A stretch of 23,650 nt of DNA from an uncultured bacterium. Its GTDB lineage: Bacteria; Muiribacteriota; Ozemobacteria; Ozemobacterales; Ozemobacteraceae. Shown in pieces: positions 1-23,650 of the stretch; positions within the stretch are counted from its first letter, which is position 1; the number at the start of each line of letters is the position of its first letter. Where the stretch lies: positions 64,001 through 87,650 of the forward strand of contig CAZOMG010000017.1 in the NCBI GenBank assembly GCA_964580875.1, given 5' to 3'. The translations under genes and the position numbers were made by a program. Under the pieces are notes generated by a model that searched no databases, was not told the DNA's origin, and saw only the letters and a list, made by a program, of their open reading frames with translations.

Positions 1-265
1 CGGGGTCAAGCATGCCGATGCGGTAATCAGCGGTTTGCCCTGGGCGGTTTTTTCAGAGGAACTTCAGGATGACATTCTTTATGAGACGGTGGCCAGCCTG
101 AAAAGGGGCGGTATTTTCACGACTTTTGCCTATCTGCACGGCCTGTTGCTGCCCTCGGGCATCAGGTTTCGGCGCAAGCTCGAAAGGTATTTTTCTGAAG
201 TCAAAACCAGCCCGGTTGTCTGGAACAACATCCCACCGGCGCTGGTTTACTGGTGCCGCAAATAG
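1..265 (+). CDS. C-terminal fragment (open from window edge) of a probable class I SAM-dependent methyltransferase (COG3963 phospholipid N-methyltransferase-like)
   Basis: The reading frame is open from base 2 (GVKHADAVISGLPWAVFSEE...), so the gene starts upstream of the window. The LKRGGIF and AVISGLP motifs resemble the post-motif-II region of small SAM methyltransferases. Stop at 263-265. The family call is from memory, not a search. Confidence 0.4.
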   Translation, partial: GVKHADAVISGLPWAVFSEELQDDILYETVASLKRGGIFTTFAYLHGLLLPSGIRFRRKLERYFSEVKTSPVVWNNIPPALVYWCRK

Positions 266-266
266 G

Positions 267-2732
267 CTAGCGGTCGGTGGCAGCTTTTTTTAATGTGGCC
301 TCTGCTTTGCCGTCGATAGATCTGATATGCAGGTCGTGTTGCGGAAACGGAATTTCAATACTGTTCTCACGGAACAGCCTTTCGATTTCGTAATTGATTT
401 CGTTTTTGACTTTCAGGCGAACATCAATGTCGGCAACCCAGGCACGCAGTTCAAAATCAAGTGAGCTGCTGCCAAAATTCATAAAATACACAGCTGGTTC
501 AGGAAATTTCATGACGAAAGGGTTTTCTTGAGCGATTCTCAGTAGTATCTGGGTAACCTTTTGCACATCAGATCCGTAGGCAACCCCAATCTGTATAATG
601 AGCCTGGTCTGGCGGTCAGAGAGAGTCCAGTTGATGACGGTGCTCGAAACCAGATCGCTGTTGGGCACAATCATTTCTGAGCGGTCAAAGGTTTCGACGA
701 CCGTTGCCCGCAGACCCAGATTTTTTATGGTTCCCCATTCGCCTTTGATCTGCACGATATCGCCGACTTTAATCGAGCGCTCAAAAAGCATGATGATGCC
801 GCTGGCGAAGTTATTAACGATATTCTGCAGGCCGAAGCCGATACCGATGCCCAGCGCCCCGACGATTACGGTCAGGTTCTGAAGGCCGATGCCAATGGTC
901 GAAAGCCCGGTGGTAACCGCTAGAACTATGAATGCGTAATGAATAAGGCGATTGATCGAAATACCGACCCCACGCTCAACTTTGCGCCTTGGGTAAACTT
1001 CTTCTTCGAGAAGCCGCTGCAGCAGCCATGAGATGGTCAACGATGCGTAGACAATGACGATTGCCCAGATCAACATGCCGAGTGAAAGCCGGTAGCCCTC
1101 GAGTGAGATGCCAAAAGCGAGCAGATTCTCGGCGGCCAGCCAGATACTGTCGAAAAAGCCCCAGATTGACAGCATCGCGGCCAAAGCAAAAAAGACGACG
1201 ACCGTATCGATGATGACGCTGGTTCGCTTGATGAACAAATGGTAATGCCGGTTGATCAAGTCGTATTTGCGCACGAAACTGTTGTCGAACAGGGCATCAA
1301 CAATGCCTCTGAGCACCAGATTGATCATCCAGGCCACGACCCCGATAAATACAGTTTTAATAGTTACGTCGAGCAGGTGGTTGGAAAAAGCCACGTAACC
1401 GGCAGCCTGCGACAGAAACACCATTGCCAGCGAAGCGCCACCCGTTTTAACCCCGGCGACGAAGGTCATTGATCTGCCTTCTGCCTGGTTGACCCTGGCA
1501 CGCCAGAAACAGAGCATGGCCCCCGCCAGGCCGACGGCCGCCGTAAAAACCCGCATGGCCGGAGCCGGCAGTGCAATGAAAGTAAACAACTGAATGGTCA
1601 GATATAGCGTGACAATGAAGTAGAGAAGGCGCCGCCGCCAGGTCAGGCTGATCAGCCCACCGATCAGCCGTGCTGAAGATATTGAGATCAGGCCGGCAAA
1701 CAGCAGCTGAAAAAGCTTCGGAACGGATTCAAAGAGCGGCATCGGCACCAGCAGGCCAAGCAGAAAACTTGCTGACCATGGCCGGGCAACGATAAAACCG
1801 AGTTTGAATTTATCAAGATCGCGGTCTTTCTGACTGCGCAGAAACCAGGCGGTTCCGGCAATGAAAAAAATCTGCAAAAACAGCACCCAGCCAAAAGTTT
1901 GAAAGAATTTGCGGTCAGGCAGCTCAAAACTGGCGATGCCCAGCCAGAATTCTTCCCATAGGGCTTTGTCGAATTGCATGACAAAGGTTGGGGTGAACAT
2001 GGCCGGCCGGGATTTTCGAAAAAGATCCTTGCGCATCTCACTCATCAACCGGTCAATATCGCTCAACTGCTTTTGCGTTTCGCGCTGAAGTTCGATGACC
2101 TGCTGCTGAAAATTTACCAGCGGCGCTTCGATACCTTCAAGCTTGCCCCGGGCGACGGCGATGATTTCACTGGCATTAGTTACAACGTTGTGCAGCGATG
2201 AACCGGTTTCGGCGGGCAGCGCATTTTTCTGGTTCTGCCAGACTTTTTCGTTTTCAGCCCATTTCTGCTTGAGGGTTTCGCTTTTAACGAGTCTTTCTGA
2301 GATGTAGCGTGCGTGGCGGCCGATGGCATCGATCAGGGCGCGAATTTCGCTGCGCAGCCCGGAAATTTTTTCGAAGCCGTAACTTCCGGACTCCCTGACT
2401 TCGACAAACTGCTGCTGCTGATCATGGAGTTTTTCTTTGTGAATTTTGTGCTCGGCGAGCAGTTTGCTGACGTCGGTTAATTCGGTAATAGTTACGTAAA
2501 GGGCGTCAACTTCGTCTTTCAGCGCTTCAGCCTTTGGCAATACCTCAGCCATCGAATCATTGGCGTTGTCAGGGGTGGTAGAGGCATTGATCGCGGGCAT
2601 CTGCAAGGGCAATGGCCCGATAAACTGGCTGAGATCGATCATCTGAGCCGTTGCGGGCTGACACGCAAAGAAAGCGTGCAAAATCAGCAAAATCAGGCAA
2701 AATTTTGCCAGAAACAAATATTGGCGCGGCAT
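267..2732 (-). CDS. MscS-family mechanosensitive ion channel with large N-terminal periplasmic coiled-coil domain (MscK/YbiO-like), 821 aa
   Basis: ATG at 2730-2732 with an AGGAGA Shine-Dalgarno 6 nt upstream. N-terminal signal peptide, then a long coiled-coil region (LKDEVDALY, QQQQFVEV...). About 10 TM helices follow, then a canonical MscS pore/beta domain (GIGFGLQNIVNNFASGIIMLFERSIKVGDIVQIKGEWGTIKNLGLRATVVETFDRSEMIVPNS). Lies 59 bp downstream of the Ehr-like operon on the same strand. Confidence 0.85.
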   Translation of the reverse strand: MPRQYLFLAKFCLILLILHAFFACQPATAQMIDLSQFIGPLPLQMPAINASTTPDNANDSMAEVLPKAEALKDEVDALYVTITELTDVSKLLAEHKIHKEKLHDQQQQFVEVRESGSYGFEKISGLRSEIRALIDAIGRHARYISERLVKSETLKQKWAENEKVWQNQKNALPAETGSSLHNVVTNASEIIAVARGKLEGIEAPLVNFQQQVIELQRETQKQLSDIDRLMSEMRKDLFRKSRPAMFTPTFVMQFDKALWEEFWLGIASFELPDRKFFQTFGWVLFLQIFFIAGTAWFLRSQKDRDLDKFKLGFIVARPWSASFLLGLLVPMPLFESVPKLFQLLFAGLISISSARLIGGLISLTWRRRLLYFIVTLYLTIQLFTFIALPAPAMRVFTAAVGLAGAMLCFWRARVNQAEGRSMTFVAGVKTGGASLAMVFLSQAAGYVAFSNHLLDVTIKTVFIGVVAWMINLVLRGIVDALFDNSFVRKYDLINRHYHLFIKRTSVIIDTVVVFFALAAMLSIWGFFDSIWLAAENLLAFGISLEGYRLSLGMLIWAIVIVYASLTISWLLQRLLEEEVYPRRKVERGVGISINRLIHYAFIVLAVTTGLSTIGIGLQNLTVIVGALGIGIGFGLQNIVNNFASGIIMLFERSIKVGDIVQIKGEWGTIKNLGLRATVVETFDRSEMIVPNSDLVSSTVINWTLSDRQTRLIIQIGVAYGSDVQKVTQILLRIAQENPFVMKFPEPAVYFMNFGSSSLDFELRAWVADIDVRLKVKNEINYEIERLFRENSIEIPFPQHDLHIRSIDGKAEATLKKAATDR

Positions 2733-2791
2733 TATTAATCTCCTGCACCCACTCTAGCAAAATTAGATTGAATCTTGCAACACTATCCGGC

Positions 2792-3550
2792 TTAAATGCG
2801 GCCCATAAACCTGAGAATGCCTTCGAGAATGGTCCAGGGGTTCGGCGGGCAACCGGGAATATAAAGGTCGACGGGTATCAGGTCGCCGATTCCGTCGTTG
2901 ACTTCACTGTTGCCCCTGAATAACCCGCCCGAAATAGCGCAGGCGCCTGTGGCAATCACCACTGAGGGTGAAGGCAGGGCGGCATAAGTTTTTTGCAGCG
3001 CCAGTTTCATGTTCTGGGAAACTGGCCCGGTAACCAGCAGTCCATCGGCGTGCCGTGGCGAGGCGACGAACTGAATTCCGAACCTGGCCAGATCAAAAGT
3101 TGGGGTGCCAAGAACGTTGCAGTCCGCTTCGCAGGCGTTGCAACCACCGGCACTCACCTGGCGGAGCTTGAGGGAACGCCCGAAAATACGCTTGATTTCA
3201 GCGCCCATGGCTTCGGCGGTTTTAAATTCGCTGCTGCTGATCAGCAGATCGTTTTTGTGGCGTGCCGCCAGAGAAAATTCGCGGCTGAAACTGATCAGCT
3301 TGGCCGGGCAGGCTGGCTCACAGGCGCGACAGAAAATACAGCGCCCCATGTCGATTACCGGGCGGTGGTCTGAACCACAACTGACAGCACCGGTGGGGCA
3401 GACATTAATACAGGCTGTGCAGTCATTCTGGCATGTGCCGGTCGCAATCATGGGGCGGCCAGTATAGCGTGGCGCCATTTCCGGTATTTTATCGGGAAAC
3501 GGGAAGGTACGATACTGTTGGTGCAAGCGGGCTTTAAGAATCTGCAGCAT
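2792..3550 (-). CDS. Fusion protein: 2x[4Fe-4S] ferredoxin domain (HyfH/HycF/NuoI-like) + group-4 hydrogenase small subunit / NuoB-like domain (HyfI/HycG-like), 252 aa
   Basis: ATG at 3548-3550 with a GAGGT Shine-Dalgarno 6 nt upstream. The N-terminal half has two CxxCxxCxxxCP motifs (CQNDCTACINVCP, CIFCRACEPACP). The C-terminal half matches NuoB/HycG (ASPRHADGLLVTGPVSQNMKLALQKTY...VIATGACAISGG...DLYIPGCPP) and has CNAC (CxxC) in place of the complex-I CC motif, as in group-4 hydrogenase small subunits. All four proximal-cluster Cys ligands are present. Confidence 0.85.
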   Translation of the reverse strand: MLQILKARLHQQYRTFPFPDKIPEMAPRYTGRPMIATGTCQNDCTACINVCPTGAVSCGSDHRPVIDMGRCIFCRACEPACPAKLISFSREFSLAARHKNDLLISSSEFKTAEAMGAEIKRIFGRSLKLRQVSAGGCNACEADCNVLGTPTFDLARFGIQFVASPRHADGLLVTGPVSQNMKLALQKTYAALPSPSVVIATGACAISGGLFRGNSEVNDGIGDLIPVDLYIPGCPPNPWTILEGILRFMGRI

Positions 3551-3558
3551 ATTTTACC

Positions 3559-5058
3559 TCACAGGTCGTGGCCGCAATAAGAGAGGTTGAAGCTCTTGTT
3601 GCACAGCGGAAAGTCAGATATTTCCTGGTTGCGCAGCGCCAGAGCCAGGCCAAACCAGTTATGAAACGAGGGGTCGGTAATTTTGTAGGTCTGAAGCTTG
3701 CCTTGCGCGTCGGTAACCGCCACATGGCAGATTTCGCCGCGCCAGCCTTCGGTGAGGCTGACACTGATTGACGAGGCCGCCATTTTCAGGGGTGTGGTGT
3801 TACAACCGGCCGGTTCAGCTGATATATCGGCAAGCATGGCTCTGATGAGCCGCAGTGATTCTTTAATTTCAAGCCAGCGAATGGTGGCGCGGGCGTTCAC
3901 ATCGCCGCACCGGCCGATTTCGATGAGCGGAACAGCGGGTGGGTAATCTTCATAGGCTCCAAATGGATGAGAAAGACGAACATCGGTCAGAAGTGCGCAG
4001 GCACGGGCCGCTGGCCCTACCAGGCCGATGGTCACGGCGTCTTCCTGACTGACATGCCCGGTTTCATCGAAACGCGATACTACCGAAGGGGTGTCCCAGA
4101 TCAGGTCGATGGCCGAAATCAGGTCAGCCTCAATCAGTGTCAGTTTATCGAGAATCTGCTGTTTAAGGGTTGCGTCGATATGGTAACCGACGCCGCCGGT
4201 CTTGACCAGACCTCTGCCGAAGCGGTTGCCGCAGATAAGGCCAGTCGTGTTGAGCACGTCGCCCCTGATGCGGCCGCAATAAGATGAAGTCGGCAGAAAG
4301 CCGACATCGCCGGCCATGGCGCCGAGGTCGCCGGTATGGTTGGCGATGCGCTCAAGTTCGAGAGCTATACTTCTGATCAGACTGGCATTTTTGTCTGGTT
4401 TAAGGCCGGCCAGGGCCTCGTAATTCATGGCAAAAGCGGTTGCGTGGCCGATACTCGTATCACCGGCCGTGGCTTCGAGCAGGCGGATAATTTTTTGGGG
4501 AGTTGCGGTGGGAATTGCTTTTTCTATGCCGCGATGCTGGTAGCCAAGCTCAATTTCGAGATGAAAAACCTTTTCGCCGTGGCATTGAAATCTGAAGTGG
4601 CCGGGTTCGATAATGCCGGCATGAACAGGCCCAACCGCAACTTCGTGAACTTCTTCGCCATTGACTTCGAAGTAGTCGGTGACGCCTGGCGAAATCTCGC
4701 GGTTCTGACCGGCCCGGGGCTGAAACCGTATCGGCTTGAGCCAGGGGTGGCCAAGCATTTCGATGCCGTGTATTTCCGCGATTTCGCGTTCAAACCAGTG
4801 GGCCTGCGGAACCTGGGGTGTGAGTGCCTTGAATTTTCGACCACATTGGCAGGCAAACAGTTCTAACTCTGTTGTTTCGTCATCGGCAACAATTGCAATC
4901 ATGGTTGGCTGCTCACCTGGCAGCACGAACAGCGAGGCCAGGCGCACGCCTTTCTGGGTCAGGGTAATCAGATGCTGCCGAAAGCCTTCGATTTCCATGA
5001 CCGGCAGTCGATCTAATGTTGCGCAGGTGCCGTTTTTAATAGTCAGCTGGTTTTTCAC
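3559..5058 (-). CDS. NuoC-NuoD fusion / HycE-HyfG-like large subunit of an energy-converting-hydrogenase-related (Ehr) complex; lacks the cysteines at the N-terminal [NiFe] motif position and the canonical C-terminal CxxC; 499 aa
   Basis: GTG start at 5056-5058, overlapping the upstream stop (GTGA), with a GGAGGTG Shine-Dalgarno 7 nt upstream. N-terminal 30-kDa-subunit-like domain, then GPVHAGIIEPGHFRF and GYQHRGIEK, the hallmark motifs of NuoD and group-4 large subunits. Where RxCGxCxxxH is expected the protein reads EATAGDTSIGHATAF (nt about 4432-4476), with no Cys. The C-terminus reads DFPLCNKSFNLSYCGHDL, a C-x8-C spacing in place of DPCxxC. Confidence 0.85.
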   Translation of the reverse strand: MKNQLTIKNGTCATLDRLPVMEIEGFRQHLITLTQKGVRLASLFVLPGEQPTMIAIVADDETTELELFACQCGRKFKALTPQVPQAHWFEREIAEIHGIEMLGHPWLKPIRFQPRAGQNREISPGVTDYFEVNGEEVHEVAVGPVHAGIIEPGHFRFQCHGEKVFHLEIELGYQHRGIEKAIPTATPQKIIRLLEATAGDTSIGHATAFAMNYEALAGLKPDKNASLIRSIALELERIANHTGDLGAMAGDVGFLPTSSYCGRIRGDVLNTTGLICGNRFGRGLVKTGGVGYHIDATLKQQILDKLTLIEADLISAIDLIWDTPSVVSRFDETGHVSQEDAVTIGLVGPAARACALLTDVRLSHPFGAYEDYPPAVPLIEIGRCGDVNARATIRWLEIKESLRLIRAMLADISAEPAGCNTTPLKMAASSISVSLTEGWRGEICHVAVTDAQGKLQTYKITDPSFHNWFGLALALRNQEISDFPLCNKSFNLSYCGHDL

Positions 5059-6617
5059 AGTATTGCACCTCCGAGAAGGGTGGCTGCCCCGTTGATGGCG
5101 GTTCTGAAAGAATCAGGCAGATAGAAGCCGAGCACTACAGCCGCCGACAGAAAAAAGACCGGCGTGATCAGCTGTAACACAGTTTCGCTAACCTCGTGTT
5201 CTTCGGCCGGAGCATGGTGTCTGCCATGTTTTCGGGTGTGTTTATGTGGTGAATCATGGTCGTCACGGTGATGATCACCACTGGATAAGGGCTTTTCGGA
5301 TTGAACGCCCTGGGTCATCTGCATAAAAATGGTCAGCATGCCGATGAAGACGATCAAGAGAAACAGCAGGTAGAAAGCGGCGATATACCAGCTGCGGGTG
5401 ACCAGCGCAGCACGCAGAATGGTGAATTCGCTGATGAAAGTTCCGAAGGGTGGTGTGCCGGTGATGGCCAGAAACCCTGCCAGCCACAACATGCCTGTGT
5501 AAGGCAGGCTTTTCAGCAACCCGGTCACCTTTTCTACCTTTTTGGTGTCGAATGCCGAAAGAATATTGCCGGCGAGCAGAAAGAGCGAAGATTTGACCAG
5601 TGAGTGGCAGATGGCGTGCAGCATGGCGCCGGCGATTGCCGCGCCACCCAGACCGATACCGGTGGCCAGGATTCCCATGTGCTCGACGCTTGAATATGCG
5701 AGCATCCTTTTATAATCGGGCTGATGTAGAATAAAAATGCCCGAAACGCCCATTGAGACGATGCCGGCAATGACAAGAAGCTCAGATGCAAAAGCGGCGG
5801 TGGCGGGCAGGGCGACGCAGACCTGATAAATGCGAAGAATACCGAGAAAGGCACAGTTCAGAAGGCCCCCTGAAAGCATAGCCGATACGGGTGACGGCGC
5901 TTCGCTGTGGGCATCTGGAAGCCAGGTATGCATTGGCGCAAGACCCATTTTGGTGCCGTAACCCACCAGAACAAAGATAAAGGCGACCTTCAGCCACCTG
6001 ACCTTGAGATAGCCGGCGTAAAGAACCAGCCCGGCGGGGGTAAAGAGCTCAACATGATGCGTAGCGGTCATCGCCAGAAAGAAAACACCCATCAGCGCCA
6101 GCGCGATGCCAACTGAACAGATAATCATGTATTTCCAGGCGGCTTCGAGCGAGCGTCGGCTGCGGTGATAATATATCAGCGGTGTGCTTGCCAGGGTCGT
6201 GGCTTCGATGCCGATCCATTGCAGGCCGAAGTGCATACTGAGAATCGCCAGACTCATGGCCGCGAGAAATAACTGCATACAGGCGGCATAGATGGCGTTA
6301 CGGTTTTTGAGAAACTGCCAGTTGGCAAGATCAGAACCGTCTTCTTGCGGGTGTTTGTCGAGGTAGACCATTGAATAGATGGCTGAACCGGCGAACAGCA
6401 GACTGGTCAGCGACAGAAAAATTCGGGTAAGGTGGTCGACGCCGAGCCAGACGCCGTTCAATTCTCCGGCGTCGCCTTTGCAGAGGCGAATGACCAGAAA
6501 AAGATGCACAAAGGCGACTATTACAAGGATATTCTTGCGCAGGCGCTCTGAATCAATAAATAACGAAATAATGCCGGTAATTACCGGAAGAATGATCAAT
6601 GCCCAGGCGGTATTCAT
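5055..6617 (-). CDS. Antiporter-like membrane subunit, HyfF/NuoN/NuoM (MrpD) family, with a His-rich insertion loop, 520 aa
   Basis: ATG at 6615-6617 overlaps the upstream stop (ATGA). The protein is polytopic, with the conserved TWLPDAHSEAPSPVSAML motif typical of proton-pumping NuoL/M/N-type subunits. A His-rich segment (SSGDHHRDDHDSPHKHTRKHGRHHAPAEEHE, residues about 445-475, nt about 5193-5285) precedes the last TM helix. Confidence 0.8.
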   Translation of the reverse strand: MNTAWALIILPVITGIISLFIDSERLRKNILVIVAFVHLFLVIRLCKGDAGELNGVWLGVDHLTRIFLSLTSLLFAGSAIYSMVYLDKHPQEDGSDLANWQFLKNRNAIYAACMQLFLAAMSLAILSMHFGLQWIGIEATTLASTPLIYYHRSRRSLEAAWKYMIICSVGIALALMGVFFLAMTATHHVELFTPAGLVLYAGYLKVRWLKVAFIFVLVGYGTKMGLAPMHTWLPDAHSEAPSPVSAMLSGGLLNCAFLGILRIYQVCVALPATAAFASELLVIAGIVSMGVSGIFILHQPDYKRMLAYSSVEHMGILATGIGLGGAAIAGAMLHAICHSLVKSSLFLLAGNILSAFDTKKVEKVTGLLKSLPYTGMLWLAGFLAITGTPPFGTFISEFTILRAALVTRSWYIAAFYLLFLLIVFIGMLTIFMQMTQGVQSEKPLSSGDHHRDDHDSPHKHTRKHGRHHAPAEEHEVSETVLQLITPVFFLSAAVVLGFYLPDSFRTAINGAATLLGGAIL

Positions 6618-7288
6618 TCGTCTGCCTCCTCAACCACCGTAGCGGCAATTTCAAGGTCTGAAAGTTCGTTGAAGCGGTCGGCATCAAGGTGATCAAATTC
6701 ACGGTCAATATGGAAAAGCATGATGCCCATGAGGAAAATTCCGACAAAAACGTCGAGCAGAATGCCCAGTTCAACCATCGTTGAAAATTCGCTGCCAAGA
6801 CTCAACCCGGTGGTGAACACCCCGTTTTCGAGCACCAGAAAGCCGAGGGTCTGGGTAAGCGCCTTGCGACGGGTCATCAGAAGCAACAACCCTGAAAAAA
6901 CCAGAAAGAAGCCGCAGGTAAGTGCCACCGGAGATGCGATCGGGTCGGTTTCCAGCAGGGTGCTGACGATCCAGCCAGAAACGGCCAGAAGAAAGACACC
7001 GCACAGCATCGAGGCGCCGAAGCTGATAAAGGGTTCAATTTCGCGTTTGGTACCTGAGACAATCATGGCTTTATTGAGCAGCCATGGCAAAAGCCCGCTT
7101 TTCAAAACGATACTGGTAATCGAGAGGATGACCAGACCTGGGGTGAGATGCCCTGGCCCGACTGCGAACAACTGCAGAAGGCCAAGCAGCAGACCCTGAA
7201 AAGCCACCATGCGGATTGCGACACGCAGGCGACTCGAACCGAGCAGTAACAGGCATGATAATGTAAGTAGTGTAGCGATGCTGTTCAT
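6614..7288 (-). CDS. HyfE-like small membrane subunit (NuoK-related) of hydrogenase-4-type complexes
   Basis: Hydrophobic protein of about 224 aa. LGFLVLENGVFTTGLSL matches the conserved FGYxLMENG region of E. coli HyfE. The ORF track starts at a TTG at 7309; an ATG at 7286-7288 (MNSIATLL), 7 nt after the HyfC-like stop, is the more likely start. The stop overlaps the next start (ATGA). Confidence 0.65.
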   Translation of the reverse strand: MNSIATLLTLSCLLLLGSSRLRVAIRMVAFQGLLLGLLQLFAVGPGHLTPGLVILSITSIVLKSGLLPWLLNKAMIVSGTKREIEPFISFGASMLCGVFLLAVSGWIVSTLLETDPIASPVALTCGFFLVFSGLLLLMTRRKALTQTLGFLVLENGVFTTGLSLGSEFSTMVELGILLDVFVGIFLMGIMLFHIDREFDHLDADRFNELSDLEIAATVVEEADE

Positions 7289-7295
7289 GATATTT

Positions 7296-8216
7296 TCAGT
7301 TCCCTGCAATCTTGAGAATCAGAGCAATAATGGCGAGAGCGCCAGAACCGACAATGAATTTCGGAATATGAATCAGCCGCATTCTGGCGATCGTTGATTC
7401 AATCATGCCGATCAAAACGGCAACCAGAAACATGCCTGCTGCGAAAACCGGAAAATGCAGCAGGGTTGGCATGGCCGGAGTGCTGATCACCAGCCCGACC
7501 AGAAGACCCGAAAACAGCCAGAGTTTATAGGCCGCGGCGTATTCGATCATCGCCAGATCCTTGCTGCTGTAATCGAGAATCATCACCTCGTGAATCATCG
7601 TCAGTTCAAGATGGGTGTTGGGGTCATCGACCGGAATTCTCGCATTTTCGGTGAGCAGTACGATCATCCAGCTCACGGCGATCAGCAGCATAATGGCAGG
7701 GTTCTGTTGCCAGTGCCCGGGCGACAGTTCGGCAAAAATGCCCGAGATACTGAGACTGCCGGTTTCGTATATCAGCACGAGCAGCCCGCAGAATAGCGCC
7801 GGCTCAGCAAGGGCGCTATAGAGCACTTCACGGCTGGCGCCCATTCCCTCAAAGGCTGAACCGCGGTCAAGAGCCGCCGTTACCATAAAAAACCTCGCAA
7901 TGCCCAACAGGTAGGCCATAAAGATGATGTCACCCGAAAAAGTGCAGCAGGCCGGGTTGAAGAAGCCGGGCATCAGCAGGCCGGCACCGATGGTGGCGAA
8001 GAAGATCGCGAAGGGTGCGAGTCGGGTGAGCAGCGTTGCGGTGCGGCTATAGGTCGCTGATTTGTGCATCAGTTTAAACAGGTCAAAGTAGAGCTGGGTA
8101 ACCGGGGGGCCCTTTTTGCCGCCGAAGAAGGCTTTGACCTTGTTGATAATACCCGGAAACAAAGGGGCAAGAAACAGCGACAATATAAACCAGAGGATCG
8201 ATGTGTTATTGATCAT
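7296..8216 (-). CDS. HyfC/HycD/NuoH-like membrane subunit (respiratory-chain NADH dehydrogenase subunit 1 family), 306 aa
   Basis: ATG at 8214-8216 overlaps the upstream stop (ATGA). Eight-TM protein with the NuoH-like N-terminus (PLFPGIINKVKAFFGGKKGPP...) and the conserved TMIHEVMILDYS and ELSPGH-type motifs. Confidence 0.8.
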   Translation of the reverse strand: MINNTSILWFILSLFLAPLFPGIINKVKAFFGGKKGPPVTQLYFDLFKLMHKSATYSRTATLLTRLAPFAIFFATIGAGLLMPGFFNPACCTFSGDIIFMAYLLGIARFFMVTAALDRGSAFEGMGASREVLYSALAEPALFCGLLVLIYETGSLSISGIFAELSPGHWQQNPAIMLLIAVSWMIVLLTENARIPVDDPNTHLELTMIHEVMILDYSSKDLAMIEYAAAYKLWLFSGLLVGLVISTPAMPTLLHFPVFAAGMFLVAVLIGMIESTIARMRLIHIPKFIVGSGALAIIALILKIAGN

Positions 8217-10201
8217 ATTACAGCTACTTTCCAGAGCAGCAGGGCGAGAAGTGCAATGGCCAGATAGCCGACATAAAGGTGCAGATGGCCATGTTGCAGT
8301 GCTCTGAGTGGAACCACCAGCCGGTCAATCAGGGCGAAAAGCGGCAGAAAAAGGTAGCGCAACAGGGAGTCGGGCGCTTCAGTTCTAAAACTGGCGTGTT
8401 GCGGGAACAGGCCGCTGACCTTTTCGCCATGGCGAAAGGGTCTGACGATACTCGAAAAAACTTCAGAAACAGGCTGAGAGAAAGATGACGAAGTATATTG
8501 AATACGTGCATTGGGGGCGGCAAAACCGCAGTCCCAGGTGGGGCGATCCTGGACTTCGCCTTTGGAAAAGCGGCTTTTCTGGATGCGCCAGCCCAGCATG
8601 ACCAGTATGATCAATGCCAGTGAAAAAGCCGATATGGCACGCAAAGGCACGGCCGACAGCAGAAGATCATCGGCCGAAAACAGCATGCCGGCGGGGGCGC
8701 CGATCTCGGCAACAACGCGTGAAACCGGCAGCAGTAACCAGGGCGACAGCAAAGCCACTGAAAAAATAGCCAGAACGAGAATTGCCATGGGGAGCCTTAC
8801 CAGCGGTTTTATTTCCATGGGTGGTGGTTGTTTTTCTTCTCGCGGTGCGCCGAGAAAAACCAGCCCGAAGGTTCGTGAAAAACAGGCGGCGGCCAGGCCG
8901 CCGATGAGACCAAGACCGGCCAGCACAGTAGCAGAGAGCAGCAGGGCTGATGAGGTTCCGAGGCGGGTCGCTTTAAGCCCGGCCAGAAAAATGAGAAATT
9001 CACTGACAAAATTGTTGAAGGGCGGGAGACCGGCAATGGCGGCCGAACCTATTCCAAAGGCAAGGGCCGTGAACGGCATCGACTTCGCGAGCCCGCCCAT
9101 TGACTCCAGTTTTCTCGTTCCGGTGCCGAAATAGACGGCCCCCGAACCAAGAAACAGCAGGCCCTTGCAGATTGAATGATTGAGAATGTGCATCAAGGCA
9201 CCGGCTAAAGCTGCAAAGGCCATGGCCGGCAGCTTCCAGATGGTGGCAAGCACTGCACAACCGAGAGCCATGAGAATAATACCGGCGTTTTCCATGCTGC
9301 TGTAGGCGATGACTTTTTTAAGGTCATGCTGCACCAGCGCGGTGATCAGGGCAAAAACCCCGGTTAACAGGCCGCCGAACAGCAGGGTCCAGCCCCAGGA
9401 TGCCTGTTGAACCGGCAGAAACATCATGACCCTCACCAGCCCATAAAAGCCCATTTTGCTCATCGCACCCGACAGAACTGCCGAAACATGAGCGTCGGCA
9501 AAGGTATATGAATCAGGAAGCCATACATGTAACGGAATCAGCCCGACCTTAACGCCAAACCCGAACAGGGCGAGAAAAAAAATCGTCGAATAAGAACCGT
9601 AGGTGGCTGGAGCATTCAGAAACTGGTCGAATTCAAACGAGCCGGCCGAAGCGCTCAGCAGACCGAAGAGAATGAACAGGCCGGCTGTGCCGATGTGACT
9701 GGCCACCATAAAACGCCAACCGGCGTTGCGAACCGTGCCGATTTCGCTGCGGTGTGTAATGAGAAAAAAAGCTGCAACCGACATGATTTCCCATTCCATG
9801 AGAAAGAGGACAGCGTTGGCGGAAGCGAGCAACATCAACATCGAGGCAATCAGCAGGTTATAAAAAAACCAGTAACTGCCCAGGGCATGCTTTTCGTCAT
9901 AATGGGCGGTAGCGGCGGCATAAATTGCTGCGAGTGAGCCGAGCAGAATAACAGGCAGTGCGAAAAATGCCGATACCTGGTCAAGGCAAAGGGTAGCCGG
10001 GCCGAGGGGCAGGTTGAGCAGATAGCGACCGGTATCAGAAGCAAAAAACAAGCTTTGACAGACAGTCACCAGGGCCATTGCACAACCGGCAAGACACGAA
10101 AGGGCGCCGATCGCTGAAGAAAGGTTGCGCATGCGGCCAAAAAGTCCGGCGAAGCTTCCGCCGACTATAATAATCAAAATTGCGGTTAAAAAGAGCTGCA
10201 T
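8213..10201 (-). CDS. HyfB/HycC/NuoL-like antiporter-type membrane subunit, 662 aa; first gene of the operon
   Basis: ATG at 10199-10201 with an AGAGG Shine-Dalgarno about 9 nt upstream. Large polytopic protein with the HVWLPDSY and AGLPPFNNFVSEF motifs characteristic of the NuoL/MrpA/HyfB family. Preceded by a 420 bp intergenic region. Confidence 0.8.
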   Translation of the reverse strand: MQLFLTAILIIIVGGSFAGLFGRMRNLSSAIGALSCLAGCAMALVTVCQSLFFASDTGRYLLNLPLGPATLCLDQVSAFFALPVILLGSLAAIYAAATAHYDEKHALGSYWFFYNLLIASMLMLLASANAVLFLMEWEIMSVAAFFLITHRSEIGTVRNAGWRFMVASHIGTAGLFILFGLLSASAGSFEFDQFLNAPATYGSYSTIFFLALFGFGVKVGLIPLHVWLPDSYTFADAHVSAVLSGAMSKMGFYGLVRVMMFLPVQQASWGWTLLFGGLLTGVFALITALVQHDLKKVIAYSSMENAGIILMALGCAVLATIWKLPAMAFAALAGALMHILNHSICKGLLFLGSGAVYFGTGTRKLESMGGLAKSMPFTALAFGIGSAAIAGLPPFNNFVSEFLIFLAGLKATRLGTSSALLLSATVLAGLGLIGGLAAACFSRTFGLVFLGAPREEKQPPPMEIKPLVRLPMAILVLAIFSVALLSPWLLLPVSRVVAEIGAPAGMLFSADDLLLSAVPLRAISAFSLALIILVMLGWRIQKSRFSKGEVQDRPTWDCGFAAPNARIQYTSSSFSQPVSEVFSSIVRPFRHGEKVSGLFPQHASFRTEAPDSLLRYLFLPLFALIDRLVVPLRALQHGHLHLYVGYLAIALLALLLWKVAVI

Positions 10202-10622
10202 ATATAACTACCTCTGGGTGCGTATCAGTTGCATGTGCTTTTTTACGCCTACTGCTCACCTTTTGCAAGTCTTTTAAAAAAAATCTCGCAGAATACAGAG
10301 AGATTTTGCATTTGATCTGGCGCATACGGTGGGCCTGGGGTCAGCATTTTTGCCCCCCTCGGCAATCATTGTACGCATGTACCCGTAAAATTAAAAAAAA
10401 GTTAGCTTACTCTTGGAAATTACGAAAATTTCGGTTAGAATGAAAAGCACGGAGATTCCTGCACCTCGCTGAAAATATTGAAATTGTTTCGCAGAGCATG
10501 GTTACGGTTCTGATTCGGTTGTCGCGATGAGTGGTTTCAATATAATCTGATCTGCAGGTTGACCCGGTGGTGTTTTGGGTTCTTTTGTTGCTGCTTTGAC
10601 TTCTTTTAACGCGTAACGATCA
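10202..10622. promoter_or_regulatory. Divergent intergenic/promoter region between the Ehr-like operon (minus) and the lipase-PhaR-like bicistron (plus)
   Basis: 421 bp non-coding stretch, relatively AT-rich, with two A8 tracts (10276-10283 and 10393-10400). A near-palindrome GTACGCATGTAC lies at about 10369-10380. I could not pick out a convincing sigma70 or sigma54 hexamer pair by eye. Note that with the later GTG start of the lipase gene (about 10704) the non-coding region extends to about 500 bp. Confidence 0.4.
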
Positions 10623-12020
10623 ATGATTATCCTTGTCAGAGCACAGCAGAGACTGCATGAAGAGTATAGTGTTACCTCTCGTTTGAAAGGTGATAGAGTA
10701 GTGATTAGAAATTGCCTGCCATTGCTTCGTATCCGAATTGCTTTATCTAAAGTCGCCTGCCTCGGGCTGCTTTTGTTGGTTTTGTGCTGGCCTGCAACCG
10801 CCGGCGCGGTTCTCAATGTCGTCAGTGAATTGTCGGGTCGTGACTGCTCCCCCTGGGAGCGCACCGAACTCATTGCAGACGACGACGCGCATTTTATTGC
10901 TGAGCCTTTTCATCTGAAGAGTCGTCATACTCACAGCATTGTTTTAAAAGCCTTCGGCACCGCCAAACCACATTCGCGCAATTTTCTGCTGCATTTCGCC
11001 CCCCGCTGGGATCGCCCCCGCCAGAAAGTGCCGGTTTTGCTGGTGCATGGCGCCGGTGATAACGCCTGCCGGGGTTTTTGCCACCCATATTCCTTCGACC
11101 TCCCCGAATCCGGAACCATTGACAAACCAGGTATGATGCAGCATCTGGTCCGTGAGGGTTTTTCGGTGTTTGGTATAACCTTTTCACATCCGCATGGCGA
11201 TAACTTTTTGCAGGCGCAGCAGGTTGCCAATGCTATCGCCCGCATTCGCGAGCTGACCGGTTCCGAAAAGGTCGATATTGTCTGTCACAGCAAAGGTGCC
11301 ATGTCGGTGCGAATTTATGCTTCCGATCTCGGCAGTGAATACCCTGAATATGCCTGGTTGACTCCCTTTCGCCACGACATCAGAAAAATCGTTTTTGTCG
11401 CATCGCCTCTCAAGGGCATTGATACTGCCTTCAGATATTACATGTATAATTTTACTGTCATGCAGCAAAAACTTGCCGCGCCGCTTGGCCCGCGTTCAAT
11501 GGCCTGGCAGGGCATGTATGTCGACAATGAAAGCCACAACCGGCTTTTTCCGGGGCAGTTTCAGATGTTGCATAACTGGGCCAACGATGGCATTGACCTG
11601 AGTGGTCAAAGTCTTACTGCAGATGCAAATATTACGTGTAAAGCGCTTTATAACGGTGGCGTCAGTGCGATGCTTGTTTCAGATGGCATTGATCGTGCTA
11701 TACAGGAATCCGGAAATGTGATAGACTCTCTCTGCAAAAAGGGAGTCGACCCCTCGATCACCTGTCATATTCTCGCCGGTACCGACCAGAAAATCGACAC
11801 TCTGAAGCTTTTCTGGCTTGAGCTTCCGGTCGGCGAATTTGCTGACAGCAGCGACGGGGTCTTGTTTCTCAAGAGTGCGACCTATAAGAAGGGTTTGACA
11901 GCCCGCGGTGCCAAGGTTGCCAGTGTCAAGACACTGAACATGCACCACGTTGGCGTGACCGTTCGGCCAGAAGCGCTCAATCACATTTCCGAGGTTTTAC
12001 GTGAAAGAAATTCTGATTAA
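10623..12020 (+). CDS. Secreted lipase/esterase-like alpha/beta hydrolase (family I-type lipase motifs), 465 aa by ORF track; probable true start at GTG about 10704
   Basis: A hydrophobic signal-peptide-like segment (ACLGLLLLVLCWPATAGA) follows an internal GTG at 10704, which has a strong AAAGGTGA Shine-Dalgarno 7 nt upstream. Oxyanion-type VLLVHGAGD and nucleophile-elbow VCHSKGAMS (x-H-S-x-G) motifs resemble Bacillus/Pseudomonas true-lipase boxes. The stop at 12018-12020 overlaps the next gene's start. Confidence 0.7.
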   Translation: MIILVRAQQRLHEEYSVTSRLKGDRVVIRNCLPLLRIRIALSKVACLGLLLLVLCWPATAGAVLNVVSELSGRDCSPWERTELIADDDAHFIAEPFHLKSRHTHSIVLKAFGTAKPHSRNFLLHFAPRWDRPRQKVPVLLVHGAGDNACRGFCHPYSFDLPESGTIDKPGMMQHLVREGFSVFGITFSHPHGDNFLQAQQVANAIARIRELTGSEKVDIVCHSKGAMSVRIYASDLGSEYPEYAWLTPFRHDIRKIVFVASPLKGIDTAFRYYMYNFTVMQQKLAAPLGPRSMAWQGMYVDNESHNRLFPGQFQMLHNWANDGIDLSGQSLTADANITCKALYNGGVSAMLVSDGIDRAIQESGNVIDSLCKKGVDPSITCHILAGTDQKIDTLKLFWLELPVGEFADSSDGVLFLKSATYKKGLTARGAKVASVKTLNMHHVGVTVRPEALNHISEVLRERNSD

Positions 12021-12576
12021 AAAATACGACAACCGTCGTTTGTATTGCGTTGAAGAAGCCAGATATGTTTCCCTCACCGAGATTCGCGATTTTTTGCAAC
12101 GCGGCGACAAGGTCAAGGTTGTCGAAAAAACCACCGGCAAAGATATCACCAAATACATTCTGATGCAGGTGATGCTCGAAGACCGCTATGAACTGGTGCC
12201 GACCTATTTTTACCAGATGATGCTGCAATCACAGCCCGAAGCACTCGATTATTTTTTCCAGCAGTTCTTCCCCTGGATGATGAGCATGTACAAAAACTAC
12301 CAGGAAGGCAAATTCGCGTTGCCGAGCATGCCCGGCATGCCAGCCATGCCCAGCACGCCGTTTCAGAATCCCTGGATGCAGATGCCCAACCCTTTTCAGG
12401 GCATTAACCCTTTTATGCAGCAGGCGGCGACCCCGCAGTCAACCGCGACTGCTGCCCCTCCGCCCCCGGCCGGCAAAAAAGCGGGCAAACCTGAGGCTCC
12501 CGCCTCCGGTGATGATAAAATGGCCGAGATTCTCAAGCGCCTGCGCGAACTCGAAGAAAAGCTGCACTCAGAGTGA
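12001..12576 (+). CDS. PhaR-family DNA-binding protein (PHA/PHB accumulation regulator N-terminal domain) with Met/Pro/Gln-rich low-complexity C-terminal tail, 191 aa
   Basis: GTG start at 12001 with a GAGG Shine-Dalgarno 7 nt upstream; the start lies 20 nt inside the end of the lipase gene. The N-terminus (ILIKKYDNRRLYCVEEARYVSLTEIRDFLQRGDKVKVVEKTTGKDITKYILMQVMLE) closely matches the conserved PhaR N-terminus (IKKYPNRRLYDT..S.Y.TL.DV....VKVVDAKSG.DLTRSILLQIILE). The C-terminus (MPGMPAMPSTPFQNPWMQMPNPFQGINPFMQQ...) is low-complexity and ends in an amphipathic helix. Confidence 0.75.
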   Translation: MKEILIKKYDNRRLYCVEEARYVSLTEIRDFLQRGDKVKVVEKTTGKDITKYILMQVMLEDRYELVPTYFYQMMLQSQPEALDYFFQQFFPWMMSMYKNYQEGKFALPSMPGMPAMPSTPFQNPWMQMPNPFQGINPFMQQAATPQSTATAAPPPPAGKKAGKPEAPASGDDKMAEILKRLRELEEKLHSE

Positions 12577-12617
12577 TAACTTGCGTTGCTTCTGAACGCT
12601 GAGAGCGTTAGAATCGG

Positions 12618-12653
12618 GCGACTGTTTCACATGGAACAGCCGCCTTTTGCTTT
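12618..12653 (+). terminator. Rho-independent terminator candidate after the lipase-PhaR-like bicistron
   Basis: GCGACUGUUUC-ACAU-GGAACAGCCGC forms a stem of about 10 bp (one mismatch, one G-U pair) with a 4-nt loop, followed by CUUUUGCUUU. A second short hairpin, AACGCT-gag-AGCGTT, lies at 12595-12609. Confidence 0.5.
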
Positions 12654-12772
12654 AGCCTGCTCTGACAGGGGTTTATATCAGATATGCTTCTTTAAAAGTT
12701 TTCTGACCGGCCCTTCACCGACTGTAAAAATTTTTTGCCCCCGACAAACCCGCTTTCTGTTATGATTATATT

Positions 12773-13510
12773 ATGAAATACAAACTGACCGGTGGGGTAC
12801 TGTTGGTGGTTTTGCTGCTTCTCGCTGTCTTTGCATCAGGCTCTGACGGCAAGCGGCGCAGCAGGGCATTGGCGATCATGCGCCAGGCCCGGGAGTTTCA
12901 TCTGGCCGGGCGACATGCAGATGCCCAGAATATGCTGCTCAAAGCCCGCTTCATCTGGAAAGAAATCCCCGAGCCAGACTGGGCGGCAGGGTCTCACCAG
13001 GCATCTTCAGCACAAGACTATGCAGTTTCTATGCAAAAACGCCACTCTGACCGGGTGGCCGCAATTCTTCTTGAGGCCCGGCAGGCTCACACGCGCTGGG
13101 ATACGGAACGCGCCCGGGCGCTCATCGTGCAGGCCCGCATTCTTGAACCCGGTTTGCCTGACCCTGAATGGCTTAAAAGCCCGCCCGGGCCTCGGGTTGC
13201 AGCCGAAAAGCCTCTTGACCGCCAGCAACTTCTGGCGCAGTTGCGTGCCAGGCCTGATGAGGCAAGCATGCTTGCCCTCGAAAAGCATCTAAGAGATCAC
13301 CCGGGTGACGAAGAAGCCCGCAAACTTCTCATGCAGACGGCGATCTCCGTCGGTGCTGTCAATGTGTTGCAGCGCCTTCCCGGTGCCGGTGGCCGGCAGA
13401 CTGATGGGCAATTGCTGCTCGTCTGCCTGAAATGGTTCGGGCTGCTGCTGATTCTGGCCACGCTGATCTGGCAGACCCACAGTCTCTGGGTTGATTTTAA
13501 GCAGCATTGA
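12773..13510 (+). CDS. Hypothetical protein with N-terminal signal peptide or anchor helix and C-terminal hydrophobic helix (bitopic prediction unverified), and an internal ~37-aa duplication, 245 aa
   Basis: ATG at 12773. N-terminal hydrophobic segment (VLLVVLLLLAVFASG) and C-terminal hydrophobic helix (WFGLLLILATLIWQTHSLWV). Two aligned repeat units: AIMRQAREFHLAGRHADAQNMLLKARFIWKEIPEPDW and AILLEARQAHTRWDTERARALIVQARILEPGLPDPEW. The charged helical central region may be TPR/Sel1-like. I recognise no family. Confidence 0.55.
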   Translation: MKYKLTGGVLLVVLLLLAVFASGSDGKRRSRALAIMRQAREFHLAGRHADAQNMLLKARFIWKEIPEPDWAAGSHQASSAQDYAVSMQKRHSDRVAAILLEARQAHTRWDTERARALIVQARILEPGLPDPEWLKSPPGPRVAAEKPLDRQQLLAQLRARPDEASMLALEKHLRDHPGDEEARKLLMQTAISVGAVNVLQRLPGAGGRQTDGQLLLVCLKWFGLLLILATLIWQTHSLWVDFKQH

Positions 13511-13635
13511 GCGGTATCGATTCATCGATCACGATGGCGACGGGGCACTGTCATTTCCCCTGAATTACGCCCGCCACCATGAAGTATTTGCATTTTTATA
13601 AAAATAAGACTGTCATAAGAACACGGAGATTCATC

Positions 13636-16600
13636 ATGTTGAACAATATTGGCACTGGTAAGCAAGGCTTTGTTTTGGTTTTGCTCGTGGCTTTGCTGGT
13701 TTTTTGCCAGGCCAATCCGGCGACGGCTTTGCAGCAATTACGATACCCCACTTTCGCCACCCCCTGGACAGAAACAGGCAAAGTTTTAGCTGCTGAGCCT
13801 GTTCTGTTTTCTAACACGACCCCTAATACTTCGGGGAACGGTCGCCGGGGTCTCTATGAGCGTCCCAATCAGTCAGGCACCAAGCAGGGCGATGGTTACA
13901 TGCAACTGGCATTTCCGGCCGTCGCTAAAAATGCTTCAACCACAGTATTGGTGCTTCTGTCTGTCAGAGAACCTACTCTTGCAAAACAGGCCAATAAGTG
14001 GTCGATGACCACAAAGGGTACCATCAGAAAATCCGATGAAACGGTAATTGCTGACCTTTTTAGCCGCACTTTGATTGAAGGTCAACAAACAGATACCTGG
14101 CAAGATCTGACCTGGAGCGGCACTCTGGCGCCTGCCGGTGTGAACGAACGCCTTTTCCGAATCTACTGGTTCATAGAGATCGTTGCCAACAACAAAGATC
14201 AGGTTGGAGCCGACTTCAGTGACGTTTACCTGCACATGAGCCCTTGCGGCCTGGCGGCCGCCGAAGAAGCGGTTGATGGTGGCGGAGTCACCCTCACCTG
14301 GAACCCAAGCGCACCGGGTACTGGCCAGCCGGGTTTTGATCCTGCCACCGCTCCATATCGTATTTATCGCCGCACCGACCCTCTGGCAGAATGGCAGTTG
14401 ATCGCCCAGTGGCCAACCGCGCCATGGGTGGCACCGGCGGCCACCACCTATACAGATACCACCTCACCTGCTTCAGAGACCGTATATTACTGCATAACCG
14501 ATTTCGACACCAATCTTTATGAATCGCCAAAGTCGCCCGAAGCTGTTTTTAAACCGGCCAGGCTGGTAATCGATGAGGTGACATCTGGTTATGAATCGGT
14601 CACCATCGGTCAGACGGCCGAAGTTTATGTTAAGCTGCACAACTCTGGCAACAGCCCCATCGATCTTTTTGCCCTCGAACTTGATTTTGAAGGCCCGGCT
14701 TCAGCGGCCTACTCTGTCGTGCCGCCGACCCTGTCGCCGGCTGCGCCTTTGACGCTTGCCGGGGGAGCGAGTGCCACTCTGACTTTTCAGGTGACCATAC
14801 TCGATAACCTCACTGCCCCGGGCTTCGAAACGATAAATGCTTCGGGGGCAGCACGTGCCACCGTCCGCAACCTTACCGTCACCGATACCCAGGCCGACGA
14901 CGACAAGAAAGAACGCTGGACGATCTGCTGGCCAGCTTCCCTTGAAATTACCGAAATAACTGTACCGCCCCGGGTTTTTCGTGGCCAGGTCGGAGCCACC
15001 ATAGACATTACTACCCTGAATAACGGTGGTGAGAACGCGGCGGGTGAATGGCTCAATACCGCGTTTAAGTTTGAGCCGGGCGGCGCCGTCGATTTCACCA
15101 ACCTCAGACTTGACCCGTTGAATACTTTGCCGGTCGAGATTAGCCAGAATAATACCATTACCAGGCGTTATCTGGTCGATGTTTCGGCGAATGCCCAGAT
15201 TGGGCCTTGCAATATTTTTGGCCGCATCTATTACCAGGATGTCAACCTGCGGGGCGACAGCGATTTCTGGACTGACTTCGATGATTCACCGGTCGCTTCC
15301 TGGTCGGTTCTGGCCGGTATCATGCGCACCTTCAGAACGTCATCGTATCTGACAGCCACCAGTACCTTCAATGCCGGCGCCAACAACGTGTTTGCCAAAG
15401 CTGAGAACCTGCAGCCTCTGACCAGTCATCGCTTCAGGTGGTTTGACCCTGATGACCATGAGGTTCTGACCAGCGGCATGGTGCAGACCAACGATCTGGG
15501 GGTCATGACCTATGAATTCCCGCTGACTGGTGCAGCCCATGGCCGCTGGCGGGTGGTGGCAACCAAGCCGCTGCTCGACACGCCACTTGCCGAAGCTTAT
15601 TTCTGGGTCCAGGACCCGGCTGCTATTTCAATCAGTCTGGGCATTCCGCCAATAATTGTCGAAAATCGCTACTTCAACGCTACCATGACGATGACCAACA
15701 TCGGTGAAGCGGCAGTTGCCCAGGCCTATGCCGGTTCGATTCTAAGAGTTAACAGTGTGGGCAACGCCAGTCTGGGTTCATTGCCGACTCCGACCTACCG
15801 TACCATCAGTGGCTTTGGAACTGGTATGTTCAGCTGGGGTTTTACTGCCACCACCATGGGTTCCTACTCATTGGAGGTAAAGGGCTACGGTTACGACGAC
15901 AACGACGGACGCTTTCTTGAAACGGCGAGTGTAACCAGCAATGTGGCCACGATCACCACGGCGCCAGTTCTCTCGGTAACCGGGGTGAGCGAGACCTATG
16001 ACAATGTATCACCAGGGCAGGCAAACCTGACCGTCAATATGGATATCGCCAACACTGGCGGCTCGCCGGTGTATGTTAATGCTGCGTCTCTGACCTTTGA
16101 TTCTGGCGCAGTTGCCCAGAGTTACACCCAGGTTTACGCTTCGCCGCCGGTATTTCCGTTCGTTCTCGATGGTAACTCAACCGCAAGAATCGTTTTTACG
16201 GTGGCGGTTGATGCGAGTTCACTGCCGGGTGCTGCGCTTATCAGGGGTTCTTTTACCGCATCCGAGGTTTACGATCTGGCGTGGGGCTACGGAGTGCCGC
16301 ACGGAGGTGGCACCGGGAACTGGACGGTTGCCGACGTTTCTTACGGTGAATGCAGTGCCAACCAGGATTTTCTGCCGCAACAGTATACGTTTAACCAGAA
16401 TCAGAGAATTTATGTCAGATTTCATAATGTGCCCGACAGTAAAAAAAATAATTATGCTGTTCTTTTTTTCGATGATGAAACCCTCGGAATCATCGGTGAT
16501 GAGCGGGAGTCGGTCTATGGTATTCCTGCCAATACTGAAAAGACGGTGACCACCAATGTTCAGCTGCCTGGCGACGCAGCAGTCAGAAAGTGGCGGGTTG

Positions 16601-19600
16601 AGTGCTGGGAAGCCGGTACTTCAGGGAAGCCAGTCGGCACAGAAGCTCTTGCAACGCAGTATTTTTGGGTCGAATACCCGGGGCAACTGGTTGCAACGCT
16701 GACGGTCAATGTTGAAGATGGCGTCGATCTTGGTGAGCCGATTACGGTAACCATGTCGCTGGCCAATGAGGTTGCCAGCAGTGCTGTCGTTTACCCGGCT
16801 TCGGCCACGACACCGATTAAATTCGCCGGCACCGGTGCGGTCAGCCCCTTGACTTACCCATCACCTGATACGGTCAGCATTCAGTATGGCTACCCGGCCA
16901 CCTTCACCTGGACATTCATGACCGATGCTTATTCGATCTTCGATACTTTTCAGTTGACATCGACGGCTACCGGCGTCGATCGTAACACGGCCAGCGCCCC
17001 TGAACTCGAGCGTCTTTATCCTTCAGTAACTGCATTTAGCAAGGCGTTTCGTATTTATGACCGCAAAATGACCATTTCCCCGATAACCCTCGATTTTGGC
17101 ACCATGATTCACGGTGAAACCAAGGTCATCGATGGCATAACCATCAATAACACCGGCAATGCCACAATGACCAATATTCAGTGGCAACTTCTCGACCTCG
17201 AAAGCCCCGAAGAAAACAAACTGCCTCTCAGTGCCTTTTTCCCGCTGCCTTCCCCGGAGGCTCCTTTTACCCTGAATGCTCCCGGCATTCAGACCGGTTC
17301 TTTTACTCTGACGCTTCCTTACAATCAGGCTTCAGGCACTTATGAGAAGCTTCTCTGGGTCTACGACGACGTCAACTATGATACGCAAAAAAATGCTACC
17401 GAGCCGGCGGCATCATTCACCGTCAGAGTCACTGCCAGCGAATGCAGCCATCTGGTTGTATCGCCGCAGATCATCGATCTGGGCGGCTGGCCCAAAAATA
17501 TCACGACCGCTTCGAAAACCCTTAGTCTTTTCAGCGGCGGCAACCTTGACCTGACGAATGTAAAATTCAAAGAAATAGCTTCCGACTCAAGTTTGACGAC
17601 GCTGAATGTTCTGCCGGCAACTCTTGGCAGTATGGTTGCCGGTTCGGTTGCGGTGGCCGAGGTGTCGGCGAGTATCGGGGCTGAAGGCAGCGGGCCTTAT
17701 ATTGCTACCTGGTCGGCCTATGATGATGGAAAATATGCCAGCGCCACTTTTCAGATTCGCTTTTCGGTGGGTGCCAAGGTTTTCGATGCTACTTCCGACC
17801 CGGTCAACCCGGTGCCGCAACCGGTTGCCATGGGCGCCGGCAATCCTGACAACAGTATCGAAAACGTCTCGTTCACGATTCGCAACACCTTGCCGGCCGG
17901 TGAACTGCCGATCCTGGCGCCCCGGTCTTACTGCACGGGTTTGCAACGCACCACGAGCAGCCCCGATCACACCCTGCCACCCGAAGACAACATCATTGTC
18001 GAACTGCCGGCCGGGCCGATCCCCTATGGTGAAACGCGCCTGGCAACCCTGTCGATATTCATTCCGCCCGGCACGCCTGAGGGCGACTACGAAGGTGTTA
18101 TAACCATCTATGACGACGAAGATGGCTTTGATTCAACCTCTGCTTTCGATATGCAGGTAACGCTTACCGTTAACCCGTTTTTTGCCATATCGGTGCTCGA
18201 TCAGACCGTAGATGTTGGGGGTATTTCGCCCGACGGCTTCAAACAGAAAACTTTCAAATGCATGAATATCGGCAGTTTGCATCTCGCGAGTATCTCATGG
18301 CTGATGAGTGCTTTCTCTCCGGTTATTCCGGTGGGCAACTATTCGATTGAGGTGCCTGCGAACGCCGCGATCGGCACTCTGTTTCTGGCGACCGTAACCA
18401 TGGATCTCAGCGGTCAGGCCTTTGGCACCTACCTGGCTTCTCCTTCATGGCTCTATAACGACCTGGATGGTGGCGGAAAAAGCGACCCGGCCGATGCGGC
18501 TGATAATTTTGGTGTCAAATGCCAGGTCGGCAATTTCGATCTGGATATCATCAATACGGCCCTTGTGGCGAGCGGGGTTCCGAATGCCCTGTCTGATGTG
18601 GTTGGCTTTGAAGTCTACAACACCGGCAATCTCGACCTTGAACTGCCAAAAATTCGGGCGATAGCGGATCTCACTCTCGATGCTTCGAACAAAATTTCTA
18701 CCACCGCCTGTGTTTTTACTACCATACCGATAATCAAGCCGCATACGGGCAATTACGGTAGCTGGGCAGTGCAGACGCCGCCTGCAACCATGGATGGTGA
18801 ATATGTTGGTAGTCTGAAAGTCTGGAATGACGATGATGGCGATGGCTACCCCGGTGATTTTGAGGCTTCTGATACGGTGGCCGTCACCATGAAGGTGTTG
18901 CCGAATACCTCGATGATCGCCACCCCTGACCCTTGTCTGTTGCCGGTCACCAGGCCCGGCGGAACTGCTACCGCCAAATTCCATGTGGTAAACACTGGCA
19001 ACCGGGTGGTGGCGCTGAGTTCTATTACTAAAGCCGCGCTTATCCGAACCTCCGGCGGCAGCATTCCGGTTGGTAATATCGGCTTTACCGCCATACCGGC
19101 CAATATTCCGGTTGCGCCGGCTGATGGCTATCTGGCCACGGTCACAGCAACGGTTACTGTGCCGCCCAGCCAGGTGCCGGGCACCTATTCCGGTATTCAG
19201 GTTATCAACTACGATGGCAAACAGCTGACCTTCGTTCTCGAGATAACGGTTGGTGAGAAGAAGATTGCAGTAACCAGCCCGGTTCTGTTGGGCACTTCGT
19301 ACCCGAAAGATTCGGTTTCGGCGAGTTTCAACGTTACCAATGAAAGTTCAACGATCGTTCTCGACAGCATCCGCTGGTTGAAGGCAGATTTTAATACCTC
19401 AGGCGCCGAAACTTTTTCTGCCGCTGCCCTGACTTTTTCAGATGAAGATGGTTTCGGGGTCGCGCCCAGTCAGACGAAAGCCATGACGGCTTTTGTGACG
19501 GTACCCGCCGGGAAGCCGGCGGGCAATTATATTGCCACCATTACCGCTTTCGACGACCAGATTGCCAACGGGGCCTATGATGATGGTGAAGCTTCGCGAA

Positions 19601-20532
19601 CCTTTCAGATTCATTTGACGGTAGGCAGTCGGGCGGTTCTGACCTTTGTCGATTCTTCATTGATCGATACCGGTGGTGCCCCCGCCGGCACCTTGAGCGC
19701 CCCGTCGGTGGTCATACCGATCATTAATGAAGGCAATATTGCCCTTAACAATCTTACTTTCTTGTCAACCAGCCTCAGTGGGCCAGGGCCGTCGATAGCC
19801 GGTGGCAATGTTGTGGTTTCTGGCCTGAGTAATCCTCTGGCAGTTGGTGTTACCGATGCTGATGTTTCGGTATGTATAAACGTTCCTGCCGGTCAGAATT
19901 CCGGTATTTATTCTGGTTTTCTCAGTATTTACGACAGCACTCTTCTGGCAACGCACCCTCTCGCTTCATGCACCCGCAAAATCACCATTTTTGTGCCACC
20001 CGACGCAAGCGGGCCAGATATCGCTTCTGGCGCCATCTACCAGGAAATTGCCACAAAGACTTTTTCGACCGGGGACCCCGAGACCTTTATCTTCTCTGCG
20101 TTTGTTGCGGCGACCGGTTCGGTGGGTATCGGTTTTATGGAAACGCTGCCTGACGAGAGCATCAGCAGTTACGAAGGTATCGTTTTTGATTTTGCAAATT
20201 TGACCCTTATCAAAACTAGTCCGGCGATCACCGCGTGTGATGCTGTGCCGATCGAAGTCCAGGATGGTTTGTCCTGGTACCGCATCTATATGACCTTCGA
20301 TTACAAGTTTGACGAAAATATGGCCAGCCACACTTACATTATTCTCAAAAATGCTACCCCTGATGAGGTTGTGGCCGTTGCTTCCTATTCAGCCTGGTTT
20401 GATGGCATTCAACTCGAAAAGACGGTTATCCCGGGCCAGACAAGGCCAACCGCCTTCCGGTCGCGCCCCAAGCTTATTTCGCCTTCAGATGCGCTGAGTG
20501 TTGATGGCAAGACCCATCATTACGAGTGGTAG
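13636..20532 (+). CDS. Giant secreted/cell-surface protein (~2298 aa) built from an FN3-like domain and at least 15 divergent tandem Ig-like beta-sandwich modules of the DUF1573/ASH/MSP (PapD-like) type
   Basis: The ORF track opens at 13579, but the ATG at 13636 has a GGAG Shine-Dalgarno 7 nt upstream and begins a classic signal peptide (MLNNIGTGKQGFVLVLLVALLVFCQANPATA). The protein is Thr/Ser/Val/Ala/Gly-rich and nearly Cys-free. The FN3-like segment lies at about nt 14270-14540 (GGVTLTWNP...YRIYRR...W..IAQW...YTDT...YYCITDFD). Repeated modules begin with xDFG/xDxGG...[IV]x[IV]xNxGNxxLxxIxW (for example LDFGTMIHGETKVIDGITINNTGNATMTNIQW) and end with Y.G.[IL].[IV][YW][DN]D...F.[IV].[LV]TV. 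The C-terminal ~140 aa (20100-20532) is a distinct non-repeat domain ending HHYEW. Confidence 0.85.
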   Translation: MLNNIGTGKQGFVLVLLVALLVFCQANPATALQQLRYPTFATPWTETGKVLAAEPVLFSNTTPNTSGNGRRGLYERPNQSGTKQGDGYMQLAFPAVAKNASTTVLVLLSVREPTLAKQANKWSMTTKGTIRKSDETVIADLFSRTLIEGQQTDTWQDLTWSGTLAPAGVNERLFRIYWFIEIVANNKDQVGADFSDVYLHMSPCGLAAAEEAVDGGGVTLTWNPSAPGTGQPGFDPATAPYRIYRRTDPLAEWQLIAQWPTAPWVAPAATTYTDTTSPASETVYYCITDFDTNLYESPKSPEAVFKPARLVIDEVTSGYESVTIGQTAEVYVKLHNSGNSPIDLFALELDFEGPASAAYSVVPPTLSPAAPLTLAGGASATLTFQVTILDNLTAPGFETINASGAARATVRNLTVTDTQADDDKKERWTICWPASLEITEITVPPRVFRGQVGATIDITTLNNGGENAAGEWLNTAFKFEPGGAVDFTNLRLDPLNTLPVEISQNNTITRRYLVDVSANAQIGPCNIFGRIYYQDVNLRGDSDFWTDFDDSPVASWSVLAGIMRTFRTSSYLTATSTFNAGANNVFAKAENLQPLTSHRFRWFDPDDHEVLTSGMVQTNDLGVMTYEFPLTGAAHGRWRVVATKPLLDTPLAEAYFWVQDPAAISISLGIPPIIVENRYFNATMTMTNIGEAAVAQAYAGSILRVNSVGNASLGSLPTPTYRTISGFGTGMFSWGFTATTMGSYSLEVKGYGYDDNDGRFLETASVTSNVATITTAPVLSVTGVSETYDNVSPGQANLTVNMDIANTGGSPVYVNAASLTFDSGAVAQSYTQVYASPPVFPFVLDGNSTARIVFTVAVDASSLPGAALIRGSFTASEVYDLAWGYGVPHGGGTGNWTVADVSYGECSANQDFLPQQYTFNQNQRIYVRFHNVPDSKKNNYAVLFFDDETLGIIGDERESVYGIPANTEKTVTTNVQLPGDAAVRKWRVECWEAGTSGKPVGTEALATQYFWVEYPGQLVATLTVNVEDGVDLGEPITVTMSLANEVASSAVVYPASATTPIKFAGTGAVSPLTYPSPDTVSIQYGYPATFTWTFMTDAYSIFDTFQLTSTATGVDRNTASAPELERLYPSVTAFSKAFRIYDRKMTISPITLDFGTMIHGETKVIDGITINNTGNATMTNIQWQLLDLESPEENKLPLSAFFPLPSPEAPFTLNAPGIQTGSFTLTLPYNQASGTYEKLLWVYDDVNYDTQKNATEPAASFTVRVTASECSHLVVSPQIIDLGGWPKNITTASKTLSLFSGGNLDLTNVKFKEIASDSSLTTLNVLPATLGSMVAGSVAVAEVSASIGAEGSGPYIATWSAYDDGKYASATFQIRFSVGAKVFDATSDPVNPVPQPVAMGAGNPDNSIENVSFTIRNTLPAGELPILAPRSYCTGLQRTTSSPDHTLPPEDNIIVELPAGPIPYGETRLATLSIFIPPGTPEGDYEGVITIYDDEDGFDSTSAFDMQVTLTVNPFFAISVLDQTVDVGGISPDGFKQKTFKCMNIGSLHLASISWLMSAFSPVIPVGNYSIEVPANAAIGTLFLATVTMDLSGQAFGTYLASPSWLYNDLDGGGKSDPADAADNFGVKCQVGNFDLDIINTALVASGVPNALSDVVGFEVYNTGNLDLELPKIRAIADLTLDASNKISTTACVFTTIPIIKPHTGNYGSWAVQTPPATMDGEYVGSLKVWNDDDGDGYPGDFEASDTVAVTMKVLPNTSMIATPDPCLLPVTRPGGTATAKFHVVNTGNRVVALSSITKAALIRTSGGSIPVGNIGFTAIPANIPVAPADGYLATVTATVTVPPSQVPGTYSGIQVINYDGKQLTFVLEITVGEKKIAVTSPVLLGTSYPKDSVSASFNVTNESSTIVLDSIRWLKADFNTSGAETFSAAALTFSDEDGFGVAPSQTKAMTAFVTVPAGKPAGNYIATITAFDDQIANGAYDDGEASRTFQIHLTVGSRAVLTFVDSSLIDTGGAPAGTLSAPSVVIPIINEGNIALNNLTFLSTSLSGPGPSIAGGNVVVSGLSNPLAVGVTDADVSVCINVPAGQNSGIYSGFLSIYDSTLLATHPLASCTRKITIFVPPDASGPDIASGAIYQEIATKTFSTGDPETFIFSAFVAATGSVGIGFMETLPDESISSYEGIVFDFANLTLIKTSPAITACDAVPIEVQDGLSWYRIYMTFDYKFDENMASHTYIILKNATPDEVVAVASYSAWFDGIQLEKTVIPGQTRPTAFRSRPKLISPSDALSVDGKTHHYEW
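17060..20090 (+). repeat. Tandem array of at least 8 well-delimited ~125-aa protein modules within the giant gene (coding-level divergent tandem repeats)
   Basis: Module starts are marked by LDFG (17089), IDLGG (about 17473), VDVGG (about 18210) and IDTGG (about 19660). Module ends are marked by VYDDVNYD, SAYDDGKY, TIYDDEDGFD, KVWNDDDGDGY, TAFDDQIANGAYDDGE, VINYDGKQ and SIYDS. The repeats are divergent at the DNA level, so they show as periodicity in the protein, not as exact nucleotide repeats. Confidence 0.6.
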
Positions 20533-20542
20533 GCCACACCAG

Positions 20543-20595
20543 TTGATTATTTGCCCTGATTATTTGGGGCAGGCGTTGCCTGTTTAACATAAAAT
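20543..20595 (+). terminator. Weak terminator-like hairpin plus short direct repeat downstream of the giant gene
   Basis: CAGGC-gtt-GCCTG (20570-20582) forms a 5-bp stem, extendable by G-U pairs, and is followed by TTTAACATAAAA. It is preceded by a direct repeat TGATTATTTG x2 (20543-20552 and 20558-20567). The stem is short, so confidence is low. Confidence 0.3.
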
Positions 20596-20636
20596 CAGTA
20601 GAATTGTAACAAATTCATAATTGAGGAAAAGGTTTT

Positions 20637-21158
20637 ATGATTAAACAGGCAGCGATTTTTCAGCTTCTGATGATGCTTTTTATTCTTACCAGCTTTGTAC
20701 AAGGGCGATTGCATGCGAATCAGCTTGCCTATGTGTTTCCGCCAAATATTTCGTTGCAGATTATCGATCAGCAGGCTGAAGCCGGCGGGAAAATAAGACT
20801 GACAGCTGTTATTGAAAGTCGTCTTGGTAGCCTCGAAAACCTCGAACTGTTTTTTGAAAGTTCAAAAGACATGCAGGTGCTCAGTAATACCAGTATTCTC
20901 AAAAGCCTCGCTGTCGGGTCGGCCCGAAAAATCAAGATTCTGGCGGTTAAAACCGGCAAACCCGCTGACGAGATCGGTTCATGGTTAAAAATGGGGGTCA
21001 GATTCACCCCTGATTATCAGGCCATTAAGGTCGCTGTGAGCGATCAGGCCAAATACCCCGATGATTTTGAGCGCCAGAAACTGCTCGATGTAGTCGAAAA
21101 AAATTCGCAGGCTGCCGCCCGCTACCTTGAAGCGGTGCGCCACTTTATTACACAGTAA
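20637..21158 (+). CDS. Hypothetical small secreted protein, 173 aa
   Basis: ATG at 20637 with a GAGGAAAAGG Shine-Dalgarno upstream. N-terminal signal peptide (IFQLLMMLFILTSFVQG). No recognisable domain. Appears more AT-rich than its neighbours by eye. TAA stop at 21156-21158. Confidence 0.55.
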   Translation: MIKQAAIFQLLMMLFILTSFVQGRLHANQLAYVFPPNISLQIIDQQAEAGGKIRLTAVIESRLGSLENLELFFESSKDMQVLSNTSILKSLAVGSARKIKILAVKTGKPADEIGSWLKMGVRFTPDYQAIKVAVSDQAKYPDDFERQKLLDVVEKNSQAAARYLEAVRHFITQ

Positions 21159-21161
21159 CAA

Positions 21162-22499
21162 GTGACAATAATGCCACGAAAACTTGCGATTCTGTCTTTG
21201 TTGTTGTGTCTGCTTATCGTTTGGCCCGGGCTGGTTTCGGCCCTGACTTTTACGACTACCTATACGGTGATTACCGGTTATGGGCCGGTCGCCTCGTTTT
21301 CACACCAGTTGCCGGCCGGCGAAAGAGTCATCAGGGCCGGCGACAAGACCAACGCTTACCTGGTCAAGACAGTTTCTGTCAGAGATGAAGCGCATCTGCT
21401 TCAGCTGATGGGGGCTTCTGACGCCGCTGCCTTGACTGACATACAGAAGGGGCTGCTTGAGAGCTACCGCTTCGCGGCATCGCAGCGTTTTGACCCTCTC
21501 AAAAGCCGGGTTCCGGGTTCGTCGCCGGCGATTAACCTTGAACTGGTCGATATTAACGGTTATACCGACAGCAGTCGCTACAAAACGGTTGTCGATGATT
21601 TCTGGCCCCAGAATGCCAGAGTTTTTCGCTATGTCGGCACTGACCTTGAAATGAACTCAGATATCCGCATCAGCGGCACCGATTGTCTGGGTTTCGGCCC
21701 CGAAACGGCAAAGGCGATGCAGAGCACCTTCGCGCATGAATTCGGTCACGCCATGGATCTCACCCTGACCGAAAATAACGCCTACGGGCACGATGGCTCG
21801 CACTACATCAACGAAAAGATCGCCCCCAAGGCATCTTTTGCCGAAGGCTTTGCCAACTTTATCAAAATGCTCTTTTTTCCTGAAGAAGAACCCCGCTTCA
21901 GAGAAACGGTTAAAACCGTCAAAATCGAACGCCCTGAGGGCGGTTATGACGAGTTTCCGCTCACCGATACCCGCCTGGCCGGTGAGGGCTACCTTAACGT
22001 TGAAGCGATTAATACGCTGATTTTTACTCGCCTTGCAGCCGAGCTGCCTGATGGTCAGAAACTCGTGCTCGATTCTTTTCAGAAGCACAATACGGGCGAA
22101 AACCGCATGAGCAGCTTTTTAAAGAATTTTATTGCTGACCACCCGGCGCATGCCGAAACGGTTGCCAGAATTCTCAATCGCGAAACCGCCGGTCGGTTGA
22201 CTGACGAAGAAATGCGGCTGATACTCGGTAATGGCAGCGGGGTCGAAAGTTTTCTGGTCGCCCGGGCCAATACACCCGTTGTAGTCGCCGAACCAGAGAA
22301 GAAGGCCGAAGAACCCCAGCGCCGTTCAACAATCACCATCTACAAATGGAAAGACGCTTCAGGTGCCGTGCAGTTTACCAGCCAGCCACCGCCTGATGGT
22401 CGTGAATACACCGTCATTAACCGGGCGGCAGAGCCTGGGCGGGCCAGCCCGGTCGTCATCGAAAACCCACAGACCGACCCGTTTATTGTTGGTTATTGA
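21162..22499 (+). CDS. Secreted HExxH zinc metalloprotease-like protein with C-terminal DUF4124-like domain, 445 aa (ORF track starts at GTG 21162; ATG at 21171 equally plausible)
   Basis: Signal peptide MPRKLAILSLLLCLLIVWPGLVSA. Zincin-type motif TFAHEFGHAMD (HEFGH). The C-terminal segment TITIYKWKDASGAVQFTSQPPPDG matches the conserved core of DUF4124 (W.D..G..HFSD.PP). The stop overlaps the 3' end of the convergent EamA gene by 7 nt. Confidence 0.7.
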   Translation: MTIMPRKLAILSLLLCLLIVWPGLVSALTFTTTYTVITGYGPVASFSHQLPAGERVIRAGDKTNAYLVKTVSVRDEAHLLQLMGASDAAALTDIQKGLLESYRFAASQRFDPLKSRVPGSSPAINLELVDINGYTDSSRYKTVVDDFWPQNARVFRYVGTDLEMNSDIRISGTDCLGFGPETAKAMQSTFAHEFGHAMDLTLTENNAYGHDGSHYINEKIAPKASFAEGFANFIKMLFFPEEEPRFRETVKTVKIERPEGGYDEFPLTDTRLAGEGYLNVEAINTLIFTRLAAELPDGQKLVLDSFQKHNTGENRMSSFLKNFIADHPAHAETVARILNRETAGRLTDEEMRLILGNGSGVESFLVARANTPVVVAEPEKKAEEPQRRSTITIYKWKDASGAVQFTSQPPPDGREYTVINRAAEPGRASPVVIENPQTDPFIVGY

Positions 22500-23410
22500 G
22501 CTTCTGGTTCTGGCGCGGGTGATGAACCCCGCCAGATTTCAGAAAGTATGCCGGCCATGATCAGCAGGGTTCCAAGAATCGCTGATGGCGCTATCTGTTC
22601 GCCAAGCAGCAGCCATGCAAAAAACATCGCTACCGGTGGTTTAAAGAAGAACAGGTAGCTGGTGCGGCCAGCCGAAAAAAACTCAAGCGCTTTCATGAAG
22701 GTCAGGTAACCTAGGCCTGTGCCGATGACGCCGGCCCCGAGAATGTTTGGCCAGGCGTGTTTCGGTGGCCAGAAACCGGCGTCAAAAAAATATAGAATCG
22801 GCAGGTAGGCAACCAGGGCCGGCAGACTGCTCATTACCAGCACCACCAGACTGCCATGCCGCTGAATTGCCTTTTTAGAGAGCACGGTGTAAAGCCCAAA
22901 GCCGGCCATGGCAAACAAACCGGCCGCCAGCCCGAAGGGCGTGTCAACGCTGTTGTCGGCTCGGGTGGTCAGCATGATGATACCGAGCATGCCAAGTGCC
23001 AGCGCGAGAATGCGGCGTGGCGGCATCGCCTCGCGCAGCAGCAACCAGGCGAAAAAATTTGTGGCCAGAGGGTTTGCCGAGATGATGATGGCAGCAGTCG
23101 AAGCTTTTGAATACTTGATGCAGAAAGCGAAGGCGCCCATGGCAATGATGATGTTCATGCAGCCGAGCAGCCCGAGGCGCAACAGTTCCAACGCCGGCAT
23201 TTCCCTGATCTGACGGTAGTTCGACCAGAGCATTGCGGGCAGCAGCACGATTACACCAACCGCAAAGCGCCAGAAATTCATGAGCAGAGGTGGCAGGTCG
23301 TGCCGAACGGGGTTGGTGATGATTTCGATCGATGAGAAGGCCAGCAGCGTAAAAACCAGATAGAATGCGGCTTTTATTTTTTGGCTGGCGGTAAGGTCAG
23401 GGTTCTGCAT
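22493..23410 (-). CDS. EamA/DMT-superfamily transporter (drug/metabolite exporter family), ~306 aa
   Basis: The ORF track extends to 23509, but the ATG at 23408-23410 (MQNPDLTASQ...) gives a typical length of about 300 aa. Ten predicted TM helices in two EamA-like halves (…GLLGCMNIIIAMGAFAFCIKYS… and …GLFAMAGFGLYTVLSKKA…). Confidence 0.8.
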   Translation of the reverse strand: MQNPDLTASQKIKAAFYLVFTLLAFSSIEIITNPVRHDLPPLLMNFWRFAVGVIVLLPAMLWSNYRQIREMPALELLRLGLLGCMNIIIAMGAFAFCIKYSKASTAAIIISANPLATNFFAWLLLREAMPPRRILALALGMLGIIMLTTRADNSVDTPFGLAAGLFAMAGFGLYTVLSKKAIQRHGSLVVLVMSSLPALVAYLPILYFFDAGFWPPKHAWPNILGAGVIGTGLGYLTFMKALEFFSAGRTSYLFFFKPPVAMFFAWLLLGEQIAPSAILGTLLIMAGILSEIWRGSSPAPEPEAQ

Positions 23411-23462
23411 AGTGTTGTTTCCGTGGCAGCAAAATCGATGATTATTGTACAACCTGACCCGC

Positions 23463-23501
23463 ATTTTATCATAAAAATTTGCCGACCGGCTTTTATCATA
23501 A
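23463..23501. promoter_or_regulatory. Pair of TTTTATCATAA boxes upstream of the EamA transporter gene; the first is a 7-bp-arm palindrome
   Basis: ATTTTAT-C-ATAAAAT (23463-23477) is an inverted repeat. A second TTTTATCATAA copy lies at 23491-23501, 27 bp away. Both sit 55-90 bp upstream of the minus-strand start at 23410. Operator-like, but not matched to a known regulator. Confidence 0.3.
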
Positions 23502-23650
23502 CCTGCCAACGACAGCCATCGCCCTCTTAGGTTTTAATGGCATGGCAAACGCTTACTTAAATATCTCTAGATGGTAGTTTCGGCAGGTCAGGCGGTTGCA
23601 TAAGCGACGCTTGTCGAGCATCCCATAGTTCCCTGCAAACGATGCCGCTA

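Follow-up and report, generated by a model that had tools for sequence, protein, structure and literature searches.

The six co-directional genes at positions 2792–10201 (minus strand) form a real operon for a membrane complex that resembles either a hydrogenase or a scaled-down respiratory complex I and that is without a nickel–iron catalytic site. We interpret it, at a probability of roughly 0.6, as a Geobacter-type Ehr complex (EhrA-B-C-D-L-S) encoded in a Riflebacteria-like anaerobe and operating as a ferredoxin-linked ion pump. The operon is not new; it is a fresh example of a widespread and already named kind. Ehr was first named in the Geobacteraceae, with Geobacter examples on record since 2005. 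In PMC6349859, PMC10284858 and PMC3569383, which cite literature from 2005 (Coppi) and 2013 (Marreiros), it is defined by a hydrogenase-like architecture in which all four Ni–Fe ligands are lost and the proximal cluster is kept. The original prediction of an Ehr-type complex is supported, as architecture, ligand loss and proximal cluster all agree with this definition.

Operon architecture

The window, i.e., the whole 23.6-kb stretch of DNA analyzed, carries the genes in the order B-C-E-F-L-S. The open reading frames are at the positions given earlier and, together with Pfam and NCBIfam, bear out the Hyf-type six-gene architecture proposed there:

8213–10201, minus strand: EhrA, HyfB-like antiporter-like membrane subunit of the NuoL class, 662 aa (NCBIfam, Pfam)
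7296–8216, minus strand: EhrB, HyfC/NuoH-like membrane subunit, 306 aa (Pfam NADHdh, 7.6e-30)
6614–7309, minus strand: EhrC, HyfE-like membrane subunit, 231 aa from a TTG start (NCBIfam)
5055–6617, minus strand: EhrD, HyfF-like antiporter-like membrane subunit, 520 aa (NCBIfam)
3559–5058, minus strand: EhrL, fused NuoC-NuoD/HycE-like large subunit, 499 aa, GTG start (Pfam)
2792–3550, minus strand: EhrS, NuoI/HycF/HyfH-like domain fused to a NuoB/HycG/HyfI-like domain, 252 aa (Pfam, NCBIfam)
10202–10622, no strand: AT-richer intergenic region of 421 bp, a presumed promoter region, with ehrA on one side and a divergent alpha/beta-hydrolase gene on the other (sequence, GC)

The gene overlaps described earlier are present in the junction sequences: ATGA at B/C and E/F, and GTGA at F/L, where the GTG start of EhrL lies on the upstream stop. 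An 8-nt spacer separates the L and S genes. The TTG start assigned to the HyfE-like gene (7309) is questionable; the ATG at 7288, 9 nt past the upstream stop, is an equally plausible start codon. The 1-kb bin holding the intergenic region has lowered GC; the region itself contains weak sigma-70-like matches, no sigma-54 −24/−12 match and no match to an Rfam family. Judged by sequence, the six products are predicted to assemble into a membrane-bound complex akin to hydrogenase-4/Ech and to the Q- and P-modules of complex I, with the [NiFe] site lost.

Distribution and gene neighborhood

A locus scan matched at least 600 stretches, of which 80 loci were fetched for comparison. Gene order was identical in all 80, across many named bacterial groups including cultured Geobacteraceae, with whose clusters the operon is syntenic and whose large subunits are ~50% identical to EhrL. 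Respiring, quinone-containing lineages among the matches listed include Geobacteraceae, Geothrix, Planctomycetota, Verrucomicrobiota and Leptospiraceae. Over the 80 loci, identity ranges from 43 to 59% for the S subunit, 47 to 56% for L and 31 to 49% for E, with EhrL the best-conserved protein after the small subunit.

In agreement with the original prediction, the remainder of the window contains no hyp, formate dehydrogenase or NuoEFG-like genes, and neither a HycB-like nor a NuoE/F-like gene was found in the window. A check of the flanks for partner oxidoreductases gave the same picture: in the 80 loci, no gene for an oxidoreductase, a formate dehydrogenase or hyp maturation recurs within 10 kb. 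The only recurrent neighbor is an HTH-EIIA regulator of the nitrogen-PTS kind, which precedes the operon in many of these loci and is absent from the present window. Here the operon is followed, 60 nt downstream, by a gene for an MscS/MscK-type channel, which is not conserved beside it in the other fetched loci. The source contig also carries lysine-fermentation genes, from which the host appears to be fermentative; such a fermentation would be expected to supply reduced ferredoxin.

The large subunit and the former Ni–Fe site

EhrL combines Complex1_30kDa and Complex1_49kDa (Pfam) and matches HycE (7z0s_E) at 1.2e-35 (phmmer). Its AF2 model (pLDDT 86.5, pTM 0.90) likewise has HycE as its best Foldseek match (TM 0.86). 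In phmmer and MAFFT alignments with E. coli HycE/HyfG, the motif RVCGICGFAH corresponds to ATAGDTSIGH (Cys241 to A198, Cys244 to T201) and DPCYSCTDR to NLSYCGHDL (Cys531 to S493, Cys534 to G496). The predicted loss of the [NiFe] ligands thus holds for all four cysteines, replaced by A, T, S and G. The end of EhrL coincides with that of mature HycE, without a C-terminal extension.

The remainder of the pocket is strongly conserved. Among 111 EhrL homologs, mean column identity is 62%, with ~100 invariant positions and dozens of unvarying pocket residues. The hydrogenase second sphere is retained (EPGHFR loop with E151, H205, R440 and D482/P484/S489/Y494/D498), and the EPGHFR loop, R440-G441 and H205 are invariant in the homolog alignment. 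EhrL D251 aligns with an Asp of E. coli NuoCD and with D139 of Thermus thermophilus Nqo4, where HycE has Phe, and the quinone ligands of NuoD are missing, Nqo4 His38 and Tyr87 corresponding to I150 and G199. The aligned residues point to a hybrid pocket, in which a hydrogenase second sphere is combined with the coupling Asp of complex I, without the quinone-ligating His/Tyr of NuoD.

EhrL also retains the QCHGEK Cys (C159) and, as originally noted, a C-x8-C near its C-terminus (C486, C495), and the six conserved cysteines are kept in 173 of 202 type-1 large-subunit sequences. These features bear on a reading in which EhrL, like HyqG, would still act on H2, using a non-canonical metal site built from old-pocket residues (C495, C486, C444, C159, D200, H205 and E151), making the complex an Ech-like ferredoxin:H+ oxidoreductase. 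Besides the cysteines and the invariant second sphere, this reading draws on Azorhizobium Hyq, a sister of Ehr without both CxxC motifs, for which genetic and physiological data, including altered in vivo H2 uptake/evolution on hyq deletion, indicate a link to H2 (PMC2650096, PMC3357923). It also draws on proteomics of Geobacter, in which Ehr subunits peak in cells grown on formate, a growth mode that the authors tie to H2 formation (PMC7894505). We nevertheless consider it quite unlikely. Among the conserved cysteines, C495 alone falls within either former ligand motif, and each of the six is individually replaced in some lineage, as in the cultured Geothrix paludis (C444 to L) and Geomonas limicola (C486 to N). 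Moreover, in the AF2 model a single 17-residue helix has C261 at one end and C276 at the other. Since each cysteine is dispensable somewhere and these two are too far apart to join a single site, the six probably do not constitute one metal site, which also speaks against the concern, raised with the original prediction, that offset cysteines might refill the Ni–Fe site. The lack of hyp genes in the window and within 10 kb across the 80 loci points the same way, and the Hyq data, being genetic and physiological, could in our view mirror an altered electron supply to nitrogenase.

The small subunit and its electron chain

EhrS matches Fer4_7 and Fer4 (4Fe-4S dicluster) together with Oxidored_q6 (Pfam), scores above the cut-off for the NCBIfam NuoB subfamily, and over residues 1–113 matches the HycF/HyfH models (NCBIfam). 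It has two NuoI/HycF-type four-cysteine motifs, the first of which (CxxxCxxCxxxCP) shows non-canonical spacing. Its CNAC, GACAISGG and PGCPP segments line up with the cysteines that bind the proximal cluster in HycG, HyfI and NuoB, so that all four (C137, C140, C204, C234) are kept, as predicted earlier. All 12 Fe-S cysteines (8 + 4) are retained and are conserved over the aligned Ehr/Hyc/Hyf/Nuo proteins; EhrS is thus predicted to carry an unbroken chain of three [4Fe-4S] binding sites.

In formate hydrogenlyase (7z0s), HycB/FdhH attach to the HycF-like domain, and EhrS has a domain of this kind. The complex could be viewed as the membrane-bound part of a system that is linked to a formate dehydrogenase and comparable to formate hydrogenlyase, fed by a separately encoded FdhA/NuoEF-like unit. 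Such a formate dehydrogenase–Ehr link has been proposed for Riflemargulisbacteria and Saganbacteria (PMC6349859) and would fit the abundance of Ehr subunits in formate-grown Geobacter (PMC7894505). The operon, however, is self-contained and translationally coupled, the window holds no formate dehydrogenase, HycB-like or NuoE/F-like gene, and none recurs within 10 kb of the 80 loci, leaving this arrangement decidedly improbable.

Membrane subunits

EhrA matches the hydrogenase 4 subunit B model over its full length (7.5e-146; NCBIfam) as well as Proton_antipo_M (Pfam), and keeps TM5 E138, TM7 K218, TM8 K249, TM11 H342 and TM12 E401, the pattern of E. coli HyfB. EhrD matches hydrogenase 4 subunit F (1.6e-102; NCBIfam) and has E138, K223, N254, H338 and E397, the pattern of E. 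coli HyfF; its His-rich insert, with His at 9 of 35 positions, is found in no other locus of the 80-locus comparison. EhrC matches the hydrogenase 4 membrane subunit model over its whole length (1.2e-20; NCBIfam), with a weak Oxidored_q2 (NuoK-like) match at residues 130–218 (Pfam). In EhrB, D45, R129, E138, D197, E204 and R280 are common to NuoH, HycD and HyfC, and a three-residue insertion in the TM5-6 loop (THLELTMIHE) occurs otherwise, among the sequences aligned, only in Geomonas Ehr and Rhizobium Hyq. By these alignments, the two antiporter-like subunits and the NuoH-like subunit all keep their predicted ion-translocation residues intact.

With the catalytic metal lost, the complex might be a degenerate relic or a redox-independent cation transporter, its membrane subunits forming an Mrp-like antiporter and its Fe-S arm being vestigial or regulatory. 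The adjacent MscS/MscK-type channel gene would suit this role, as would the EIIA(Ntr)-like regulator recurring upstream in other loci, a class tied to K+ homeostasis in other bacteria. We regard it as extremely unlikely, given that the 12 cluster cysteines are all retained in the aligned Ehr/Hyc/Hyf/Nuo proteins, that dozens of pocket residues do not vary among the EhrL homologs, that L and S exceed the E subunit in identity across the 80 loci, and that the channel gene is not a conserved neighbor.

Proposed function

The complex is most likely a ferredoxin-linked, ion-translocating oxidoreductase. A soluble low-potential carrier, ferredoxin being the likeliest, would dock, in the manner of Ech, at the NuoI-like domain of EhrS, and the two [4Fe-4S] clusters there would relay electrons to the NuoB-like proximal cluster. 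A second substrate, with membrane menaquinone as first choice and H+ as second, would then be reduced in the EhrL/EhrS/EhrB pocket, and the resulting charge or conformational change could power H+ or Na+ translocation via EhrB, C, A and D. The reduced ferredoxin expected from lysine fermentation counts for this reading, and the missing complex I quinone ligands (I150, G199) count against it. Quinone as a universal acceptor is weakened by Ehr-bearing Riflemargulisbacteria genomes in which a full quinone pathway was not found (PMC6349859), and the in vivo H2 phenotypes of Hyq (PMC3357923) would favor protons/H2. The original prediction called the substrate, electron donor and ion specificity of the Ehr group experimentally unknown. 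This is not entirely accurate, as Hyq has been studied genetically and physiologically and Geobacter produces Ehr subunits (PMC7894505, PMC8691401); donor, acceptor and ion of Ehr itself are all inferred. Our preference for menaquinone, with protons as the alternative, is to be read in that light.

Complex-I-type machines are reversible, and the whole reaction could run the other way, with ion-motive force spent on moving electrons from quinol, or from another mid-potential donor, to ferredoxin or flavodoxin; low-potential electrons would then feed biosynthesis or nitrogenase, as with Rnf/Fix. The NifA dependence of hyq and its requirement for good diazotrophic growth (PMC2650096), the many respiring, quinone-containing lineages among the matches listed, and the nitrogen-PTS kind of the recurrent regulator are consistent with this direction. 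It is unlikely here, as a fermentative-looking host would be expected to dispose of reduced ferredoxin rather than generate it, and it rests on the same inferred quinone assumption as the forward, ferredoxin-oxidizing direction that we prefer.

Comparison with known systems

The closest known system is Geobacter sulfurreducens Ehr (GSU0739-0745; Coppi 2005; Marreiros et al. 2013), which, as judged from the literature and from other Geobacteraceae orthologs, has the same subunit set and order, a large subunit without Ni–Fe cysteines and a small subunit with the proximal cluster. Geobacteraceae loci have two HyfB-like genes and seven genes in total, whereas the window has one HyfB-like gene; it also has the EhrD His-rich insert and, unlike many Ehr loci elsewhere, no preceding HTH-EIIA gene.

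The Hyq "endo-hydrogenase" of Azorhizobium caulinodans and rhizobia (hyqRBCEFGI; PMC2650096, PMC3357923) matches Ehr in the number and order of its six structural genes. HyqG is, like EhrL, without both CxxC motifs; it ends in ...SGHDL and shares with EhrL the GD(S/T) motif, D251, C261 and C486, and its NuoH-like partner shares the TM5-6 insertion. However, the large subunits are only 32% identical, HyqI is a plain 177-aa NuoB homolog without the fused 2x[4Fe-4S] domain, the third conserved Cys differs, Hyq is NifA-controlled in aerobic diazotrophs, and Hyq, but not Ehr, has been credited with H2 phenotypes in vivo.

E. coli hydrogenase-4 (Hyf) and hydrogenase-3/FHL (Hyc; PDB 7z0s) give the best sequence and structure match, with homologous B, C, E, F, G, H and I subunits and the same antiporter residue pattern. 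In contrast to Ehr, they are genuine [NiFe] enzymes: the large subunit carries RxCGxC and DPCxxC and extends a further 32 aa at the C-terminus, hycI/hyp maturation genes are present, HyfA/HycB, HyfD and an FDH partner are extra parts, and H and I are encoded separately. Ech hydrogenase is as compact as Ehr, with six subunits, a presumed soluble ferredoxin partner and no dedicated dehydrogenase subunit, but differs in its [NiFe] site and single antiporter-like subunit.

Complex I and ferredoxin-dependent NDH-1 (NuoB, C, D, H, I, K, L, M) likewise have a large subunit without a metal site, with the NuoB N2-type cluster as the last redox center, and conserve the coupling Asp and the NuoH acidic residues. 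Ehr differs from them in lacking the NuoD quinone ligands, in its hydrogenase-type beta1-beta2 loop (EPGHFR), and in being without NuoA, NuoJ, NuoN and the N-module. Finally, Pyrococcus furiosus MBS/MBX (PDB 6u8y) is a hydrogenase-derived respiratory complex that has lost H2-making (MbsL match 5.5e-11). It is much more distant, with a 13-subunit Mrp-type membrane arm. MBS reportedly performs catalysis at a site-differentiated proximal cluster; EhrS, by comparison, keeps all four of its proximal-cluster cysteines.

Operon architecture and gene assignments

Six closely packed genes occupy positions 2792-10201 of the window on the minus strand, and profile searches against Pfam and NCBIfam bore out the Hyf-type composition claimed in the original prediction: HyfB-, HyfC-, HyfE- and HyfF-like subunits, a NuoCD-type large subunit and a small subunit fused to a ferredoxin. 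We refer to their products as EhrA, EhrB, EhrC, EhrD, EhrL and EhrS.

Products of the ehr operon (window 2792-10201), assigned by profile searches
EhrA: minus strand, 662 aa, HyfB-type antiporter-like subunit; full-length match to the hydrogenase 4 subunit B model (7.5e-146; Pfam/NCBIfam)
EhrB: minus strand, 306 aa, NuoH/HyfC-type subunit (Pfam/NCBIfam)
EhrC: minus strand, 231 aa, HyfE-type subunit, weakly NuoK-like (Pfam/NCBIfam)
EhrD: minus strand, 520 aa, HyfF-type antiporter-like subunit (1.6e-102)
EhrL: minus strand, 499 aa, fused 30-kDa (NuoC) and 49-kDa (NuoD/HycE) modules
EhrS: minus strand, 252 aa, two-cluster ferredoxin domain (HycF/HyfH/NuoI type) fused to a NuoB/HycG-type domain

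The expected ATGA and GTGA overlaps were seen at three of the five junctions, each of 4 nt (ATGA at B/C and E/F, GTGA at F/L, by Hyf-type letters), and the L/S junction carries an 8-nt spacer containing GAGG. For the HyfE-like gene, the TTG start at 7309 is doubtful; an ATG at 7288 fits equally.

The large subunit: a lost Ni-Fe site in a conserved fold

The closest solved relative of EhrL, both by sequence (phmmer, 1.2e-35) and by fold (Foldseek TM 0.86, from an AF2 model with pLDDT 86.5 and pTM 0.90), is HycE, the large subunit of Escherichia coli hydrogenase-3 (7z0s_E). The phmmer alignment and a MAFFT alignment including HycE and HyfG, the hydrogenase-4 large subunit, agree in placing HycE RVCGICGFAH against EhrL ATAGDTSIGH, and DPCYSCTDR against NLSYCGHDL, so aligned, EhrL lacks the group 4 [NiFe]-hydrogenase motifs L1 (RxCGxCxxxH) and L2 (DPCxxCxxH/R). 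The four ligand positions of HycE/HyfG, C241, C244, C531 and C534, correspond to A198, T201, S493 and G496, upholding the claim that all Ni-Fe cysteine ligands are absent. The sole Cys within either motif is C495, one residue ahead of the last ligand position. EhrL stops at the position of HycE R537, where the mature enzyme ends, while HycE and HyfG run 32 residues further; a Hyc/Hyf-type cleavable C-terminal extension is thus absent from EhrL in the MAFFT alignment. Across 111 EhrL homologues, mean column identity is 62%, with about 100 invariant positions; this pattern of sequence conservation indicates a protein under strong constraint and not a decaying hydrogenase.

The pocket itself, as predicted from the alignments, is a hydrogenase/complex-I hybrid. 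EhrL has in common with HycE and HyfG the EPGHFR loop, whose Glu we equate with the proton-relay residue of [NiFe] hydrogenases, the Gly of CG and H205, together with R440-G441 (the PRG arginine), D482, P484, S489, Y494 and D498. Its common ground with NuoD comprises the lack of metal ligands and D251, an invariant residue aligned with D139 of Thermus thermophilus Nqo4; E. coli NuoCD also has Asp at this position, and HycE has Phe. The quinone head-group ligands of NuoD are absent, His38 and Tyr87 of Nqo4 aligning with I150 and G199, where E. coli NuoCD likewise has His and Tyr. Such a predicted hybrid agrees with the "missing link" label of the literature and does not by itself name the substrate.

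Conserved cysteines and candidate metal sites

Six cysteines of EhrL, C159, C261, C276, C444, C486 and C495, are all present in 173 of 202 type-1 sequences, and every one of them is substituted in some lineage. In at least 14 sequences, that of the cultured Geothrix paludis among them, C444 has given way to V, L, A or S, and C486 is replaced by N in the cultured Geomonas limicola; most of the six are missing from the divergent second-type clusters. In the AF2 model, C261 and C276 lie at opposite ends of helix 260-276, hence about 22 Å apart. On these indirect tests we rejected one metal site built from all six residues and regard a single obligate cluster as unlikely, and the idea that offset cysteines rebuild a metal site, raised alongside the original prediction, found no support as far as a single site is concerned. 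A smaller candidate site involving C495, C486 and C159 may exist.

A bolder reading is that the Ehr/Hyq large subunit holds an undescribed, non-[NiFe] catalytic site in the old pocket, putatively formed by some of C495, C486, C444, C159, D200, H205 and E151 with possibly a mononuclear metal, and activating H2 or another small substrate. We consider this very improbable. If true, it would account for the H2 uptake and evolution reported to depend on Hyq in Azorhizobium and would constitute a new hydrogenase class across many bacterial groups.

Small subunit and membrane subunits

EhrS carries eight Cys in two NuoI-type motifs, the first of which has an unusual spacing (CxxxCxxCxxxCP). The four Cys of the proximal [4Fe-4S] cluster, said to be kept, were recovered as C137, C140, C204 and C234, aligned with the ligands of HycG, HyfI and NuoB.

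Both antiporter-like subunits retain the TM5 Glu, TM7 Lys, TM11 His and TM12 Glu; at TM8 the HyfB type has Lys and the HyfF type, like E. coli HyfF, has Asn. EhrB retains D45, R129, E138, D197, E204 and R280, common to NuoH, HycD and HyfC. The EhrB loop between TM5 and TM6 (residues ~199-210; window 7587-7622, minus strand), whose counterpart in complex I is a key element of coupling, contains a three-residue insertion (NTHLELTMIHE versus AEQEL---QEG). The insertion, also recorded for loci L033 and L081, is common to Ehr and rhizobial Hyq and absent in HycD, HyfC and NuoH. EhrD contains, ahead of its last predicted helix, a His-rich insert, SEKPLSSGDHHRDDHDSPHKHTRKHGRHHAPAEEH (residues ~440-474; window 5196-5300, minus strand), with 9 His in 35 residues. 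Nothing comparable was found in 80 related loci, and the insert could possibly bind metal.

Family membership and phyletic distribution

Nearest of all are proteins from Candidatus Riflebacteria MAGs, 64-76% identical where the source is named, with unnamed matches reaching 80%; next come proteins at 52-58% from Cloacimonadota, Sumerlaeia, Thermoanaerobaculia, Syntrophobacterales and others. To gauge the distribution, we scanned one genome per species for the motifs IEPGHFRF or DFPLCNKS, which matched at least 600 stretches, and fetched 80 of these loci. Their hosts span Planctomycetota, Verrucomicrobiota, Geobacterales/Desulfuromonadales, Acidobacteriota (Geothrix), Spirochaetota, Lentisphaerae, Bacteroidota/Ignavibacteria, Gemmatimonadota, Alphaproteobacteria and more. 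Gene order B-C-E-F-L-S is retained in every sufficiently long locus, and many loci, including those of Geobacteraceae, carry a second HyfB-like gene, giving seven genes; the Geobacter sulfurreducens Ehr cluster, GSU0739-0745, is likewise reported to comprise seven (PMC7894505, PMC8691401).

Loci of Geomonas limicola, Geobacter sp. and Pelobacter sp. are syntenic with the window and encode large subunits 49-52% identical to EhrL, GSU0743/0744 itself lying outside this alignment; a search started from the Geomonas limicola protein returned cultured Geobacteraceae (Geomonas, Citrifermentans, Pelotalea) at the top. Ehr is defined as a cluster of group-4 type in which the large subunit is without the Ni-Fe cysteines (PMC6349859, PMC10284858, PMC3569383, citing Coppi 2005 and Marreiros et al. 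2013). The operon agrees with this definition on all testable points (architecture, ligand loss, proximal cluster and Geobacter orthology), which supports the Ehr-type assignment of the original prediction and equally means that the finding is not new: the operon adds a Riflebacteria member to a family that is already named and very widespread, and its novelty is low.

Beside the Ehr-type cluster, a second, divergent B-C-E-F-L-S cluster was observed in two genome loci and a Variovorax plasmid (L026:13251-20569, L058:2241-9977, L082:14553-19380). At both genome loci, the large subunit of the second cluster shows 35-37% identity and likewise lacks the Ni-Fe cysteines. On the plasmid, a cluster with an Ehr-type fused small subunit adjoins a second hyf-like cluster, of which hyfB to hyfF alone lie inside the fetched stretch. 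These neighboring clusters indicate that paralogous Ehr/Hyq-like complexes co-occur.

Genomic context and regulation

As had been stated for maturation genes, formate dehydrogenase and electron-input modules, the 23.6-kb window contains no hyp gene, hycI homologue, formate dehydrogenase or NuoEFG-like module, and hyp and hycI homologues do not recur in the 80 loci. When all flanking ORFs of these loci were clustered in search of a partner, no oxidoreductase recurred within 10 kb of the operon; the only recurring families were a regulator, sensor kinases and a few SulP transporters, and the largest minus-strand "families" proved to be antisense ORF artefacts of crude ORF picking. We regard the operon as self-sufficient, without a conserved partner enzyme. 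An FDH-linked arrangement, one rival explanation of the function of the complex, is to be weighed against these same surveys.

The recurring regulator is a protein of ~235 aa with HTH_17 and PTS EIIA-2 domains; in 32 of the 80 loci its gene immediately precedes the HyfB-like gene.

Examples of the HTH-EIIA regulator gene in fetched loci (~27 further loci carry it)
L004:4241-4951
L006:4206-4916
L012:4235-4936
L051:4351-5013
L073:4281-4988

In about 19 loci this gene ends -3 to +11 nt from the ehrA start, which gives it the appearance of the operon's leading gene, comparable to hyqR in hyq, and suggests control by a nitrogen-PTS-type phosphorylation signal. The gene is missing from the window, where the best match to this regulator reached only E = 0.076. 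Upstream of ehrA lies a 421-bp intergenic region (10202-10622), followed by a divergent alpha/beta-hydrolase gene. A sigma-54 promoter, considered by analogy with NifA-dependent hyq, had no match in 10202-10622, total matches being at chance level, and the leader gave no Rfam match and no tRNA.

Neighboring genes in the window
267-2732, minus strand: MscS/MscK-type mechanosensitive channel, 821 aa, starting 60 nt past ehrS
10623-12020, plus strand: lipase/thioesterase-like alpha/beta-hydrolase with an N-terminal hydrophobic segment, overlapping the next gene by 20 nt
12001-12576, plus strand: PhaR-type regulator of PHB/PHA accumulation
13579-20532, plus strand: 2317-aa protein with an N-terminal hydrophobic segment and sub-threshold Pfam matches only (MG2, DUF7507, NPCBM_assoc)

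No terminator-like hairpin was listed between ehrS and the channel gene (2732-2792). JGI contigs encoding the identical protein carry the same channel gene downstream, an arrangement not conserved in the other fetched loci. On one of them (L085:5954-12070; JGI 3300009692, contig Ga0116171_10003206), the channel gene is followed by genes for the subunits of B12-dependent lysine 5,6-aminomutase and a radical-SAM lysine 2,3-aminomutase, lysine-fermentation genes that point to an amino-acid-fermenting host. The hydrolase and PhaR genes, divergent from the ehr operon, may form a polyhydroxyalkanoate-related pair. The 2317-aa product is probably a giant secreted or surface protein; its gene is followed by two small unknown ORFs and one for a DUF4124 protein.

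Proposed mechanism and alternatives

The mechanism that we propose is based on the three-cluster electron wire in EhrS, the intact ion-translocating membrane part and the lack of a dedicated dehydrogenase. By analogy with Ech, soluble ferredoxin would be the partner at the NuoI-like domain of EhrS; the proximal cluster would trade electrons with a second substrate where EhrL, EhrS and EhrB meet, and this exchange would be coupled, in one direction or the other, to the translocation of H+ or Na+. Menaquinone is our favored second substrate, at a probability of roughly one in three, because the hosts belong mostly to quinone-respiring lineages, the complex retains the N2-type cluster and the coupling Asp of NuoD, and no ligands for a catalytic metal are left. 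Against a quinone stand the loss in EhrL of the His and Tyr ligands of NuoD and the report of Ehr in genomes without a quinone pathway (PMC6349859). A literature search on the quinone content of Cloacimonadota, made to test the quinone hypothesis, returned nothing usable.

One rival, proton reduction at a non-canonical site, is implied by the literature on Hyq, the sister type from Azorhizobium and rhizobia: in genetic and physiological work, deletion of hyq impaired diazotrophic growth and changed H2 uptake and evolution in vivo (PMC2650096, PMC3357923). We infer that these phenotypes would also be accounted for if Hyq feeds low-potential electrons to nitrogenase. Nitrogenase itself evolves H2. 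A reverse-running, ferredoxin-reducing pump is a further rival.

Few energy-converting membrane complexes without an assigned reaction are as widespread as Ehr, and since these complexes stand structurally between hydrogenases and complex I, their chemistry bears on the evolution of quinone reduction from proton reduction. The window offers no new kind of system; it provides, from a candidate phylum of fermenters, a six-gene example that is clean and compact, and its interest rests solely on the biochemical question, which it makes no more testable than the Geobacter or rhizobial systems do. In public databases, members of this Cys-less family go under names such as "NADH-quinone oxidoreductase subunit C", "hydrogenase", "Ni,Fe-hydrogenase III large subunit" or "Formate hydrogenlyase subunit 5 precursor", each of which would misdirect automated metabolic reconstruction.

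Comparison with Hyq, complex I and MBS/MBX

On rhizobial plasmids, the related six-gene cluster consists of a regulator, hyfB, nuoH, hyfE, hyfF, "nuoC" and nuoB, corresponding to hyqRBCEFGI of Azorhizobium caulinodans. The rhizobial Hyq large subunit is 32% identical to EhrL and reads RTSGDSTVAY and NCSYSGHDL at the two motifs. According to its authors, HyqG has neither CxxC motif and retains three cysteines, the conserved triad in A. caulinodans being C258, C491 and C497 (PMC3357923). Mapped through the Rhizobium orthologue in place of A. caulinodans HyqG, two of the positions correspond to Cys in EhrL (C261 and C486) and the third to L492. Rhizobium HyqI is a 177-aa NuoB homologue without a ferredoxin domain, whereas the 252-aa EhrS has one, and the hyq operon is led by hyqR, whereas the window has no regulator gene upstream of ehrA.

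Relative to complex I, the operon does not encode a complete membrane arm (NuoA, H, J, K, L, M and N), having only the NuoH-like subunit, the HyfE-like subunit and two antiporter-like subunits; it keeps the NuoD coupling Asp (D251) and the NuoH acidic residues D45, E138, D197 and E204. The MBS/MBX complexes are of Mrp type, with 13 subunits and a three-Cys, site-differentiated proximal cluster, in contrast to the six subunits and four proximal Cys encoded here, and MbsL matches EhrL at only 5.5e-11.

Follow-up and report, generated by a model that had tools for sequence, protein, structure and literature searches.

The gene at positions 2792-3550 of the window, a 23,650-nucleotide stretch of contig CAZOMG010000017.1 from an uncultured bacterium of the Ozemobacteraceae, encodes a true fusion of a NuoI-like and a NuoB-like protein, very probably the EhrS-type small subunit of an Ehr complex. 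The gene lies on the minus strand, which the original prediction had not given, and it is the last of six contiguous minus-strand genes (2792-10201) that overlap or abut one another (Table 1). The GAGG ribosome-binding site in front of it overlaps the TGA stop codon of the large-subunit gene. The ligands of a whole three-cluster electron wire are present on this one polypeptide.

Table 1 Features of the fused small-subunit gene and of its operon, in positions of the window
Feature	Position	Strand	Basis
ehrS-type gene	2792-3550	minus	Single ATG-initiated ORF, 252 aa, NuoI/HycF-like 2x[4Fe-4S] half and NuoB/HycG-like half
N-terminal NuoI/HycF/MbhN-like domain, aa 1-105	3236-3550	minus	NCBIfam and PDB sequence matches
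Ferredoxin-half Cys ligands, eight, aa 40-82	3305-3433	minus	Homology to MbsN ligands (PMC8165549)
Junction and linker, aa 86-125	3176-3295	minus	phmmer alignment starts; conserved residues
C-terminal NuoB/HycG/MbhJ-like domain, aa 126-252 and stop	2792-3175	minus	Oxidored_q6, Cys conservation, Foldseek
GAGG ribosome-binding site (Shine-Dalgarno)	3557-3560	minus	Read from sequence; 6 nt upstream of the ehrS-type ATG
ehrL-type large subunit, fused NuoC-like and NuoD/HycE-like, 499 aa	3559-5058	minus	Pfam Complex1_30kDa and Complex1_49kDa
ehrD-type HyfF/NuoM-like antiporter-like membrane subunit, 520 aa	5055-6617	minus	Proton_antipo_M 1e-51; Hydrogenase 4 subunit F 2e-102
ehrC-type HyfE-like membrane subunit, 231 aa	6614-7309	minus	NCBIfam PRK11492, hydrogenase 4 membrane subunit, 1e-20
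ehrB-type NuoH/HycD-like membrane anchor, 306 aa	7296-8216	minus	Pfam NADHdh 8e-30
ehrA-type HyfB/NuoL-like antiporter-like subunit, 662 aa, first operon gene	8213-10201	minus	NCBIfam Hydrogenase 4 subunit B 8e-146

Searches of Pfam, NCBIfam and PDB sequences recovered both halves from the single ORF, confirming the prediction made from the DNA, and the reading frame runs across 3150-3250, the region in which a frame break had been considered, without a stop codon. The profile scan found a Fer4 dicluster and a complete Oxidored_q6 domain in the one ORF. In the C-terminal half, Oxidored_q6 (PF01058) covers aa 137-247 and profile positions 1-127 of 128 (E=5e-27, 94.5 bits, cut-off 27), aa 136-250 match NuoB PRK06411 above its cut-off (7e-34), and the PDB sequence search retrieved MbhJ (1e-32), HycG (5e-30) and many NuoB/NDUFS7 chains. 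The N-terminal half is recognized in Pfam by generic Fer4 families alone, at 20-32 bits (Fer4_7, aa 43-84, E=2e-7), and in NCBIfam by the HycF family PRK12387 (aa 1-113, 2e-17), NuoI TIGR01971 (aa 8-108, 7e-14) and HyfH (1e-13). The matches to these last three families start at residues 1-8, and their scores do not reach the full-length cut-offs, as the 252-aa protein has no counterpart of the C-terminal third of HycF; profile positions 1-116 of 180 are matched, and the HycF tail is absent and not read through. For the NuoB-like half, NF005012 scored 116.8, just over its cut-off of 116. PDB sequences matching the N-terminal half were MbhN (2e-10), HycF (3e-10), MbsN and NuoI, with 6cfw_N aligned to aa 8-104 and 7z0s_F to aa 25-106. 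In every matched structure the ferredoxin-like and NuoB-like parts are separate chains, and the NCBIfam and PDB matches thus bear out the earlier statement that the two are separate subunits in the Hyc and Hyf complexes of Escherichia coli and in complex I, as they are in MBH, MBS and NDH-1.

The second part of the linker between the halves corresponds by homology to the helix at the N terminus of MbhJ and HycG; in phmmer, the alignment to MbhJ begins with its residue 3 at aa 105 of the query, and that to HycG with its residue 9 at aa 98. Thirty homologues with 57-92% identity, nearly all of 249-264 aa, align through the linker without a break; L102, G124, S126 and R130 are invariant in this region and R125 is conserved. 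Some distant relatives (36-48% identity) have an insert of about 40 aa in the linker.

Fused relatives proved to be numerous. A word-indexed search returned at least 8000 matches to the 252-aa protein, the best 120 of which were nearly all about 250 aa long and mostly contained both Fer4 and Oxidored_q6, and an exhaustive comparison with 1.84 billion cluster representatives retrieved 308 clusters at E<=1e-30, with both halves in 90 of the best 150. The survey of homologous operons that had been proposed with the original prediction, carried out on one genome for each GTDB species, detected the fusion in at least 589 species; in all of the best 80, the query was matched from residue 1-5 to at least residue 240. 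Carriers among these 80 included Planctomycetota, Verrucomicrobiota, Acidobacteriota (Geothrix), Riflebacteria, Cloacimonadota, Omnitrophota, Chlamydiota, Kuenenia and Desulfobacterota (Geobacter, Geomonas, Desulfovibrio and Electrothrix), among others, and the gene order A(-A)-B-C-D-L-S was seen in essentially every one of the 80 loci with enough flanking sequence. The best named matches were to Riflebacteria metagenome-assembled genomes (MAGs), at 71-73% identity.

Two explanations would deprive the fusion of its meaning. Since E. coli-type loci hold both genes next to each other and in the same order, a single-base error in sequencing or assembly could merge a hycF-type and a hycG-type gene through a frameshift or a lost stop codon. 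The chance of this is practically nil: independent assemblies that preserve the synteny contain the same 252-aa ORF at 85-92% identity, the amino-acid sequence of the linker is conserved and its frame unbroken, the HycF-like tail is missing rather than translated, and full-length fused relatives occur in the species counted above. The MAG GCA_964474705.1 and two Logan assemblies each contain an 85%-identical ORF of 252 aa in the same neighbourhood as in the window: PhaR-like and lipase-like genes, the six genes of the complex and then an MscS-type channel. It might also be argued, from the purely generic Pfam matches and from NuoI and HycF scores under the curated full-length cut-offs, that the N-terminal half is an ordinary 2x[4Fe-4S] ferredoxin domain recruited independently and not a homologue of NuoI or HycF. 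We regard this as highly improbable, and the HycF- and NuoI-specific matches from residue 1-8 speak against it: the best NCBIfam matches are specifically to HycF, NuoI, NDH-I and HyfH and cover the N-terminal segment that lacks cysteines, and the PDB matches are to chains of the same kind. Moreover, operons that would otherwise need a NuoI-like gene have no separate one: a NuoI-like ORF on its own was neither flagged in any fused-type metagenome locus nor found among the matches in the genome loci.

The fused gene thus retained as a NuoI-NuoB fusion belongs to a complex that is, as judged from its sequence, an Ehr (energy-converting/Ech-hydrogenase-related) complex, because its large subunit is homologous to those of group 4 [NiFe]-hydrogenases and has residues other than cysteine at all four Ni-Fe ligand positions. 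In the alignment with HycE, CGIC is replaced by AGDT and PCYSC by LSYCG, so that the four Ni-Fe cysteine columns hold A, T, S and G, in keeping with the Ehr subgroup named in the original prediction. The large subunit of the window has neither the L1 (RxCGxCxxxH) nor the L2 (DPCxxCxxR/H) motif, both of which occur in the loci used as controls (L094, L096, L116 and L133). The other marks of an Ehr complex are also found: NuoH-like, HyfE-like and antiporter-like membrane subunits are encoded in one operon with the large and the small subunit, and the small-subunit gene encodes a NuoI homologue as well, which has been described for several Ehr groups. An Ehr complex would further be expected to have no hydrogenase activity and to couple some other redox reaction to ion translocation. 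The Ehr of Geobacter sulfurreducens is a seven-gene cluster, GSU0739-0745 (EhrA-1 to EhrL, EhrS). This cluster and the Ehr of Margulisbacteria share with the window the subunit set, the A-B-C-D-L-S order and a fused NuoC-NuoD large subunit without Ni-Fe cysteines, and a small-subunit gene that also encodes a NuoI homologue. Two Geobacteraceae loci from our scan (L020 and L049, 50-54% identity) have a duplicated A gene, which gives seven genes as in GSU0739-45. The difference between the window and the Geobacter and Margulisbacteria complexes is one of lineage only, with no functional difference evident. A lineage-specific His-rich stretch was noticed in the HyfF-like subunit of the window.

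The fusion had also been proposed as a diagnostic feature of this Ehr subgroup, and this holds within the close clade, where the Ni-Fe cysteines were absent from all 75 large subunits recovered beside fused genes at 80 genome loci, although these loci are the closest relatives and hence a biased sample. In a wider test, distant fused representatives were used to scan metagenome contigs, and here the association broke down in both directions. Two loci (L094 and L096) carry a stop-free ORF with both halves beside a large subunit with RICGVCSVAH and ELCYSCTDR, which align exactly with the Ni-Fe motifs of HycE, and a third (L090) is the same but partial. Conversely, six loci (L099, L101, L105, L108, L109 and L113) are six-subunit operons that combine a Ni-Fe-less large subunit with a NuoB-only small subunit of 170-186 aa and have no ferredoxin-like ORF nearby. 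In four further loci of the E. coli type (L106, L111, L115 and L116) the large subunit, a HycF-like ORF and a HycG-like ORF are adjacent separate genes.

The unfused Ni-Fe-less loci match the Hyq type. Hyq (HyqBCEFGI) of diazotrophic Alphaproteobacteria resembles the window complex in being a six-subunit module with a fused NuoC-NuoD subunit, HyqG, that lacks the cysteine pairs for Ni-Fe, and in the four cysteines of HyqI for an N2-type cluster. It differs in its small subunit: HyqI, with about 170-180 aa, consists of the NuoB part alone and lacks the ferredoxin half that is present in the 252-aa subunit of the window.

What such a complex does was weighed against two better-known activities. 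The names given to homologues in sequence sources ('hydrogenase' or 'HyfI'), the CxxC hydrogenase type of the proximal-cluster motif and the Ni-Fe-competent large subunits beside the related fused subunits of L094 and L096 might suggest that the ORF is the small subunit of a working group 4 [NiFe]-hydrogenase, either H2-evolving or H2-oxidizing. This is very unlikely in view of the missing Ni-Fe cysteines of the large subunit, which are equally lacking in all 75 close relatives; in addition, hyp maturation genes were not seen among the ORFs of the window. A quinone reductase, in which the fused subunit would feed a membrane quinone as happens in complex I or has been suggested for Hyq, a putative H2:quinone oxidoreductase, is unlikely in our judgement, albeit the NuoH-like anchor and the NuoD-like fold are both in place. 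His38 and Tyr87 of Thermus thermophilus Nqo4, which we take to be the quinone-liganding residues of complex I, align with Ile and Gly in a weak pairwise phmmer alignment, the tandem-Cys motif of complex I NuoB is replaced by CxxC, and some lineages that carry Ehr have been reported to lack quinone biosynthesis.

The 252-aa protein contains all twelve cysteines needed to bind a distal, a medial and a proximal [4Fe-4S] cluster, and the occupancy of the clusters is predicted from the conservation of these residues. By homology to MbsN, in which the medial cluster is bound by the last cysteine of motif 1 and the first three of motif 2 (PMC8165549), C40, C44, C47 and C81 are the probable ligands of the distal cluster and C51, C71, C74 and C77 those of the medial one; C137, C140, C204 and C234, of the CxxC hydrogenase type, are the likely ligands of the proximal cluster. 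Two CxxCxxCxxxCP motifs had been predicted. The second is indeed canonical (C71-xx-C74-xx-C77-xxx-C81-P), but the first, C40-QND-C44-TA-C47-INV-C51-P, reads Cx3Cx2Cx3CP in the alignment, one residue longer than the canonical form, a spacing that is common to most homologues. Among close homologues the medial and proximal cysteines are invariant, while one subgroup has lost the distal set. We compared 42 complete fused representatives, taken from 50%-identity clusters: 22, the kind to which the window protein belongs, contain all three ligand sets, the full distal set is missing in 13, and 40 retain the medial set. Because around a third of these diverse representatives are without the distal ligands, the entry point of electrons may differ between Ehr lineages.

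An AlphaFold model built on an alignment predicts a single compact fold (pLDDT 86.8, pTM 0.86), the C-terminal half of which superposes in Foldseek on MbhJ (6cfw_J; TM 0.85, rmsd 1.7 A) and also on HycG, NDH-K and NuoB. In this single-chain comparison no solved chain spans both halves (query-normalized TM <=0.52).

The closest solved relatives of the fused protein are in MBH (6CFW) and MBS (6U8Y) of Pyrococcus furiosus, which have a ferredoxin-fed wire of distal, medial and proximal clusters. Unlike the fused protein, MbhN and MbhJ, and likewise MbsN and MbsJ, are separate subunits, and the complexes comprise 13-14 subunits with an Mrp-type module. NuoI (Nqo9/TYKY) and NuoB (Nqo6/PSST) of complex I have homologous folds and a three-cluster chain, N6a-N6b-N2, but in contrast to the window they are separate, the NuoB cysteines are in tandem, the acceptor is quinone and electrons are supplied by the N-module. 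The domains of HycF and HycG (PDB 7Z0S) and of HyfH and HyfI of E. coli are likewise homologous to those of the fused protein and share the CxxC-type proximal motif. They differ in that HycF and HycG are two polypeptides, with a tail of about 65 aa on HycF and a C-terminal extension on HycG, and in that HycE binds Ni-Fe and the E. coli complex as a whole docks a formate dehydrogenase.

In the formate hydrogenlyase of E. coli, hycF lies directly upstream of hycG and follows hycE. Since the order of domains in the fused protein is the same as that of these genes, fusion of adjacent genes, or the reverse fission, explains the architecture, and an end-to-end fusion of two neighbours with loss of the C-terminal tail of HycF would be its simplest origin. 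It had been suggested that a covalent fusion fixes the geometry of the electron-input wire. Fusion is not required for this, because the solved unfused complexes already hold their three clusters less than 12 A apart (PMC8165549), and it is more economical to infer that the fusion serves mainly to ensure 1:1 stoichiometry and joint assembly of the two parts, adding no new geometry. By analogy with MBH, MBS and NDH-1, the exposed distal cluster would be reduced by a soluble donor of low potential, most likely ferredoxin, and electrons would pass by way of the medial and then the proximal cluster into a pocket between the Ni-Fe-less EhrL, EhrS and the NuoH-like anchor. An acceptor bound in this pocket would become reduced, and its reduction could power the movement of ions through the two antiporter-like subunits, the HyfB-like and the HyfF-like one.

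The fusion is itself already known, and it is ordinary, widespread and not uniquely diagnostic. It is not novel, since Ehr small subunits with fused NuoI and NuoB parts are on record in Supplementary Note 4 of Matheus Carnevali (2019; PMC6349859), which cites Marreiros (2013), and in routine JGI annotations, where homologues are named 'Ni,Fe-hydrogenase III small subunit/ferredoxin'; other names in the sources are 'HyfI' and 'NuoB'. The interest that remains concerns the function of Ehr complexes in general, which are widespread in anaerobes including Geobacter, Desulfovibrio, Planctomycetota, Verrucomicrobiota, Riflebacteria and Kuenenia. With its three-cluster wire on one 28-kDa polypeptide, the six-subunit complex is a compact target for structure determination, and the Ehr family offers a means of studying the change of substrate in complex I-like machines.

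A broader but rather unlikely reading is that the fused subunit marks one large and ancient clade of six-subunit Hyf-like complexes, both Ni-Fe-competent (L094 and L096) and Ni-Fe-less, in which the repeated loss of the distal and the occasional loss of the proximal cluster trace a stepwise conversion from a hydrogenase to a new chemistry. That chemistry might be centred on the near-invariant EhrL motifs AGDT[ST][IV]GH and LCNKSFNLSYCGHDL. If such a clade exists, it would provide a graded natural series for working out the role of Ehr.

Consensus scans for promoters and terminators at the ends of the operon gave chance-level matches only, and the window has no gene for a redox partner next to the operon. 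Clustering of the 1403 ORFs flanking the 80 genome loci, meant to reveal an electron donor such as a formate dehydrogenase or a NuoEF-like module, likewise gave no recurrent redox partner; the only recurrent neighbours were an HTH_17+PTS_EIIA_2 regulator, which is absent from the window and present at 30 of the 80 loci, and its antisense shadow ORF.

In the large subunits encoded beside fused small subunits, both former Ni-Fe motifs have been replaced by sequences that are themselves highly conserved. In the window and in the 80 closest genome loci with a fused small subunit (the best 80 of at least 589 species), AGDT[ST][IV]GH is near-invariant at one of these positions, and a C-terminal LCNKSFNLSYCG[HFY]DL is near-invariant at the other. 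The strong conservation of both replacement motifs suggests a putative functional site. Fused small subunits also occur beside large subunits of another kind. Three metagenome contig loci (L094, L096 and the partial L090) combine a fused small subunit with the B-C-D-L-S gene order of the window operon and a large subunit that keeps all four Ni-Fe cysteines, making them candidates for genuine hydrogenases that carry a NuoI-NuoB fusion.

The ferredoxin halves in L094 and L090 have the medial-cluster cysteines only. Alignments of fused homologues (A1 and A2) showed that a subgroup is missing the distal-cluster ligands, corresponding to C40, C44, C47 and C81 of the window protein (3305-3433, minus strand), and that the medial cluster is nearly always retained. 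A handful of more remote fused proteins, namely P0188, P0189 and that of locus L129, have lost the proximal-cluster cysteines of the NuoB part as well. Among the matches listed, the named entries most similar to the fused protein came from MAGs labelled 'Erysipelotrichia bacterium' (76-80% identity), a label that may reflect a binning or taxonomy error, and from Candidatus Riflebacteria MAGs (71-73% identity). A Riflebacteria-like organism is the probable source of the window.

Elsewhere in the operon, the HyfF-like subunit carries a stretch with nine histidines in 30 residues, which was not seen in 66 homologues of other genomes; it could be a loop that binds metal or one confined to this lineage.

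Features in and around the operon
Feature	Position	Strand	Remark
MscS/MscK-type mechanosensitive channel	267-2732	minus	821 aa
Large subunit	3559-5058	minus	adjoins fused small-subunit gene
His-rich stretch of HyfF-like subunit, SSGDHHRDDHDSPHKHTRKHGRHHAPAEEH	gene 5055-6617, aa 445-474	minus	
Lipase-like alpha/beta hydrolase and PhaR-type PHB regulator	10623-12576	plus	
2317-aa ORF	13579-20532	plus	

In 30 of the 80 closest loci, the operon is immediately preceded by a same-strand gene of about 230 codons that encodes HTH_17 and PTS_EIIA_2 domains and is likely a dedicated regulator. The window lacks this gene, and in it the region upstream of the operon (10202-10620) is non-coding and is followed by the divergent lipase-like and PhaR-type genes. 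The channel gene has the orientation of the operon and is separated from its downstream end by 59 nt. The MAG GCA_964474705.1 shows this arrangement of channel, lipase-like and PhaR-type genes around the operon too. The long ORF may encode a giant surface or adhesin-like protein. Its N-terminal region contains a hydrophobic segment, and Thr, Ala, Gly and Ser are abundant.

What the first reader, a model, noticed from the sequence alone, without database searches (positions are those of the whole stretch)
5193..5285. Histidine-rich loop (14 His in 31 residues) inserted before the last TM helix of the NuoN/HyfF-like antiporter subunit
The segment SSGDHHRDDHDSPHKHTRKHGRHHAPAEEHE is not part of the conserved antiporter fold. 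It contains a TM-helix-loop-TM-helix arrangement at the C-terminus. His-rich stretches of this kind are typical of Ni/Zn/Co-binding or storage proteins such as HypB, SlyD and Hpn. Finding one on a membrane subunit of a complex that has lost its Ni site is unexpected. It could be a metal sensor or filter, a proton-relay or pH-sensing loop at the membrane surface, or a docking site for a partner protein.
Basis: seen in the sequence. Interest (0 to 1): 0.55.

Follow-up and report, generated by a model that had tools for sequence, protein, structure and literature searches.

The report
Histidine-rich loop on hydrogenase-like pump
One small group of uncultured Riflebacteria carries a floppy, histidine-rich loop of about 45 residues on the cytoplasmic face of a membrane subunit of a nickel-free, hydrogenase-like ion pump; it is real and kept by selection, probably binds metal ions, and is an accessory decoration, not a new kind of machine.

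Summary
The peptide sits exactly where reported, on the minus strand, as residues 445-475 of a 520-aa HyfF/NuoN-like subunit. It has 9 histidines in 31 residues, not 14. That is still far above chance (P about 4e-5 after scanning the whole protein).

It is the core of the 44-residue TM13-TM14 loop. The loop is predicted disordered and lies on the cytoplasmic side.

The loop is 14-18 residues in most homologs. A single insertion in one monophyletic Riflebacteria/Ozemobacteraceae clade made it 40-50 residues, with 3-11 His. It is the only indel of 3 or more residues in the six-subunit complex.

Between subclades the loop sequence is as scrambled as shuffled controls. Length, acidity and His excess nevertheless persist, and dN/dS stays below 1. 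This points to selection on composition, not on sequence.

The low-His basal members carry a Cys next to His (HGCH, GCHAH).

The host complex has lost the canonical Ni-ligand cysteines, so it is Ehr-type.

My best reading, which is inferred and untested, is a cytoplasmic divalent-metal-binding or titratable loop like the His-loops of CDF/ZIP transporters. Rivals are a pH or proton buffer, a functionless low-complexity expansion, and a docking site.

Interest is modest: a new variant of a known kind.

The parts
5193..5285 (-). His-rich core of the loop, residues 445-475: 9 His, 7 Asp/Glu, 5 Lys/Arg in 31 aa
   Evidence: Translation and counts. Binomial test.
5184..5315 (-). Whole TM13-TM14 loop, residues 435-478. 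Predicted coil; residues 442-468 have pLDDT below 50. Cytoplasmic side.
   Evidence: AF2 model. K+R distribution. Family topology, in which helix HL after TMH15 is cytoplasmic and the beta-hairpin element is periplasmic, PMC7419157.
5316..5393 (-). TM13, residues 409-434; conserved flank ending in ...GMLTIFMQM
5127..5183 (-). TM14, residues 479-497; conserved flank starting LQLITP
5079..5117 (-). C-terminal amphipathic helix, residues 501-513. Probably the connecting helix of the periplasmic beta-hairpin/helix element (inference).
   Evidence: family knowledge plus PMC7419157
5055..6617 (-). HyfF/NuoN/MrpD-like antiporter-like subunit, 520 aa, 14 TM helices
   Evidence: Pfam PF00361, 176 bits. 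NCBIfam HyfF models matched below their cut-offs. Foldseek TM-score about 0.8 to MrpD, NuoM and NuoN.
8213..10201 (-). HyfB/NuoL-like antiporter-like subunit, 662 aa; first gene of the six-gene operon
7296..8216 (-). NuoH/HyfC-like membrane subunit, 306 aa
6614..7288 (-). HyfE-like membrane subunit. The likely start is the ATG at 7288 (224 aa), not the TTG at 7309.
3559..5058 (-). Fused NuoC/NuoD-type (HycE/HyfG-like) large subunit without the four Ni-ligand cysteines
2792..3550 (-). NuoB/HyfI-like small subunit with an N-terminal 2x[4Fe-4S] NuoI/HyfH-like domain

Best explanation
SHOWN. The His-rich segment is the core of a 44-residue, intrinsically disordered, cytoplasm-facing loop between TM13 and TM14 of the HyfF/NuoN-like subunit. 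That subunit belongs to a six-subunit, Ni-free, hydrogenase-4-like (Ehr-type) complex of a Riflebacteria/Ozemobacteraceae bacterium. The loop arose by a single insertion of about 28 residues at a position that tolerates indels throughout the family. Since then its sequence has turned over completely between subclades. Its length (40-50 aa), net acidity, lack of hydrophobic residues and excess of His (3-11 per loop) have been kept, with dN/dS below 1.

INFERRED. The loop most likely acts as a flexible multi-site ligand for divalent transition-metal ions (Zn, Ni, Co, Fe or Cu; which one is unknown), using His imidazoles and neighbouring carboxylates, plus a Cys in the basal members. It would then work like the cytoplasmic His-loops of CDF/ZnT and ZIP transporters, as a local metal buffer or sensor on the cytoplasmic face. 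Metal occupancy, and inevitably pH, would change the loop's charge and compaction. That change could modulate the adjacent TM14/C-terminal helix, or shield the pump's cytoplasmic proton-entry sites from inhibitory metal ions. It is an accessory or regulatory appendage, not part of the conserved ion-translocation machinery. The confidence given (0.4) is for the inferred metal-binding mechanism; the shown anatomy and evolutionary history I hold at about 0.9.
For: - Position and disorder: AF2 coil at 435-478, with pLDDT below 50 at 442-468.
- Cytoplasmic side: K+R is 3 on the N-terminal side against 7 on the other side even without this loop (8 against 14 with 5-residue extensions). In this family helix HL, which follows TMH15, is cytoplasmic and the beta-hairpin element is periplasmic (PMC7419157). 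The model shows that hairpin between TM2 and TM3.
- Lineage specificity: the loop is 14-18 aa in most homologs and 40-50 aa only in the query's clade. That clade is monophyletic in a neighbour-joining tree built without the loop.
- It is the only indel of 3 or more residues across all six subunits between the window, L001 and the loop-less L004.
- Constraint: loop dN/dS is 0.05-0.46, against 0.02-0.04 for the rest of the protein.
- Composition, not sequence, is kept: in 28 subclade pairs the loop cores are no more alike than composition-matched shuffles, yet every member keeps 6-24% His, against 2.7% background.
- Other expansions at the same site have 0-2 His, so His-richness does not come automatically with an insertion here.
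- Metal-like chemistry: the three low-His basal subclades place a Cys directly beside His (GHGCHDD, EHGCSD, EGCHAH), and all loops are acidic with (H-x)n-like runs.
- Precedent: CDF His-loops are cytoplasmic, vary in length and His number, are absent in some members, and recruit or sense Zn (PMC10932157).
Against: - No metal-binding measurement exists.
- The host protein is not a metal transporter, and the window contains no metal-homeostasis or hydrogenase-maturation gene.
- His number varies three-fold within the clade, so a defined site is not conserved.
- Within the best-sampled subclade, His columns are not significantly better conserved than other columns (5/10 against 25/38 variable, p=0.47).
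- Many Lys/Arg residues sit among the His, which is less typical of Ni-storage tracts.
- Replication slippage contributes to loop growth in at least one lineage (a 9-bp GACCGGCAC repeat in L005), so mutational bias may explain part of the composition.
- dS is near saturation and the loop is short, so the dN/dS values are noisy.
Confidence: 0.4

Rival explanations
1. Functionless or nearly neutral low-complexity expansion. A slippage-prone hydrophilic insertion became fixed in one clade at a loop that tolerates any length, and it is merely kept soluble and non-disruptive.
For: The same site has expanded independently in other lineages with quite different compositions: G/P/E/A-rich loops of 42-55 aa, and a 96-aa repeat in P0176. 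The loop is disordered. It evolves 5-15 times faster than the rest of the protein and is scrambled between subclades. There is a 9-bp tandem repeat in L005 and a 3-aa indel between L005 and L006. His columns are not significantly more conserved than other columns.
Against: dN/dS is well below 1 in all within-subclade pairs. No clade member has lost or shortened the loop despite dS above 1.4 between subclades. His stays 2-9 times above background after complete positional turnover, whereas other expansions at this site have about 0-4% His. The window's own loop has no DNA repeat and normal GC.
Confidence: 0.22
2. pH sensor or proton-collecting buffer. The 9 His (pKa about 6-7) among carboxylates make a titratable brush. 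Its net charge flips from about -3 to about +6 as the cytoplasm acidifies, either feeding protons to the pump or gating it by pH.
For: Composition: 9 His, 9 Asp/Glu and 6 Lys/Arg in the 46-residue loop, with net charge -3 when His is left out. The loop is on the cytoplasmic (proton-uptake) face of a proton- or ion-translocating subunit. From general knowledge, His/carboxylate clusters act as proton antennae in reaction centres and cytochrome oxidase, and cytoplasmic His clusters tune the pH set-point of Na+/H+ exchangers.
Against: Basal clade members have only 3-4 His, so they buffer little. The Cys next to His in those members has no role in proton handling. In this family the cytoplasmic proton links run along TMH7/TMH8 of the first half-channel, whereas TM13-14 ends the second repeat (PMC7419157), so proximity to an entry site is not established. 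Sister lineages work without the loop.
Confidence: 0.18
3. Nickel storage or delivery tract, like those of HypB, SlyD, Hpn or CooJ, serving maturation of other [NiFe] enzymes or of a remodelled metal site in the Ehr large subunit.
For: His/Asp/Glu-rich composition. The large subunit keeps an almost invariant C-terminal motif with 2 Cys and a His (FPLCNKSFNLSYCGHDL) that might bind something.
Against: The loop has no homology to any Ni chaperone domain; PF00361 is the only Pfam hit and the loop gives no PDB sequence match. There are no hyp, ure, nik or slyD genes in the window or in the syntenic loci. The canonical Ni ligands are absent. The conserved large-subunit motif is identical in lineages that lack the loop, so it does not depend on the loop.
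Confidence: 0.06
4. Docking or 'fly-casting' site for a soluble partner, such as an acidic ferredoxin or another oxidoreductase module, or for anionic lipids.
For: The loop is disordered, charged and cytoplasmic, on the same face as the peripheral arm. Composition and length, not sequence, are conserved, as is typical of some interaction-prone disordered regions.
Against: The loop is net acidic when His is neutral, which is unfavourable for binding acidic ferredoxins or anionic lipids. No clade-specific partner gene appears in the otherwise identical synteny. No short linear motif is conserved across subclades.
Confidence: 0.08
5. Sequencing, assembly or frameshift artefact.
For: None found.
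Against: The reading frame is continuous, with conserved TM13 and TM14 on both sides. The identical protein occurs on several contigs, and related versions occur in more than 30 distinct sequences from independent projects.
Confidence: 0.01

Closest known systems
HyfF (hydrogenase-4 component F) and the NuoN/NuoM/MrpD antiporter-like subunits (Pfam PF00361)
   Same: PF00361 domain. 14-TM fold with broken TM7 and TM12. Invariant Glu on TM5 (E137), Lys on TM7 (K222), His/His/Lys on TM11 and an acidic residue on TM12 (E396). Same operon position as hyfF.
   Different: Scores fall below every NCBIfam HyfF equivalog cut-off (344 against 610 bits). The TM8 Lys of MbhH aligns with an invariant Asn253. 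The TM13-14 loop is expanded to 44 residues and is His-rich, which none of the 136 representatives of more distant clusters shows.
Ehr (energy-converting hydrogenase-related) complexes: group-4 [NiFe]-hydrogenase relatives without Ni ligands
   Same: The operon is of hyfBCEFG(H)I type. The large subunit lacks all four canonical Cys ligands. The NuoB-like subunit keeps its cluster cysteines. Ehr complexes are described in these terms in PMC6349859.
   Different: No partner dehydrogenase gene lies nearby. This subfamily has its own near-invariant replacement motifs, AGDT[ST][IV]GH and FPLCNKSFNLSYCGHDL. The His-loop is confined to one Riflebacteria subclade.
Cytoplasmic His-rich loops of CDF/ZnT (between TM4 and TM5) and ZIP metal transporters
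   Same: A disordered cytoplasmic inter-helix loop whose length and His number vary between members and which is absent in some. It mixes His with Asp/Glu (PMC10932157).
   Different: The host protein is a proton/cation-translocating subunit of a redox complex, with no HxxxD-type transmembrane metal site. There is no sequence homology, and metal binding is untested.
His-rich Ni/Zn-binding tracts of HypB, SlyD, Hpn, CooJ and UreE
   Same: Compositional resemblance: His with Asp/Glu, HH and HxH runs, and Cys beside His in some members.
   Different: Those are soluble maturation or storage proteins encoded with Ni-enzyme genes. Here the tract sits in a membrane protein of a Ni-free complex, is interspersed with Lys/Arg, and has no maturation genes in its context.
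Other lineage-specific expansions of the same TM13-14 loop in HyfF-like proteins (P0086, P0112, P0114, P0116, P0019, P0024, P0176)
   Same: Same insertion point, similar lengths (32-96 aa), hydrophilic and low-complexity.
   Different: They are Gly/Pro/Glu/Ala-rich or repeat-based, with 0-2 His (6 in the 96 residues of P0176). Only the query clade is His-rich.

Membership tests
Antiporter-like subunit family (PF00361; NuoL/M/N, MrpA/D, HyfB/D/F) | Proton_antipo_M domain above the Pfam gathering score | tested here: met
   176 bits against a cut-off of 21.5, residues 131-415
Antiporter-like subunit family (PF00361; NuoL/M/N, MrpA/D, HyfB/D/F) | 14-TM fold with discontinuous TM7 and TM12 | tested here: met
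   The AF2 model has helices 205-223/231-238 and 371-384/391-405. Foldseek TM-score is 0.76-0.83 to MrpD, NuoM and NuoN.
Antiporter-like subunit family (PF00361; NuoL/M/N, MrpA/D, HyfB/D/F) | Conserved charged residues: Glu on TM5, Lys on TM7, Lys or His on TM8, Lys or Glu on TM12 | tested here: inconclusive
   E137, K222 and E396 are invariant in 48 homologs and align with the MbhH equivalents. The MbhH TM8 Lys aligns with the invariant Asn253.
E. coli-type hydrogenase-4 subunit F (NCBIfam equivalogs NF005041-NF005045) | Score above the curated equivalog cut-off | tested here: not met
   The best model, NF005044, scores 344 bits against a cut-off of 610.
Group 4 [NiFe]-hydrogenase | Two CxxC motifs (four Cys) ligating Ni-Fe in the large subunit | tested here: not met
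   In the alignment to HycE (7z0s_E), VCGICGFAH corresponds to TAGDTSIGH and DPCYSC corresponds to NLSYCG. The same holds in L001, L004 and 120 homologs.
Ehr (energy-converting hydrogenase-related) complex | A group-4-like large subunit lacking the Ni ligands, encoded with NuoB-, NuoH- and antiporter-like subunits | tested here: met
   definition as given in PMC6349859
His-rich Ni chaperone/storage proteins (HypB, SlyD, Hpn, CooJ, UreE) | Homologous chaperone domain, or sequence similarity of the tract | tested here: not met
   PF00361 is the only Pfam hit for the protein. The loop alone gives no PDB sequence match even at E<=10.
His-rich Ni chaperone/storage proteins (HypB, SlyD, Hpn, CooJ, UreE) | Genomic association with Ni-enzyme maturation or Ni-uptake genes | tested here: not met
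   None in the 23.6-kb window or in the syntenic loci L001-L004. Whole genomes were not examined.
His-rich Ni chaperone/storage proteins (HypB, SlyD, Hpn, CooJ, UreE) | Demonstrated binding of several Ni/Zn ions per tract | not testable with these tools
   Needs ITC or IMAC on the peptide
CDF/ZIP-type cytoplasmic His-loop (functional analogy only) | Cytoplasmic inter-TM loop, disordered, with variable length and His number among members | tested here: met
   description of CDF His-loops in PMC10932157
CDF/ZIP-type cytoplasmic His-loop (functional analogy only) | The host is a metal transporter with a transmembrane metal site fed by the loop | tested here: not met
   The host is a PF00361 antiporter-like subunit with no CDF or ZIP domain.

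The most novel reading that the evidence does not exclude
The loop is a built-in metal- or pH-responsive regulator of an Ehr-type energy-converting complex. Occupancy of the His/Cys/carboxylate ligands by Zn, Ni or Co, or their protonation, would switch the charge and compaction of a cytoplasmic tether next to TM14. This would gate or protect ion translocation. It would be the first example of a CDF-like His-loop recruited onto a complex-I-family pump, evolving under selection for composition only.
Probability: 0.2. Interest if true: 0.55.

Novelty: new variant of a known kind. Interest (0 to 1): 0.3.

Why it matters
Ehr complexes are widespread in anaerobes, yet no substrate or regulator is known for any of them. 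A clade-specific appendage that is under selection gives a cheap experimental handle. The loop can be swapped for the 18-residue sister version without touching the rest of the complex, which has no other indel of 3 or more residues. It would also be a natural affinity tag for purifying a native Ehr complex. If the loop binds metals or senses pH, that would show complex-I-family pumps acquiring regulatory disordered loops of the kind known from metal transporters. If it does not, it is a clean example of a disordered region conserved in composition but not in sequence. Either way it does not change how the pump family is understood.

Tried and rejected
- Foreign insert or microsatellite: the window's loop DNA has no tandem repeat, and its GC is 0.49-0.50 against 0.53 for the window. 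Only L005 shows a 9-bp repeat.
- Overlapping gene or RNA: only spurious ORFs of 35-100 aa in other frames, and no Rfam family anywhere in the window.
- Genome-wide His-rich habit: no other real ORF in the window or in L001-L004 has a His-rich window.
- His-specific positional conservation: the trend (consensus fraction 0.956 against 0.825) is not significant by column counts (p=0.47), so I do not claim it.
- Ancestral retention of His positions between subclades: rejected, because loop cores align no better than shuffles.
- Correlated indels in partner subunits: none.
- Recurrence of His-rich loops elsewhere in the HyfF-like family: none among 120 close homologs or 136 representatives of more distant clusters.
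- Similarity of the loop to any solved protein: none.
- Literature on His-rich loops in HyfF or antiporter-like subunits: nothing found. Riflebacteria papers do not discuss it.
- The metagenome scan added only four more clade members, all consistent with the rest.
Full report
**1. Observation**

Window 5193..5285 read on the minus strand gives exactly SSGDHHRDDHDSPHKHTRKHGRHHAPAEEHE. These are residues 445-475 of ORF 5055..6617(-), 520 aa.

The enrichment is nevertheless far beyond chance. The rest of the protein has 13 His in 489 residues. P(>=9 of 31) is 7.9e-8 per window and about 3.9e-5 after allowing for every window in the protein. Other His-rich windows in six-frame translations of the window and of related loci all fall in non-coding frames.

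The DNA under the loop has no tandem repeat and ordinary GC. No Rfam family and no credible alternative ORF overlaps it.

The identical protein is already in GenBank as HNX74744.1, named 'proton-conducting transporter membrane subunit', Candidatus Rifleibacterium sp. Variants 96% identical come from independent assemblies. The feature is therefore not an artefact.

**2. The host protein and complex**

The ORF carries a PF00361 antiporter-like domain (176 bits). It matches the NCBIfam hydrogenase-4 subunit F models best, but below their equivalog cut-offs (344 against 610 bits).

An AlphaFold2 model built on 48 homologs is confident (pLDDT 89.6, pTM 0.90). It shows the canonical 14 helices, with broken TM7 and TM12. 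Foldseek places it with MrpD, NuoM and NuoN at TM-scores of about 0.8. E137 (TM5), K222 (TM7) and E396 (TM12) are invariant and align with the key residues of MbhH.

The gene is the fourth of a six-gene minus-strand operon:

| Gene product | Window coordinates |
|---|---|
| HyfB-like | 8213-10201 |
| NuoH/HyfC-like | 7296-8216 |
| HyfE-like | 6614-7288 |
| HyfF-like | 5055-6617 |
| Fused NuoC/D-type large subunit | 3559-5058 |
| NuoB-like small subunit with N-terminal 2x[4Fe-4S] domain | 2792-3550 |

Aligned to E. coli HycE (7z0s_E), the large subunit reads TAGDTSIGH where HycE has VCGICGFAH, and NLSYCG where HycE has DPCYSC. All four canonical Ni-Fe ligands are gone. This makes it an Ehr-type complex as defined in PMC6349859.

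**3. Where the loop sits**

In the model, TM13 is 409-434, residues 435-478 are coil (442-468 with pLDDT below 50), TM14 is 479-497, and a terminal amphipathic helix spans 501-513.

Lys+Arg counts in the loops are 3 on the N-terminal side against 7 on the opposite side, even when this loop is left out. With 5-residue extensions into the helices the counts are 8 against 14. By the positive-inside rule, the loops that follow odd-numbered helices are cytoplasmic.

This agrees with the solved family topology. Helix HL, which follows TMH15, lies on the cytoplasmic side, and the beta-hairpin elements lie on the periplasmic side (PMC7419157). The model has such a hairpin between TM2 and TM3.

The His-rich loop therefore faces the cytoplasm, on the same side as the peripheral arm, and is not in the membrane.

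**4. Distribution and origin**

- *Close homologs.* In 120 close homologs the TM13-14 loop is 14-18 residues in the great majority, with 0-2 His. This includes the sister Rifleibacterium group at 66-70% identity.
- *The query's clade.* Only the query's clade (75-96% identical; MAGs labelled Riflebacteria, Ozemobacteraceae or Rifleibacterium) has 40-50 residues with 3-11 His. A neighbour-joining tree built without the loop makes this clade monophyletic. The highest His counts (9-11) are in an inner group and the lowest (3-6) in basal branches. This implies one ancestral insertion followed by His enrichment.
- *Distant homologs.* Among 136 cluster representatives (37-60% identity) the matching region has a median of 27 residues against 56 in the query, and none is His-rich.
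- *Other expansions.* Independent expansions do occur at the same place. There are Gly/Pro/Glu/Ala-rich loops of 42-55 aa in P0086, P0112, P0114 and P0116, loops of 32-36 aa in P0019 and P0024, and a 96-aa degenerate repeat in P0176. The site is thus an indel hot spot, but His-richness is unique to this clade.
- *Rest of the complex.* Synteny and all subunit lengths are otherwise the same in the loop-bearing and loop-less clades. This loop is the only indel of 3 or more residues in about 2,470 aligned residues of the complex.

**5. Constraint**

Within subclades, loop dN/dS is 0.05-0.46, against 0.02-0.04 for the rest of the gene. Selection on the loop is relaxed but still clearly purifying. 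The values are noisy, because the region is short and dS is near saturation.

Between subclades the loop cores align no better than composition-matched shuffles. Only 4 of 28 pairs reach P<0.05. The flanking protein, in contrast, is about 80% identical. Several properties persist despite this complete positional turnover:

- Length stays at 40-50 residues.
- Net charge without His stays at -2 to -7.
- Hydrophobic residues remain few.
- His stays at 6-24%, against 2.7% background.

Ancestral retention cannot explain this. It points to selection on composition, or to a persistent mutational bias. A 9-bp GACCGGCAC (Asp-Arg-His) repeat and a 3-aa indel in the L005/L006 lineage show that slippage does contribute.

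A direct test of whether His columns are better conserved than other columns within the best-sampled subclade was not significant (p=0.47).

**6. Mechanism**

*What is shown.* The loop is a disordered, cytoplasmic, clade-specific appendage that is constrained in composition.

*What is inferred.* I consider divalent-metal binding the most likely property (confidence about 0.4), for three reasons:

- His is interleaved with carboxylates, which is classic ligand chemistry.
- The three low-His basal subclades each place a Cys directly beside His (GHGCHDD, EHGCSD, EGCHAH). A proton buffer or a spacer has no use for that.
- The closest functional precedent, the cytoplasmic His-loop of CDF/ZnT transporters, has the same behaviour. 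Its length and His number vary, it is absent in some members, and it recruits or senses Zn (PMC10932157).

The effect would be local metal buffering or sensing, possibly modulating TM14 and the C-terminal helix. It might also shield the cytoplasmic proton entries. That Zn2+ inhibits complex I proton transfer is from my own knowledge and was not tested here.

*Rivals:*

- **pH or proton buffer (0.18).** The loop flips from about -3 to about +6 on His protonation. But basal members have few His, and the loop closes the second repeat, not the TMH7/8 cytoplasmic link.
- **Neutral low-complexity expansion (0.22).** Supported by the hot-spot behaviour, opposed by dN/dS below 1 and by the persistent composition.
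- **Partner or lipid docking (0.08).**
- **Ni storage or delivery of the HypB/SlyD/Hpn kind (0.06).** There is no homology, no maturation genes in the context and no Ni site.
- **Artefact (0.01).**

**7. Comparison with what is known, and novelty**

The protein belongs to the antiporter-like subunit family, and the operon is an Ehr-type complex. It is not an equivalog of E. coli HyfF, and the complex is not a [NiFe]-hydrogenase. The loop works like, but is not a member of, the CDF/ZIP His-loops.

Full-text searches found nothing on His-rich loops in HyfF or in antiporter-like subunits.

This is a new variant of a known kind. Interest is modest (0.3). The practical value is as a handle, and a natural affinity tag, for studying an uncharacterised Ehr complex.

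**8. Noticed in passing**

The most intriguing side observation concerns the Ni-free large subunit. Its C-terminal 18 residues, DFPLCNKSFNLSYCGHDL, are identical in 107 of 120 homologs from many phyla that share only 52-80% identity overall. The former N-terminal Ni motif reads AGDT[ST][IV]GH almost everywhere. The old Ni pocket has been rebuilt into another, highly conserved site. That lead is probably more interesting than the His loop itself.

Noticed in passing
window 3562-3615 (-) and about 4440-4470 (-), in the large subunit 3559-5058: The last 18 residues, DFPLCNKSFNLSYCGHDL, are identical in 107 of 120 homologs that are only 52-80% identical overall and come from many phyla. The place of the N-terminal Ni motif reads AGDT[ST][IV]GH almost universally. 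The lost Ni-Fe pocket seems to have been replaced by another, extremely conserved site with 2 Cys and a His, of unknown function.
   Followed up: partly
window 267-2732 (-): An 821-aa MscS-family channel gene lies 60 bp downstream of the six-gene operon on the same strand. This synteny is kept in both the His-loop clade (L001, L002) and the loop-less Rifleibacterium clade (L003, L004), which suggests a functional link between the pump and the channel.
   Followed up: partly
window 10623-12020 (+) and 12001-12576 (+): A divergently transcribed alpha/beta-hydrolase (lipase-like, weak Pfam hits) and a PhaR-type PHB_acc_N regulator overlap by 20 bases. They are syntenic with the operon in all related loci.
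   Followed up: no
window 13579-20532 (+): A giant 2317-aa ORF with only sub-threshold MG2 and DUF7507 hits. A 2294-aa counterpart lies at the same place in L001.
   Followed up: no
window 7288-7309 (-): The mechanical ORF start of the HyfE-like gene (TTG at 7309, 231 aa) is probably wrong. Homologs start at the Met corresponding to the ATG at 7288 (224 aa).
   Followed up: yes
window 2792-3550 (-): The NuoB/HyfI-like small subunit carries an N-terminal NuoI/HyfH-like 2x[4Fe-4S] ferredoxin domain. Two normally separate subunits are thus fused, and the 252-aa length is conserved in all three lineages compared.
   Followed up: partly
HyfF-like protein, residue 253 (window about 5857-5859, -): The position that aligns with the TM8 Lys of MbhH is an invariant Asn in this HyfF-like family. 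TM12 carries Glu (E396) instead of Lys, as in NuoM-type subunits.
   Followed up: no
P0176 (567 aa, 43% identical to the query), TM13-14 region: A 96-residue expansion at the same insertion point is built of degenerate repeats (..HGAAAH(K/E)LS..). It is an independent example of repeat-driven growth of this loop.
   Followed up: no
L005 7384-7404: A 9-bp tandem repeat, GACCGGCAC (Asp-Arg-His) x2.3, lies inside the His loop of the P0002 lineage. The sister genome L006 differs there by a 3-aa indel. This shows replication slippage at work in the loop.
   Followed up: yes

Follow-up and report, generated by a model that had tools for sequence, protein, structure and literature searches.

A predicted exported hydrolase whose gene overlaps phaR in a Candidatus Rifleibacterium genome, and its link to PHA gene clusters

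Results

A two-gene operon encodes a predicted exported hydrolase and PhaR

The stretch of DNA analysed here (the window, 23,650 nt) comes from a Candidatus Rifleibacterium MAG. It carries a two-gene operon made up of a sigma-70 promoter, the gene for a predicted exported hydrolase (HYD), a coupled phaR gene and a terminator. The features of the operon are listed below; here and throughout, HYD residues S223, D411 and H442 are numbered on the 465-aa ORF.

10413..10441, + strand: sigma-70-type promoter of the hydrolase-phaR operon (TTGGAA-N17-TAGAAT, from a consensus scan)
10450..10600 (approximate limits), + strand: lineage-specific insertion of ~150 nt in the 5' leader
10686..10693, + strand: RBS AAAGGTGA of the hydrolase gene (conserved GAAAGGTGA), 8 nt before an invariant GTG
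10701..12020, + strand: hydrolase gene HYD, 439 aa from GTG 10701
10701..10808, + strand: putative Sec-type signal peptide MIRNCLPLLRIRIALSKVACLGLLLLVLCWPATAGA/V with its inferred cleavage site, read from the sequence
11034..11060, + strand: oxyanion-hole motif VLLVHGAGD, residues 138-146
11283..11297, + strand: nucleophile elbow C-H-S-K-G, residues 221-225, with S223 (S197 of the 439-aa protein)
11853..11855, + strand: candidate catalytic Asp, D411 (SDGV), invariant in 44 homologues
11946..11948, + strand: candidate catalytic His, H442, invariant in 44 homologues
11991..12020, + strand: translational-coupling junction with GAGG Shine-Dalgarno (11991-11994), phaR GTG (12001) and hydrolase TAA (12018-12020)
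12001..12576, + strand: phaR gene, 191 aa (PF07879, 68.4 bits; TIGR01848, 66.3 bits)
12013..12186, + strand: N-terminal DNA-binding domain PHB_acc_N of PhaR, residues 5-62
12319..12480, + strand: Met/Pro/Gln-rich low-complexity linker of PhaR, approximately residues 107-160
12511..12570, + strand: C-terminal amphipathic helix MAEILKRLRELEEKLH of PhaR, residues 171-190, a predicted helix
12616..12654, + strand: intrinsic-terminator-like hairpin and U-tract at the 3' end of the bicistronic operon, from folding

The longest hydrolase ORF (10623-12020, + strand, 465 aa) and the phaR ORF (12001-12576, + strand, 191 aa, GTG start) overlap by 20 nt, exactly as the original prediction had it. The start of the hydrolase has to be revised from ATG 10623: the true start is almost certainly GTG 10701, since neither the RBS GAAAGGTGA nor this GTG varies in the upstream alignment, the N-termini of homologues align at it, and NCBI calls the identical protein (HNX74740.1/HPT46228.1) as 439 aa. 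The GAGG Shine-Dalgarno lies 6 nt upstream of the phaR GTG, and the proposed translational coupling is borne out by relatives: 25 of 27 related loci retain an overlap (20, 32 or 8 nt) with a GTG start and a GAGG-like Shine-Dalgarno, and the overlap is conserved from Rifleibacteriota to Wallbacteria. Because of this retention, and because the hydrolase has 142 homologues and PhaR 97, we regard both as real genes and not chance ORFs.

The operon promoter is nearly invariant in an upstream alignment (A3) of 10 related loci. The leader insertion is missing from 9/9 other aligned relatives, and L001 and L002, contigs of the same strain, are the only ones that have it; it contains a 9-nt inverted repeat (10475-10483/10535-10543). 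Folding of the 5' leader gave no significant RNA structure (z -0.37), and a search of the whole window, leader included, found no Rfam families or tRNAs. At the other end of the operon, the hairpin at 12616-12645 is followed by UUUUGCUUU and folds like a terminator, with a modest z-score of -1.84, in agreement with the terminator predicted after the pair; a simple terminator scanner overlooked it because of one internal mismatch. Terminator-like hairpins with T-tracts, stronger than that of the window, also follow phaR at two related loci (L003 and L004).

HYD is a predicted Ser-Asp-His hydrolase with a putative Sec-type signal

To judge from its sequence, HYD is a Ser-Asp-His alpha/beta hydrolase whose catalytic residues are intact. 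Both motifs named in the original prediction are present, and across 44 homologues P137 and G143 of the oxyanion region are invariant (L140, H142 and A144 nearly so), as are S223, K224 and G225 of the elbow, D411 and H442. In a profile search the oxyanion region aligned with that of PhaZ7, and the elbow CHSKG aligns with AHSMG of LipA-type lipases. The remaining two residues fall in second HMMER stretches of low score: D411 aligns weakly with the S-D-Y of lipase Lip_vut1 (6nkc), and H442 with the His of (S/G)-H-(V/I)-G-L in Lip_vut1 and Bacillus LipA. We take D411 to be the counterpart of the catalytic Asp of LipA, and H442 is presumably the catalytic His. An AF2 model (mean pLDDT 91) has an alpha/beta-hydrolase core. 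HYD also has a conserved DTAFRYYxYN segment.

HYD passes the cut-off of Pfam Lipase_2 (PF01674; 23.1 bits vs 20.3), a family matched by 36 of 44 HYD family members at E <= 0.001. Together with the complete triad, this upholds the description of the protein as a lipase-like hydrolase; "lipase" as a label for its activity is not established, and the genomic context described below points to PHA, not lipid. Thirty-three of 44 relatives match DUF7379 (PF24096) at E <= 0.001, which makes it the nearest named family, one that HYD itself does not formally pass (27.3 bits vs a gathering cut-off of 33). The sole NCBIfam match is to the PhaZ7 model NF050060, over residues 134-276 and at 29.7 bits vs a cut-off of 450. 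By sequence, the nearest solved structures are LipA-type lipases (6nkc, 2.7e-10; 1i6w, 1.3e-8) and PhaZ7; PhaZ7 is not the closest fold. The HYD family is small (124 cluster representatives), and in the literature on DUF7379, on Rifleibacterium/Ozemobacter and on Riflebacteria with PHA we found no functional work on it.

Set beside these proteins, HYD resembles Bacillus LipA and PhaZ7 only remotely. Bacillus subtilis LipA and the family I.4 lipases (Lipase_2) are its top matches among solved structures; however, at 181 residues LipA is a minimal lipase that lacks a lid and has less than half the length of HYD, and the alignment is confident only around the nucleophile, the Asp and His stretches being low-scoring. 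About 100 residues align with PhaZ7, the extracellular native-PHB depolymerase of Paucimonas lemoignei (NF050060; PDB 2VTV, 4BRS), whereas HYD is ~100 residues longer, has its own N-terminal domain and an insertion, carries an invariant Lys at X2 of the elbow and is encoded beside PHA synthesis genes. To our knowledge PhaZ7 is not encoded with such genes.

The N-terminus of HYD has a positive n-region, a 13-residue hydrophobic core and an A-G-A/V site (judged by eye and by hydropathy). These features are typical of the signal peptide named in the original prediction, and HYD would cross the cytoplasmic membrane by Sec-type export. PHA-linked members of the family keep signal peptides or lipoboxes, the cyanobacterial members having lipoboxes.

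The regulator is best read as an orthodox PhaR

An HMM search agreed with the original prediction on the PhaR family of the second protein: PF07879 (PHB_acc_N) matches residues 5-62 at 68.4 bits vs a cut-off of 25. TIGR01848 is covered from model position 2 to 102 of 107, at a score (66.3 bits) under its equivalog cut-off of 109.45. Close homologues all begin MKEILIKKY, and Y9, N11, R12, R13, L14 and Y15 are invariant, giving the motif Y-x-N-R-R-L-Y. In the AF2 model residues 1-60 have block-mean pLDDT values of 90-96. The tail LPSMPGMPAMPSTPFQNPWMQMPNPFQGINPFMQQ is present in the low-complexity segment, which had been called odd; the segment is disordered in the model (pLDDT below 55) and aligns with the usual variable Pro/Ala/Met-rich linker of canonical PhaR proteins (PF07879 + PF05233), which runs from the helical middle region to the C-terminal amphipathic helix. 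The C-terminal helices align with each other as well. PF05233 (C-terminal PHB_acc) gave no match in the window protein at E <= 0.1, and by alignment its architecture is collinear with that of PhaR proteins bearing PF05233. The AF2 model has no significant match among PDB folds, and a search of PDB sequences with the PhaR profile gave none. An orthodox PhaR seems to us the best reading of these data.

HYD-phaR heads PHA gene clusters in related bacteria

The pairing of such a regulator with an exported hydrolase had been thought unusual. In relatives, a conserved PHA gene cluster opens with the overlapped pair as its first module: in Rifleibacteriota and Wallbacteria the pair heads the full arrangement HYD-phaR / phasin-phaB-phaC-phaE-phaC2-phaA, where phaR gives way to a phasin-like gene and phaB, then to a class III phaC and a phaE-like gene, and last to another phaC of Cys type and phaA. 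The full cluster is present on an Ozemobacteraceae chromosome (L003/L020), in Wallbacteria (L004), in Ozemobacter sp. (L017) and at five more MAG loci (L021, L025, L026, L028 and L036), one of them named UBP16. In HGW-Riflebacteria-1 a single contig reads HYD-phaR-...-245aa-giant-phasin-phaB-phaC-phaE-phaC2-phaA, and at L090 the giant gene likewise adjoins the phasin gene. Of the lipid or polyester theme first proposed, the polyester link therefore stands, through the PHA clusters; the pair is no lipid-sensing oddity.

In the genome of the window, the phasin-phaBCE-phaC2-phaA half lies at a second locus. Its PhaC (HNX75329.1/HPT45771.1) shares both accession series with HYD (HNX74740.1/HPT46228.1), as would be expected if both proteins came from one pair of MAG assemblies. 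The assignment of the two loci to one genome is as good as the MAG binning. The PhaC also occurs in JGI sample 3300025867, as does HYD. Loss of PHA synthesis in this lineage was considered and rejected, since these MAGs, and this sample too, contain phaC and its partners. On gene order, HYD-phaR is best described as the detached leading module of an ancestral PHA cluster.

On the class III PhaC model TIGR01836 the PhaC proteins of the clusters score 198-223 bits, below the cut-off of 365. One of them, 'ABH2', was tried as an intracellular depolymerase on account of a weak PHB_depo_C match and rejected, since its motif is G-x-C-x-G-G and its score on the class III model is 223 bits. Since both PhaC paralogues carry G-x-C-x-G-G, HYD is the only Ser-type hydrolase in the clusters. 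As in class III/IV PHA clusters (phaE/phaR-phaC, phaA, phaB, phasin), the relatives and the second locus of the window genome carry phasin-phaB-phaC(G-x-C-x-G-G)-phaE-like-phaA; in contrast to them, the PhaE-like gene here stands between two Cys-type PhaC paralogues, and the predicted exported hydrolase and phaR open the cluster.

Across the wider family, a PhaC-type gene was found in the fetched flanks of 29 of 80 species-level HYD loci (nearest distance 11 nt to 7.3 kb), and PhaC and/or PhaR lie near HYD in 47 of the 80. HYD-linked pha loci occur in Rifleibacteriota, Wallbacteria, Muiribacteriota, Planctomycetota, Cyanobacteria, Sericytochromatia and one Desulfotomaculum. In Ca. Ozemobacter sibiricus (L037) a HYD paralogue sits within the synthase operon, with gaps of 11-18 nt. 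Many members (Syntrophomonadaceae, Clostridium, some Riflebacteria paralogues) have no pha neighbours within 10 kb.

Phasin promoters carry operator-like boxes

In Bradyrhizobium, DNase footprints gave the PhaR operator consensus TGCRNYGCASMA (PMC6201568), and the R. eutropha operator is a palindrome (PMC12849132); footprints in these two organisms place boxes flanking the -35/-10 of phasin promoters (PMC6201568, PMC12849132). We found a perfect TGCAACGCAGCA just 3' of the phasin promoter -10 at L086:3340-3351, L089:8328 and L090:8371. It matches TGCRNYGCASMA perfectly, and the second locus of the window organism is included. A second box-like element overlaps the -35 and spacer of the phasin promoters. 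We consider TGCAACGCAGCA a putative PhaR operator, to which PhaR would bind.

The window was scanned with regular expressions, with a PWM built from the phasin-promoter boxes and with the published consensus. No TGCRNYGCASMA box was found in its three intergenic regions; with at most one mismatch the whole window has 7 matches vs 10 expected by chance, all within coding sequence. The HYD-phaR promoter (10413..10441) has no PhaR box, and 5' of HYD in 29 loci boxes are sporadic and unconserved.

By these comparisons the window protein shares with PhaR/AniA of Ralstonia eutropha, Paracoccus, Bradyrhizobium and Sinorhizobium the same PHB_acc_N with KKY-NRRLY, the helical middle, the low-complexity linker and the C-terminal amphipathic helix. 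Its relatives are likewise encoded in a PHA cluster beside phasin genes, and the phasin promoters here likewise have TGCRNYGCASMA boxes around -35/-10, a cognate PhaR operator being of this form or a palindromic GC-N-GC core. It differs from them in the lack of a detected PF05233 and in its TIGR01848 score (66 vs a cut-off of 109). Its gene, with a GTG start inside the gene of a predicted exported hydrolase, is translationally coupled to the latter, whereas their genes stand alone; its own promoter yielded no PhaR box; in its own genome it is unlinked from phasin and pha genes; and it comes from a candidate phylum, PhaR/AniA from Proteobacteria.

Discussion

We favour, with moderate confidence, a PHA-cluster-derived operon with an orthodox PhaR and an exported hydrolase acting on PHA as the best explanation. 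An ancestral cluster would have had the order HYD-phaR / phasin-phaB-phaC-phaE-phaC2-phaA; in the window lineage its biosynthetic module is now at the second locus, and a surface-protein module (245-aa and 2317-aa genes) fills the spot beside phaR. Going by other PhaR proteins, PhaR would bind TGCRNYGCASMA-type boxes around the -10 and -35 of the phasin promoter, and forming PHA granules would titrate it away, releasing phasin expression. HYD would be an active exported Ser-Asp-His hydrolase, most likely an extracytoplasmic esterase on PHA, and its targets could be amorphous or native granules from lysed cells or hydroxyalkanoate oligomers. It would then be a functional analogue, from a different family, of PhaZ7 of Paucimonas lemoignei or of the periplasmic PhaZ1 of Rhodospirillum rubrum. 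HYD could represent a novel type of PHA depolymerase that works outside the cytoplasm, with a substrate that we infer.

PHA granules are cytoplasmic, and so an exported enzyme in a synthesis cluster is no obvious fit. R. rubrum PhaZ1 is a precedent, being a signal-peptide-bearing, native-PHB-specific depolymerase in a PHA accumulator that is classed among the 'periplasmatic PHA depolymerases' of the PHA Depolymerase Engineering Database (PMC2666664). It belongs to another family, with a type-2 catalytic domain like that of extracellular dPHB depolymerases, and no sequence relation to HYD was detected. In favour of the best explanation, PhaR represses depolymerase genes in Bradyrhizobium and Sinorhizobium (PMC6201568, PMC12542648). 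Against it count the low score on the PhaZ7 model, the many family members with no pha neighbours, and the coupling of phaR to HYD, unmatched by a conserved PhaR box at the HYD-phaR promoter.

HYD might instead be an ordinary secreted lipase or esterase (for triglycerides, phospholipids or waxes) with no role in PHA, its linkage to pha genes being historical only. We think this unlikely: HYD is found linked to PhaC-type genes repeatedly, in several phyla far apart and with gene orders that differ, the HYD gene set 11-18 nt from its neighbours inside a synthase operon is hard to square with hitch-hiking, and the overlap with phaR persists from Rifleibacteriota to Wallbacteria. Moreover, a true PHB depolymerase, PhaZ7, belongs to the same LipA-like superfamily and gives similar match scores.

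There is a still smaller chance that HYD acts on some other extracytoplasmic ester linked to hydroxyalkanoates (e.g. complexed oligo-PHB on envelope proteins), or that it is an acyltransferase or thioesterase. Predicted export is conserved though the neighbouring genes make a cytoplasmic polymer, HYD has weak matches to Palm_thioest and LCAT-type families, and neither PhaZ7 nor any known lipase has an equivalent of ~170-200 of its residues (the N-terminal domain and the large insertion), all of which would suit such an activity; however, there is no positive evidence for these substrates, and the thioesterase match stays below its cut-off (25.8 vs 26.8 bits).

The preferred reading, a hydrolase acting on PHA, can be taken further, in a form that we offer as speculation with little probability of being right. 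HYD, the 245-aa membrane protein and the 2317-aa Ig-repeat surface protein would form an extracellular system for capture and digestion of PHA granules, in which the giant protein binds granules from lysed neighbours and HYD depolymerises them. The coupling to PhaR would tie this scavenging to the internal store, and HYD would found a new depolymerase class common to Rifleibacteriota, Wallbacteria, Planctomycetota and Cyanobacteria/Sericytochromatia.

The known PHA depolymerases are a small and varied set: at the time that eight superfamilies were drawn up, only ~30 enzymes had been validated (PMC2666664). Further ones are sought for bioplastic recycling and in connection with anoxic carbon turnover. 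The locus flags a small family of putatively exported hydrolases whose genes adjoin those of PHA synthases in several phyla far apart, with co-translation with PhaR in two candidate phyla. Should these enzymes prove to degrade PHA, uncultured anaerobes would have supplied a new depolymerase class and, after R. rubrum PhaZ1, a second extracytoplasmic enzyme wired into a storage-polymer cluster; if HYD is a plain lipase, the finding is ordinary. The TGCAACGCAGCA box on phasin promoters would extend PhaR operator logic, mapped in Proteobacteria only, to candidate phyla.

Finally, the original prediction also had PhaR sense what HYD acts on or releases, whether lipid or polyester, and control the adjacent 245-aa/2317-aa surface cluster. 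The 245-aa and giant genes are syntenic with HYD-phaR across the Rifleibacterium/Ozemobacteraceae clade and lie between phaR and the phasin gene in two lineages, which makes phaR, surface module and phasin repeated neighbours. Such control is nevertheless the least probable of the readings: the window intergenic regions lack the box, leaving no evidence for it; the 245-aa and giant genes have no upstream PhaR-type box in the window and no consistent one in eight relatives (absent or with 1 mismatch), whereas perfect boxes are seen at the phasin promoters of these contigs; between phaR and the 245-aa gene lies a terminator-like hairpin; where the cluster is simplest (the clades of L003, L004 and L017) there is no surface module at all; and an extracellular substrate is beyond direct sensing by a cytoplasmic repressor. 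Among the boxes checked near the 245-aa and giant genes of relatives, most fall in coding sequence. The best PWM match in the window (score 15) lies at 12091-12107 inside phaR, on F-L-Q-R codons; it was rejected as an operator and treated as a by-product of coding, since relatives vary synonymously there (TTG/CTG, CAA/CAG).

A conserved hydrolase-phaR gene pair

The window comes from a MAG of Candidatus Rifleibacterium sp. (phylum Rifleibacteriota). The genes considered here are:

10623-12020, + strand: longest ORF of the lipase-like hydrolase (HYD), 465 aa, from the ORF list
12001-12576, + strand: phaR, 191 aa, GTG start, from the ORF list
12773-13510: 245-aa membrane protein
13579-20532: 2317-aa Ig-repeat surface protein
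20637-22499: 173-aa/445-aa (DUF4124) pair

The last three entries accompany HYD-phaR within the Rifleibacterium clade. As the original prediction had it, HYD and phaR are both present and overlap by 20 nt, with a GAGG 6 nt upstream of the phaR GTG in the window sequence, and the motifs claimed for the hydrolase are found at residues 138-146 (VLLVHGAGD) and 221-225 (CHSKG) of the 465-aa ORF. The first observation thus holds, but the HYD start at 10623 had to be corrected. In an upstream alignment of ten related loci the GTG at 10701 is invariant, the ribosome-binding site GAAAGGTGA is conserved and a sigma-70 promoter, TTGGAA-N17-TAGAAT (10413-10441, also seen in a promoter scan), is nearly invariant. 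Since the N-termini of HYD homologues also align at this GTG, and the NCBI model of an identical protein has 439 aa, we conclude that HYD is a 439-aa protein. In this form its N-terminus is MIRNCLPLLRIRIALSKVACLGLLLLVLCWPATAGA/V, by sequence a typical Sec signal peptide. The terminator proposed after the pair is terminator-like on folding (hairpin 12616-12645, then UUUUGCUUU); a simple terminator scanner did not pick up the hairpin because of one internal mismatch. The overlap, with its GTG start and GAGG-type SD, is kept in 25/27 loci (20, 32 or 8 nt), so the pair has conserved its translational coupling.

HYD and PhaR as protein families

Pfam gave weak alpha/beta-hydrolase matches for HYD: Lipase_2 scored above its cut-off (23.1 versus 20.3 bits) and DUF7379 below (27.3 versus 33 bits). 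The sole NCBIfam match was the model of PhaZ7, an extracellular native-PHB depolymerase, which scored 29.7 bits where its cut-off is 450. A PDB profile search returned LipA-type lipases (2.7e-10 to 1e-8) and, at about 1e-7, PhaZ7; the nucleophile elbow aligned clearly to these matches, the Asp and His stretches only as low-scoring second stretches. Lipase and depolymerase are inseparable by structure comparison. Residues S223, K224, G225, D411 and H442 are invariant among 44 homologues. This is a small family with sharp limits: 1.84 billion proteins yielded 124 cluster representatives at E <= 1e-30. Literature searches found nothing on the family.

The predicted PhaR-type N-terminus was confirmed by PF07879 (PHB_acc_N; residues 5-62, 68.4 bits, cut-off 25). 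TIGR01848, the PhaR equivalog model, spans positions 2-102/107 at 66 bits, below its cut-off of 109. When aligned with 26 homologues that included canonical proteobacterial-type proteins with PF05233, the window PhaR is collinear with the latter: a DNA-binding domain in which Y-x-N-R-R-L-Y is invariant, a helical middle region, a low-complexity linker that varies and an amphipathic helix at the C-terminus. The Met/Pro/Gln tail, first taken as odd, is simply the lineage version of this linker. All close homologues begin with MKEILIKKY, which supports the phaR GTG at 12001. The AF2 model is confident over the N-domain (block-mean pLDDT 90-96, residues 1-60) and disordered in the linker. PhaR matched no solved structure by sequence or by fold, and this appears to hold for the whole PhaR family profile used, beyond the window protein alone. 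As a member of a known family the window PhaR is ordinary, though in a new phylum; what is novel is the HYD family and the conservation of its coupling to PhaR.

Linkage to PHA synthesis clusters

The HYD-phaR operon is a remnant of a polyhydroxyalkanoate (PHA) cluster. Homologues of the two proteins lie on common contigs with neighbouring locus tags, and the overlapped pair heads a cluster in an Ozemobacteraceae chromosome (58% identity) and a Wallbacteria MAG (51%). There, six genes follow directly: a 100-aa phasin-like gene, phaB, a class III phaC, a phaE-like gene, a second phaC-type gene and phaA. Both PhaC paralogues carry a G-x-C-x-G-G Cys lipase box, so HYD is the sole Ser hydrolase of the cluster.

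We surveyed 80 species-level loci encoding HYD relatives, searching their ORFs with seeds from these two clusters. PhaR was found in 29/80 and a PhaC-type gene in the fetched flanks of 29/80 (the nearest 11 nt to 7.3 kb from HYD), one or both being present in 47/80. Loci with a linked PhaC-type gene belong to Rifleibacteriota, Wallbacteria, Muiribacteriota, Planctomycetota, Cyanobacteria, Sericytochromatia and one Desulfotomaculum; in Ca. Ozemobacter sibiricus a HYD paralogue sits within the synthase operon, phaC2-HYD-phaE (L037:8680-14124). A signal peptide is retained by the PHA-linked members, with a lipobox instead in cyanobacterial lineages; Syntrophomonadaceae members have neither signal peptide nor pha neighbours.

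The L037 paralogue belongs to a second HYD subfamily (also at loci L035, L041, L045, L047, L049 and L058), which retains the signal peptide, has no adjoining PhaR and lies between PhaC-type and phaE-like genes, separated from them by 11-170 nt. In Cyanobacteria and Sericytochromatia, the homologues (L054, L056, L060, L061, L065, L073, L074) have lipoprotein-type signal sequences (e.g. LTMAGC, LLAAC, LISAC) and adjoin PhaE- and PhaC-type genes. In the PHA clusters of the window organism's second pha locus (L086:4775-7346) and the Ozemobacteraceae chromosome (L003:13273-15841), two class III PhaC-type paralogues, each with the G-x-C-x-G-G Cys box, flank a short PhaE/PhaR(Bmeg)-like gene, a double-synthase layout that seems unusual.

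In the window genome the PHA cluster is split. Downstream of phaR, the window clade has the 245-aa membrane protein and then a ~2300-aa protein with Ig-like repeats. A single contig of HGW-Riflebacteria-1 (L014+L089) reads HYD-phaR-...-245aa-giant-phasin-phaB-phaC-phaE-phaC2-phaA, and at locus L090, too, the phasin gene is immediately preceded by the 245-aa and giant genes; this gene order indicates that the surface module was inserted between phaR and phasin. The accession series of PhaC HNX75329.1/HPT45771.1 are the same two as those of HYD HNX74740.1/HPT46228.1, and this PhaC is in the same JGI sample, on a phasin-phaB-phaC-phaE-like-phaC2-phaA contig that lacks phaR.

PhaR operators

Phasin promoters across these phyla have TTGACA-N17-GATAAT in common, and TGC-rich boxes lie within the spacer and immediately downstream of the -10. 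The box TGCAACGCAGCA at L086:3340-3351, L089:8328 and L090:8371 perfectly matches TGCRNYGCASMA, the consensus from DNase footprints of Bradyrhizobium PhaR (PMC6201568), and is compatible with the palindromes described for R. eutropha and S. meliloti (PMC12849132, PMC12542648). Its placement around the presumed transcription start resembles that of the BS2 binding site of R. eutropha phaP1.

Across the whole window, the Bradyrhizobium-derived consensus with <=1 mismatch gave 7 matches versus 10.05 expected by chance, none within 10202-10700, 12577-12772 or 13511-13578, and a PWM scan likewise found no box in these intergenic regions. With no box in 10202-10700, there is no sign of PhaR acting on the HYD-phaR promoter. 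The suggested PhaR control of the surface-protein genes is unsupported, as no box lies upstream of them in the window and none is consistent upstream of the 245-aa or giant genes in relatives. Given boxes on phasin promoters and none in the window's intergenic regions, the predicted target of the window PhaR lies in trans, at the phasin/pha locus.

The top PWM match in the window (score 15), TTTTTGCAACGCGGCGA at 12091-12107, lies within phaR over codons F-L-Q-R-G-D; synonymous variation in relatives suggests a coding by-product rather than an operator. Two PhaR-consensus boxes, TGCGTTGCAGAA / TGCAACGCAGAA, form a perfect palindrome within the 3' part of phaA at L086:8246-8260. R. eutropha phaP3 contains an intragenic PhaR site.

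A possible mechanism

One bicistronic message would be made from the sigma-70 promoter, and ribosomes ending HYD translation would reinitiate at the phaR GTG, tying PhaR output to HYD output. The window PhaR would repress the phasin promoter until titrated by nascent PHA, the established PhaR mechanism. HYD is predicted from its signal peptide to be exported. Because HYD is recurrently linked to PHA synthase genes and remotely related to PhaZ7, our best guess is that it is an esterase acting on PHA or oligomers outside the cytoplasm; this substrate assignment is the weakest step of the proposed mechanism. Precedents for an extracytoplasmic depolymerase are PhaZ7 and the periplasmic R. rubrum PhaZ1 (PMC2666664), and in rhizobia depolymerase genes are under PhaR control (PMC6201568, PMC12542648).

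Other elements near the pair

The HYD 5' leader carries a ~150-nt insertion (about 10450-10600) that the nine other aligned relatives lack. Within it lie an inverted repeat of 9 nt (10475-10483/10535-10543) and, at 10519-10546, a strong sigma-70-like site, TTGTCG-16-TATAAT. The insertion could represent either a small mobile element or a second promoter. Two further elements are possible regulator sites: a TGTAC(C)GC box (about 10375-10395), which most of the ten aligned loci have some 20-40 nt before the HYD -35, and a conserved non-coding block, CAGTTGCATG...CTTTTGCAAGTCTTTT (10225-10275), which adjoins the hydrogenase start and occurs only in loci with the hydrogenase operon. The minus strand at 267-10201 holds this group-4 membrane-bound [NiFe]-hydrogenase/Mrp-like operon (2792-10201; Complex1_49kDa, Oxidored_q6+Fer4, two Proton_antipo_M, NADHdh) and an MscS channel gene (267-2732). 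An MscS gene directly follows phaA in the Ozemobacteraceae (L003) and Wallbacteria (L004) loci, suggesting that MscS is a synteny anchor of the old PHA cluster.

Follow-up and report, generated by a model that had tools for sequence, protein, structure and literature searches.

Giant bacterial surface proteins of the CARDB/DUF11/NEW3/choice-of-anchor-D/HYDIN-type Ig group, to which P0006 and P0007 (both CARDB/NEW3-rich) belong, carry a signal peptide followed by thousands of residues arranged as serial sandwiches of 100-130 aa with a V.N.G ... G.Y pattern. The giant protein described here, encoded in a window of 23,650 nucleotides (the whole stretch of DNA analysed), is built along the same lines and has weak Pfam matches of the same clan. 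Unlike those proteins, its modules all fall below the Pfam cut-offs and come in four classes in a fixed order, and it has a head and a tail specific to the Riflebacteria, no known anchor and a linked gene for a membrane partner. Other described systems resemble parts of it. The ASH/MSP (PapD-like) arrays of HYDIN, CFAP65 and CFAP74 share the motif h.h.P..hDFG...N.GN with one class of its modules, but those proteins are cytoplasmic and eukaryotic. The bacterial alpha-2-macroglobulins (ECAM/YfhM type) are likewise large, Sec-exported beta-sandwich chains, from which the giant protein differs in having no thioester motif or domain, no conserved lipobox and only two MG2-like modules (M3 and M6, both weak). 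Lastly, the profile of its C-terminal domain (CTD) aligns with clostridial members of the carbohydrate-binding family CBM_4_9 (PF02018), including the stretches YQ..a...l..g.Y.LSAyV, W.R...F and WFDGIQLEK, although the CTD is without the first ~35 residues of the CBM and has an additional, conserved 30-residue tail ending in YYEW.

The gene and the export of its product

The giant-protein gene lies at 13636..20532 on the + strand, stop codon included, within a single open reading frame (13579-20532) whose ATG at 13636 is preceded by a GGAG ribosome-binding site. It is the largest gene and covers 29% of the window, as the earlier note had it, and it is real: its product of 2298 aa is 100% identical to P0001, a "hypothetical protein" of a Candidatus Rifleibacterium sp. 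MAG, and has end-to-end homologs with 85, 43, 42 and 28% identity. A scan for promoters and terminators around the gene returned nothing informative. The protein is acidic (pI 4.45) and high in Thr, Ala, Ser and Gly, and the belief that it was cysteine-free is corrected by a count of 16 Cys (0.7%). AlphaFold2 predicted both halves to be all-beta from a five-sequence alignment, with mean pLDDT of only 58 and 50 for the two halves; the head and the CTD were the worst parts and uninterpretable, so that statements on their folds rest on sequence profiles only. No Pfam family reached its cut-off anywhere in the protein, and searches of PDB sequences, run with the full-length protein and with profiles of the CTD (two) and of the head, were informative only for Fn3.

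Export by the Sec route is supported by a predicted signal peptide at residues 1-30 (13636..13725, +), which would be cleaved between ATA and LQQL. This prediction draws on the hydrophobicity of residues 4-33, the sole strongly hydrophobic segment of the protein, and on the A-x-A/LQQL cleavage-type site, which is kept in all five of the aligned homologs. A lipoprotein reading via Cys24 was rejected because this residue is not conserved (it is absent in P0003 and P0005) and the residue at -1 is Phe. That no recognisable anchor follows, as had been noticed from the sequence, was borne out on every count: a motif search found no LPXTG, no NCBIfam model (sorting signals included) matched at E <= 1, a Pfam scan found neither SLH nor the T9SS tail (Por_Secre_tail), and there is no C-terminal hydrophobic helix, a borderline hydrophobic segment lying inside the CTD. 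The Riflebacteria are diderms and there is no outer-membrane export system adjacent to the gene, so the giant protein could equally stay in the periplasm.

Head, rod and tail of the giant protein

The mature protein would begin with a head domain (residues 31-204; 13726..14247, +), which is conserved across the family and has the pattern AL[QE]QLxNPxF..W ... YhDNh.hNhSPxGL. With no Pfam or PDB sequence match it is an orphan, and its reading as a jelly roll reflects motif resemblance only; a relationship to the CTD or to CBM_4_9 was considered and dropped, hhalign giving only 0-0.5%. The FN3-like domain that had been proposed probably lies at about residues 205-304 (14248..14547, +), where a family profile (A7) matches the Fn3-like protein 3mpc in the PDB (E 1.8e-5) and Pfam fn3 (PF00041) matches weakly in 4 of 15 relatives (E >= 0.005), with no fn3 match in the window protein itself.

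The remainder of the chain up to the CTD is a rod of beta-sandwich modules, to whose repeats self-BLAST was blind (it found none), such that profile comparison of sub-alignments was needed. All-against-all hhalign sorted modules M1-M7 (14548..17055, +) into three classes that follow one another as A A B C A B C: M1, M2 and M5 form class A (probabilities 93-97%), M3 and M6 class B (83%) and M4 and M7 class C (97%). Class A is CARDB/DUF7507-like, class B is MG2-like and class C is of the type found in P0006 and P0007, to whose repeats M4 is 33-41% identical by BLAST; the Pfam matches to MG2, DUF7507 and CARDB in M1-M7 are all sub-threshold (MG2, 21.1 versus a cut-off of 32.8 bits). Modules M8-M15 (residues 1141-2122; 17056..20001, +), each of ~115-135 aa, form a fourth class, type D, in which most pairs reach 92-99% by hhalign, with M10 less similar to M8, M9 and M11 (42-76%). 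Alignment A5 of the type-D modules yields the consensus h.h.P..hDhG ... N.GN ... G.Y.G.h.h.DD ... EAS.TF.h.h.V. The long tandem array of the earlier note thus stands for these eight mutually homologous modules, which show the consensus it had described, while the modules before residue 1140 are of three other sandwich types and lie outside it.

Its assignment of the modules to DUF1573/ASH fared less evenly. DUF1573 (PF07610) reached 14.3 of the 26.1 bits required (E 0.042), at residues 1775-1799 only, and matched 1 of 32 type-D modules (E 0.14); HYDIN_VesB_CFA65-like Ig (PF22544) matched 3 of 32, none above cut-off (best E 0.0047), and further weak, sub-threshold type-D matches were to NEW3, DUF7507 and DUF4402. 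Conversely, the best Foldseek matches in the PDB for the C-terminal half were ciliary ASH arrays (E 1e-28 to 1e-22), from a model with pLDDT 58 and at a TM of ~0.15, and the N-terminal half matched alpha-2-macroglobulin and ASH arrays, with titin also among the fold matches. The ASH-like character of the modules is hence suggested at the level of fold, by models of low confidence. The acidic turns at module ends had been likened to Ca2+-binding loops, and in 46 proteins of the family 12-residue EF-like loops of the form D-x-[DN]-x-[DN]-G, closing on an acidic residue, were indeed enriched, 86 observed versus 0.8 expected, an enrichment that is partly circular because the pattern had been drawn by eye from A5. 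In the window protein itself such loops are degenerate: none of the 12-residue kind occurs, and its one DxDxDG, at residue 1732, is not above shuffles (shuffle fraction 0.13).

A distinct C-terminal domain ending in HHYEW had been recognised correctly, and occupies residues 2123-2298. Its core (residues 2123-2268; 20002..20439, +) is followed by a tail (residues 2269-2298; 20440..20529, +) that is nearly invariant in 67 family CTDs, with the consensus Q.RPT.Y....KL.SP.....L.G...YYEW-COOH; the window protein has GQTRPTAF...LISP...VDGKTHHYEW, and the tail is not hydrophobic. A CTD profile retrieved 79 representatives (at 50% identity), in which the match sits at the extreme C-terminus, with the exception of a small number of spurious or marginal hits. 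When compared by hhalign to CBM_4_9 segments of clostridial RHS proteins, themselves bona fide by their match to PF02018 (E 2e-14), the CTD gave a probability of 97.1% (E 7e-11, 112 columns). This figure is inflated, as the WFDGIQLEK motif had been used to retrieve the clostridial sequences, and it fell to 54% (E 1.3e-4) with the motif left out. Pfam scans of 5 and 33 CTD sequences gave weak jelly-roll matches and none to CBM_4_9 at E <= 10, and there was no direct match to PDB sequences. The earlier note's jelly-roll-like domain thus gains a probable profile relation to a known CBM family, a match that the note itself had said would count against its proposal and that was found in part, by profile comparison and not by Pfam. 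We regard the core as a probable, distant jelly roll of the CBM_4_9 type, with predicted carbohydrate binding. A circular permutation, in which the tail would stand in for the first strands that the CTD lacks relative to CBM_4_9, was dropped because the tail aligned with those strands at only 0.2% by hhalign. The ~30-residue tail is the only part of the CTD that remains family-specific and without explanation.

Partner gene, neighbourhood and family

Directly upstream, at 12773..13510 on the + strand, is a gene for a protein of 245 aa, whose stop codon is ~125 nt from the giant start codon. It had been counted as one of two small secreted proteins, and besides a signal peptide it has helical repeats (A..ARxxxPxLPxPxWL) and a C-terminal membrane helix, its hydrophobic segments at 1-27 and 210-235 predicting a type-I topology. 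This partner is directly upstream of the giant gene in loci L001, L002 and L003 and in the second pair in L005. Matches to its HMM occur in ~30 loci, and of the 33 loci that could be evaluated, 17 have it next to the giant gene, the two often less than 100 bp apart or overlapping. The partner proteins form 37 clusters, for which all source names are Riflebacteria and no informative Pfam match was found (one carries PF08590). Head type did not significantly predict the presence of the partner (12/18 versus 5/15, Fisher p = 0.08).

More loosely linked are two downstream genes (20637..22499, +), one for a secreted protein of 173 aa and the other for a secreted protein of 445 aa with HEFGH and a C-terminal DUF4124 (E 6e-8; DUF6055 was weak). 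The pair is near the giant gene in L001, in the same order, and in L002, shifted upstream, and is not present on the L003 contig. The gene for the PhaR-like regulator, which the earlier note had taken as part of the same setting, and a lipase-like gene look like a separate PHA-related pair, whose synteny with the giant gene is confined to two related loci, L001 and L002.

The family is found almost only in the uncultured phylum Riflebacteria, the source names of CTD-bearing proteins being Rifleibacterium, Ozemobacter or Riflebacteria. The family accounts for 64 loci across 31 assemblies, each with 1-3 of them, and the rods of the paralogs range from 0 to >25 modules. The CTD is carried by the paralogous giants, by a rod-less form of 483 aa (NTD-FN3-CTD) and by small secreted proteins that consist of a signal peptide and the CTD alone. 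A search of the literature on Rifleibacterium, Riflebacteria and Ozemobacter found no paper that describes the giant family, and its head, type-D module and tail, like the partner, are without a model in Pfam and NCBIfam. The family is previously undescribed, yet lineage-specific giant beta-sandwich proteins are a well-known kind, and a new mechanism is not demonstrated by this analysis.

Possible roles and significance

Taken as a whole, the first description of the protein was partly confirmed, its signal peptide, FN3-like domain, repeats, distinct CTD and lack of known sorting signals standing, and its single array, DUF1573 membership and freedom from cysteine not. The interpretation built on it is likewise partly supported, in that an exported, all-beta protein of Ig-like sandwiches with a jelly-roll-type CTD and no known anchor makes a surface, matrix or adhesion role the most reasonable inference, its final location being inferred only. 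The reading to which we would give about half of our belief is that of a lectin-tipped adhesin or an envelope or matrix fibre, with a head, a rod, a tail and a membrane partner. The head comprises the orphan N-terminal domain and the FN3-like domain; the rod comprises 15 sandwich modules, A-A-B-C-A-B-C and then eight of the ASH/NEW3-like type D; and the tail is a CBM_4_9-like jelly roll followed by the almost invariant peptide that closes with YYEW-COOH. The protein would form an extended fibre, ~60-70 nm long if its modules are in line, that would carry a lectin-like binding domain at its distal tip, and could serve as an adhesin or as a spacer in the envelope or matrix. The co-directional partner, with its predicted periplasmic helical-repeat domain, may hold, chaperone or tether the giant at the cytoplasmic membrane, and paralogs of varied rod length, together with stand-alone CTDs, would provide the same binding at different reach. 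With no adjacent outer-membrane export system in a diderm host, the surface may never be reached, which speaks against this reading. So do the low confidence of the models, the dependence of the CBM_4_9 link on the retrieval motif, the degenerate Ca2+-type loops of the window protein and the fact that roughly half of the evaluable loci lack the partner; the enrichment of acidic loops across the family is a point in its favour.

Sec-dependent export from a diderm host and the lack of adjacent outer-membrane secretion genes give some small likelihood to a structural or protective protein that stays in the periplasm, tethered to the inner membrane via a partner predicted to face the periplasm, and acting either as a spacer or in the manner of alpha-2-macroglobulins, to which the two MG2-like modules and the fold matches would point. 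An alpha-2-macroglobulin proper was rejected because the thioester is absent (there is no CxEQ anywhere) and, further, the MG2 score is below cut-off; the missing conserved lipobox also argues against this periplasmic reading, and a rod of ~17 domains, if extended, would exceed the typical periplasm. It is unlikely that the CTD with its YYEW tail works as a new signal for sorting or anchoring, read by dedicated machinery (perhaps the partner or an outer-membrane component) that would export the protein or attach it to the cell surface. The almost invariant last residues, the absence of known sorting signals and the genetic linkage of a membrane partner would fit such a signal, and the aromatic-x-aromatic C-terminus may be compared to the ligands of C-terminus-binding proteins, which resemble it. 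However, a search for the domain on other exported proteins found no diverse cargo; its confinement to family paralogs, the rod-less form and CTD-only proteins fits a binding module and not a general sorting tag, the CTD-only proteins would be merely a signal peptide joined to a sorting signal, the core resembles a jelly roll of the binding kind, and half of the loci lack the partner. The novel sorting or attachment domain of the earlier note is therefore not sustained as it was put.

An S-layer or sheath protein forming the outermost cell lattice seems improbable. The large size, the all-beta prediction and the acidic, Thr/Ala/Ser/Gly-rich, Cys-poor composition are in its favour, such a composition being typical of surface-layer proteins, but SLH and other known S-layer anchoring domains are absent, and 1-3 divergent paralogs per genome of very different length, the rod-less form among them, fit fibres better than a lattice subunit. 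A further reading is unlikely to be correct: that the giants, the CTD-only proteins and the type-I partner make up an envelope system specific to the Riflebacteria, in which the invariant YYEW-COOH tail would act as a docking peptide of a new, non-covalent kind and hold fibres of defined length (0 to >25 modules) to the envelope. If true, it would be a previously unknown manner of fibre attachment, at the surface or spanning the periplasm, in diderm Terrabacteria.

The Riflebacteria are uncultured diderm Terrabacteria, and to our knowledge nothing is known of their cell surface. With 1-3 copies per genome of ~7-10 kb each, the family represents a large, conserved investment, which makes these proteins candidates for the principal fibres of the phylum, whether of adhesion or of the envelope, and defining the family would better the annotation of Riflebacteria MAGs.

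The giant gene and its product

The single very long open reading frame of the window lies on the plus strand (13579-20532). Within it an ATG at 13636, preceded by GGAG at the correct spacing, opens a gene whose product, 2298 aa long, is identical to P0001, annotated as a "hypothetical protein" in a MAG of Candidatus Rifleibacterium sp. The giant gene is real, and the coordinates proposed for it from sequence alone (13636-20532) were correct. Its full-length homologs, P0002 (85% identity), P0003 (43%), P0004 (42%) and the 3406-aa P0005 (28%), align with it from first residue through last. The protein is acidic (pI 4.45) with abundant Thr, Ala, Ser, Gly and Val; the earlier note had called it cysteine-free, an error, since 16 Cys (0.7%) were counted.

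The N-terminus is its sole strongly hydrophobic stretch, a borderline one lying within the C-terminal domain (CTD), and a hydrophobicity scan found no C-terminal helix. Each of the five aligned homologs has A-x-A after the hydrophobic core and behind it an invariant LQQL.PTF, a junction that looks like a signal-peptidase I site. A lipoprotein is unlikely because Cys24 is not conserved. A motif search bore out the statement that LPXTG is lacking, and an NCBIfam scan, with a library covering LPXTG, PEP-CTERM and T9SS tail models, returned zero matches.

Layout and fold of the rod

Self-BLAST detected no internal repeats. Because it was blind to them, the five-sequence alignment was split at motif-defined boundaries and every piece compared with every other by hhalign. 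The resulting layout is a signal peptide (residues 1-30), an orphan head domain (31-204), an FN3-like domain (205-304), seven sandwiches of three classes in the order A A B C A B C (M1-M7, 305-1140), eight type-D modules (M8-M15, 1141-2122) and the CTD (2123-2298), which is unrelated to all other parts of the protein. The FN3 assignment was made because the family profile matches the Clostridium Fn3-like structure 3mpc (E 1.8e-5) and Pfam fn3 matches weakly in 4 of 15 relatives. Mutual hhalign probabilities were 93-97% within class A (M1, M2, M5), 83% for the MG2-like class B (M3, M6) and 97% for class C (M4, M7), the last being 33-41% identical to repeats in a pair of unrelated CARDB/NEW3-rich giant proteins. 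Most type-D pairs scored 92-99%, M10 being lower against M8, M9 and M11 (42-76%), and the repeat pattern that the earlier note had given is the type-D consensus of the alignment. Inside the M14 coding region a terminator scan picked out a perfect 8-bp GC hairpin (19504-19523, plus strand; CCCGCCGG GAAG CCGGCGGG), which is translated as PAGKPAG and is most probably incidental.

No Pfam model matched the giant protein at or above its gathering cut-off, the weak matches being MG2 (585-657), DUF7507/CARDB (309-391) and NEW3 (1938-1971). The proposed DUF1573 membership fell with them: residues 1775-1799 score 14.3 bits against a cut-off of 26.1. A PDB sequence search found no relative, and a motif search no CxEQ thioester motif. 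Among type-D modules the Pfam neighbours, all sub-threshold, were NEW3, DUF7507, HYDIN/CFA65/VesB-like Ig, DUF4402 and, once, DUF1573, and the type-D profile touched Ig-like domains of GH123, a sialidase and FAP65 in the PDB. From the shallow five-sequence alignment AlphaFold2 modelled each half as all-beta, at low confidence (mean pLDDT 58 and 50) and with head and CTD worst. In Foldseek searches of the PDB the C-terminal half ranked ciliary central-apparatus ASH-domain arrays top (E 1e-28), with titin, cadherins and alpha-2-macroglobulins lower, while the N-terminal half returned ASH arrays mixed with alpha-2-macroglobulins. These models, too weak for more, support at the fold level a rod of strung Ig-like sandwiches with ASH-like type-D modules; the ASH-like proposal has this low-confidence support as a fold and none as a Pfam assignment.

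Calcium binding had also been suggested. Many type-D modules of the family have, between their final two strands, an acidic loop of 12 residues, D-x-[DN]-x-[DN]-G-x-x-D-x-x-E. The pattern was matched 86 times across 46 full-length proteins where shuffles predict 0.8, an enrichment that is partly circular since the pattern was taken from the same alignment. The window protein has no loop fitting the pattern and just one DxDxDG; calcium binding is thus a reasonable idea at family level and a weak one here.

The C-terminal domain and its family

Direct sequence searches of Pfam and the PDB did not recognise the CTD; weak Pfam matches fell on other jelly rolls (BetaGal_ABD2, 3-keto-disaccharide hydrolase). 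A profile built from the last 181 residues and searched against 1.84 billion representatives matched 79 proteins, of which 54 scored below 1e-30 and one, a eukaryotic repeat protein, is a false positive. Save for a handful of spurious or marginal cases, the matches sit at the very C-terminus, whether of 2000-3800-aa proteins or of short fragments. Conserved motifs are YQEIAT.TF, LSAWV, WYR.Y..F, L.N and VWFDGIQLEK, followed by the tail Q.RPT.Y....KL.SP.....L.G...YYEW-COOH.

In a scan of one genome per species, four weak CTD matches came from Clostridia. They are RHS/YD-repeat toxins with tandem CBM_4_9 domains in MAGs (L070-L073; e.g. L071, 3247-9723), whose last CBM_4_9 strand, AWFDGIQLEK, is identical in letters to the Riflebacteria motif. 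PF02018 recognises the matching segment as a genuine CBM_4_9 (E 2e-14), and comparison of a 67-sequence CTD profile with three clostridial segments gave 97.1% (E 7e-11, 112 columns). As the clostridial sequences had been retrieved via WFDG[VI][QK][LF]E, the comparison was repeated with that strand deleted on both sides, which left 30 co-linear columns at 54% (E 1.3e-4). The CTD core is thus probably, though not certainly, a distant CBM_4_9-type jelly roll. It lacks the first ~35 residues of the module and adds a 30-residue tail for which CBM_4_9 has no counterpart, and this tail showed no resemblance that would make it a stand-in for the missing N-terminal strands.

The same scan found 64 family loci in 31 assemblies, one to three in each, and the MAG with the window gene also carries a 3294-aa paralog. 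Where CTD proteins have source names these are Rifleibacterium, Ozemobacter or Riflebacteria. One to three copies occur in MAGs named for other phyla, L008 (SABV01000026, 'Erysipelotrichia bacterium'; a 2284-aa member plus partner) and L030, L043 and L056 (DYKG01, 'Candidatus Methylomirabilis sp.'), which are probably mislabelled or contaminated bins. Besides paralogous giants, the CTD occurs in P0082, a 483-aa metagenome protein that lacks the rod and is made up of signal peptide, head, FN3 and CTD, and on its own in proteins of ~205-250 aa. These consist of a signal peptide and the YYEW-ending CTD, in some cases joined by a linker rich in Lys and Pro (for example KPPKPPKPPKP in Ca. Ozemobacter sibiricus). 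CTD-only proteins came from several database clusters and five loci (~215-250 aa; L043 3285-3950, L054 4639-5304, L063 86-739, L067 95-754, L017 9770-10519), directly 3' of a giant gene in L043 and L054. Across the family, then, head and tail stay constant and the rod is a spacer that varies.

Partner, neighbourhood and interpretation

Directly upstream of the giant gene, on the same strand, lies a partner gene (12773-13510, plus; 245 aa) whose product begins with a signal peptide, carries helical repeats of the motif A..ARxxxPxLPxPxWL and has, at the C-terminus, a hydrophobic helix with basic residues after it; it is predicted to be a type-I protein of the inner membrane whose helical domain faces the periplasm. 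Its position is kept in three homologous loci (L001, L002, L003) and in a second pair in Ca. Rifleibacterium amylolyticum. An HMM found ~30 copies among the loci retrieved. The partner lies within 1.5 kb upstream of 17 of the 33 complete giant genes with enough flank, often less than 100 bp away or overlapping, sometimes divergent. The partner family comprises 37 clusters, the few with a source name being Riflebacteria, and had no informative Pfam match (one carries PF08590). One contig (L021 634-15778, Riflebacteria bacterium GWC2_50_8) reads partner, 2305-aa giant, partner, 2293-aa giant.

Two genes downstream, for proteins of 173 aa and 445 aa, keep close to the giant gene in L001 and L002 and not in L003. 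The 445-aa secreted protein (21162-22499, plus) has an HEFGH zinc-protease-type motif, weak DUF6055 and a C-terminal DUF4124 (E 6e-8), with no relative in PDB or NCBIfam; in L002 a C39-like peptidase gene follows its homolog. Upstream, a secreted alpha/beta-hydrolase and a PhaR-type regulator (PHB_acc_N, E 5.6e-19) overlap by 20 nt (10623-12576, plus), a pair conserved in L001 and L002 that looks like a separate PHA-related unit. The hydrolase weakly resembles PhaZ7, an extracellular PHA depolymerase (E 3.4e-7 in NCBIfam, well short of the cut-off), and the first ~30-37 residues of its called ORF are unmatched by homologs, so its true start is probably later. A six-gene membrane-bound, complex-I/Mrp-related operon (2792-10201, minus), which recurs beside the giant gene in L001, encodes two Proton_antipo_M subunits, NuoH-like and NuoK-like subunits, a large subunit in which the 30-kDa and 49-kDa proteins are fused and a 20-kDa small subunit that bears a 4Fe-4S dicluster domain, and looks like a group-4 [NiFe]-hydrogenase module. 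In L003 the 3406-aa homolog is followed by a gene for a 183-aa protein (16818-17369) with a pseudopilin- or GspK-like N-terminus (RRGALLMMLFVMLIVGGIVAL), a possible hint of a link to export of the type II or type IV pilus kind; no such gene stands beside the window giant gene.

The giant protein is exported, all-beta and modular, with a head-rod-tail build; it belongs to a multigene family restricted to Riflebacteria and has a linked membrane partner. That its CTD is a new sorting signal, as the earlier note had entertained, is doubtful: the domain occurs on paralogous giants, P0082 and CTD-only proteins with no unrelated cargo, a distribution that, judged by sequence, is that of an autonomous functional, putatively binding, domain and not of a common tag. 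Riflebacteria are diderm Terrabacteria with OmpM-type tethers, and a giant protein confined to the periplasm, where the partner's helical domain is predicted to lie, is unlikely, if slightly less so than the sorting signal; an S-layer subunit is the least probable of the three.

The reading we favour, at about even odds, is an extended fibre with a CBM-like tip. A literature search found no description of the family, its tail motif or its partner; these are new to the literature searched, and the kind of protein is familiar. The protein would extend as a fibre whose distal CBM-like domain may bind a glycan or envelope component, acting as an adhesin, matrix protein or envelope spacer, and the partner would serve as its tether or chaperone.
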